DNA from: Acidobacteriota bacterium
GTDB lineage: Bacteria; Acidobacteriota; Vicinamibacteria; Vicinamibacterales; UBA2999
NCBI GenBank assembly: GCA_031415235.1
Contig: JANORI010000531.1
Span: 1 to 36,117, forward strand
Direction of reading: 5' to 3'
Length of the DNA stretch: 36,117 bases
Shown here: one piece after another, positions 1 to 36,117 of the stretch
How the letters are laid out: each line of letters begins with the position of its first letter
Numbering within the stretch: the first letter of the stretch is position 1
Notes under the pieces: generated by a model
Database searches by the model: none
What the model saw: only the letters and a program-made list of their open reading frames with translations
Told to the model about the DNA's origin: nothing
Position numbers and translations under genes: made by a program

Positions 1-1
1 C

Positions 2-214
2 CGGCGTAACCTCTTCGCCTTCTCGGTGGCGGCCTTTGAAGACGCGGTGAAGTTCGCGCCTGACAATCCCGAGTACCACTATCGGCTCGGGCTGGCGCTC
101 TCGAAGAATCACGAACCGGCCCGCGCCAAGGCATCGCTCAAGGCGGCGTTGGCGCTCGACCCGAAGTTCTCCGGGGCGGCCGACGCTGCGGCGCAGCTGG
201 CGGCCCTGCCGTAG
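2..214 (+). CDS. TPR-repeat protein, C-terminal fragment (5' end outside window)
   Basis: The frame is open from base 2 with no stop before TAG at 212-214. The sequence ...FEDAVKFAPDNPEYHYRLGLALSKNHEPARAKASLKAALALDP reads as TPR-like helix pairs. Confidence 0.5.
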   Translation, partial: RRNLFAFSVAAFEDAVKFAPDNPEYHYRLGLALSKNHEPARAKASLKAALALDPKFSGAADAAAQLAALP

Positions 215-249
215 CCGACGCGTCTCGGCCCTGGCGCATCGGGCGCCGT

Positions 250-1437
250 TCAGGCGCGGGTCCCGACCGCGGCTCGCACGACATCGATCATCTGCGCTCG
301 CGGTCCCAGCCACGAAAGGCCCGACAGGTCGACGCTCGAGGCGAGCGAGCGCCGCTCTTCTGGGGACATCTCGAGCAGGCGCACGATACCCGCCGCGAAC
401 TGGTCGGCGGCGTCTGCCACCGTGCAGCCTTGGCCCACTCCGTCTGGGAGCCCCTCGCAGACGGCGGTCGTGGTCACCACGGGTACCCCGGCCGCGAGCG
501 CTTCGAGCACCTTGTTCTGCAGGCCGCGCGCGGTGTGCAGAGGGGCCACCGAGACGGCGGCCCGCCACAAGTAGTCGCGCGTATGGGGCACCGCGCCAGT
601 CACGGTCACGCCTGGCGCTGCAAGCGCGCGCACGACCGCCGACGGCTGGCTCCCGACGATCTCGAGCAGCGCATCGGGGTGCCGCGCCACAACCGCTGGC
701 CACACTTCGGTGACGAGCCACGATGCGCCCGCTTCATTCGGCGCGTAGTTCATCACGCCGCAGAACACGACTGTGCGCGAGGGCGGCGCCGGGCCTGCGG
801 GCCTGAAGTCGTCGATGTCGACGCCGTTGGGCAGCACCCGCACGTCGGCGGCCGGCGCCATGGCGCTCAGCACCGCGCGTTCCTTCTCGTTGATGACGAG
901 GGTGGTCACGGCTCGTTCGGTCGCGCGCGTTTCGAAGGCCGACAGCACCCGCGCCTCCCGGCGATACACCCAGCGCTTGGGCGGTCGGGTCACCTCGCCG
1001 AGCTGCTGCCACTTCTGCGAGTCGACATCCACCATGTCGAGCACGCATGGAACTGCCGAGAGCGGCTCGCGAAGCACGAACTTCGCCATGCCGCTGCAGA
1101 ACGCCACCACCACCGACGGACGTCGCGCCGCAACGACGCGTCGCAGCACGCCGTCGATCGTGGGCGCGTCGAGCAGCACGTGGGTGAGCGGCTCGGTTCC
1201 TGGCAAGGCAAATGGCACCCGCAGCCAACGCGAGACTCCGGCGACCGGCGCGGTCGACACGGTCATGCCGCGCGCGGCGACCTCGCCAACGTGCGAGGCC
1301 TCTTCGTCGTCGTGCACGAGCGACACCACATCGACGTCGAAGGCCTGGCGCAGTCCTTCGAGCAAGTGGAAGGAGCGAATGCGATCACCGCGGTTGGGCG
1401 CATATGGCAGCCGGTGCGTGAGGTACAACACTCTCAC
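250..1437 (-). CDS. Glycosyltransferase, 'sugar transferase PEP-CTERM/EpsH1 system associated' (stp1-like)
   Basis: This is the C-terminal 395 codons of the 646-aa track ORF. The N-terminus VRVLYLTHRLPYAPNRGDRIRSFHLL matches the hallmark start of the stp1 family as I recall it. GTG at 1437 overlaps the TGA of the upstream gene (GTGA). The upstream 251 codons are Arg/Pro-rich shadow lying over the acetyltransferase gene. Confidence 0.8.
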   Translation of the reverse strand: MRVLYLTHRLPYAPNRGDRIRSFHLLEGLRQAFDVDVVSLVHDDEEASHVGEVAARGMTVSTAPVAGVSRWLRVPFALPGTEPLTHVLLDAPTIDGVLRRVVAARRPSVVVAFCSGMAKFVLREPLSAVPCVLDMVDVDSQKWQQLGEVTRPPKRWVYRREARVLSAFETRATERAVTTLVINEKERAVLSAMAPAADVRVLPNGVDIDDFRPAGPAPPSRTVVFCGVMNYAPNEAGASWLVTEVWPAVVARHPDALLEIVGSQPSAVVRALAAPGVTVTGAVPHTRDYLWRAAVSVAPLHTARGLQNKVLEALAAGVPVVTTTAVCEGLPDGVGQGCTVADAADQFAAGIVRLLEMSPEERRSLASSVDLSGLSWLGPRAQMIDVVRAAVGTRA

Positions 1438-2027
1438 GAGCTGGCTTCGTCCCGTCGCGACCGGATCACCTTCGCGGGTACCCCACCGACAATCGTGTAG
1501 TCGGGCACCGGCGTGGTCACGACGGCGCCGGCGGCCACGATGGCGTGGCGTCCCACGTCGGCCAAGATGACCGCCCCGTTGCCGATCCACGCGCCTTCTC
1601 GAACGTGCACGCAAACGGGCGTCCCTGGCTGGTCCCTGATCGGAATGTCGAGCCGGGCGATGCCGTGTGTGTGGGGTCCGCTCGGAATCTGCACGCCGGC
1701 GGCAATCAGCACATCGCGCTCCACGTGCACCCAGCCGACGTTGCAATGCGGCCCGAGGTAGGCGTTGCCGTCGAGGCGCACTTGCGTCGTCGAGAACAGG
1801 CAGCCGGCGCCAATCACGGTGTCGGGGCCGCATCCGCGCGTGGTCGCCGCGAGGAACGCGCGCCGCAGGTACTGTCCGAGCAGACCCGGCACAAGCGCCA
1901 GCCACTCCATCGACGCCTGGAAGGCGCGGTCGCGACCCATGACGAGGGCCCGTACTTCCAGCGACGCGCGCACCGGCAGCACCGCTACGCCCGCCAGCCC
2001 GCGGGCCAGCGACTTGGCCGCGCTCAT
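1434..2027 (-). CDS. Hexapeptide-repeat (left-handed beta-helix) acyl/acetyltransferase
   Basis: Hexapeptide signature WIGNGAVILADVGRHAIVAAGAVVTTPVPDYTIVGGVPAKVI is present. ATG at 2027 overlaps the TGA of the upstream glycosyltransferase (ATGA). The stop overlaps the next gene's GTG. Confidence 0.8.
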   Translation of the reverse strand: MSAAKSLARGLAGVAVLPVRASLEVRALVMGRDRAFQASMEWLALVPGLLGQYLRRAFLAATTRGCGPDTVIGAGCLFSTTQVRLDGNAYLGPHCNVGWVHVERDVLIAAGVQIPSGPHTHGIARLDIPIRDQPGTPVCVHVREGAWIGNGAVILADVGRHAIVAAGAVVTTPVPDYTIVGGVPAKVIRSRRDEASS

Positions 2028-3271
2028 GCCCGGGCATCCTTTTCGACGCGCTCGCGCACGAGCCGGTCGTAGATGTCTTCCAGCGTCGCGACCCGTCGGG
2101 CAAACGAGAGTTCGGTCTCGACCCGCTGCCGAGCGGCCATGGCCAGGGCGCGTCCGCGCGCCGGGTCATCGGCCAGTGCCGCCATCGCACGCGCCAGTCC
2201 GTCGCGGTCTCCGCAGTTCACGAGCAAGCCGTGCAGGCCGTCCTGGGCGATCTCGGCAGTGCCACCGGCGCGGGTGGCGACGACGGGCGTGCCGAGCGCC
2301 ATCGCCTCGAGCACGGCGTTGGGCGTGCCTTCATAGTCGGATGCCTGCACGAACACGTCGAACGCATGATGCAGCATGGGGACGTCGGTGCGATGCCCGA
2401 GCAGGTGCACGCGGGCGCCGGCCGCTCCGAGGCGTTCAGCCTGCTGCCGCAGGGCGGCCAGACTCGACCCCTCGCCCACGATGACCAACTGGGCCCGGTC
2501 GCGGGCGATGGCGGCAAACGCCTCGATGAGCAAGTCGAACCGCTTCTGCGGCTCGGCACGTCCGACGGAGCCGAACACGACCGCGTCGGCCGGCAGTCCG
2601 AGCGCAGCACGGGCCGAGGGCTCCTGCGCGGAATCGCGCCGGAACTTCGCCGGGTCAATCGCATTCAGCACGGTCGTCACGCGCTCGGGACGTGCTCCGG
2701 AAGCGATGAGCACCTGCCGGATCTCCTCGGACACCGCAATGACCTGCGCATATCGCGCCAGCAGCCAGCGGTCGCCGGGATAGTAAACACGTTGTTCCTT
2801 CCACGAATGCCCGGTCCAGCCGTGTGCGGTGGCCAGCGGGATCACGCCCTCGAGGCGCGCCAGCAGCAGCCCCAGCAGATCGGTCTTATACTCGTGCGCA
2901 TGCACGATGTCGATCCGGCGATCGCGCACGATCTGCCGGAGCGCTGGCAGCACGGCTGGGTCAATCGAATGACGCTCGGTCACCTCGAGGTACGGGATGC
3001 CGAGCGACTTCGCCCACGCGTCGATGCCGAAGACGCCGTCGCGCGCGTCGCGGATATAGCAGACCGCAATCTCGGCGCGGCGTTTGTCGGTGAGCGCGGC
3101 GCCGAGCAGGATGGTCTTTTCCGGGCCGCCGCCCGTGCCGCGCACGCTGCGCAGTTCGAGCACGCGCACGGGTCGGCCGCCGGCAATCACGAACGCCTCG
3201 ACCGCGGAATGGACCGACGCAGACGAAACGTCGGAGTCGGGAGGCCTGACATCTGGGGCGACAGGATACAC
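2024..3271 (-). CDS. GT4-family (GT-B) glycosyltransferase
   Basis: GT4 C-terminal signature ASDYEGTPNAVLEAMALGTPVVATRAGGTAEI is present, with N-terminal VRVLELRSVRGTGGGPEKTIL. The longest ORF starts at GTG 3271. GTG 3169 (VRVLEL) is an equally plausible true start. Confidence 0.8.
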   Translation of the reverse strand: MYPVAPDVRPPDSDVSSASVHSAVEAFVIAGGRPVRVLELRSVRGTGGGPEKTILLGAALTDKRRAEIAVCYIRDARDGVFGIDAWAKSLGIPYLEVTERHSIDPAVLPALRQIVRDRRIDIVHAHEYKTDLLGLLLARLEGVIPLATAHGWTGHSWKEQRVYYPGDRWLLARYAQVIAVSEEIRQVLIASGARPERVTTVLNAIDPAKFRRDSAQEPSARAALGLPADAVVFGSVGRAEPQKRFDLLIEAFAAIARDRAQLVIVGEGSSLAALRQQAERLGAAGARVHLLGHRTDVPMLHHAFDVFVQASDYEGTPNAVLEAMALGTPVVATRAGGTAEIAQDGLHGLLVNCGDRDGLARAMAALADDPARGRALAMAARQRVETELSFARRVATLEDIYDRLVRERVEKDARA

Positions 3272-3363
3272 CCTATGGTATCGTAATCATTGCGCCGTCG
3301 GCGGGAGGTCGCTGCACGATTCAGCCGGCGACGAGGTTCTCGCCGCCGCACGATGTCGCCACG

Positions 3364-6039
3364 GTGTGCGTGTCACGCACGCCTGCTGCACACCCGAGCG
3401 CACATGATCGCCAGCTGCCACAGTCCCGCGTTCCGCTGCCCAGTAGCGGCGGCGCACGTCCGCCGGTGACGGAGCCCGCCGTGCTGGGTCGTCTGACGGC
3501 GCGGCCCACCTCGGCCGCCCCGAGGCATGGGGAACCGATCACCGTCGGCGTGCCCCTGCCCCGCGGTCGGGTGCGCGATGTCGCCACCCTCGTGGCCGTC
3601 GTGGGCGAGGCGCTCCCGACGCAGGCCCGCGCACTCGAATATTGGACCGATGGCAGCGTGCGTTGGGCGCTACTCGACACGCGCGTCGACCTGCCGCCAG
3701 GCGGCGCCGAGATTCTCGTGCGCGACGATCTGCGGGCGCCTGCGCCGTCGCATCCGCTTACCCTCAGCCTGTCGGCGCGGCAGGCCTCGGTCACGAGCGG
3801 CTCATGGCGGGTCGATCTGGATCTGGACCGCGGCCATCCGTTTACGGCCGTGCTCGACCACGAGCGGCCGGTGATCGAGGCGCCGCTCGCGGCGGTGCTG
3901 CTGCGCGACGCCGACGGGCGCCCGTTGCCGGTGCGCTATTGCGCCATCGAGGTCGAGGTCACCGGCCCGCTGCGGGTGGTGCTGCGCATCGACGGGGAAG
4001 CGTCGGGCGCGCAGGGCGCGCGGCTCAACACGAGCCTGCGGCTCACGTTCGTGGCCGGGTTGCCGGCAATGGGCATTGAACTGCGCCTGCACAACCCGAG
4101 GGCCGCCGTGCATCCCGGTGGATTGTGGGAGCTGGGCGATGCCGGTTCAGTTCTTCTGCGCGACGCCGTCGTGCGCCTGCCGGTCACCGTCCCTCTTCAG
4201 ACGTGTCGCGTGTCGCTCGAGCGCGACGCGCCCCTGGCTGACGTCGGATTGCCGTTCTCGGTGACCCAGCACTCGAGCGGCGGCGAGCACTGGGCAAGTA
4301 CGGCGCACGCCAATCGCACCGGCGACGTCACCCTCGACCGCCGCGGCTACACCGCGCGGGCCGGCGCTGCCGACTCGGCCGGCCTACGCGCGAACCCGGT
4401 GGTGGTTGCCGGATTCCCAGGCGGCATGCTCTGCGTCGCGGCCGAACGCTTCTGGGAGGTGTTCCCCAAGGCGCTGGACGTGCGCGCCGATGGCGCGCTC
4501 ACGGTGTCGTGTCTGCCGGCGGGCCGTGATCCGCATGAACTCCAGGGCGGGGAGCGCTGCGACTACGAGTTCTGGATCGGGTGGGGCGCCGACGGCGTCA
4601 CCGACCTGCCACTCGAGTGGCGCCGTGCCCCGGCGACTGTCCTTCCGGAGGCGCAGGCGGTCGCCGTCGCCGAACTCCTTCCCGGTCTGGAGCCGGCTCG
4701 AGCCGGCGAGAATCCCGTGTACGAGCGCCTCATCGGGGCGGCCCTGGACGGCGCCGACACCTTTGTCGCCAAGCGCGAGCGCATCGACGAGTACGGCTGG
4801 CGGCACTACGGCGACCTGTATGCGGATCACGAGAACGGACCCGAGCCGGGCCGCCAGATCGTCTCGCACTACAACAATCAGTACGATGCGGTGCATGGTC
4901 TCGCGCTCCAGGCGTTGCGGCACGATGACCACCGCTGGTGGGAGTTGGCGCGCGACCTGGCGCGGCACGTCTCGCGCATCGACGTCTACTGGACGTCCGA
5001 GGATCGCGCGGCCTACAACGGCGGACTGTTCTGGCACACCGCGCACTACACCGCCGCCGGCCGGTCAACTCACCGGACGTATCCCAGGGACGCCGGGCTC
5101 GACGGCGGAGGGCCGTCGAATGAGCACTGCTATTCGCATGGCCTGCTGCTGCACCACGTCCTGACCGGCGACCCGACGAGCCGCGACGCGGTCGTGAGCC
5201 TGGCCAATTGGGTGATTGCGATGGACGACGGCCGCGCGGCGCGTTGGCCGCTGCCCTGGTTGAGCAGCGCCTCAACCGGCGCGGCAAGCGCGACGGCGAC
5301 GGGCGACTACCACGGTCCTGGTCGCGGATCCGCCAACACCGTCCTCGCGCTGTTGAACGCGCACCGGCTGACCGGCGATGAGCGCTATCTGGCCAAGGCC
5401 GACGAACTGGTCGCACGAGTCGTGCATCCTGACGACGACCTCGAGGCGCTCGTGCTGCTCGACACCGAGAGACGCTGGTCGTACACCGTACTGCTGCAGG
5501 CGCTCGGGCGATACCTGTTGACGCGTGTCGAACTGGGCCGTCGCGACGAGCGCTGGGACTACGCCCGCGCCGTCCTGCTGCACTACGCCGGATGGATGGC
5601 CGACCACGAGCATCTGTACTTGGAGAAGCCTGCCCATCTCGAGTTCCCCACCGAGACGTGGGCGGCGCAAGATGTCCGCAAAGCGGAGGTGTTCGACCTG
5701 GCTGCCATCCATGCCGCCACCGGCGCGGAGCGCGAGCGGTTTCTCGCCTGCGCCGTCGACTTCCACCGGCGGTCGCTCGCGATGCTGGCGTCGATGGCCA
5801 CCCGGACGCGCACCCGTCCGGTCGTGCTGCTGCTGTCGTACGGCTTCTCGAGGCCCTGGTTCGAGCGTCACGCGCGACTCGCGCCGCTCGACCCTCTGCC
5901 GCCGCGCGCGTGGCCGCCGCGCGCGGGGTTCGTGCCGCAGCGGACCGTCGCAGTGCGGCGCCTCGAGGCCGTCGCCGTCGCCGTCGCCGCCGCAGTGGCC
6001 GGGGCGGCCGCGCTCTTGCTGCGCCGGTTCCTCCTGTAG
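3364..6039 (+). CDS. Large PcRGLX/YetA-like (exo-rhamnogalacturonan-lyase family-like) protein with C-terminal hydrophobic tail
   Basis: The N-terminal motif GEPITVGVPLPRG...YWTDGSVRWALLD resembles the first domain of the PcRGLX/YetA family as I remember it. The middle region HYNNQYDAVHGLALQAL...GGLFWHTAHY suggests an alpha/alpha-barrel. The last 25 aa, AVAVAVAAAVAGAAALLLRRFLL, form a hydrophobic helix followed by Arg-Arg. The start is uncertain: GTG 3364, GTG 3466, or GTG 3481 (GGAG lies 6 nt upstream of 3481). No signal peptide is evident. Confidence 0.6.
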   Translation: MCVSRTPAAHPSAHDRQLPQSRVPLPSSGGARPPVTEPAVLGRLTARPTSAAPRHGEPITVGVPLPRGRVRDVATLVAVVGEALPTQARALEYWTDGSVRWALLDTRVDLPPGGAEILVRDDLRAPAPSHPLTLSLSARQASVTSGSWRVDLDLDRGHPFTAVLDHERPVIEAPLAAVLLRDADGRPLPVRYCAIEVEVTGPLRVVLRIDGEASGAQGARLNTSLRLTFVAGLPAMGIELRLHNPRAAVHPGGLWELGDAGSVLLRDAVVRLPVTVPLQTCRVSLERDAPLADVGLPFSVTQHSSGGEHWASTAHANRTGDVTLDRRGYTARAGAADSAGLRANPVVVAGFPGGMLCVAAERFWEVFPKALDVRADGALTVSCLPAGRDPHELQGGERCDYEFWIGWGADGVTDLPLEWRRAPATVLPEAQAVAVAELLPGLEPARAGENPVYERLIGAALDGADTFVAKRERIDEYGWRHYGDLYADHENGPEPGRQIVSHYNNQYDAVHGLALQALRHDDHRWWELARDLARHVSRIDVYWTSEDRAAYNGGLFWHTAHYTAAGRSTHRTYPRDAGLDGGGPSNEHCYSHGLLLHHVLTGDPTSRDAVVSLANWVIAMDDGRAARWPLPWLSSASTGAASATATGDYHGPGRGSANTVLALLNAHRLTGDERYLAKADELVARVVHPDDDLEALVLLDTERRWSYTVLLQALGRYLLTRVELGRRDERWDYARAVLLHYAGWMADHEHLYLEKPAHLEFPTETWAAQDVRKAEVFDLAAIHAATGAERERFLACAVDFHRRSLAMLASMATRTRTRPVVLLLSYGFSRPWFERHARLAPLDPLPPRAWPPRAGFVPQRTVAVRRLEAVAVAVAAAVAGAAALLLRRFLL

Positions 6040-6069
6040 TCAGCGGGATTGCGTGCACTGGCGCGCCGC

Positions 6070-6137
6070 TAGACATCTCCTATGGCCGACGTCGTGACGA
6101 ATGAAGCAAGTGTTCCGTCGGCCATGGGAGATGTCTA
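6070..6137. repeat. Inverted repeat with 22-nt arms and a 24-nt loop (long stem-loop), followed by a 7-bp GC hairpin at 6139-6155
   Basis: Left arm is tagacatctcctatggccgacg (6070-6091). Right arm is cgtcggccatgggagatgtcta (6116-6137). They are complementary at 21 of 22 positions, and the exception is a G-U pair in plus-strand RNA. The repeat begins 31 nt after the stop at 6039. No U-tract follows. Confidence 0.85.
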
Positions 6138-6313
6138 CGCCCGGCGGAGCCGGGCCAGGAGACACTGCCCTAGCGAAGCGGAGCCCACCCGGCTCTTCCG
6201 GGCGGCTTGAGGCGGAGCTTTGCTAGCGTCCCGCGCGCGGCGTGCCTCGCCTCCCGGCATCGGGCAGCTGTGATACCGTCATTTCTTCGCCACCCGACCC
6301 GCACAACCGCGCA

Positions 6314-7663
6314 ATGCGATCCATCCTCATCCTGATCCTGATTGCAATTGGCTTCACCGGCTCGCTCTTCAGCCGGCACATCGGGCTGCTCACGTACGTG
6401 TGGTTCGCGTTGTTCCGCCCGCTCGAGTGGGTGTTCTGGTACCTGGTACCGTACCGGCTCTCGCTCGTGTCGGGCCTGCTGCTGCTCGTCCCGTGCCTTT
6501 TTTCCGGCATCCTGCCCAACTTCTCCCATCCGCTCACCATCCTCAGCTGGCTGTTCATGGCGTTGACCCTCGTCGCGCAGACGACGAGCTATCTGAACCC
6601 GGACTGGGCGTGGGTCGACCAGCTCGCCAGGCTCATGATCGTGTCCGCCCTGGCGGTCACGCTGCTCAACACGCGCCAGAAGCTCTCGCAGTTCGTCGCC
6701 GTGATCGCCGGCTCGTTCGCGTTCTACTCGGCCAAGGCCGGCATCGTCACGCTCACAACCGGCGGCGTGCGCTTCTCGGATGGCCAGGCCGGCTCGTTCG
6801 TGGACAACAACGGCTACGCCCTGGCCATCAACATGGCCATTCCTCTGATGGCCGCCACTGGCGCGACGCTGATGGCCGATCTGCCCGGTCTGAAGTTCAT
6901 GCGCCTCGGCTTCCTGGTGGCCGTGCCGCTCAGTGTCTTCACCGTGATCGGCACGATGTCGCGCGCCGGGCTGCTGGCGCTCGCGACGCTCGCTTTGATC
7001 CTGGCACTCCTGCAGCGCCGGCCGATGCTGTGGACGGCGGGCCTGGTAGTGGCGGCCGTCCTCACCTACAACTTCGCGCCGATGCCCGAGGGTTACCTGG
7101 AGCGAGTGGAGACGATCACCACTTACAACGAGGTCGGCGAGGGGTCGGCGCTCGGCCGGCTGCACTTCTGGCGCGTCGCGGTGCGGATGGTCGAAGCCAA
7201 CCCGTTGGGCGTCGGACTGCGGCAGTACGACACGGCCTACGACGACTACGACGACTCAGGCGGTCTCTTCGGCAGCAAGCGCTCGGTCCACAACAGTCAC
7301 CTGCAGGTGTTGTCGGAGCTCGGCTACGCCGGATTCGTCGTCTGGGTCGCGGCCTTCGGTTACGCGCTCACCGTGGGACTGCGGATCCGGTTCGCGGCCA
7401 CCAAGCTGGCTGGCCTCACCGACGAGGAGCGTCGGTTCTACGTGTCGATGGCGACGGCCCTCCTGGCCTCGATGTGCGCGTTTATCGTGGGCGGCACCTT
7501 CATCGCGGCCGCCAACAACGAATTGACCTGGCTCACGTTTGCCAGCCTCGCCGCCCTGCAGCGCGAGTTCCGCGTCCGAACGGCCGCGCTGGTCCCGGCC
7601 CTCGCCACAGCTGTGCGCCCCGCGCCGGTCATGCCGGTCCCGCGCCGCAAAGCCATCGCGTGA
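6314..7663 (+). CDS. O-antigen ligase/polymerase-like (Wzy_C) polytopic membrane protein, exosortase-A-associated type
   Basis: There are about 10 or more hydrophobic helices and a large loop, ...SRAGLLALATLALILALLQ...HNSHLQVLSELGYAGF, typical of O-antigen ligase-like proteins. The start is placed at ATG 6314 (MRSILILILIAIG). The 24 codons upstream in the track ORF are non-hydrophobic and lie in the intergenic hairpin region. Confidence 0.8.
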   Translation: MRSILILILIAIGFTGSLFSRHIGLLTYVWFALFRPLEWVFWYLVPYRLSLVSGLLLLVPCLFSGILPNFSHPLTILSWLFMALTLVAQTTSYLNPDWAWVDQLARLMIVSALAVTLLNTRQKLSQFVAVIAGSFAFYSAKAGIVTLTTGGVRFSDGQAGSFVDNNGYALAINMAIPLMAATGATLMADLPGLKFMRLGFLVAVPLSVFTVIGTMSRAGLLALATLALILALLQRRPMLWTAGLVVAAVLTYNFAPMPEGYLERVETITTYNEVGEGSALGRLHFWRVAVRMVEANPLGVGLRQYDTAYDDYDDSGGLFGSKRSVHNSHLQVLSELGYAGFVVWVAAFGYALTVGLRIRFAATKLAGLTDEERRFYVSMATALLASMCAFIVGGTFIAAANNELTWLTFASLAALQREFRVRTAALVPALATAVRPAPVMPVPRRKAIA

Positions 7664-8799
7664 GGCCGCCCCGCGTGCTGCAGGTCGTCCTGCAGCTGGA
7701 CCCTGGCGGCACTGAACGCCTTGTCATCGAGATGGTGCGGCGGTTGCACACACAGGTGTCGATGGCCGTCTGCTGCCTGGACGCGGCGGGCGCCTGGGCC
7801 GACCGCGTGACCGCTCTCGGCGTGCCCGTCCATGTGCTCGGCCGGCAGCCCGGCTTTCAGCCGCGCCTGTCGTTCGCGCTCGCCGCCATCGCCCGGCGCA
7901 TGCGTGCCGACGTGCTCCACTGCCATCACTACTCGCCGTTCGTGTACGGGCGGCTTGCCACGCTGATTGCCGGCGGCGCCCGGGCCATCTACACCGAGCA
8001 TGGCCGGCTTTCCGACGCGCCGCCGTCTCCCAAGCGCCGGATGGCCAACGCACTGCTGATGGCTGGCGCGCAGCAGCTGTTCTCGGTGTCGCACGACTTG
8101 CGGGCGCATCTGCTGAAGGAAGGCGTGCCGAGCCGGATGCAGGTCATCTGGAATGGGATTGACCCAGGGGAGCCGCCCACCGGGGCCGCCCGAGCGGCAG
8201 CCCGCGCCGCGCTCGGCGTGACCGACGAGGCCTGTGTCGTGGGCACGGTTGCGCGCCTCGACCCGGTCAAGGATCTCGGCACGCTCGTCACGGCGGTCGC
8301 CCAGGCCGGGCGGGTGAATCCCAGCGTGCGGCTCGTCGTCGTGGGCGACGGACCCGAGCGGGCCGCTCTCGAGCGCGCCGCGCACGCACACGGGGCCACG
8401 GGGCGCGTGCAGTTCCTGGGGCATCGTGACGACGCCCGGGCGATCCTCGCCGGCGTGGACGTCTTTGCCAACAGCTCCACGAGCGAGGGTATCTCACTGA
8501 CGCTGCTCGAAGCGATGGCGGCCGAACTGCCGATCGTGGCGACGAGCGTTGGGGGCACGCCCGAGGTGGTCGTCGACGGCGAGACCGGGCGCCTGGCACC
8601 CGCGCGCGATGCGGCCGGGTTGGCCGCGGCCTTGCTCGACGTCGCGGGGGACCCGGCTCGGGCTCGTGCCTGGGGCAGGGCCGGCCGCCAGCGACTGTTA
8701 CAGTACTTCACGATCGACGAGATGGTGCGCCGGTACGCGGCGGTGTACCGCGGCGAGTCCGAGGCTGGCGCTGACGACTCGTCGGCCCGGTTACAATGA
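7660..8799 (+). CDS. Glycosyltransferase, 'sugar transferase PEP-CTERM/EpsH1 system associated' (stp2-like, GT4)
   Basis: This is the C-terminal 379 codons of the 799-aa track ORF. It reads VRPPRVLQVVLQLDPGGTERLVIEMVRRL... with GT4 motif NSSTSEGISLTLLEAMAAELPIVATSVGGTPEVV. GTG 7660 overlaps the TGA at 7661-7663 of the ligase-like gene. GTG 7675 is an alternative start. Confidence 0.8.
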   Translation: MRPPRVLQVVLQLDPGGTERLVIEMVRRLHTQVSMAVCCLDAAGAWADRVTALGVPVHVLGRQPGFQPRLSFALAAIARRMRADVLHCHHYSPFVYGRLATLIAGGARAIYTEHGRLSDAPPSPKRRMANALLMAGAQQLFSVSHDLRAHLLKEGVPSRMQVIWNGIDPGEPPTGAARAAARAALGVTDEACVVGTVARLDPVKDLGTLVTAVAQAGRVNPSVRLVVVGDGPERAALERAAHAHGATGRVQFLGHRDDARAILAGVDVFANSSTSEGISLTLLEAMAAELPIVATSVGGTPEVVVDGETGRLAPARDAAGLAAALLDVAGDPARARAWGRAGRQRLLQYFTIDEMVRRYAAVYRGESEAGADDSSARLQ

Positions 8800-8840
8800 T
8801 GCGCATGCGCTGGTCGCCGAGAGCCCGGGGGTAGGCGGCA

Positions 8841-10751
<1,911 letters not shown>

Positions 10752-10773
10752 CCACACGATTACGAAACTGATC

Positions 10774-10820
10774 GCCGTACGCGCGTGGTTTCTCGCGCGC
10801 CTTGCACCGACGTGTACGGC
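10774..10820 (+). terminator. Possible stem-loop after the amidotransferase gene
   Basis: The inner stem is cgcgcg (10780-10785) with cgcgcg (10794-10799) around an 8-nt loop, tggtttct. The outer arms are gccgtac (10774-10780) and gtacggc (10814-10820). No U-tract follows. Confidence 0.3.
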
Positions 10821-10953
10821 GTCTGCCCGGCAGGTTCACTGACAGTCTCGTAAGTCCCAGGCCGAGATCGGCCGTGGCGCGTCCGCTGAGCGTGTGCCGC
10901 GTGAGTTGCGCAAGTGCGTGCGCGCGCAATGACTTAGCGGCCATTTCGCGAGA

Positions 10954-10970
10954 TGGGCATACCGCTTGCT
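10954..10970 (+). promoter_or_regulatory. Candidate sigma-54 (-24/-12) promoter for paralogue 1
   Basis: The site tgGGCAtaccgcTTGCt has GG at 10956-10957 and GC at 10968-10969, exactly 10 nt apart. It matches GGCA at -24 and TTGCT at -12. It lies 94 nt upstream of ATG 11063 in the correct orientation. Confidence 0.45.
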
Positions 10971-11062
10971 CCTACGGTGAGCACGTAAGGGAGTCATTGC
11001 CCAAGCAGTTCCCCCGACTGCACGTGGCTCACCGAACTCGAATCATCAGCATCGGGGACATC

Positions 11063-13411
11063 ATGCATTCACGGTCAGCCACCGCCCTTTTCGTCGCCTT
11101 CCTGAGTCTCGTGGCGGCATCTTCAGTGCCCGCACAGACGGCGCCGCAGCAGCTCCCGCTTGTGCAGGCCGGCAACTTTGCCTATCTAGGCAAGTTCACG
11201 CTGCCTTCGACCGACTCTGCCGGTGTGCAGACAACGTATGGGGGCAACGCTCTGGCCATGGGTCCCGACGGCACGTCGCTCTACTACGGCTGCGTCTACG
11301 GCGGTGCGGTGGTACGCGTGAGTATTCCCACGATTGGCGGCGTCGCGACGCAGGTCGAAGCCTGCCGCGGCGTGCCGAATCTGGGCGCGATCAACCCGAC
11401 CGACCCGAATGCGAAGCTGCTCGGTGGCGTGCTGGCGTGGAGCGGACGGCTGATCCTCTCGGGCTACTCCTACTACGACGGCAACAGCAGTGCCGTCGCG
11501 AGTCACTTTGCCGGCACCAGGATTGACACCGCGTCGGGCCCGTTCCGCGTGGGCACCGAGAAGCCCGGCTTGGTGGCCGGCTACATGGGCGTCATTCCGA
11601 GCGAATGGCGCACCCTGCTCGGCGGACCCGCGCTCACGGGTCAATGCTGTATCTCGATCGTCTCGCGCAGCAGCCATGGGCCAAGCGTGAGCGTGTTCGA
11701 CCCGGCACAGGTCGGTACGACGTCGACCGTCACCTCGACGATGCTCGTCGGCTATCCCGAAGCGCACACCAATCCTGTGCTTGGCAGCTACGGCGCGCCC
11801 GGCCCCATGTTCAGCGGCGCCACGAGGATGGGCGGCGTGGCCTTCCCGGCCGGGACGCGGTCGGTGCTGTTTGTCGGGCGCCACGGCACCACCTACTGCT
11901 ACGGCGAAGGCACATCGAATCAGGCGCTCGACCGCCAGCCGGTGCCAGGGCAGACCGGCGTCATCTACTGCTACGACCCGACCGACTCGAACAAGGGCAC
12001 GCACGGCTATCCCTACAAACATATGGCGTGGGCCTACGACGCCGTCGACCTGCTGGCCGTGAAGCAGGGACTCAAGAACCCCTGGGACATCGTGCCGTAT
12101 GCGACGTGGACGCTGCCCGAGGTGACTGGGGGTAACGGCACGGCTTCCATTCGCGGCGTCACCTACGACCCGGCGACGCGCCGCCTATACCTCACGCAGG
12201 ACCTTGGCGGGCGCACGCCTGAAGTGCACGTCTATGAGATCACCAATGCGGTACTGCAGGGCCCCACCCCCGAAATCTGCGGCGACGGGATCGACAACGA
12301 CCTCGATGGTCTGATTGACGAAGGCTGCGGGTCCGTGCCGGTCGACGAAGTGTGCGGCGACGGCCTCGACAACGATGGCGACGGTCTCATCGACGAGGGC
12401 TGCGCCGAGCTGACCGGCGAGGTGTGCGGTGATCTGATCGACAACGACGGCGACGGCCTGATCGACGAGAACTGCGAGCAGGCCAAGGTGGAAATCTGCG
12501 GCGACAACATCGACAACGACGGCGACGGCCTGGTCGACGAAGGGTGTGTCACGGAAACGGCGCCGCCCGGCGTGCCCGTGGGGGTCCGGGGAACGGTGAA
12601 GCAGGCGACAGTGTCACTCCGTTGGTCGCCGCCGCTGACCGGCGGCGTCGCGACCAGCTACGTCGTCGAGGCCGGAGTGGCGCCGGGGCAGACGGTGTAC
12701 TCGACGCCGGTCGGGCTCGTGACGGCGGTGTCGGTGCCAAACGTCGGCATCGGCAAGTACTACGTGCGGGTGAGAGCGAAGAACGCCAATGGCACGAGTG
12801 CGGCCTCGAAGGAAGTGGTCGTGTCGGTGGGTTGCACGACCAAGCCGCGCAGCGTGTCCGGGCTGTCTGCAACGTCCTTGGGCGGACTCGTGAATCTGAC
12901 CTGGTCCGACGCCGATGGCTGCAGCGGCTCGACCTACTCGGTGGCGCTCGGCACGACGCAGGGCGCAAGCGATGTGCGGACACTGACGGCGGCCGAGACG
13001 ACGACGTCGACCCAACTGCCGCAGGGCACCTACTTTGCGCGTGTGACGGTGTTGTCGGATGTCGGACTGAGCGAGACCACCGACCTTCGCTTCGACGTGG
13101 GCGGCAATACGTGTGTGACGCCGCGCTTTCGCACCAAGCTCAAGTCGGTGGTGAGCGGCCGGCGCGTGAGCCTGGGGTGGACGCCGCTCGACCCCGACAC
13201 GGCCAACGCGGATGACCAACTGGCGCCCGTGAGCTACCTCATCGAAGCAGGCTCGGTGTCGGGTGCGGCCAACTTCGGAAAGGCCTCAATGGAGCGCAGA
13301 GGGTCATTCCTGAACAACGTGCCTCCCGGGGTCTATTTCGTCCGGGTCCGTCCGATGAACGGCTGCGGCGTGGGCCGCGCCTCGAACGAAGTCAAGGTGC
13401 AGGTCCGGTAG
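11063..13411 (+). CDS. Secreted multidomain protein, paralogue 1: signal peptide, unknown 370-aa Cys-containing domain, 4 Cys/Asp-rich repeats, 3 FN3-like modules
   Basis: ATG 11063 has GGGGA 5 nt upstream. The signal peptide is MHSRSATALFVAFLSLVAASSVPA followed by QTA. The FN3-like ends read YYVRVRAKNANGTSAASKEV, YFARVTVLSDVGLSE and YFVRVRPMNGCGVGRASNEV. The upstream 87 codons of the track ORF cover the promoter region and were dropped. Confidence 0.85.
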   Translation: MHSRSATALFVAFLSLVAASSVPAQTAPQQLPLVQAGNFAYLGKFTLPSTDSAGVQTTYGGNALAMGPDGTSLYYGCVYGGAVVRVSIPTIGGVATQVEACRGVPNLGAINPTDPNAKLLGGVLAWSGRLILSGYSYYDGNSSAVASHFAGTRIDTASGPFRVGTEKPGLVAGYMGVIPSEWRTLLGGPALTGQCCISIVSRSSHGPSVSVFDPAQVGTTSTVTSTMLVGYPEAHTNPVLGSYGAPGPMFSGATRMGGVAFPAGTRSVLFVGRHGTTYCYGEGTSNQALDRQPVPGQTGVIYCYDPTDSNKGTHGYPYKHMAWAYDAVDLLAVKQGLKNPWDIVPYATWTLPEVTGGNGTASIRGVTYDPATRRLYLTQDLGGRTPEVHVYEITNAVLQGPTPEICGDGIDNDLDGLIDEGCGSVPVDEVCGDGLDNDGDGLIDEGCAELTGEVCGDLIDNDGDGLIDENCEQAKVEICGDNIDNDGDGLVDEGCVTETAPPGVPVGVRGTVKQATVSLRWSPPLTGGVATSYVVEAGVAPGQTVYSTPVGLVTAVSVPNVGIGKYYVRVRAKNANGTSAASKEVVVSVGCTTKPRSVSGLSATSLGGLVNLTWSDADGCSGSTYSVALGTTQGASDVRTLTAAETTTSTQLPQGTYFARVTVLSDVGLSETTDLRFDVGGNTCVTPRFRTKLKSVVSGRRVSLGWTPLDPDTANADDQLAPVSYLIEAGSVSGAANFGKASMERRGSFLNNVPPGVYFVRVRPMNGCGVGRASNEVKVQVR
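12275..12547 (+). repeat. Four tandem coding repeats (about 72-75 nt each) encoding CGDGxDNDxDGLIDEGC modules
   Basis: The repeats are ICGDGIDNDLDGLIDEGC, VCGDGLDNDGDGLIDEGC, VCGDLIDNDGDGLIDENC and ICGDNIDNDGDGLVDEGC. They resemble the Cys-flanked Asp-rich putative metal (Ca/Cu)-binding motif, MopE-like or thrombospondin-type-3-like. They are absent from paralogue 2. Confidence 0.9.
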
Positions 13412-13447
13412 CGCCGGAGCGTCGGACCCACGCCATACGAGCAGATT

Positions 13448-13490
13448 TCGACCGCTGCTGTCTAGATTTGAAACGGACAGTAGCGGTCGA
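13448..13490 (+). terminator. 15-bp stem / 13-nt loop inverted repeat between the paralogues (a terminator, or an upstream activator site)
   Basis: The arms are tcgaccgctgctgtc (13448-13462) and gacagtagcggtcga (13476-13490). All positions pair, with one G-U. It lies 37 nt after stop 13411. The trailing ctcctttcc is only a weak U-tract. Confidence 0.5.
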
Positions 13491-13505
13491 CTCCTTTCCG
13501 CCAGG

Positions 13506-13542
13506 CGAAAAAACACGAAAACAGTCCGAAAACACCGAAAAA
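13506..13542. promoter_or_regulatory. Four helically phased A-tracts (CGAAAA repeats), predicted intrinsic DNA bend
   Basis: A-tracts sit at 13508-13513, 13518-21, 13529-32 and 13538-42. Their starts are spaced 10, 11 and 9 bp apart, and each follows CG. This is a conspicuous AT island in very GC-rich DNA, between the inverted repeat and the candidate -24/-12 element. Confidence 0.5.
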
Positions 13543-13567
13543 GGCGCGCAGTCACTCAGGGCCTATT

Positions 13568-13584
13568 TCGGCCCCTCTTTTGCT
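13568..13584 (+). promoter_or_regulatory. Candidate sigma-54 (-24/-12) promoter for paralogue 2
   Basis: The site tcGGCcCctcttTTGCt has GG at 13570-13571 and GC at 13582-13583, exactly 10 nt apart. The -12 element TTGCT is perfect and the -24 element is partial (GGC.C). It lies 58 nt upstream of ATG 13642. Confidence 0.4.
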
Positions 13585-13641
13585 GTGCAGACGCAGGGCT
13601 TGCACCTCAAAGCCACATCGCCGACCATTTGGAGCCCCTGC

Positions 13642-15672
13642 ATGCTATTGCGCCGTTTCATCGCCTTCGCCCTCGCCGCCTCCTTCCTGACGTCAGCAGC
13701 GACGGCGATAGCCCAGACCGCGCAACAGCAGCCTCTCGTGCAGGCCGCCAACCTGGTCTATCGGGGAAAGTTCACCCTGCCGAGCGCCGACTCCGCCGGC
13801 ATCCCGATCAGCTACGGCGGCGACTCGTTGGGCATGGGCGCCGACGGCGTGTCGCTCTACTTCGGCTGCGTCTACGGCGGCAGTGTGGCGCGCGTGAGCA
13901 TTCCGGTTATCGGGGGGGTCGCGTCCTTGATCGAGCCGTGCCACGGCGTGCCGAACCTGAATGCGATCAACCCCTCGGACCCGAACGCCAAGCTGCTCGG
14001 CGGCGTGCTGGCGTGGAATGGCCGGTTGATCGTCTCGGGGTATTCCTACTATGACGGCACCCAAAGCGCCGTGGCCAGCCACTTCGTCGGTTCCACGATT
14101 GCCGGTGCCTCGGGCCCATATCGCGTGGGCACCGACAAGGTGGGCTTCGTCGCAGGCTACATGGGCGTCATCCCTGCCGAATGGCGCGGACTGCTCGGTG
14201 GCCCCTCGCTCACCGGTCAGTGCTGTCTCTCAGTCATCTCGCGCACGAGCTACGGCCCGAGCGTCAGCGTGTTCGACCCGGCGCAGCTGGGCGTGACCAC
14301 GGTGGCCTCGAAGATGCTCGTCGGGTACCCGCAATCGAATCCCTCGCTCGGCAATTACGGCGTCCACAACCCCCTGTTCAGCGGCGCGACACAGATCGGC
14401 GGCGTGGCCTTTCCTGGCGGCACGCGCTCGGTACTGTTCGTGGGCCGCCACGGCACGACCTACTGCTACGGCGAAGGCACGTCCACGCAGTCGCTGCACA
14501 ACACGCCCGTGCCCGGCACTGGCGGCGCGTTTGTCTATTGCTACGACCCAACCGATCCATACAAAGGCACCCACGGCTATCCCTACCAGCACATGGTGTG
14601 GGCCTACGACGCCGTCGAACTGCTGGCCGTGAAGCAGGGCCTCAAGAATCCGTGGGATGTTCTGCCCTACGCGACGTGGACGCTGGGCGAGATGAGTGGC
14701 GGCAGCGGTGCCGCAACCCTGCGCAGCGCCACCTACGACCCGGCGACGCGGCGTTGGTACATGGTACAGGGCGGCGGCTCAGGCGCGCCGACCGTGCACG
14801 TATACGAGGTGACGAACGCGGTACACGGCCCTCAGGGCCTCACCGTGCAGACGAGCACGCTCGGCCTCACGTTCTCGTGGAACGCGCCCCCGCAGCCCGG
14901 CTACAGCAGTTACAGTCTCGAAGCCGGAACGCTACCTGGCTCCGCCAACATCGGCGCGCTCTCGCTGGCCGCAGGCTCCAGAACCGTGTCTCTGCCGCCC
15001 ACCGGCGCAACCGGCACATTCTATATCCGGTTGAAGGCGCTCTATCCTGACGGGGCCGAAGGCATCTCGAACGAAGTGTCACTCACGCTCGGCGCGACCG
15101 GCACGCCGCAGCCGCCAGCAAATTTTCGCGCGACGGCGAGCGGCACGAACATCGTGTTCTCGTGGGACGTGACCAACGATCCGCTGGTCACCGGCGTCGT
15201 GGCGGATGCCGGTACGGCCCCTGGCCTGTCCAACCTCGCGCAGGGCGCGCCCATCGGCAATAGCGGCAGCTACGTTGCAGCCAACGCGCCGCCCGGGCAC
15301 TACTACTTTCGTTTGAGGGCCGTGGGCCAGACGGGCTCGAGCGCGCAGTCGAACGAAGCCGAGATCACCATCGGCGGCGGTGGAGGGGCGGCTGGTGCCC
15401 CGTTGCCACCGACGCTCATGCCGCCGATCGTCACCGCATCGCGGACGGCCACCCTCAGCTGGGACATCAACAGCGCTGGGCCTGATCCCAGCAGCTTCCT
15501 GCTCGAAGTGGGCTCACAACCGAGCCGCGCTGATCTCGGCACCGTGTCGCTGAGCGGCGAGCGCTTCGTGGCGCCGGGCGTGCCCTCGGGCGTCTACTTC
15601 GTGCGCGTGCGTTCGGCCAACAGTGCCGGAACGAGCGCGCCCAGCAACGAAATTCGCCTCGTCGTACCGTAG
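13642..15672 (+). CDS. Secreted multidomain protein, paralogue 2: signal peptide, the same unknown 370-aa domain, 3 FN3-like modules
   Basis: ATG 13642 has GGAG 8 nt upstream. The signal peptide is MLLRRFIAFALAASFLTSAATAIA followed by QTA. The N-domain is collinear with paralogue 1. The FN3-like ends read FYIRLKALYPDGAEGISNEV, YYFRLRAVGQTGSSAQSNEA and YFVRVRSANSAGTSAPSNEI. Confidence 0.85.
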   Translation: MLLRRFIAFALAASFLTSAATAIAQTAQQQPLVQAANLVYRGKFTLPSADSAGIPISYGGDSLGMGADGVSLYFGCVYGGSVARVSIPVIGGVASLIEPCHGVPNLNAINPSDPNAKLLGGVLAWNGRLIVSGYSYYDGTQSAVASHFVGSTIAGASGPYRVGTDKVGFVAGYMGVIPAEWRGLLGGPSLTGQCCLSVISRTSYGPSVSVFDPAQLGVTTVASKMLVGYPQSNPSLGNYGVHNPLFSGATQIGGVAFPGGTRSVLFVGRHGTTYCYGEGTSTQSLHNTPVPGTGGAFVYCYDPTDPYKGTHGYPYQHMVWAYDAVELLAVKQGLKNPWDVLPYATWTLGEMSGGSGAATLRSATYDPATRRWYMVQGGGSGAPTVHVYEVTNAVHGPQGLTVQTSTLGLTFSWNAPPQPGYSSYSLEAGTLPGSANIGALSLAAGSRTVSLPPTGATGTFYIRLKALYPDGAEGISNEVSLTLGATGTPQPPANFRATASGTNIVFSWDVTNDPLVTGVVADAGTAPGLSNLAQGAPIGNSGSYVAANAPPGHYYFRLRAVGQTGSSAQSNEAEITIGGGGGAAGAPLPPTLMPPIVTASRTATLSWDINSAGPDPSSFLLEVGSQPSRADLGTVSLSGERFVAPGVPSGVYFVRVRSANSAGTSAPSNEIRLVVP

Positions 15673-15715
15673 TCGCGTCACACCCTGGCGCTCCCTGGGG
15701 CGATGACGTCTGGCG

Positions 15716-16765
15716 TCAGGGGATGAACCTGACGATGCGCGGCCCGAGTACGTTGGCGACCGCCATCGGCAGCCGCTGCCACGCCTGAATCGCGAACCGG
15801 AACTTCGGATTCTTCGGGCTCTGATCCGGCAACGCGCCTGACGCCACGTCGTATTCCCAACAGAGCGGCGAAGGCAGCGCGCCCCACTGCTTCTTGAAGT
15901 GGAACGTGCCCTCGTCTGGCGTGGAGCGTCCGAAATCCATGACGGCGCTGCGGTCGGCGATCGCCTGCTTCAGGACCGTCCAGTACAGCAGGTTGTTGGG
16001 CGACAGCGCGTTGAATTCGCGCAGCGACGATGCCCACGGTATCTCGGTGCGGGTGCGCCACCGCCACGTGAGGCCCGCCGCCACGGGGGCGCCGCCGTGC
16101 CGCACCACGATGACCCGCGCACGCTCGGGGAACGCATCGAGTACGGCCTCGAAGAGTCGCGGCGAGTAGACCGGCGTGCCCAGGTCGCGCATGTTGCGGC
16201 AGAACACCTGGTAGAACTCGCCGACCAGGGCGCGTCCTCCCACTTCGGTCGTCAGCTCGCTCTTCTCGGCCTTGCGTACCTGGTTGCGAACCTTGCGATC
16301 GAGCGCCGCCCATAGCGTATCGGCGTCGGCGGGCAGCGCCAGCGTCATCGCGACCTTGTGTGCCTTGGGGGCCAGCTGCGGGAACCGGCGACGGTCGTGC
16401 CGCAGTTCGAGATGCGAGGCGCCCTGTTCGCGTGTGTAGGCGCCGGCATGTTCAACCAGACGGGTCGCCGTTTCTTCGTCGTCGGCCACGACCCCGCCGT
16501 AGTTCACAAACGGCAGCGACACCACGAAGCGTCCGAACACCCGCGATGTGAAGAGCACCAGGGGCAGCACGCCCACGACTTGTCCGTCACGCACCGCCGC
16601 CGCGTAATACGTTCGGTGCCCAAAGACCTGCTCGAAGATCGCACGCCAGCGCCAGAGGTGATAGCCGCAGGCGCCGGGATGCACGGTCACGTACGCATTC
16701 CACGCGGCCTCGTCCTGGCAGGACACGACCGTGAGGGGCTCCCGCGTGCGAGCACCGTGTGCCAT
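15716..16765 (-). CDS. FemAB-related (GNAT-fold peptidyl/aminoacyl transferase-like) protein, PEP-CTERM-locus type
   Basis: ATG 16765 lies 15 nt after the deacetylase stop. The 349-aa size, the position as last gene of the operon and the sequence (...SLPFVNYGGVV...FYQVFCRNMRDLGTPVY...FHFKKQWGA) fit the FemAB-like family of these loci. The upstream 94 codons of the track ORF overlap the deacetylase gene. Confidence 0.7.
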   Translation of the reverse strand: MAHGARTREPLTVVSCQDEAAWNAYVTVHPGACGYHLWRWRAIFEQVFGHRTYYAAAVRDGQVVGVLPLVLFTSRVFGRFVVSLPFVNYGGVVADDEETATRLVEHAGAYTREQGASHLELRHDRRRFPQLAPKAHKVAMTLALPADADTLWAALDRKVRNQVRKAEKSELTTEVGGRALVGEFYQVFCRNMRDLGTPVYSPRLFEAVLDAFPERARVIVVRHGGAPVAAGLTWRWRTRTEIPWASSLREFNALSPNNLLYWTVLKQAIADRSAVMDFGRSTPDEGTFHFKKQWGALPSPLCWEYDVASGALPDQSPKNPKFRFAIQAWQRLPMAVANVLGPRIVRFIP

Positions 16766-16779
16766 GGTGCTCACGTCGG

Positions 16780-17685
16780 CTACCTCGATACCGGCCGCTT
16801 TGCGCCGGCCGTCAGATCCGGCAGCGGCGCATCTTGGATGAGCGACCGCATCGTGCCGAACGGGAAGTCCCGCAGCAAGCGCTTCAGCCGGGCCTCGGTG
16901 TCGTGCAGATTGCGATAGTGACGCAGCCGTCCGAGCCAGTGGCCCGGCAGGCGCGGTTGGCCGGGGTCGATCTCCCACGGGTGCAGGTAGAACACCGCAG
17001 GCGCGGCTTCGCGGTCGTTTACCCGCTGGATGCCCCACCGCGTCCACTGGTAGGGCAGCTGGCGGAAGTAGCCGCCGCCGCCGATCGGGAAGTTCATGCC
17101 GCCGACTCTCACCGTGGAAGCCGGCACTTCGATGATCGACCCGGACGGTCGTCGCACGATCCCCGCATGGCGTTCCGCATCGGGAATCCCGTAGCGGTCA
17201 TGGTGGACCGGAAAGATGCTCGAGTCGTAGGTGTAGCCTTCTTCGATGAGCACATCGAGCGCCCACAGCGACCGCGTGGTGACCGAGAAGCTGGGCGCGC
17301 GATATCCGTCCACCGCTTGGCCCGACACGTCTTCGAGCATCCGCTTGGCGACGCGGACATCGTCGCGGAAGGCGTCGGGCGTCTGGTCGTAGATCAAGCG
17401 ATGGGCGTATCCGTGTGACGCCACTTCGTGACCGCCGTCGCTGATCCGTCTCACGAGGGCCGGCACACGTTCGGCCACCCACGCCAGTACGAAGAACGTG
17501 GCGCGCACGCTCGCGCCGTCGAATAGCTCGAGCAGCCGGTCGGTGTTCGCCTCCACGCGGCTCTCTCGCGACGCCCAGGAGTCGCGTGCGACGACGCTTT
17601 CGAAGTTGCTGACGTGAAAGTAGTCTTCCACGTCGATCGTCATCGCGTTCCGGATGCGGGCGGCCGGCACTGCCGGCCCGTTCAT
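16780..17685 (-). CDS. Polysaccharide deacetylase (NodB/CE4-like), PEP-CTERM-locus subfamily type
   Basis: Motifs MTIDVEDYFHVSNF, HEVASHGYAH and YRAPSFS are present. ATG 17685 overlaps the TGA of the upstream gene (ATGA). ATG 17643 (MTIDVEDYFH) is an alternative start. Confidence 0.8.
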   Translation of the reverse strand: MNGPAVPAARIRNAMTIDVEDYFHVSNFESVVARDSWASRESRVEANTDRLLELFDGASVRATFFVLAWVAERVPALVRRISDGGHEVASHGYAHRLIYDQTPDAFRDDVRVAKRMLEDVSGQAVDGYRAPSFSVTTRSLWALDVLIEEGYTYDSSIFPVHHDRYGIPDAERHAGIVRRPSGSIIEVPASTVRVGGMNFPIGGGGYFRQLPYQWTRWGIQRVNDREAAPAVFYLHPWEIDPGQPRLPGHWLGRLRHYRNLHDTEARLKRLLRDFPFGTMRSLIQDAPLPDLTAGAKRPVSR

Positions 17686-19070
17686 GACGCCCCCCGGCGC
17701 AGCAGCACGGTCTTCACTGTCTGGAGCATGACGAAGATGTCGAGGGCCACCGACATGTTCTTGATGTAGTAGAGGTCGTACTGCAGTTTCTGCAGGGCGT
17801 CTTCCACGCTTGCGCCGTAGGTGTAGCGCACCTGAGCCCACCCGGTGACGCCCGGCTTCACGACGTGCCGCTGCCCGTAGAACGGAATCTGCTTGGTGAG
17901 CTCGGCCACGAAGCCGGGCCGCTCCGGCCGCGGGCCCACAATGCTCATGTCGCCCCTCAGGGCGTTCCAGAGCTGCGGGATCTCGTCAAGGCGCGTGCGC
18001 CGAAGGAAGCGGCCCACCGGGGTGGCGCGGGTGTCGTTCTTCTGCGCCCAGACCGGGCCCGTCGCCTGCTCCGCGTCGACCCGCATCGATCGGAACTTCA
18101 ACACGGTGAAGGTGCGACCGTGCTGGCCGACGCGCTCCTGCCGGTAGAACACCGGCCCCTGCGAGTTCAGCTTGATGAGGACCATGACCACGAGCGCGAT
18201 GGGCGCCGCCAGGACGAGCCCGATCGACGACACCACGATGTCGAGCGCGCGCTTGGTCACCACTTGCACGCGCGTCTTGCGGAAACCCTCGGAAAAGATC
18301 ATCCAGCTCGGGCGCAGGTTCTCGACGGCGATCTTCCCGGTGTACTCCTCGTAGACCGTGGCGAGATGGTCGAAGGTGACGCCGCTCAGTTTGATCTCGA
18401 GCAGCTTGTCCATGTTCAGGCGTCCCCGCGCGTCGATGAGGCTCACGACCACGCGGTCGACCTCGCGGCTCTTGACGATCTGCGGAATGTCCTCGATGGT
18501 GCCGATGATCCCGGGATTGAAGAGCACCGCGCCGACCTTGGCTGGATCCGGGTCGACGAACCCCACGATCTCGACGCCGAGCTCCGCTTGCCGTTCGTGG
18601 ATCTCCTGCGCCAGTGCGACGGCCGCCGGGGTCGTGCCGATGAGCAGCAGGCGTTCTCCGGGCCGTACTTGCGAGGTGGCCCACGTGAACCCGACGCGCG
18701 ACAGCAGGATGGCGATGATGACAAACGCGGTGGCGAGCAGGAACACGCCCCGGCCCACGATGAGCGAGGGGAACCAGAAGTAGACGATCGCCAGAATACC
18801 GGCGGTGGCGGCCAGCGACCTGAGCAGCCGCACGAAGAGTTCGCGACGGTCGGCCACCACCCGCAGGTCGTACATGTCGGCGAAGAACAGGCAGAGCTGG
18901 CAGATCGCCGCGACGACGCCAGCGCGTGCCAGGCCCAGCGGCGTCGTGAGCAAGTCGCCCGCAGCGCCCCCCCCCAGGCGGAGCGCGGCGGCGAGTGCCA
19001 CCGCGAGCACGATCATCACCGTCTCGAGCAGCATCAGGAGCGGCGTCCTGGTGCTTAGTTGACCTGCCAT
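17682..19070 (-). CDS. Priming undecaprenyl-phosphate sugar-phosphate transferase (EpsB/WbaP-like)
   Basis: The N-terminus has TM helices and the centre has a Rossmann-like segment, LLLIGTTPAAVALAQEI. The C-terminal bacterial sugar transferase domain reads KRALDIVVSSIGLVLAAPIALVVMVLIKLNSQGPVFYRQERVG...LKFRSM...GPRPERP. Confidence 0.85.
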   Translation of the reverse strand: MAGQLSTRTPLLMLLETVMIVLAVALAAALRLGGGAAGDLLTTPLGLARAGVVAAICQLCLFFADMYDLRVVADRRELFVRLLRSLAATAGILAIVYFWFPSLIVGRGVFLLATAFVIIAILLSRVGFTWATSQVRPGERLLLIGTTPAAVALAQEIHERQAELGVEIVGFVDPDPAKVGAVLFNPGIIGTIEDIPQIVKSREVDRVVVSLIDARGRLNMDKLLEIKLSGVTFDHLATVYEEYTGKIAVENLRPSWMIFSEGFRKTRVQVVTKRALDIVVSSIGLVLAAPIALVVMVLIKLNSQGPVFYRQERVGQHGRTFTVLKFRSMRVDAEQATGPVWAQKNDTRATPVGRFLRRTRLDEIPQLWNALRGDMSIVGPRPERPGFVAELTKQIPFYGQRHVVKPGVTGWAQVRYTYGASVEDALQKLQYDLYYIKNMSVALDIFVMLQTVKTVLLRRGAS

Positions 19071-19097
19071 TCGTGACCGGACCCCGCGGAGCGGGTA

Positions 19098-19973
19098 CTA
19101 CCGCCTCCCGTAATAGTCGGCGTGATAGTTCGCCGTACTCATGTCCCTGGGATCGACGCCGTTCAGCACCACGCCGAGCAGTCGTTCGCGGCCGATCACC
19201 TTGACGGCGGTCTCCACGAGGGCAAATTCCGTGCGTCCCGCCGACACGACCAGCACCGCGCCGTCCACGTGATCTGCCAGCAGATTCGCGTCGGGCAGCA
19301 CGGCCAGCGGCGCCGTGTCGAGCAACACCCAGTCGTACTCGCGCCGCGCCTGCGCGAGCAGTGACGTCATGGCGTCGGACGTGAGCACGCCCATGGGGTC
19401 GCCTTCCATGTGCCCCGCCGGCACGACCGAGAGCCGCTCGGTCACCCGCACGACTGGAATCTCGCCGAGCGTGACGATATCGGCCACGCCTGGCGAGCTT
19501 GGAATCTGAAACGCGGCGTGAATGGTGGGACGACGCAAGTCGCAGTCGATGAGCAGTACACGGCGCATGTACGAGCCGCTCAGGGTCAGCGCGAGGTTGA
19601 CCGACGTCAACGTCTTGCCTTCGCCGGCCACGGCGCTCACCAGCATGATGAGCTTGCCCTCGTGATCGAGTTGCCACTGGTGCAGGCGGCCGGCGAGCCG
19701 TCGGTACTGTTCCAGCGCCACCGTGGGCGCCCCGTTCGTGGCGACGACCTTCTCCACCAGCGCCGGATGGAAGTTGGCGCCAACGGGCACCCCTGCCGGT
19801 TCCGCCGATGGCGCGACGCGCCGCGCCGAGGCCGGCGCGGGCGCCGGCTCGGTGACGTCCCACGCGGCGTCGAACAACGACGCGTCCGGCGCCTCGCTCG
19901 GCGCGAGCGCCGCCGTTGGGGACGCCAAGGGCCCGTCGTGGGCGCGTTCGAGGGCCTTTCCAAAACGGCTCAT
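19098..19973 (-). CDS. BY-kinase-type (CpsD/Wzc C-terminal-like) tyrosine autokinase ATPase
   Basis: The start MSRFGKALERA is typical of the locus family. Walker A is AVAGEGKTLTS, Walker A' is VLLIDCDLRRP and Walker B is WVLLDTAP. The tail NYHADYYGRR contains tyrosines. ATG 19973 overlaps the upstream TGA (ATGA). Confidence 0.8.
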   Translation of the reverse strand: MSRFGKALERAHDGPLASPTAALAPSEAPDASLFDAAWDVTEPAPAPASARRVAPSAEPAGVPVGANFHPALVEKVVATNGAPTVALEQYRRLAGRLHQWQLDHEGKLIMLVSAVAGEGKTLTSVNLALTLSGSYMRRVLLIDCDLRRPTIHAAFQIPSSPGVADIVTLGEIPVVRVTERLSVVPAGHMEGDPMGVLTSDAMTSLLAQARREYDWVLLDTAPLAVLPDANLLADHVDGAVLVVSAGRTEFALVETAVKVIGRERLLGVVLNGVDPRDMSTANYHADYYGRR

Positions 19974-21025
19974 GATTGCTTCCTGAACGAAAACCAACGG
20001 CGTTTGCCGAAGCTGGTGAAGAGATCGCGCGAACCGGAGTCTTCACGCGAGGTTGCAGCCTCTCCGGCCGTTAGCGCTGGCGCCGGCGGCCGGTTCGCCG
20101 CGTCACCCGGACGCTGGGCCTGCGCCGCGCCCGATGACTTGGTGCCGAGCGTGGTGCGCGGGGCGTCATCCGACTGCGGCGTGCGCGATGGGGGCCGCTC
20201 CGGCGTGGCTTTGGAAACCAGATCGAAGTCGCGGGACACTTCTTCGACAATGACGGGGCCCACAGGGCGTTGTTCCGCGGCAAACCCGCTCAGGAGCGCG
20301 TTGTCACAGATGACATTGATCGTGCGAGCCACTCCCCCAGAGTATCGGTAAACCAGCTCGACCGCTGCAGGCGTGAAGACCTCGGGCGGATTTCCCCCGG
20401 CGACCCGGATCCGGCCCGCGATGAGCGCCGCCGTGGCGCGGAGATCGAGCGGTCGCAGCGTCGCGCGGACGGCCACCCGCTGCTTCAACTGACGCAGCGA
20501 GGTGTCGTTGAGCCGGTCGGCCAGCTCGGGCTGTCCCACGAGCACGACCTGAAGGAGCTTGGCTGTCGAGGTCTCGATGTTTGCAAGCAGGCGGATTTCC
20601 TCGAGCAGCTGGTGCGGCAGGCTTTGCGCCTCGTCGACGACGAGCGCCGTCACCTGCCCGGCCGCGTGCGACTTGGCCAAGCTGGCGGTCAGCTTCGAGA
20701 GCAGATCGGTCTTCGATTCGGCCGCGTCGGTGCCGAGCCGAAATGCCTTCGTGAGGAACTGGAGGAACTCTTCGCGGGTGAGCGTGGGGTTGTTCAGGTA
20801 CGTCTGCCGGACGTTCTCGCCGCGCAGTGCGCGCAGCGCCGCCCGGACAATCGTCGTCTTGCCGGTCCCGGCTTCGCCCGTGACGACGATGATGCCGCGT
20901 CGTGACGTGATGCCGTACTGTACGGCCGCCAGCGCCTCGCGGTGCATCGGCGTGAGATACAGGTATCGCGCGTTCGGCGTGAGGTCGAAGGGGCGTTCGG
21001 TCAGCCCGTAGTACTCGTGATACAT
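19970..21025 (-). CDS. ExeA/GspA-like AAA ATPase, PEP-CTERM-locus subfamily type
   Basis: The start is MYHEYYGLTERPFDLTPN. Walker A is TGEAGTGKTT and Walker B is ALVVDEAQ. The C-terminal tail is low-complexity, Pro/Ala-rich and basic. Confidence 0.8.
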   Translation of the reverse strand: MYHEYYGLTERPFDLTPNARYLYLTPMHREALAAVQYGITSRRGIIVVTGEAGTGKTTIVRAALRALRGENVRQTYLNNPTLTREEFLQFLTKAFRLGTDAAESKTDLLSKLTASLAKSHAAGQVTALVVDEAQSLPHQLLEEIRLLANIETSTAKLLQVVLVGQPELADRLNDTSLRQLKQRVAVRATLRPLDLRATAALIAGRIRVAGGNPPEVFTPAAVELVYRYSGGVARTINVICDNALLSGFAAEQRPVGPVIVEEVSRDFDLVSKATPERPPSRTPQSDDAPRTTLGTKSSGAAQAQRPGDAANRPPAPALTAGEAATSREDSGSRDLFTSFGKRRWFSFRKQS

Positions 21026-21040
21026 GGTCGGTGGCGCAGC

Positions 21041-22609
21041 CTAGCGGAGCCAGCTCCAGGCGATGGCGATCGCCACGCCGATGCCGCCCACGGCGGCGCC
21101 GGACAGCCCCAGCACTTGCCGCCGGTGCGTGCGCCGCTCGTCGGCGTTGCGCATGCGCGGCACGGTGGCCAGCACGGGCAGGTCAAGGGTCTCGAGCACG
21201 TCGGATTCCTTGTGCAGCGTCCGATCGCGCACTTCGAGCAGTGCGATCACGCCGAGTCCCAGGGCCAAGCCGAGCAGCGTGCCGGCCACCTGCACGAGCG
21301 GCCGGTTGGGCGAGTAGGGACGCTCGGGCCGCCGCGGCGGGTCGAGCACCCGAAACTGCTCGCCGATCTGACGGCGCTCGACGTTGGTCGCGATCTTCGA
21401 TTCCTCGCGCTTGGCGAGCAGGCTCTGATACGTGGACTGCAGCGTGCCGTAGTCGCGCATCAGCTCGGTCATCTCCGACTCTCGAGCCGGCGCCGCGTCG
21501 AGCCGGCCGCGGTAGTTGGCCAGGTCCTCCTGCAGCTTCATCAGTTTGCTTTCCTTCGTGCGGATGGTCGCGGAGATCTGGGTCATCTCTTCGCGGAGCG
21601 CCCGTGCCCGGCGCTCCGACGCCGACATTGGCGTCGCGGCCGACGTGGGCGACGTGCCGGCGGCTGCGGCCGCCATGGCCGCCTGCTCCTGGCGCGCCTT
21701 CTGCTCCAGTTCCTCGACGATGCGCCCGCCGCGGATCACGTCGGGGTGCTCGAGCTTGAGCCGCGTCCGCAGGTTGCGCAGCGCTTCCCGCGCCGTGGCC
21801 AGTTCCGTGGCGGCCGGCCCCTTCGGGACGTCGTCACCGGTGTCGACTCGAGCAGGACTGCCGGGGACGTCGTCGGCCACGCCGGCGATGTCCGCGAGTG
21901 AGCGCTCGATGACCAGACGGCGGTCGCGGTCACGCTCGAGCGAGTCGGTGATGCCCTGGGCCTCCATCTGCAGCGTCTGTATGGCCTGGAAATTATTCTG
22001 TACCTGGGTCGGCAGACTGCCGGCGTTCCGCATGCGGAAGTCTTCGAGCCGCTTCTCGTGTTCGATCAGCCGCTTGCGCGCGTCGATCAACTGCGACTCG
22101 AGGAACTGGCCGGTCTGTTCCGCCTGCACTTCACGATCGCGCAAGTTCTCTTCGATGAAGAGCGAGGCCAGACGTTCGGTGACTTGCTGCGCCAGCACCG
22201 GGCTCTCGGACTTGTAGGCCACCATGAAGGCGTCGCCGCGCAACGTGATGACTTCGACCTGGCTGCGCATGTAGGTGATCACGTCCTCCATCGGCTCGCG
22301 CTGACGGCGGTCGGGGTAGAGGTTGAGGTCCACCAGGATGGGCTCGAGCCGCGAGCGACTGAGGATCTGCGGGCTGATGGACTGCAGCCGGTCCTGGATG
22401 TTCGACGTGACGGTCGACTTCACGTAGATATCCGGCACGCGCTGCGCCACCACGAGGATCGTCGTGTCGGCGCGGAAGACATCGGGCACGAACCGCAGGT
22501 AGGTGGCGGCGAGCACCGAGGTCACGATGGCCGGCGCGAGCACCAGCCATTTGCCCCGCCAGGCGATCCGCGCGATGTCGTCGAAGATGTATTGCTTTCC
22601 AGGCAGCAT
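21041..22609 (-). CDS. Polysaccharide chain-length determinant (Wzz/GumC-like PCP)
   Basis: The N-terminal TM helix is WLVLAPAIVTSVLAATYL. A long coiled-coil periplasmic region follows. The C-terminal TM helix is VAGTLLGLALGLGVIALL. It has no kinase domain; the kinase is a separate gene. Confidence 0.8.
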   Translation of the reverse strand: MLPGKQYIFDDIARIAWRGKWLVLAPAIVTSVLAATYLRFVPDVFRADTTILVVAQRVPDIYVKSTVTSNIQDRLQSISPQILSRSRLEPILVDLNLYPDRRQREPMEDVITYMRSQVEVITLRGDAFMVAYKSESPVLAQQVTERLASLFIEENLRDREVQAEQTGQFLESQLIDARKRLIEHEKRLEDFRMRNAGSLPTQVQNNFQAIQTLQMEAQGITDSLERDRDRRLVIERSLADIAGVADDVPGSPARVDTGDDVPKGPAATELATAREALRNLRTRLKLEHPDVIRGGRIVEELEQKARQEQAAMAAAAAGTSPTSAATPMSASERRARALREEMTQISATIRTKESKLMKLQEDLANYRGRLDAAPARESEMTELMRDYGTLQSTYQSLLAKREESKIATNVERRQIGEQFRVLDPPRRPERPYSPNRPLVQVAGTLLGLALGLGVIALLEVRDRTLHKESDVLETLDLPVLATVPRMRNADERRTHRRQVLGLSGAAVGGIGVAIAIAWSWLR

Positions 22610-22627
22610 GGCAGTCGTCTCCGAAAC

Positions 22628-23917
22628 TTACGGTCGTCTACTGAACGGGCTGACGCCGAGCGACAATCCGGCCCGCACGCCGTGGCGTCCAAACGTTCCG
22701 GTAGGGTACCCCGACAGCGCGCCGCTGTCGCCGAAGGTGGACCGGAAGAGGTTGTACTCGATGAACACGCCGGCCATTCGCTTGATGTCGTACCGCATCT
22801 GCACGGTCCCCGACGCCGAGTCGAACTCCTGAGGTGTTGGCGCGACGTTGATGCGTCCCGACGAGTAGTTGGCGCTCGCCGAGGTGCCGAGGCGCGAGGC
22901 GATCTGTCCGCCGATCAACGCCGACACGCCGGAGAGAACGACGGCACTTCGATACGCTTGTACGAATCGCGCATCGCGCGTCGCTGCCAGCTGGACAGCC
23001 CAGCTCCGGCTCACTCGGTGGTCCAGCGTGGCGGACCCGATCGCCTGGAACTCAGAGCGGCCGATGCTCGGCACCGTGGCGAGGCCGACCTGCATGCCGA
23101 TGGTCGTGTCGCGTGACAACCGGAACCCGCGCGAGTCCGAGAAATCGAAGCCGAGTTCGAACCCACCGATTCGGCCGGTGGATCCCGGAATGGCGCCTTG
23201 CGCCGGGACCCGCAATGCGAACGAGTTGTAGCCTGCGTAAACGCCGAGACCGCGCGTGATGCTGCGCGAAAGGCGCAGCCGGCCGTCGTAGCGTTCCCCG
23301 CGCGGCACGGTCGAGTTCAACTGGACCTGGGTGCCGACAGTGCCCTCGATGGACGCCTGCGTGCGGCGTGTAATCGAGTACGACAGCAGCGCCGATGAGA
23401 CCACGTCGACCTGGCGTATCGTGGAGATCTGGAAGTTGGGCGACGAGGCCAGGGCCGTGGTGCCCAGACTGTTGAAGGCGGTTGCATTTGCCGCGGTCGG
23501 GCCGGCAAAGAACGAGGCTGCCGACAGGGGCGCGTATTGCGCGAACTGGACCAGGCTCCATCGCCAGCGTCCCCGACTCACCGAAGCCAGTGACAGCGAC
23601 GCTCCATACGACGGCGCCGTTGACGGCGTGAAGTCGGGATAATACCGATTCGCCGCCGTCGCGGTTGTCGCAATCGTGACGCGACGCCCAGGACGGTTGT
23701 AGCTGAGGTTCACGTCCCCACCGCCGAACGCCTGGCCGGTGGGCTGGAAGGCGGCGAGGGCGTTGGTGGCAAAGAGCGGCCAGTCGTATCCGCCATAGAT
23801 GGCACCCGTGGCGCGCAGGCCAGGTGCCGGGAGCCGCGCGGTCTGCGCCACGGCGTCGACGGCCGCCAGGCCGCATCCGACCAGCGCCAGGCACACCATT
23901 CCGCGGGGGAACGTCAT
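22628..23917 (-). CDS. Predicted outer-membrane beta-barrel protein of unknown function (PEP-CTERM-locus 'hypo_1'-like)
   Basis: The signal peptide is MTFPRGMVCLALVGCGLAAVDAVAQ. Alternating amphipathic Gly/Ser/Tyr-rich strands run throughout. ATG 23917 overlaps the upstream TGA (ATGA). Confidence 0.65.
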   Translation of the reverse strand: MTFPRGMVCLALVGCGLAAVDAVAQTARLPAPGLRATGAIYGGYDWPLFATNALAAFQPTGQAFGGGDVNLSYNRPGRRVTIATTATAANRYYPDFTPSTAPSYGASLSLASVSRGRWRWSLVQFAQYAPLSAASFFAGPTAANATAFNSLGTTALASSPNFQISTIRQVDVVSSALLSYSITRRTQASIEGTVGTQVQLNSTVPRGERYDGRLRLSRSITRGLGVYAGYNSFALRVPAQGAIPGSTGRIGGFELGFDFSDSRGFRLSRDTTIGMQVGLATVPSIGRSEFQAIGSATLDHRVSRSWAVQLAATRDARFVQAYRSAVVLSGVSALIGGQIASRLGTSASANYSSGRINVAPTPQEFDSASGTVQMRYDIKRMAGVFIEYNLFRSTFGDSGALSGYPTGTFGRHGVRAGLSLGVSPFSRRP

Positions 23918-24551
23918 GGGATGATCACCGTGTCCCCTGGACGGAGCAGGACGTTCTGCTCCATCTTGCGCCCACGGGCTACTTCCTTGAAGTTGAACGG
24001 CAGGCGTACCGTCTTGCCGTTGGTCGTGCGCAGAACGCTGATGTCCTTGACGTCGGCGAAGGCCGTGGGCCCTCCGGCAGCGGCGAGCAGCTGCAGCACG
24101 GTCGTCGGTGCGGTCAAGGGGTAGGTCCCGGGCTTCACCACCTCGCCCGTCACGTACACCTTGCGGCTGTTGATGGTGGTGACGATCACGGTCACGCTGG
24201 GCGACTCGACGAACTTGGTCACGGCGGTTGAGACGCGCTCGCGGAACTGCTCCACCGAGAGGCCGCCGGCCTGTACGTCGTTCAGCAGCGGCAGCGAGAC
24301 CATGCCGTCGGGCCGCACCATGACCTGGGCCGAGAGGTCCTTTTCCCGCCAGACGATGACGTCGAGCACGTCTTCGGCGCCGATCACGTAGTCGGGCGGC
24401 GGCGTGACGCCTTCAGGCACGACTGGCGGTGCCGGCGGCTTCTGGGCGGCCGTCGTCGCGGGTGCCGGCTGCCGGGGCACCGGTGCGCTGCTCGACTGTG
24501 CCGACAGGGACACCGACGTGCACAGCGACAGGATCGCGAACATTGGGGCCG

Positions 24552-24555
<4 letters not shown>
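23914..24555 (-). CDS. Polysaccharide export protein (Wza/EpsA-like, Poly_export + SLBB)
   Basis: The sequence DYVIGAEDVLDVIVWREKDLSAQVMVRPDGMVSLPLLNDVQAGGLSVEQF is the classic Poly_export motif. The signal peptide is MTAPMFAILSLCTSVSLSAQ. ATG 24555 overlaps the TGA of the activator gene (ATGA). Confidence 0.85.
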
Positions 24556-25622
<1,067 letters not shown>

Positions 25623-25716
25623 CTGTCGTCCTCGTATCGGCCCTGTGACCAGAGTCTCATATTGGAGAATTCTGGGTTGCTTGGCCTGCGCCAGCTTGTA
25701 AAATGTCGGGCCCGGC

Positions 25717-25731
25717 CTTGCTTTAAGCAAG
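25717..25731. promoter_or_regulatory. Perfect 15-bp palindrome CTTGCTTTAAGCAAG upstream of the activator/EPS-export operon
   Basis: It has 7+1+7 perfect dyad symmetry. It lies 95-109 bp upstream of ATG 25622, inside the 339-bp relatively AT-rich intergenic region 25623-25961. A further GCAAGCAAG lies at 25741-25749. Confidence 0.3.
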
Positions 25732-25961
25732 ACTCAGGCCGCAAGCAAGTCAGCCGCCGGCATCGACAGTTTTCCCTAGGGTCAGGCGGTGAGGGGGGCT
25801 ACCAGCCCTGCGAAAACTGCCAATCTCTGGCCAGCCACAACCACTGCAAGGTGCGCGGCCACACGAACAATAGTCTACTAGAACGGGTAATTAACTGCTG
25901 TGTTTTCCTGACCTATGAAGCGCCAATTGGCTTGTTTTGTCCTCGGCGCCGCCCGCCCGCC

Positions 25962-28841
25962 TCAACTGTGGCCGGCCGAGCTCAGCAGCCTTCGAGCCTC
26001 GACGACCCGCGGGTCCTGGTCGCCGAGCCGGGCCGTCAGCACCACCAAAGCCTGGGTCAGTAGAGGCTGTGCCTCATGGAACCTGCCCAGCGCGATGAAG
26101 ACCGCCGCCAGCTCGACCTTGGCAGTGGCCTGCTTCCAGTGTCCTTCTGGCAGTTTCGCAGTGCGGATGGCCACCGCCTCTGTCGCCAGGTCTACCGCGA
26201 CAGCAGGTGTGCGCAGTTCGCGCATGAGCGCCGACAGCGCCAGGAGGGAATCCGCGGCGGCCGGATGATCCGAGCCGAGACTGCCACGCTGCGTCTCGAG
26301 CGCCTCCTGCAGCAGCCGGACACCGTCGGCGGGCCGCCCCGCGGCGGCGGCCGCCTCCCCAAGCACCGCCAGGCTCAGGGCGATCTCGAAGTGCCCGGCA
26401 GGCAATGTCCGGCGTCGCACGGCCAGCGCCGCCTGCAGCAGCGAATCGGCCTCGCCCGTGCGTCTCATCTTGAGCAGCACGCGCCCAAGGTTGTGCTGCA
26501 CGCGCGCGACGGCCGAGTGTTCGTCGCCGTAGGCGAGCCGCCGCACCGCGAGCGACTCCCGATAGAGACGTTCGGCCTCGTCGTATCGCCACTCGTCCTC
26601 GAGCAGGGTGCCGAGATTATTGAGCTGCACGGCGTAGTCGGGGTGGGTCGTGCCCACCCGCTTGCCGACGCTCGCCAGCGCCGCCCGGTACAACGGCTCG
26701 GCCGCGGCCAAGTCGCCTTGGTCGTGCAGCAGCGACGTGAGGTTGTTCAGGGCCGTGAGCGTGTCGGGGTGATCGTCGCCGTACGCACGTTGTCGAATGG
26801 CGAGCGCCTCGCGCAAGAGGGGCTCGGCCTTGCCGAACTCGCCTTTCGCGTTGAACACCTGGCCCAGATGGCCGAGCACCTGCGCCAAGCCGGGGTGTCC
26901 GTTGCCGTGCCGCTGCCGCCGGATGGACGTTGCTTGTTCCAGCAACGGCACCGCTTCGTCGAGCCGCCCCTGCTGGCGCAAGATTGACGCGAGGTTGTTG
27001 AGGCTCACGGCCACGACCTCGGCGGTCGGCCCCTCGTGGGCGCGCCAGGTGTCGATGGCCTCGCGCAGCAGGGGCTCGGCATCGGCGTACCGTCCGCGCT
27101 CGCTCAGGGTAAGCCCCAGGTTGTTGAGCGACGAGGCCACCGATGACGGCGAGGCCCCGACCTGCCGCTTCAGCGACAGCGCTTCGCGGTGCAGGGTCTC
27201 GGCTTCGTCGAGCCGCGCCAGCTCACGGTACGCCTCCGCTAGCTCTTCCATCGAGGTGGCGGTTTCTTCATGTTCTCGTCCGAGCGTCGAACGGCGCAAC
27301 TCGAGCCCACGCTCGAGCAGGGCCGCCGATCGATCGTAGATGCCCAGGCTGCCGTAGACGGTGCCGATCGTGCCAAGCAGGCGAGCCTGCACGATCGGCT
27401 GTCCAGCCAGTTCGGTGTCGAGGCGCTCGGCACCGCGGTCGAGCAACTCCCGCGCCGTGATTGGCCCGCTCCTGCTGCGGTCGGGGTCCGAGACGACGAA
27501 GAGGCCCGTCAGGAACGAGACCACTTGCTGCGCGGTGTCGCGTTCGCGCGCCGTGCGATCGCGTTCTTCGGCCAGGCGGGCGGCCTGCACCGAGAAGCCG
27601 ACCGCCGCCGTGCCGACGACGACGAGCAGCAGCACCGCCGCGCCCACGCCCCAGCGGTGGCGCGCCCCGAAACGCGCGGCCACATACCTCCAGGAGGCCA
27701 GGCGGGCCCGCACGGGGCGGTGGTCGAGGTGACGCCGCAGGTCAGCGGCCAAGGCTTCGACCGACGCATATCGTTCGGTCTGATTCTTGTGCAGCGCCAT
27801 GCCGATGATGGCGTCGAGGTCGCCCGCGAGCCGCGCACTCAGCCGGCTCGGCGTCAACCGCCGCACACGCGCGCGCTCGCCCGGCTCCGGGGCGCCCGGC
27901 ACGGGCTCCACGGCCGCGGCGCTCGGGCGACTCGGCGTCACGTGGCACACCACGCGCTCGATCTCCGCACTGGTCATTGTCGCAAAGCGGAGAGGACGGG
28001 CGCCGGTCACGAGCTCGTAGAGCAGCACGCCGAGCGCGTAGACGTCGGCCGCCGTGGTGACCTGCTCGCCGCGCACCACTTCAGGGCTGGCGTAGTCAGG
28101 GGTGAGCATCCTCCCATGAGCGGGAGCCGGCGAGTCCGGCGCACGTTCGAGCGTGAGGCGCGCGATGCCGAAGTCGAGCAGCTTGGGCACGCCCTCGGCG
28201 GTCACCATGATGTTGCTGGGCTTGATGTCGCGGTGCACGATCAGGCTGCGGTGCGCGTGGCTGACCGCATCGCACACCTCCAGGAAGAGCCGCAGCCGGT
28301 CTGCCACCGACAGCTGCTCGGTGTCGCAGTGCTGGTCGATCGGCACGCCGTCCACCTGCTCCATGACCAGGTAAGGCAGCCCTTCGGCCGTCGTGCCGCC
28401 GTCGAGCAAGCGGGCGATGTTCGGGTGCTCGAGCCATGCCAGGATCTGGCGCTCGGCGCGGAACTGGCGCACGCGCTCCGGATCGAGCAACCCACGCACG
28501 ACCTTGATCGCTACCTGCTGCAGGAACTCGTCGTCGTCGCGTTCCGCCAGGTAGACAGCGCCCATGCCCCCTTCGCCCAGCATCTTCACGAGCTTGTAGG
28601 GCCCCAGACGATCGAGCGGCGGCCGCGGGGTCGCAGTGGCCTCGGCGACCGCATCGCTGACGACGGCGACGAGCGGCCGTCCCGCGTGCTCGGCGACGTC
28701 GGCGGCGAGCAGGCCGTGCACCAGCTCGGCCAGCTCGAGATCCGGGGCCTCGCGAGCCACGAGCGCGGCTCGGACCTCTTCGGGGCAGGCCAGGGCCGCT
28801 TCGAACAACTCCTGCGCGGCCGCCCAACGTTCGGGGGTCAT
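25962..28841 (-). CDS. Membrane Ser/Thr protein kinase with large extracytoplasmic TPR-repeat domain
   Basis: Hanks motifs are GEGGMGAVY, VAIK, HRDIKPSNIM, DFG and PDYASPE. There is a single TM helix, GAAVLLLVVVGTAAVGF. About 10 TPR_12-like repeats follow (LNNLGLTLSERGRYADAEPLLREA...). GGAAGGGAG lies upstream of the ATG. Confidence 0.9.
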   Translation of the reverse strand: MTPERWAAAQELFEAALACPEEVRAALVAREAPDLELAELVHGLLAADVAEHAGRPLVAVVSDAVAEATATPRPPLDRLGPYKLVKMLGEGGMGAVYLAERDDDEFLQQVAIKVVRGLLDPERVRQFRAERQILAWLEHPNIARLLDGGTTAEGLPYLVMEQVDGVPIDQHCDTEQLSVADRLRLFLEVCDAVSHAHRSLIVHRDIKPSNIMVTAEGVPKLLDFGIARLTLERAPDSPAPAHGRMLTPDYASPEVVRGEQVTTAADVYALGVLLYELVTGARPLRFATMTSAEIERVVCHVTPSRPSAAAVEPVPGAPEPGERARVRRLTPSRLSARLAGDLDAIIGMALHKNQTERYASVEALAADLRRHLDHRPVRARLASWRYVAARFGARHRWGVGAAVLLLVVVGTAAVGFSVQAARLAEERDRTARERDTAQQVVSFLTGLFVVSDPDRSRSGPITARELLDRGAERLDTELAGQPIVQARLLGTIGTVYGSLGIYDRSAALLERGLELRRSTLGREHEETATSMEELAEAYRELARLDEAETLHREALSLKRQVGASPSSVASSLNNLGLTLSERGRYADAEPLLREAIDTWRAHEGPTAEVVAVSLNNLASILRQQGRLDEAVPLLEQATSIRRQRHGNGHPGLAQVLGHLGQVFNAKGEFGKAEPLLREALAIRQRAYGDDHPDTLTALNNLTSLLHDQGDLAAAEPLYRAALASVGKRVGTTHPDYAVQLNNLGTLLEDEWRYDEAERLYRESLAVRRLAYGDEHSAVARVQHNLGRVLLKMRRTGEADSLLQAALAVRRRTLPAGHFEIALSLAVLGEAAAAAGRPADGVRLLQEALETQRGSLGSDHPAAADSLLALSALMRELRTPAVAVDLATEAVAIRTAKLPEGHWKQATAKVELAAVFIALGRFHEAQPLLTQALVVLTARLGDQDPRVVEARRLLSSAGHS

Positions 28842-28875
28842 TCGACCACTCCCTTCCGCCCGAATGACGTCGTGG

Positions 28876-29457
28876 CTACTTGGCGGCGGCGCCGCGCGCC
28901 GTGAGCTCGTGGCGGAGCCACGCCTTGGCCATCCGCAACTCGCGGTCCACGGTCGCCGCCGAGACGCCCACGGCTTCCGCCGTTTCGTCGTAGCTCAGCC
29001 CGCCGAAGAAGTGCAGCTCGACGATGCTGGCCTTGCGCGCGTCGAACTCGGCCAGGCGCTCGAGCACGTCGTGCAGGTCGAGGACGTCCACCGAGGGCGC
29101 GGCGACGACCGCGGCCACGTCCTCGAGCTCCACTTTCACGGCGCCCCCGCCGCGCTTCTGCCGGCGCCGGCCACGTGCATGGTCCACCAGCACGCGGCGC
29201 ATGGTGCGCGCCGCCACGGCCATGAAATGCGCCTTGTCTTGCCACGAGACGTCGGCGTCGATGAGCCGCAGGTAGGCTTCGTGCACGAGTGCGCGCGTCT
29301 GCAGCGTGTGATCCGAACGCTCCGACCGCAGCGCACCGCGGGCAATACGCGCCAGTTCGTCGTAGACGAGCGGCAGCAGGCGGTCGAGAGCGCTTGCCTC
29401 GCCGCCCCGCCACGCATGGAGCAGGATGGTTGCGCTTGGTGATTCCACGGGCGGCAC
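28876..29457 (-). CDS. ECF-type sigma-70 family sigma factor, kinase-associated (ECF43-like / Sigma70_ECF type)
   Basis: The N-terminus is ILLHAWRGGEASALDRLLPLVYDELARIA. Region 2 is HTLQTRALVHEAYLRL. The region 4 HTH is LSYDETAEAVGVSAATVDRELRMAKAWL. The start is GTG 29457. No anti-sigma gene follows; the Ser/Thr kinase does. Confidence 0.8.
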   Translation of the reverse strand: MPPVESPSATILLHAWRGGEASALDRLLPLVYDELARIARGALRSERSDHTLQTRALVHEAYLRLIDADVSWQDKAHFMAVAARTMRRVLVDHARGRRRQKRGGGAVKVELEDVAAVVAAPSVDVLDLHDVLERLAEFDARKASIVELHFFGGLSYDETAEAVGVSAATVDRELRMAKAWLRHELTARGAAAK

Positions 29458-29493
29458 CTCAGGGGAGGCCCCGCAATCTTACTGCAACTGGCC

Positions 29494-30681
29494 TCAGCCC
29501 TCGACCAGCAACCAGGCCGGATCTTCGATGTAGTCCTTGATCTTCACCAGGAACTGCACGGCCTCGCGGCCATCGACCAGCCGGTGGTCGTAGCTGAGCG
29601 CCAGGAACATCATCGGGCGGATCACCACTTCGCTCTTCACCGCGACGGCGCGATCGGCGATCTTGTGCAACCCCAGAATGCCGACTTGCGGTGGATTCAG
29701 GATGGGCGTGCTCATCATCGACCCGAAGACGCCGCCGTTGGTGATCGTGAATGTGCCGCCCTTCAAGTCCTCGAGCGTGAGAGTGCCATTGCCGGCGCGG
29801 GCCGCGAAGTCGCGGATGCCGAGTTCAACCCCGGCAAAGGTCATCTGGTCGGTGTCCCGCAGCACGGGCACCACCAGGCCGCCCTCGGCGCCGACGGCCA
29901 CGCCAATGTCGTAGTACCGCTTGTAGACGACTTCGTCGCCCTGGATCTCGGCGTTCAGCTCGGGGAACGCCTTGAGCGCGCCCACGGCGGCCTTCACGAA
30001 GAACGACGCGATGCCCAGACCCACGCCGAACTTCTTCTGGAAGCCTTCCTTGCGGCGCTCGCGCAGGGCCATGACGGCGCTCATGTCCACTTCATTGAAC
30101 GTCGTGAGCATGGCGGCTGTGCGCTGCGCCTCGACGAGCCGGCGAGCAATCGTGGCCCGGCGCTTCGTCATGCGCACGCGCTCTTCGACCCGCCCACCGG
30201 CCGCCCGCGGCGGTGCCGCGGGCCGTGGCGCCGGGGTGGCCTTCGGCGCCGCGGACTGGGCGGGCGAGGTGCCCGACACGAACTCGCGGACGTCTTGCTT
30301 GGTCACGCGAGGACCGCTTGCCGGCACTGCCTCCAGCTTCACATCGTGCTCGCGCGCCACGTTCTTGGCCGTGGGCGTGGCCTTCGGGGTGCTCGAGGCC
30401 ACGGCCGCCGGCGGCGCGACTGACGTCACCACGACCGTCGCGGCGGCCCGGGACGGATCGATCACGGCCAGTACCTCGCCGACCTTGACGTCGGCGCCGT
30501 TTGGATGCTTGATGCTCGTCAGCAGGCCGGCCCGATCGGCACTCACCTCGAGGTCGATCTTCTCGGTTTCGAGTTCCACGAGCGGCTCGCCGAGGGCCAC
30601 CTGATCGCCTTCGTTCTTGAGCCACCGCGCAATGCGGGCCTCGATCACCGACTCACCCAGTTCCGGCACTACGATGTCCAC
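29494..30681 (-). CDS. sucB: Dihydrolipoyllysine-residue succinyltransferase, E2 of 2-oxoglutarate dehydrogenase
   Basis: The start is placed at GTG 30681 ([12 protein letters not shown]) with AGGGGA 7 nt upstream. The lipoyl motif [10 protein letters not shown] is present, as are a Pro/Ala linker, the E3-binding segment and the catalytic site SYDHRLVDG. It lies directly downstream of sucA. Confidence 0.85.
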
Positions 30682-30728
30682 CGTCGTATCCCCTATCCCC
30701 TGGCCGCTAGTCCCTAGCCGCTGCGTGA

Positions 30729-33536
30729 TTAGACCTGCTTCGACAGCACCCGATTGGCATCGCCGACATCGGCCTTCGCTTCGAACGCCTGAGCGACGAC
30801 CGCGCGCTGATTCACCTGGTGCCACGCGGCCGACCCTTCCGACGGGCTCGAATTGCGGACACGGCCCACGTATCGCAGCGGCCAGCGTTCGGCGATCGAC
30901 TGCTCCAGTTCCGGCCGCACCGAATCCCACGCGCCCATGTTCTCGGGCTCTTCCTGCACCCAGCACACCTCACGCAGCTTGGGGAACCGCTCGAGTGCGT
31001 CCCGTAGCTGCTCAGAAGGGAAGGGATAGAGCTGTTCCAGGCGCACGACCGCCACGCTGGTGTTGGTCTTACGCTGCTCGCTGCCGACCAGGTCCACGTA
31101 GACCTTGCCGCTGCAGACGACGACGCGCCGCACCTTCGACGGGTTCGCGACGGCCTGCTCGTCCTGGATCACCTTCTGGAACCGGCCCTCGGCCAGCTCC
31201 TGCGCCGCCGACGCCACGAGCGGGTGGCGCAGCAGGCTCTTGGGGGTGAGTACGATGAGCGGGAGCGGGTCGGTGTCGAGCAGCAACGCCTGGCGGCGCA
31301 GCACGTGGAAGTACTGCGCGGCCGTCGTGCAGTTGACGATGCGCACGTTGAGGTCGGCGGCCAGCTGGAGGAAGCGCTCCACCCGGGCGCTCGAGTGATC
31401 CGGACCCTGACCCTCGTAGCCATGCGGCAGCAGCAGCACGAGCGAGGGCGCCATGCCCCACTTCGCCCGTCCCGACATCAGGTACTCGTCGAGGATCGTC
31501 TGCGCGCCGTTGATGAAGTCGCCGTATTGGGCCTCCCAGATCACCAACCGCCGGGGCTCCTGCAGGTTGTAGCCCAGCTCGAAGCCGATCACGGCCAGCT
31601 CCGAGAGCGCGCTGTTGTGAATCTCAAAGGCCGCCGTGGCCTGCGGCAGCGCCTGCAGCGGCGTGTGGCGTTGGCCGGTGACCGCGTCGTGCAGCACCGC
31701 ATGGCGGTGGCCGAACGTACCGCGCTCGACGTCTTCGCCGGTGAAGCGGATGGCGATGCCGTCGGCCAGCACCGAGGCCATCGCCAGTTCCTCGGCGGCG
31801 GCCCAGTCGATGGTGCGCTCGTCGGGCGCAGCCAGCATAGTGCGCTTGCGCTCGCGTCCGCGTTCGAGCTTCTTGTGTACCGTGAAGCCGTCTGGCACCT
31901 GGGCAAGCGCGTCGTTGAGCGCCACGAGCTCGGCCAGCGGCACGGCGGTGTTCACCCGGGCGGCGGCGCCACTCGGCGGCACGACCGGCACATCGGGCAC
32001 GTAGTGCTCTTCCGGCTGCAGGTCGGCGTACGCCTTCTCCATGACCGCGGCATGCTTGGCCACGAGTTCGTCGGGAACGGTCGCTGGCACCTGGCCCGCG
32101 GCCACGAGCGCGGCCGCGTACTGATGTCGCACCGTGGGATGTTCGGCGACGCGCAGATAGATCAGGGGTTGCGTGAAGGCCGCTTCGTCGCCCTCGTTGT
32201 GGCCGTGACGCCGGTAGCCCACGAGGTCGATCAGGAAATCGAGCTGGAAGCGGTGGCGATAGGCCCACGCCAGACGCGCCGCCTCGATGCACGCCACCGG
32301 GTCATCAGCGTTGACGTGCACGATCGGCACCTTGAAGCCGCGCGCCAGGCCGCTGGCGTAGCTGGTCGAGTACGACTCGTGCGGCTCGGCGGTGAAGCCC
32401 AGCTGGTTGTTCGCGATGATGTGAATCGTTCCGCCGACGGTCCAGCCGGCGAGCCGCGAGAGATTCAGGGTCTCAGCCACGATGCCCTGGCCGGGAAAGG
32501 CGGCGTCGCCGTGAATCAGGATGCCGAGCACCTCGTCGGTGCGCAGTCGGGGCGCGCCGGGCGCGTCAACCGAGGTGGCGGCGGCCCGCGCCATGCCCAC
32601 GAGCAGCGGGTCGACCGCTTCCAGATGGCTGGGATTCGGGGGCATCGTAATTACGAGCGTCGTGGGGCGGTCTGGGTCCTCGACGCGCGCGCCCGCGTGG
32701 TACTTCACATCGCCCATCCAGCCGAGGTCGATGCGACTGCTGCGCGAGAAGAGCGGGTCTTTGAACTCCGCGAGGATCTGGGCGTAGGGCTTCCGCATGA
32801 CGTGCGCGAGCACGTTGAGGCGGCCGCGGTGCGCCATGGCGATCATCACGTGGCGCACGCCAGACGCGGCGGCATCCGCGATGATCTCGTCGAGCACGGG
32901 GATCATCAGGTCGAGCCCCTCGATCGAGAAGCGGGTCCTGCCGGGGAACGTGCGCTGCAGAAACCGCTCGAACACCTCGACCTGCGTGATCCGATCGAGC
33001 AGCTCGCGGCTTTCGATGGGATCGACCGGCGGACGGAAACGCCGGGCCTCGACCGACTGGCGCAGCCACGCGCGTTCGTCGGGCACAAAGACCTGGGCGA
33101 AGTCGTGGCCACTGGTGGCGCAGTAGGCCTCGCGCAATCGTTCGATGGCCTCGAACGCGCTTGCGGCGCCGGCCGCGACGGGCCCGCCGATGATGCTCGC
33201 CGGCAGCGCGCGCAGGGCATCGGTCGTGAGGCCGTGCGAGTGCGGGTGCAGCGAGGGATCGCCGACCGGCCGGTGATAGCCGATCGGATCGAGCGTGGCC
33301 GCCAGATGCCCGTAGCGCCGGATCGATTCGGCGAGTGTGACGGCGGCAATGGCCGCCGCCGTATCGGTCGCGCTCGGGGCGGTCGGCGTGACGGGTGCGC
33401 CAACGGCCGGCGGGGTCCACGCGAGGAACGCGGCGCGCGTGTCGCGGTCGACCGACATGGGGTCCTGTTGGTAGCGTTCGAAGAGTTCGAGCACGTACCC
33501 GGCGTTGGCCCCGGTAAACTGGTCCCACAAGTTCAT
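30729..33536 (-). CDS. sucA: 2-oxoglutarate dehydrogenase E1 component
   Basis: The 935-aa protein starts [22 protein letters not shown]. The body is typical of E1o ([35 protein letters not shown]). Confidence 0.9.
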
Positions 33537-33587
33537 GTCTCAATTATTGTAGTGCAGGCCGTTTCATTTCCCTGGGGGCGAACCGTG

Positions 33588-34022
33588 ATGACTGCTCGAC
33601 CGACCTACGACGACGCGAATCTGATCCTGCGTCTCTACGAAATGCGACGCGAAGACCGGATGCGCGAGGCGCGCGCGTGGTTTACCGCGCACTTCCGCCC
33701 GAAGAAATGGGAAGAACTGACGACGCTCGTGCCGCCGGGCAGCGGCGAGAACGCGTCCTACCGGATGATCATCTCGTATTGGGACATGGTGGCGTCGTTT
33801 GTCGTCACGGGAGTGCTCAATCAGGATCTGTTTTTTCAGAGCGGCCGCGAGCTGCTGCTGGTGTTCGAGCGGATGCGGCCCGTGCTGGCGGGGGTTCGCG
33901 AAGCCTACAAGGACCCGTCGTACATGGCCAACCTCGAGCGCGTCGGGCTGGAGTACGCCGCCCAAATGAAGGCAAAGAACCCGGAGGCATACGACGCATT
34001 CGTGAAGCGCATCACCGGGTGA
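33588..34022 (+). CDS. Small conserved-looking protein of unknown function (144 aa)
   Basis: This is the C-terminal part of a 932-aa track ORF, the rest of which is antisense shadow of sucA. ATG 33588 (or GTG 33585) follows GGGGG. Composition and codon bias look coding. The stop overlaps the next gene's GTG. Confidence 0.6.
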   Translation: MTARPTYDDANLILRLYEMRREDRMREARAWFTAHFRPKKWEELTTLVPPGSGENASYRMIISYWDMVASFVVTGVLNQDLFFQSGRELLLVFERMRPVLAGVREAYKDPSYMANLERVGLEYAAQMKAKNPEAYDAFVKRITG

Positions 34023-34864
34023 CGCGACTCATCGCACTCGACGTCGATGGCACACTCCTCAATCGTCATGGGGACGTACCCGACGCGAACCTCGCGGCCC
34101 TCCGCGAGGCCGCCGCGCAGGGGATCCACCTGGTGGTCATCACCGGCCGCAGCTATCCGTTCGCGCTGCCCGCCGTGACTGGCCTGCCCGACCCACTTAC
34201 GGTCGTGGCCTACAACGGGGCGGTCGCGCGGGTGCGCGGCGGGCTGACGCTCGCGACCCGCCAGCTGCCGCGGGCCACGGCTCGTCGCGTGCTCGCAGGC
34301 ACGCGAGCCTGGCGCAGTTCGACGCTCATGCAATTCGACCGCGACGGCGCGGGGCAGACGATGGTCGACACGCTGTCGTGGGATCATCCCAACCGCCGCG
34401 GCTACTACAGGAAAATCCAGCACCTGGTGCAGACGGTGGACGACCTGGAGTCCGCCTGCGAGGATCACGACCCGGTGCAAGTGGCGTTCAACGGGCCTAC
34501 CGTGACGATGGCGTCACTCATCGAGGCGCTCGGCGCCGAGGGCGTGACCGACGGCGCCTCGGTGTCGGTGACCGCCTATCCCGCCCGCGACTTCACGCTC
34601 GTCGATGTCAACGCGCTCGGCGCCACCAAGGGCGGCGCACTCGCGCATGTGGCCGCGCACTTCGGCGTGCCGCAATCCGATGTCTTCGCCATCGGCGACA
34701 ACCATAACGACGTGGACATGCTGCAGTGGGCCGGCACCGGCGTCGTGATGGGCAACGCCGAGCCCGAGCTGCTCGCGTTGGGCCTGCCGATTGCCGCGTC
34801 GAACGACGAGGCCGGCCTGGCGCAGGCGATTCGGGAGTACGTGCTGAAGAGCAGGGACGACTAG
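34019..34864 (+). CDS. HAD-superfamily hydrolase, Cof-type phosphatase
   Basis: Motif I is LIALDVDGTLL, motif III is GDNHNDVDML and a cap domain is present. GTG 34019 overlaps the TGA at 34020-34022 (GTGA). Confidence 0.8.
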   Translation: MTRLIALDVDGTLLNRHGDVPDANLAALREAAAQGIHLVVITGRSYPFALPAVTGLPDPLTVVAYNGAVARVRGGLTLATRQLPRATARRVLAGTRAWRSSTLMQFDRDGAGQTMVDTLSWDHPNRRGYYRKIQHLVQTVDDLESACEDHDPVQVAFNGPTVTMASLIEALGAEGVTDGASVSVTAYPARDFTLVDVNALGATKGGALAHVAAHFGVPQSDVFAIGDNHNDVDMLQWAGTGVVMGNAEPELLALGLPIAASNDEAGLAQAIREYVLKSRDD

Positions 34865-34890
34865 GGAGCGAGGCCAGGACCGGGGCCCTG

Positions 34891-36117
34891 CTAGAACGTG
34901 GTGCCCATCCGGAAGTGCAGTCGCCACTGCCCGTGGCCGCGGGCCACGTCGACTCCGCTGGTGAAGGCGGCGGCCTGCGCGAACACGCCCGCGCCGATGC
35001 CACGGTCGTACCCGGCGTCCCGCCAGGAAATCCCGGCCGCGTACACCCCGGCCCAGTCTGCAAACAGACGCACGCCCAGGCGTGCCACGTCGAGCGGCGA
35101 GCCGACGGGCATTGCCAACGACGCCGAGACGCCAGCCGCGTTATCCGCTGCACGGTAGCCACGACGGTAGCCGCGCAGCGACGGACCGCCCCCGATGAAG
35201 GCCTGCTCGTAGGCGGGCAGTGCGCCGCTGGCCGACACCTGGAACGCGCTGACTGTCAGCGCCGACCCTGCCATGAGGCCGACGGCCACATGTGCATCGA
35301 TTGTGTGTCGGCGTCGCACACCGGTGGCCACGTCGAGGCGCGCGAGCTCCGCCCGCCCCCACAGGGCATTTCGGGGAAACGCGGGGTCGAGCCGCGTGTC
35401 GAGCACCAGGTCGGCCGCGTAGCTCGTCACCTCGCCCCGATCGTCGCCGAAGCGCACGCGGTCGTGGCCGGCAGCCGCGCCCACGCGCAGGCTCGAGCCA
35501 AGGGAGCGCTCGGCCCGCGCCCGCACGCTGGTGCGCTGCTCGATGACGTCGAAGGCCGGATGTCCGGTGCGGCGCACGTCGGCAGCGGCCGCGACTCGCG
35601 ACACGACGGGGCCCGCGAAGCCGCGCCGCAGCTCGAGGCCGGCACGGCGCTCGCCGCCCCAGGTGAGCGGTACCAGCACGCGGCTGTCGTGGCCGAAGAG
35701 GTCCGCGAGGGCGGGGTGGAGCCCATACGTGAAGGCATATCCTTCCTCGTAGCGCAGCACCGGCTGCCACATCAGCCCGGCCGCGACCTGTCTCAGCCAG
35801 CCCGGGCGGGGCAAGTCCTGGCTGGCGCCGGCCACCTCCTCGACCAGCAGCATGACCATGATGTCGCTCGGGTCGTCGATGGAACGCGCGAGCCGGCGCA
35901 CCGCGACCGAAGCAAAGCGTCCGCTGGCCTCGAGCCGTGCCTTCGCCGTGTCCAGGTTCGGGTCACTTGCCGCATCGCCAACCTTCAGGCCGCTGACGCC
36001 CAGCACATCGGCGTCGGGCGTGGCGTGGTTGCCGTGCACGCGAATTTCCACGATGGGCGGATCGGCGGGCTGGGTGGCACCAGCGGTCGCGGCCATTGCC
36101 ACGAGCACCCATGCACC
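34891..36117 (-). CDS. Omp85/BamA-family outer-membrane protein with a single POTRA domain (5' end probably outside window)
   Basis: The POTRA-like segment is IVEIRVHGNHATPDADVLGVSGLKVGD. The beta-barrel body ends ...WRLHFRMGTTF with a terminal Phe. The frame stays open to the window edge, and GAWVLVAMAATAGA looks like the middle of a signal peptide. Confidence 0.75.
   Translation of the reverse strand, partial: GAWVLVAMAATAGATQPADPPIVEIRVHGNHATPDADVLGVSGLKVGDAASDPNLDTAKARLEASGRFASVAVRRLARSIDDPSDIMVMLLVEEVAGASQDLPRPGWLRQVAAGLMWQPVLRYEEGYAFTYGLHPALADLFGHDSRVLVPLTWGGERRAGLELRRGFAGPVVSRVAAAADVRRTGHPAFDVIEQRTSVRARAERSLGSSLRVGAAAGHDRVRFGDDRGEVTSYAADLVLDTRLDPAFPRNALWGRAELARLDVATGVRRRHTIDAHVAVGLMAGSALTVSAFQVSASGALPAYEQAFIGGGPSLRGYRRGYRAADNAAGVSASLAMPVGSPLDVARLGVRLFADWAGVYAAGISWRDAGYDRGIGAGVFAQAAAFTSGVDVARGHGQWRLHFRMGTTF

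What the first reader, a model, noticed from the sequence alone, without database searches (positions are those of the whole stretch)
11063..15672. Tandem paralogous secreted proteins sharing an uncharacterised 370-aa Cys-containing domain inside an EPS island
Two adjacent same-strand genes encode proteins with 24-aa signal peptides that both precede QTA.

Their N-terminal domains are collinear (nt 11135-12253 and 13714-14823). By eye, roughly three quarters of residues are identical, with long identical runs: GCVYGG, NPxDPNAKLLGGVLAW, SGYSYYDG, VAGYMGVIPxEW, LTGQCC, GPSVSVFDPAQ, RSVLFVGRHGTTYCYGEGTS, YCYDPTD, KGTHGYPY, LLAVKQGLKNPWD and VHVYExTNAV.

I cannot assign this domain to any family I know. 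The conserved Cys pairs and Gly/Tyr/Trp-rich strands suggest a disulfide-stabilised beta-rich extracellular fold, possibly propeller-like or lyase/hydrolase-like.

Both proteins then carry three FN3-like modules with the signature Y[FY]xR[VL]R...G.S..SNE. Neither has a PEP-CTERM or other recognisable anchor.

They sit between the biosynthetic and export halves of the EPS locus and have their own candidate sigma-54 promoters. This suggests matrix proteins or EPS-processing enzymes co-regulated with the polymer.
Basis: partly seen in the sequence, partly recalled or inferred. Interest (0 to 1): 0.72.

Follow-up and report, generated by a model that had tools for sequence, protein, structure and literature searches.

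The report
Unclassified secreted beta-propeller pair in EPS locus
Two neighbouring genes inside a polysaccharide (slime) gene cluster encode secreted proteins built on a widespread but so far unnamed six-blade-like beta-propeller domain that most likely cuts or grips extracellular sugar polymers; the function is untested.

Summary
P1 (11063-13411) and P2 (13642-15672) are tandem same-strand genes. Each has a 24-aa signal peptide and a collinear ~370-aa N-domain, 72% identical between the two.

That domain has no match in Pfam, NCBIfam, PHROGs or PDB sequences. AlphaFold2 folds it with high confidence (pLDDT 92.6) as a beta-propeller, with only generic structural neighbours (TM below 0.5).

The family is large, about 2,000 clusters at 50% identity. 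It spans more than 10 phyla, including CPR and DPANN lineages and uncultivated phages, and is annotated "hypothetical" throughout.

Both tails are three true FN3 domains.

The surrounding locus is an XrtA/PEP-CTERM-type EPS cluster, but the window holds no exosortase gene and no PEP-CTERM tail. Both genes carry -24/-12 sigma-54 elements conserved in position in related genomes.

About 20 of 76 homologous loci lie in such EPS clusters, in at least five lineages, including cultured Pelobacter propionicus (Ppro_2452). The rest are scattered.

Relatives are fused to CBM6, PA14, dockerin, GH16, beta-helix and BNR modules.

Best reading: a glycan-directed exoprotein, probably an EPS-processing enzyme. 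The rival is a non-catalytic matrix lectin or scaffold. This is a new family of a known kind, of moderate interest.

The parts
10926..10938 (+). Conserved box GCAATGACTTAGC about 17 nt upstream of the P1 -24 element. It may be a site for the activator or a DNA-bending protein.
   Evidence: GCAAT.ACTTAGC is invariant in the five aligned upstream regions: window, L003, L006, L007 and L008. Its function is inferred only.
10955..10970 (+). Sigma-54 type -24/-12 promoter element of P1 (GGGCATACCGCTTGCT; GG-N10-GC).
   Evidence: Found. The same element, GGGCAC-N5-TTGCT, lies 175-185 nt before the domain start in L003, L006, L007 and L008 and forms an invariant island in the alignment. No sigma-70-like site was found in 10700-15800.
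11063..13411 (+). Gene P1, 782 aa: signal peptide, beta-propeller, four acidic Cys repeats, three FN3 domains.
   Evidence: The ATG follows a conserved CGGGGA Shine-Dalgarno-like motif.
11063..11134 (+). P1 signal peptide, 24 aa, cleavage predicted at VPA|QTA.
   Evidence: Read from the translation. No signal-peptide predictor was available.
11135..12253 (+). P1 N-domain, an unclassified beta-propeller of about 373 aa.
   Evidence: AF2 pLDDT 92.6, pTM 0.92. Foldseek returns only beta-propellers, TM 0.3-0.47. No Pfam, NCBIfam or PDB match.
12278..12547 (+). Four acidic double-disulfide repeats (CGDGxDNDGDGLIDEGC) containing DxDxDG Ca-loop-like motifs.
   Evidence: NF033662 scores 62.3 bits against a cut-off of 41, in 4 stretches; PF11617 scores 25.3 bits. 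TRF reports period 72 x 3.7 copies at 12271-12540. Copy number is 2-9 in orthologues.
12575..13408 (+). P1 tail: three FN3-like modules.
   Evidence: Pfam fn3 matches aa 509-586 at the cut-off. The tail aligns at 28% identity over three modules with the P2 tail, which was modelled as three FN3 domains.
13448..13490 (+). 16-bp hairpin 37 nt after the P1 stop codon; a probable terminator or 3' stabiliser that separates the two transcription units.
   Evidence: Free energy -28.9 kcal/mol, z-score -5.9. One arm is conserved in all five aligned orthologous loci and both arms are visible in two of them, L005 and L007. It lacks a clear U-tract.
13569..13584 (+). Sigma-54 type -24/-12 promoter element of P2 (CGGCCCCTCTTTTGCT).
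   Evidence: Found. GGC-N8-TGC is invariant at the same position in L003, L005, L006, L007 and L008.
13642..15672 (+). Gene P2, 676 aa: signal peptide, beta-propeller, three FN3 domains.
13714..14823 (+). P2 N-domain, the same beta-propeller family, 72% identical to the P1 domain.
   Evidence: It keeps all 27 invariant columns of alignment A1.
14824..15669 (+). P2 tail: three FN3 domains.
   Evidence: AF2 pLDDT 89.4, showing three seven-stranded sandwiches. Top Foldseek hits are triple-FN3 fragments of contactins, neogenin and fibronectin, E about 1e-14.

Best explanation
P1 and P2 are Sec-exported modular exoproteins.

**Architecture.** The working part of each is a previously unclassified, non-repetitive, probably six-bladed beta-propeller. 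It is held on a stalk of three FN3 domains. P1 additionally carries four disulfide-clamped, Ca-loop-like acidic repeats.

**Expression.** Each gene is its own transcription unit, driven by a sigma-54 promoter. They are therefore presumably switched on by an enhancer-binding protein together with the XrtA-type EPS genes that surround them.

**Proposed function.** I commit to the propeller being a glycan-active catalytic module, a depolymerase, lyase or hydrolase type of enzyme. It would have a single site on one face of the propeller and would trim or remodel the polysaccharide made by the locus, or a common sugar motif in it.

**What is shown and what is inferred.**
- Shown: the gene structure, the fold class, the FN3 and acidic-repeat modules, the type of locus, the conserved promoter elements, and the family's distribution and fusion partners.
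- Inferred: export beyond the periplasm, the substrate, and catalysis itself.
For: **Fold.** The AF2 model is high-confidence. All Foldseek neighbours are beta-propellers, and the top ones are six-bladed enzymes such as sGDH, LRE/SMP30, Drp35 and strictosidine synthase, plus GH43-like and PL42 enzymes.

**Single-site character.**
- There is no blade-to-blade sequence repeat; the highest hhalign probability is 22%.
- Polar and aromatic residues are invariant or nearly so: Y114, H124, S180, Y256, D281, Y294, D302 are invariant, and D115, R178, H290 are nearly invariant. Most of these are kept down to about 30% identity across phyla.
- This suggests one conserved site rather than multivalent lectin sites. 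It also argues against ligand-specific binding to EPS structures that vary between organisms.

**Architectures.** Most of the roughly 2,000 clusters are stand-alone proteins of about 400 aa, or the propeller joined to Ig/FN3 spacers. Appended modules are those typical of carbohydrate-active enzymes: CBM6, PA14, Laminin_G_3, CHB_HEX_C and dockerin.

**Genomic context.**
- The window locus is XrtA/PEP-CTERM type. TIGR03087, 03019, 03006, 03013 and 03007 score above their cut-offs.
- About 20 of 76 homologous loci carry such genes within 10 kb. They include Steroidobacteraceae, Nitrospirota and cultured Pelobacter propionicus. In P. propionicus, Ppro_2452 ends a GT/Wzx/Wzy operon about 7 kb from the exosortase EpsH and EpsI genes.
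- Another conserved acidobacterial locus places a tandem pair next to GT2, HEAT and a GGDEF response regulator.

**Phage copies.** Relatives occur on uncultivated viral contigs, next to portal or virion protein genes. Some are fused to GH16 or beta-helix domains.

**Promoters.** Both -24/-12 elements are conserved in position.
Against: - No catalytic residues are identified, and no known enzyme family matches by sequence or by close structure (TM below 0.5).
- I could not inspect the model coordinates. The clustering of invariant residues on one face is inferred only from strand order.
- Some relatives carry the propeller N-terminal to a domain that is itself likely catalytic: GH16, beta-helix, BNR/Asp-box or CotH. 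That arrangement fits a targeting or binding role equally well.
- More than half of the homologous loci show no EPS genes nearby.
- FN3 stalks and Ca-binding repeats are also typical of structural matrix proteins.
- The locus already encodes a PcRGLX-like (PL26-like) candidate lyase.
Confidence: 0.42

Rival explanations
1. The proteins are non-catalytic matrix proteins. The propeller would be a lectin-like module that binds the EPS. The FN3 stalk and the Ca-binding repeats would space and cross-link polymer and cells. This would be functionally analogous to Vibrio cholerae RbmC/Bap1 and RbmA, which are encoded between the vps-I and vps-II clusters.
For: - A paralogue pair lies inside the EPS locus, between the biosynthesis and export genes.
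- Each protein has three FN3 domains, and P1 has DxDxDG-type acidic repeats.
- Regulation resembles that described for PEP-CTERM matrix proteins: single-gene units, long upstream regions and a sigma-54 motif (PMC1569441).
- In some relatives the propeller sits N-terminal to catalytic domains such as GH16, beta-helix and BNR, as a targeting module would.
- The invariant set is rich in aromatic residues.
Against: - There are no per-blade repeats or repeated binding motifs, and no FG-GAP/VCBS or lectin Pfam hits at E <= 1.
- The same polar residues are invariant from Acidobacteriota to CPR bacteria and phages, even though the EPS structures must differ.
- Partner modules such as CBM6, PA14 and dockerin are themselves binding or anchoring modules, and these usually decorate enzymes.
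- The RbmC/Bap1 comparison rests on my own knowledge and was not tested here.
Confidence: 0.3
2. The proteins are general secreted or periplasmic propeller enzymes unrelated to the local EPS. They might scavenge foreign polymers or act on the cell wall, and would sit in this island only through local history in Vicinamibacterales-like genomes.
For: - Most homologous loci have heterogeneous neighbours with no recurrent partner. Examples are L002, L079 and L102.
- The family is expanded to 3-6 genes per genome in these Acidobacteriota.
- It occurs in CPR and DPANN genomes that lack such EPS loci.
- Two members are fused to PG_binding_1.
Against: - Insertion into exosortase-type EPS clusters recurs independently in at least five lineages, including Pelobacter at 36% identity.
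- The two-gene arrangement and its promoters are conserved.
- Expression is sigma-54 dependent, in a locus that encodes a sigma-54 activator.
Confidence: 0.15
3. The proteins are periplasmic accessory parts of the polymerisation and export machinery, acting as a scaffold or chaperone for the nascent chain. They would stand in for functions elsewhere linked to the exosortase, which is absent from this window.
For: - The proteins carry only a Sec signal and no recognisable outer-membrane sorting signal.
- They occupy a position next to the Wzy-like and AsnB-like genes in several lineages.
- No exosortase gene was found among the window ORFs scanned against Pfam and NCBIfam.
Against: - Homologues on phage contigs, dockerin, CBM and PA14 fusions, and stand-alone copies far from any EPS genes all argue against a machine-bound role.
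- In Pelobacter the family co-occurs with EpsH and EpsI rather than replacing them.
Confidence: 0.08

Closest known systems
Six-bladed beta-propeller enzymes: soluble PQQ sugar dehydrogenase (3das), SMP30/LRE/Drp35 lactonases (5d9b, 2dg0, 2p4o), strictosidine synthase (6zea)
   Same: These are the best Foldseek matches, at probability 1.0. The all-beta, roughly 24-strand topology is compatible with six four-stranded blades closed by the N-terminal strand. Conserved Asp and His residues could form a central site.
   Different: TM-scores are only 0.37-0.48 and identity is 8-13%. There is no Pfam hit to GSDH, SGL or Str_synth at E <= 1. The blade number could not be verified, and there is no evidence for a cofactor or metal.
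Beta-propeller carbohydrate-active enzymes: GH43-like BACOVA_02161 and BACOVA_03624 (4onz, 3qc2), PL42 L-Rha-alpha-1,4-GlcA lyase (7esl); also phage endosialidase-type tailspikes (the last from my own knowledge)
   Same: Both are secreted propeller modules combined with CBM, Ig or FN3 modules. Both include virion-associated relatives, and both have glycan-related gene neighbourhoods.
   Different: Structural similarity is only generic (TM 0.30-0.47). No sequence or profile match was found. dbCAN/CAZy HMMs were not available.
PEP-CTERM proteins of XrtA/EpsH systems (Haft et al. 2006, PMC1569441)
   Same: Both are encoded in or near XrtA-type EPS loci, as single-gene units with upstream regions longer than 200 nt that carry a -24/-12 sigma-54 motif.
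   Different: Neither P1 nor P2, nor any of the 252 relatives then on hand, has a PEP-CTERM tail. No exosortase gene was found among the window ORFs scanned. The proteobacterial activator motif described in that paper was not compared.
Vibrio cholerae matrix proteins RbmC/Bap1 (beta-propeller plus beta-prism) and RbmA (tandem FN3), encoded between vps-I and vps-II (from my own knowledge)
   Same: In both cases a secreted paralogue pair with a beta-propeller, together with FN3 modules, is encoded inside the EPS gene region and co-regulated with the polymer.
   Different: RbmC/Bap1 propellers are eight-bladed, repeat-based (FG-GAP/VCBS-like) and bind calcium. Here there are no blade repeats and no such Pfam hits. 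No homology was detected, so the resemblance is organisational only.
NF033662 acidic double-disulfide repeat, PF11617 MopE-type motif, and thrombospondin type-3-like DxDxDG repeats
   Same: P1 aa 406-495 matches NF033662 above its cut-off, with four copies.
   Different: This applies to P1 and its positional orthologues only; P2 lacks the repeats. Ca or metal binding is inferred from the motif and was not tested.

Membership tests
Beta-propeller fold | An all-beta toroid of four-stranded blades, with structural matches dominated by propellers | tested here: met
   The AF2 model has pLDDT 92.6 and pTM 0.92, with about 23 strands. Foldseek returns 84 PDB hits at E <= 1e-3 and the 50 listed, apart from two plexin sema domains, are beta-propellers; 37 BFVD hits reach the same threshold. 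The blade number, probably six, is inferred from strand count only.
Any curated protein family (Pfam-A 2025, NCBIfam 20.0, PHROGs v4) covering the N-domain | An HMM match over residues 25-397 | tested here: not met
   No family matches at E <= 1 for P1, P2 or the 51 relatives of A1. Viral relatives have no PHROG over the propeller.
Relative of a solved structure (PDB, by sequence) | A phmmer or hmmsearch hit | tested here: not met
   No hits were found with profile A1. With profile A2 and with single sequences only spurious hits appeared, at E >= 0.1.
CAZy glycoside hydrolase or polysaccharide lyase family | A match to a CAZy family model, or identified catalytic residues | not testable with these tools
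   No dbCAN/CAZy library was available. Pfam GH and PL models do not hit. Only generic fold similarity to GH43-like and PL42 structures was found.
Fibronectin type III domain (PF00041) | An HMM score at or above the gathering cut-off, or a seven-stranded FN3 sandwich fold | tested here: met
   By sequence, P1 scores 25.0 against a cut-off of 25, and P2 scores 19.6, below it. By structure, the P2 tail is three sandwiches at pLDDT 89, and the top Foldseek hits are triple-FN3 fragments at E about 1e-14.
NF033662 acidic double-disulfide repeat | An HMM score above 41 bits, with repeated CGDGxDNDGDGxxDEGC units | tested here: met
   P1 scores 62.3 bits over four stretches. P2 has none.
PEP-CTERM protein (TIGR02595/PF07589) | A C-terminal PEP motif, followed by a hydrophobic helix and a basic cluster | tested here: not met
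   The C-termini read ...ASNEVKVQVR and ...SNEIRLVVP. None of the 252 relatives then on hand has such a tail, and no PEP-CTERM ORF exists in the window.
XrtA/PEP-CTERM-type EPS locus (context) | Presence of the XrtA-associated marker families | tested here: met
   TIGR03087, TIGR03019, TIGR03006, TIGR03013 and TIGR03007 score above their cut-offs. TIGR03097, 03108, 03018 and 03015 are best hits but below their cut-offs.
XrtA/PEP-CTERM-type EPS locus (context) | An exosortase (EpsH/XrtA) gene within the locus | tested here: not met
   No exosortase hit was found among the window ORFs scanned. The gene may lie outside the 36-kb window. It is present next to the Pelobacter homologue.
Sigma-54 dependent promoter | A GG-N10-GC (-24/-12) element upstream of the gene, conserved in orthologues | tested here: met
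   Elements lie at 10955-10970 and 13569-13584. They are conserved in position in L003 and L005-L008. The window-wide count of matches equals chance (14 found, 13.8 expected), so the support comes from position and conservation. The transcription start was not tested.
RbmC/Bap1-type matrix propeller | FG-GAP/VCBS repeat propeller plus a beta-prism lectin domain | tested here: not met
   No such Pfam hits were found, and there are no blade repeats. A direct structural comparison was not possible.

The most novel reading that the evidence does not exclude
The propeller would be the founding member of a new carbohydrate-active enzyme family, a new GH or PL class. Bacteria with exosortase-type and c-di-GMP-linked EPS systems would use it to remodel their own matrix. 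CPR and DPANN symbionts and phages, where it appears as a virion-associated module, would use it to breach the surface glycans of other cells. The tandem P1/P2 pair, kept alike by gene conversion, would be two differently anchored versions of the same activity, one with and one without the Ca-binding repeats.
Probability: 0.3. Interest if true: 0.65.

Novelty: new variant of a known kind. Interest (0 to 1): 0.45.

Why it matters
XrtA/PEP-CTERM EPS loci are common in soil, sediment and activated-sludge bacteria, yet their extracellular protein partners are poorly known. This finding defines a large, unnamed protein family of about 2,000 clusters at 50% identity. It spans many phyla and uncultivated phages, has a confident fold, and shows a repeated though not exclusive link to such loci.

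If the propeller is an enzyme, it is a new polysaccharide-processing family. That would matter for biofilm and floc biology and could provide a depolymerase tool. If it is a binder, it is a new matrix scaffold.

A cultured carrier, Pelobacter propionicus DSM 2379 (gene Ppro_2452), makes the question testable at the bench.

Tried and rejected
**Sequence and profile searches that found nothing**
- Pfam, NCBIfam and PHROGs searches of the N-domain, including 51 relatives scanned at E <= 1, gave nothing. The weak Glu_cyclase_2 hits (2 of 51 relatives, E about 0.1) are noise.
- PDB sequence searches with single sequences, two profiles and divergent viral members gave nothing.
- tblastn against GenBank phages and PLSDB plasmids gave no match.
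- Exact look-up of P2 in the assembly index found no record.
- A literature search for Ppro_2452 returned no paper. A search for XrtA, PEP-CTERM, exopolysaccharide and propeller returned 12 papers, none clearly relevant by title or abstract; only one (PMC10599522) was opened, and it was irrelevant.

**Structure searches**
- Foldseek against PDB and BFVD returned only generic propellers. I do not assign the domain to sGDH/SGL, GH43, PL42 or WD40.

**Ideas considered and dropped**
- BNR/sialidase relationship: rejected. The Asp-boxes in relatives lie in a separate C-terminal domain, at aa 517-736 of the 794-aa L001 protein.
- Blade-repeat or multivalent-lectin idea: not supported by hhalign between blades.
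- TIGR04183 T9SS tail hit in P1 (E 8e-4): it is below the cut-off and internal to an FN3 module, so it was rejected.
- Sigma-54 promoter upstream of Ppro_2452: none is present. An extended -10 sigma-70-like TGCTATAAT is there instead.
- The window-wide count of sigma-54-like matches is at chance level. Only position and conservation support the two sites.
Full report
**1. Observation.**
P1 runs 11063-13411 (782 aa) and P2 runs 13642-15672 (676 aa), both on the + strand.

- Both have the codon-position GC pattern of coding sequence, with GC3 about 0.8.
- Both start with a 24-residue signal peptide, ending VPA|QTA in P1 and AIA|QTA in P2.
- BLASTP of P1 against P2 gives 582 bits.

Between the N-domain and the FN3 tail, P1 has four acidic double-disulfide repeats of the form CGDGxDNDGDGLIDEGC (aa 406-495, nt 12278-12547). 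They match NF033662 at 62.3 bits against a cut-off of 41, and also match PF11617. At the DNA level they form a 72-bp tandem repeat. P2 has none.

**2. The N-domain.**

*Sequence searches.*
- No Pfam or NCBIfam family matches at E <= 1, either for the two proteins or for the 51 relatives tested.
- PDB sequences give nothing, even with profiles.
- PHROGs has no family covering it.

*Fold.*
- AlphaFold2, run with a 51-sequence alignment, gives a confident model with pLDDT 92.6 and pTM 0.92. It has about 23 beta-strands and only short helices.
- Foldseek against PDB and BFVD returns essentially only beta-propellers, at probability 1.0 but with TM-scores of 0.3-0.47 and 8-13% identity.
- The best matches are six-bladed enzymes: a PQQ sugar dehydrogenase (3das), luciferin-regenerating enzyme and other SMP30-type lactonases, Drp35, and strictosidine synthase. 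GH43-like proteins, the PL42 lyase 7esl, WD40 proteins and phage tail proteins also appear.
- The fold class is therefore settled, but there is no close structural relative.
- From the strand order I infer six four-stranded blades, closed by the N-terminal strand.

*Conserved residues.*
- The putative blades share no detectable sequence repeat; the highest hhalign probability is 22%.
- The invariant columns include many polar and aromatic residues: Y114, H124, W158, S180, Y207, C255, Y256, D281, Y294, Y301 and D302. D115, R178, R242, R249, H290, D305 and D345 are nearly invariant.
- S180, Y256, D281, H290 and Y294 stay invariant in a set of 50 representatives that are only 28-43% identical to the first sequence of that alignment.
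- By the usual propeller topology, most of the polar ones lie on B-C or D-A loops of four successive blades, which would put them on one face. This is inference, because I had no access to the coordinates.

*Cysteines.*
- The C255/C279 pair is conserved across the family.
- The vicinal C171-C172 pair and the C52/C76 pair are clade-specific. Pelobacter has GNGC in place of GQCC and lacks the first pair.

**3. The tails.**
The P2 tail (aa 395-676) models as three seven-stranded sandwiches at pLDDT 89. Its best PDB matches are three-FN3 fragments of contactins, neogenin and fibronectin, at E about 1e-14. The P1 tail aligns with it module for module. Neither protein ends in a PEP-CTERM signal or any other recognisable sorting signal. 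None of the 252 relatives then on hand does either.

**4. The family.**

*Size and annotation.*
- An exhaustive HMMER search of 1.84 billion cluster representatives finds 2,006 clusters at E <= 1e-3, of which 892 reach E <= 1e-30.
- The names the sources give are "hypothetical" or "uncharacterized", apart from two labels that describe only the appended Ig domains.

*Distribution.*
- Genomes carrying it include Acidobacteriota (mostly Vicinamibacterales), Chloroflexota, Myxococcota, Steroidobacteraceae, Nitrospirota, Elusimicrobia, Bacillota and Bdellovibrionales.
- It also occurs in CPR bacteria (Saccharibacteria, Giovannonibacteria) and a Woesearchaeota archaeon.

*Architectures.*
- Many members are stand-alone proteins of about 400 aa.
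- Among 50 multi-domain representatives, the common partners are fn3, Big_7, Big_13 and PKD.
- Less common partners are Laminin_G_3, CBM6, PA14, PG_binding_1, Beta_helix, BNR_2 and CotH.
- One member carries a dockerin.
- The BNR signal comes from a separate C-terminal Asp-box domain, not from this propeller.

*Phage copies.*
- Twenty-one IMG/VR viral contigs encode relatives.
- Some of these contigs are clearly phage. Portal genes lie nearby in L096 and L098, an internal-virion-protein gene lies directly upstream in L089, and a virion structural gene lies downstream in L083.
- Viral copies are fused to GH16 (L083), Beta_helix (L090 and L091), CHB_HEX_C (L098) or fn3 (L094).
- Cultured-phage and plasmid collections have none.

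**5. Context in the window.**
The surrounding genes form an XrtA/PEP-CTERM-type EPS cluster.

| Gene or family | Score versus cut-off |
|---|---|
| stp1 glycosyltransferase (TIGR03087) | above |
| FemAB-like (TIGR03019) | above |
| XrtA-system deacetylase (TIGR03006) | above |
| EpsB-type priming transferase (TIGR03013) | above |
| chain-length determinant (TIGR03007) | above |
| amidotransferase, O-ligase-like Wzy, tyrosine kinase, ATPase | best hits, below cut-off |

- A Wza-like export gene lies at 23914-24582 and a signal-peptide-bearing outer-membrane-type ORF at 22628-23917. Both are identified by reading the translations only.
- A sigma-54 activator gene lies at 24552-25730.
- No exosortase gene was found among the window ORFs scanned, and the window contains no PEP-CTERM ORF.

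**6. Promoters.**
A relaxed sigma-54 consensus matches the window no more often than chance, 14 matches against 13.8 expected. Two of the matches, however, lie in the correct orientation in the two upstream regions: 10955-10970 (GGGCATACCGCTTGCT) and 13569-13584 (CGGCCCCTCTTTTGCT).

- In related genomes the same element lies at the same distance before the domain start (four for P1, five for P2). Examples are GGGCACACCACTTGCT for P1-type genes and CGGCACCGTCTTTGCT or CGGCCCGAAGTTTGCT for P2-type genes.
- In otherwise diverged intergenic DNA these elements form invariant islands.
- A conserved GCAAT.ACTTAGC box lies about 17 nt upstream of the P1 element.
- A strong hairpin follows the P1 stop codon (-28.9 kcal/mol, z -5.9). 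One arm is conserved in all five aligned orthologous loci, and both arms are visible in two of them.
- No sigma-70-like site was found in the region.

The two genes are therefore most likely separate sigma-54-dependent units. This matches what Haft et al. reported for PEP-CTERM genes: single-gene operons, long upstream regions and a -24/-12 motif (PMC1569441). The difference is that these proteins lack the PEP-CTERM tail.

**7. Linkage test.**
I ran tblastn with the window's EPS proteins against 76 homologous loci, each with 10-kb flanks.

*Loci with XrtA-type EPS genes.*
- About 20 loci carry them.
- Six are syntenic acidobacterial loci (L003, L005-L008, L015).
- The others come from further Acidobacteriota, Steroidobacteraceae/Acidibacter (L053, L060, L073) and Nitrospirota (L055, L074).
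- Independently, the cultured Pelobacter propionicus DSM 2379 homologue Ppro_2452 is 36% identical, E 1e-61. It ends a GT4/Wzx/GT2/GT4/transglutaminase/Wzy_C/acetyltransferase/GT4 operon, about 7 kb from Exosortase_EpsH and EpsI.

*A second conserved acidobacterial locus.*
- Here a tandem pair of family members sits beside GT2, HEAT and a GGDEF response regulator.
- One member of that pair also carries an acidic repeat and a BNR domain.
- A Chloroflexia copy overlaps a TPR-GGDEF gene.

*The remaining loci.*
- Of the remaining roughly 49 loci, the immediate neighbours in the 38 that could be scored are heterogeneous. Among 115 neighbouring ORFs, the most frequent families occur only two or three times.
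- Examples are given.

Linkage to EPS loci is therefore strongly enriched and has arisen repeatedly, but it is not a defining property of the family.

**8. Evolution of the pair.**
The arrangement is conserved in L003 and L005-L008: a first gene with 2-9 acidic repeats, followed by a second gene without them.

| Comparison of N-domains or flanking genes | Identity |
|---|---|
| Two paralogues within L003 | 90% |
| Two paralogues within L007 or L008 | 76-79% |
| Window P1 vs P2 | 72% |
| Window vs its positional orthologues in L003 | 66-74% |
| Flanking AsnB-like and priming-transferase genes, window vs L003 | 93% |

The pattern indicates concerted evolution (gene conversion) restricted to the propeller, on top of fairly fast divergence.

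**9. Interpretation.**

*What is firm.*
- These are Sec-exported modular proteins.
- Their core is a new family of beta-propeller.
- They are co-located, and probably co-regulated, with an XrtA-type EPS system.
- The family as a whole keeps carbohydrate-related company.

*Why I favour a catalytic role (0.42).*
- The module usually stands alone or with spacers and CBM-like partners.
- It has one non-repetitive, deeply conserved set of Asp, His, Arg, Ser and Tyr residues across phyla whose glycans must differ.
- Its nearest fold neighbours are enzymes.

*The main rival (0.30).*
- This is a non-catalytic EPS-binding matrix scaffold, analogous to V. cholerae RbmC/Bap1 and RbmA.
- It is supported by the FN3 stalk, the Ca-loop repeats, and the fusions in which the propeller precedes a known catalytic domain.

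*Lesser rivals.* These are an EPS-unrelated secreted enzyme (0.15) and a periplasmic machinery accessory (0.08).

**10. Novelty and score.**
The fold, the modular layout and the locus type are all familiar. The family itself is unnamed and has no characterised or structurally solved member, and its recurrent association with exosortase-type loci and with phage virion genes has not, to my knowledge, been described. I rate it a new variant of a known kind, with interest 0.45.

Noticed in passing
window 11135-12253 vs 13714-14823; L003, L007, L008: The propeller domains of the two paralogues within one genome are more alike than positional orthologues between genomes: 90% in L003 and 76-79% in L007/L008, against 66-74% between the window and L003. 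The distinct tails and promoters stay orthologous. This indicates gene conversion confined to the N-domain.
   Followed up: partly
window 12278-12547; orthologues in L003, L005-L008: The acidic double-disulfide repeat array varies from 2 to 9 copies among positional orthologues of P1. At the DNA level it is a 72-bp tandem repeat, so it may expand and contract. It also creates a spurious antisense ORF at 12232-12552.
   Followed up: partly
window 3250-6036 (+): A 929-aa protein has PcRGLX-like (PL26-type rhamnogalacturonan lyase-like) N-terminal and central domains. It co-occurs with the propeller genes in about 11 related loci, so the EPS cluster already has a candidate lyase.
   Followed up: partly
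window 24552-25730 (-): The locus's sigma-54 activator is only 392 aa. It matches PrsR/NtrC models from about profile position 130 onwards, so it appears to lack the receiver domain. It would then be an unusual activator, not controlled by phosphorylation.
   Followed up: no
window 1-36117: The locus has a nearly complete set of XrtA-associated marker genes, yet no exosortase (EpsH/XrtA), EpsI or PEP-CTERM ORF was found in the window. P1 and P2 lie directly downstream of the FemAB-like gene, on the opposite, convergent strand.
   Followed up: partly
window 22628-23917 (-) and 23914-24582 (-): A 429-aa protein with a signal peptide and outer-membrane-barrel-like composition had no Pfam or NCBIfam hit when scanned as part of a longer stop-to-stop frame (22631-24412). 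Directly upstream of it on the - strand (higher coordinates) is a 222-aa Wza-like export protein. That protein was recognised only by reading its sequence and was never scanned against a library.
   Followed up: no
window 7670-8796 (+): An additional GT4 glycosyltransferase (best hit TIGR03088 stp2, E 5e-69) lies between the Wzy-like gene and the AsnB-like gene. It was hidden inside a long stop-to-stop frame.
   Followed up: partly
window 25965-29478 (-): A Ser/Thr kinase with about 8 TPR units (1010 aa) and a PF07638-type ECF sigma factor lie directly beside the EPS cluster. They may form a second regulatory layer.
   Followed up: no
L083, L089, L090, L096, L098 (IMG/VR contigs): Relatives of the propeller occur on uncultivated phage contigs next to portal or virion protein genes. 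They are fused to GH16, beta-helix or CHB_HEX_C domains. The propeller family itself is absent from PHROGs v4.
   Followed up: partly
L101 10001-11620 (Pelobacter propionicus DSM 2379, CP000482, Ppro_2452): This is a cultured, fully sequenced carrier of the family. The gene lies in an AT-rich EPS operon about 7 kb from the exosortase EpsH and EpsI genes. It is preceded by an extended -10 (TGCTATAAT) rather than a sigma-54 element. No paper mentions it.
   Followed up: partly
L001 11341-13725 (same contig as L004): A 794-aa protein combines this propeller, one acidic repeat and a C-terminal Asp-box (BNR) domain. It lies in tandem with a 447-aa family member. Upstream, on the opposite strand, is a GT2-HEAT-GGDEF response-regulator set that is conserved in 5 related genomes.
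   Followed up: partly
window 13548-13560 (+): GCAGTCACTCAGG lies 8 nt upstream of the P2 -24 element. It loosely resembles the conserved GCAATGACTTAGC box upstream of P1, with 3 mismatches. That is at chance level across the window, and the sequence is not conserved in orthologues.
   Followed up: partly

Follow-up and report, generated by a model that had tools for sequence, protein, structure and literature searches.

A putative sigma-54 promoter, a predicted A-tract bend and a conserved RNA hairpin between tandem secreted-protein genes of an acidobacterial XrtA locus

The DNA analyzed here, which we call the window, is a contig stretch of 36,117 nucleotides from a genome with a high G+C content of about 66%. 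Its closest public proteins carry the name Vicinamibacterales, and in database searches near-identical DNA was found in sediment metagenomes only. Profile searches of the window identified an acidobacterial locus of the XrtA/PEP-CTERM exopolysaccharide (EPS) type. A FemAB-family protein (TIGR03019), a glycosyltransferase (TIGR03013), and a chain-length determinant (TIGR03007) scored above their own cut-offs; an amidotransferase of the TIGR03108 family (619 bits) and an ATPase of the TIGR03015 family (250 bits) stayed under the curated cut-offs of 816.9 and 324.5, respectively. Within this locus lie two tandem paralogues, P1 and P2, whose products each have a signal peptide and FN3-like domains (Table 1). 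Their N-terminal domain is beta-rich, roughly 400 amino acids long, and without a Pfam match, and a fold search with a model of P2 did not recognize it either, as the FN3 domains dominated the result. No PEP-CTERM domain was matched in P1 or P2 using NCBIfam and Pfam. The N-terminal domain contains many invariant Cys, Trp, Asp, and His residues, has no family assignment, and is also found on contigs labelled as many different phyla (loci L010-L113). P1 has additional acidic double-disulfide (MopE-like) repeats. Upstream of P1 is an asparagine-synthase-family amidotransferase gene (8841-10751), and a potential hairpin 3' of this gene (10773-10821) was discarded as it was no more stable than shuffled sequences (z 0.17).

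Orthologous loci were gathered from genome and metagenome collections, comprising Vicinamibacterales MAGs and metagenome contigs. The gene order amidotransferase, P1, P2, FemAB, deacetylase, and sugar transferase is conserved across these loci, the orthologous proteins share only about 50-60% identity, with an average of 52% for the intergenic DNA. This gave 16 orthologous intergenic regions, i.e., 14 tandem P1-P2 loci and two regions, L003 and L008, in which a third paralogue is found in another context with no P1 upstream. The third paralogue occurs in the same MAGs as the tandem loci L004 and L009 (L003 5790-5870, L008 5800-5880). In the tandem loci the P1-P2 intergenic gap measures about 220-270 nt, and in the window it is 230 bp long and forms a three-part composite control region. 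A promoter scan of 10600-16000 found no sigma-70-like promoter, and an Rfam search over 10600-14000 returned nothing but a chance miRNA-like match on the hairpin described below (E 0.55).

Table 1. Features of the P1-P2 region and the candidate activator gene (positions in the window)
Feature	Position	Strand	Basis or remark
Conserved P1 upstream block ACAGTCTCGTAA	10842-10853		P1 ortholog alignment
Conserved P1 upstream block GCGCGCAATGACTTAGC, also given as GCGCGCAATCACTTAGC	10922-10938		P1 ortholog alignment
Putative P1 sigma-54 promoter GGGCATACCGCTTGCT	10955-10970	+	Near-consensus; top PWM match of the window
Paralogue 1 (P1)	11063-13411	+	Upstream gene; transcript would end at the hairpin
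Conserved box TACGAGCA, consensus ATCGTG[AC]A	13436-13443	+	About 5-10 nt 5' of the hairpin
RNA hairpin	13448-13490	+	37 nt past the P1 stop; fold stability, covariation, G-U asymmetry
Four phased A-tracts (CGAAAA units, spacing 10/11/9 bp)	13506-13543	none	About -88 to -52
Sigma-54 type -24/-12 element CGGCCCCTCTTTTGCT	13569-13584	+	Consensus scan, PWM, 16 orthologs
P2 predicted 5' leader	13595-13641	+	47 nt; sequence
Paralogue 2 (P2)	13642-15672	+	Secreted; signal peptide, N-terminal domain, three FN3-like domains
Activator gene (bEBP)	24552-25622	-	AAA+ domain PF00158, E 2e-67

The initial annotation had read the P1-P2 gap as the complete architecture of a promoter that depends on an AAA+ activator (bEBP), with a dyad as enhancer, a phased A-tract bend, and a -24/-12 element. 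"Complete" is too strong, since the enhancer part is at most a candidate. The GG-N10-GC spacing with TTGCT was described correctly: in CGGCCCCTCTTTTGCT the GG is located at 13570-71 and the GC at 13582-83, with a gap of exactly 10 nt. The element has 2 mismatches to TGGCAC-N5-TTGCW (11 specified positions), and its -24 box, GGCCCC instead of GGCACG, is a weak match. Taken alone, this match in the window is not above chance. Allowing up to 3 mismatches, the consensus was matched 137 times in the window versus 134 times expected from shuffles, and more than 12 of the window matches have 2 mismatches or fewer. A control with a +1 spacing (GGC-N8-TTGC) gave 9 sites versus 8.5 expected. The sigma-54 position weight matrix (PWM) scan that had been proposed, for which we used an approximate matrix based on the Barrios consensus, placed the site at rank 22 of about 72,000 positions in the window, with a shuffle p of about 0.075 within the intergenic region.

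Although the scan does not single out the site in the window, the best + strand PWM match precedes the start codon by 54-83 nt, in most cases by 59-67 nt, in all 16 orthologous regions. When these sites were stacked, the GG was present in 16/16, the next C in 14/16, and the bases of T-T-G-C-T in 15, 16, 16, 16, and 14 of the 16 regions, giving a P2-type consensus of cGGCcc-N5-TTGCT in which the GC is kept throughout and TTGCT in 14-16 of 16. The flanks are unconserved, leaving the element as an island of invariance (alignment A2). Because the orthologs are phylogenetically related, a Fisher-combined p-value across the 16 overstates their independence and is too optimistic. The island-of-invariance pattern and the fixed position argue that the P2 site, though weak by score, is a real sigma-54 promoter, and the original assignment of a sigma-54 type promoter to P2 agrees with the invariance of the element in 16/16 regions. 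The transcription start is predicted near 13594-13595, and the earlier distances, counted from a start at about 13595, are correctly calculated. In a search of RNA sequencing runs, none contained the region. A Shine-Dalgarno sequence GGAG is located at 13631-13634, 7 nt ahead of the ATG at 13642, and GGAG or GGGG is kept ahead of the start codon in the orthologs. The window has no rpoN gene; a sigma-54 activator gene is present in it (Table 1).

That P2 has no promoter and is expressed by read-through from the P1 promoter only, the GG-N10-GC being fortuitous, is very improbable. This reading draws on the P2 site not being significant by itself and on the hairpin behind P1, which has no U-tract so that its termination may be leaky; yet the element is invariant and at the same position in 16/16 orthologs, and is also found in L003 and L008, which have no P1 upstream. 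Assignment of the conserved element to an ECF-sigma promoter with a -35 of GGAAC is more doubtful still, and we give it little credence. GGAAC does occur between GG and TTGC in a few orthologs, and a relative has an ECF-sigma gene in its syntenic module, but GGAAC is missing from the window and most orthologs, there is no conserved -10 at 16-17 nt after it, and invariance falls precisely on the GG and the GC with their 10-nt separation. Finally, a T-rich run follows a small hairpin, GGGCCtatttcGGCCC (13559-13574), whose sequence overlaps with the -24 element. This hairpin was called in the terminator scan, and one could regard GGGCCtatttcGGCCC followed by CTCTTTTGCT (13559-13584) as an intrinsic terminator, with the -24/-12 likeness as a by-product. 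However, the scan gave 3 such sites versus 3.4 expected, and the orthologs do not retain the small hairpin, as opposed to GG and TTGCT, making a terminator here hardly credible.

Judged by sequence, each paralogue has its own -24/-12 element. The P1 site is much stronger than the P2 site by score, and GGGCAC-N5-TTGCT is found 92-95 nt before the start codon in 10/10 P1 orthologs. The comparative evidence thus presents the tandem secreted-protein genes P1 and P2 as separate sigma-54 transcription units. The 190 nt upstream of P1 can be aligned without gaps across the orthologs, and the two conserved blocks in this region (Table 1) are candidate activator sites. K-mers common to the P1 and P2 upstream regions were generic GC-rich words alone. 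The hexamer GACAGT is present upstream of 3/3 candidate sigma-54 promoters (3 of its 9 occurrences in the window), but it was not relied on, since it was picked post hoc and is not conserved in the P2 orthologs or in the relative L122; it also sits too near the promoter of the bEBP gene.

In the wider P1/P2 family, 125 homologs from many lineages were scored, and sites with a score of at least 12 were found in 24 upstream regions, versus 2 in the in-gene control and 2 on the opposite strand. Sigma-54 sites upstream of family members are enriched well beyond Vicinamibacterales.

The dyad is present as originally described, with arms of 15 nt each, 13448-13462 (TCGACCGCTGCTGTC) and 13476-13490 (GACAGTAGCGGTCGA), 13 nt between them, and 14/15 complementarity. 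The single mismatch corresponds to a G-U pair in RNA. At 93%, its complementarity is higher than that of any of the 25 longest inverted repeats in a listing of the window, which reach at most 88%. As RNA, the region folds into a 16-bp stem with an 11-nt loop (z -3.67), and 0/200 shuffles were as stable. The hairpin is found in 14/14 tandem loci, 17-66 nt past the P1 stop codon. In alignment A3, using the 16-pair stem, 90% of the stem cells were paired versus 31-58% in slid controls, and compensatory, two-sided changes were seen in 7 of the 16 pairs (22 cells), with a covariation score that was reached in 0/500 shuffles. Among the 14 core pairs there were 20 G-U cells versus 2 A-C cells. Where RNA of the + strand has a G-U pair, that of the - strand would have A opposite C, and the half-sites of the duplex DNA would be asymmetric, so this imbalance indicates that the hairpin is selected as + strand RNA.

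Several properties set this hairpin apart from a canonical intrinsic terminator, which it is not: no U-run follows the stem and the terminator scan did not call it at 13448-13490. The loop measures 9-11 nt across the loci. The 12 nt past the stem contain 4 T in the window, and in the orthologs they average 31% T, a mild enrichment. The hairpin is probably a terminator, insulator, or 3'-end stabilizer of the P1 transcript.

The initial annotation had favored the dyad as the enhancer (UAS) of the activator and had mentioned a P1 terminator as the alternative. We consider it rather unlikely that the dyad, alone or besides an RNA role, is the DNA enhancer of a dimeric bEBP acting on P2, although a number of observations are in its favor. 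The center of the dyad lies about 125 bp upstream of the predicted start, which is a typical UAS position, and the distance from the hairpin center to the GG is 93-97 bp in 11/14 orthologs. Sequence conservation, beyond pairing, is seen in the upper stem (GCTGT...ACG) and in part of the loop: the left-arm GCTGT and the ACG at the loop/stem junction are invariant across orthologs, and six loops read A(A/T)TTGAAAC. Moreover, the third paralogue of L003 and L008 retains the box, the left arm, and a loop-like sequence despite loss of the hairpin. Against an enhancer speaks the 20 to 2 ratio of G-U to A-C, since the two half-sites often differ as DNA even where pairing in the RNA is maintained. The window, L120, and L007 have hairpin-GG distances of 101, 109, and 115 bp, respectively, and the dyad of the window has been shifted about half a helical turn relative to most orthologs through A-tract expansion. 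In addition, the dyad core occurs once in the window and in 0/10 P1 upstream regions, and the C-terminal 100 residues of the bEBP match no known DNA-binding domain. The RNA-stem evolution and the absence of the core motif upstream of the P1 promoter make the P1 3'-end hairpin, i.e., a terminator or insulator, the best reading of the dyad, and what had been offered as the alternative is, in view of the covariation and the G-U asymmetry, the better of the two. A dyad at the "right" UAS position can thus prove to be RNA-selected from G-U asymmetry alone, which calls for caution in reading such repeats.

The conserved box 5' of the hairpin is accounted for by neither the hairpin nor the promoter. 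Its G12 and A14 are invariant in 14 orthologs (alignment A3, columns 7-14), and every one of the 14 tandem loci has the box ATCGTG[AC]A, as does the region upstream of the third paralogue in L008. The upstream region of the third paralogue keeps the -24/-12 element, an A-rich spacer, the box, and the GCTGT...ACG stretch, and has a different, weaker structure where the P1-type hairpin would be. A co-occurring strain (run X7) shows several differences in and around the hairpin, one of which, A13479C, breaks a pair.

Between the hairpin and the -24/-12 element, the four A-tracts were located correctly from the start, at 13508, 13518, 13529, and 13538, with run lengths of 6, 4, 4, and 5 and a CG before each. 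Their centers are 9, 11, and 9.5 bp apart, which is in helical phase. The window contains 12 runs of at least four A in total, 4 of them in this cluster, and four such runs within 40 bp were seen in 0/300 first-order Markov simulations. At 47% GC, the 60-bp segment at 13508 ranks third lowest in the window, which bears out the description of an unusual AT island. Tandem Repeats Finder (TRF) reported a period of about 11 over the block, consistent with tandem duplication of the CGAAAAC unit.

It is well established that A-tracts of 4-6 nt in helical phase bend DNA without protein. Calculation of the curvature, as suggested originally, gave the A-tract block as the top predicted peak of the window: at 13525 the dinucleotide wedge model gives 46 degrees per 30 bp, compared with a window mean of 12.8 (sd 6.8), values that are based on the Bolshoy wedge angles and are indicative only. 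Of the expected IHF site or intrinsic bend, the bend was supported by the highest curvature peak, and no IHF consensus was found in the spacer. The reading of a P2 promoter with an intrinsic bend upstream is well supported by conservation, and the P2 region would offer a clean natural case of a phased A-tract bend replacing an IHF site in a high-GC genome.

In the ortholog comparison that had been proposed as a check, the -24/-12 element is kept in 16/16 regions. The A-tract sequence is not conserved, but this spacer stays A/T-enriched, and in most orthologs its AA/TT/AT steps show a significant periodicity of about 10 bp. In L007, the closest relative, the A-tract block has expanded differently, and C[GA]AAA units are kept. 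The co-occurring strain (run X7, 13380-13680) diverges completely after 13526, inside the block, and the block therefore appears to be hypervariable within the population and fast-evolving.

The four CGAAAAC units might also be direct-repeat binding sites with a 10-11 bp period, or sites for a nucleoid protein, rather than a passive bend. A winged-helix response regulator is an example of such a direct-repeat binder, the repeat unit extends beyond the A-run to include the CG before each tract, and C[GA]AAA units persist in L007. However, none of the other 12 orthologs conserves the units, there being A/T periodicity only, they differ in the co-occurring strain, and phased A-tracts need no protein to bend DNA. 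Protein-binding repeats are therefore an improbable explanation, and we favor the intrinsic bend.

The initial annotation had named the bEBP gene as the source of the activator (Table 1). The gene and its AAA+ domain are there, but its assignment to the promoter was by proximity only. The protein is 82-94% identical in many Vicinamibacterales. Neither a receiver nor any other sensory domain is present in it, and the C-terminal 100 residues showed no Pfam match and no detectable Fis-type HTH. Compared with the PrsR model TIGR02915 it scores 273 bits, below the cut-off of 502.6, and only the AAA+ part matches. A Ser/Thr protein kinase gene with TPR repeats (25962-28841, -) is directly upstream of it. 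In the relative L122 the module reads sucA-sucB-ECF sigma-Ser/Thr kinase(TPR)-bEBP, followed by a second bEBP and unrelated genes. As the L122 module has no EPS locus alongside, proximity is what connects the bEBP with the P1 and P2 promoters, for which it is only a candidate cognate activator. The missing sensory domain, the adjoining kinase, and the ECF sigma module of L122 suggest that the bEBP is controlled in trans, by phosphorylation or a partner protein.

Upstream of the bEBP gene there is a candidate -24/-12 element, CGGCCTGAGTCTTGCT (25741-25726, -), with PWM rank 4 in the window, of which the GG-N10-GC/TTGCT is kept in L122. The bEBP gene may thus itself be sigma-54 dependent. A second, adjacent -24/-12-like site, CGGCGGCTGACTTGCT, is located at 25759-25744 (-); both sites are about 100-120 nt upstream of the bEBP start codon. 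A 13-nt dyad (25762-25774/25812-25824) is found upstream of these sites, as is the lowest-GC stretch of the window (40% GC at 25860).

Taken together, we consider it likely that one gap combines a P1 hairpin, a P2 sigma-54 promoter, and an A-tract bend. What the analysis demonstrates is that the elements are present, that there is conservation of the -24/-12 element, of pairing in the hairpin, and of the A/T periodicity, and that the pattern of substitutions marks the hairpin as RNA-selected. In the model, P1 transcription would start from its own strong sigma-54 promoter at 10955-10970 and would stop at, or be damped by, the GC-rich hairpin at 13448-13490, which may shield P2 from read-through and/or protect the 3' end of the P1 mRNA. 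P2 would be transcribed from its own, presumably sigma-54-dependent promoter at 13569-13584, with a start near 13594-95 resulting in a 47-nt leader with a GGAG ribosome-binding site. The A-tracts at 13508-13542 would bend the DNA about -88 to -52, in place of an IHF site, and this bend may help an upstream-bound AAA+ activator to contact the closed sigma-54 complex; activation of the promoter would be by such a bEBP.

A more far-reaching version is conceivable, in which the hairpin RNA ends the P1 transcript and the same DNA is the P2 enhancer, about 95 bp from the -24 element. The conserved 5' box and the partly conserved loop would then belong to this dual-use element. The widespread family of beta-rich plus FN3 secreted proteins would form a sigma-54 regulon at XrtA loci outside Proteobacteria, with a new enhancer motif of its own and a receiver-less activator under the adjacent Ser/Thr kinase. 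As a whole, this combination of a dual-use element with such a regulon and a kinase-controlled activator strikes us as unlikely.

Among enhancer-dependent sigma-54 promoters, those with bent DNA between the UAS and the promoter, such as glnAp2, nifH, Pu, and pspA, are either IHF-assisted or intrinsically curved. The P2 region resembles this class in its GG-N10-GC with TTGCT, the curved DNA at about -50 to -90, the long upstream non-coding region, and the nearby bEBP gene. It differs in that there is no IHF consensus and the bend consists of A-tracts in a 66% GC genome, in a UAS that is at best a candidate, in a -24 box of GGCCC instead of GGCAC, and in a candidate activator without a receiver domain or recognizable HTH. 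As regards the hairpin, U-tract-poor hairpins have been proposed as terminators for high-GC bacteria. The P1 hairpin shares with Rho-independent terminators a stable GC-rich stem soon after the stop codon, coding-strand selection, and a mildly T-enriched tail; unlike them it has a 9-11 nt, partly sequence-conserved loop, where 3-8 nt would be expected, no U-run, and a conserved box 5' of the stem, and a standard scan does not call it.

The closest described system is the proteobacterial PEP-CTERM box, with which the logic and the geometry of the sigma-54 site are shared. In this box, motif 1, of 17 nt with TTTACA at its end, is separated by about 63 nt from a sigma-54 motif, which is located about 71 nt ahead of the start codon of PEP-CTERM genes in EPS loci (Haft et al. 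2006, PMC1569441). Both motifs are found in front of single-gene operons in XrtA loci, the regulators being PrsK, PrsR, and PrsT, and they were reported in Proteobacteria only (Haft et al. 2006, PMC1569441). For one such gene, pepA, RpoN dependence has been established experimentally (Xia et al. 2023, PMC9850573). As in the PEP-CTERM box system, single secreted-protein genes are found inside an XrtA/PEP-CTERM EPS locus, each behind more than 200 nt of non-coding DNA with a sigma-54 site located about 60-70 nt ahead of the start codon. Unlike it, the locus is acidobacterial, the products have no PEP-CTERM anchor, and the bEBP falls below the PrsR (TIGR02915) cut-off and has no receiver, with no PrsK seen. 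Motif 1 TTTACA, compared by its description (PMC1569441), is absent from 13412-13568 and not conserved in the orthologs. Motif 1, a PEP-CTERM product, and PrsR thus being missing, the P2 region is not a member of the PEP-CTERM box. The P2 control region is best filed as a bEBP/sigma-54 promoter with an intrinsic bend in an acidobacterial XrtA locus. Nothing in the P1-P2 gap is outside known mechanisms, and its regulatory layout is ordinary. With this locus, sigma-54 control of matrix proteins, described for Proteobacteria, would also cover Vicinamibacterales and proteins that lack a PEP-CTERM anchor.

Elsewhere in the window, an 891-amino acid open reading frame (3364-6039, +) weakly matches the N-terminal and central PcRGLX-like (rhamnogalacturonan-lyase-like) domains, and possibly encodes a polysaccharide-degrading or -modifying enzyme within the EPS locus.
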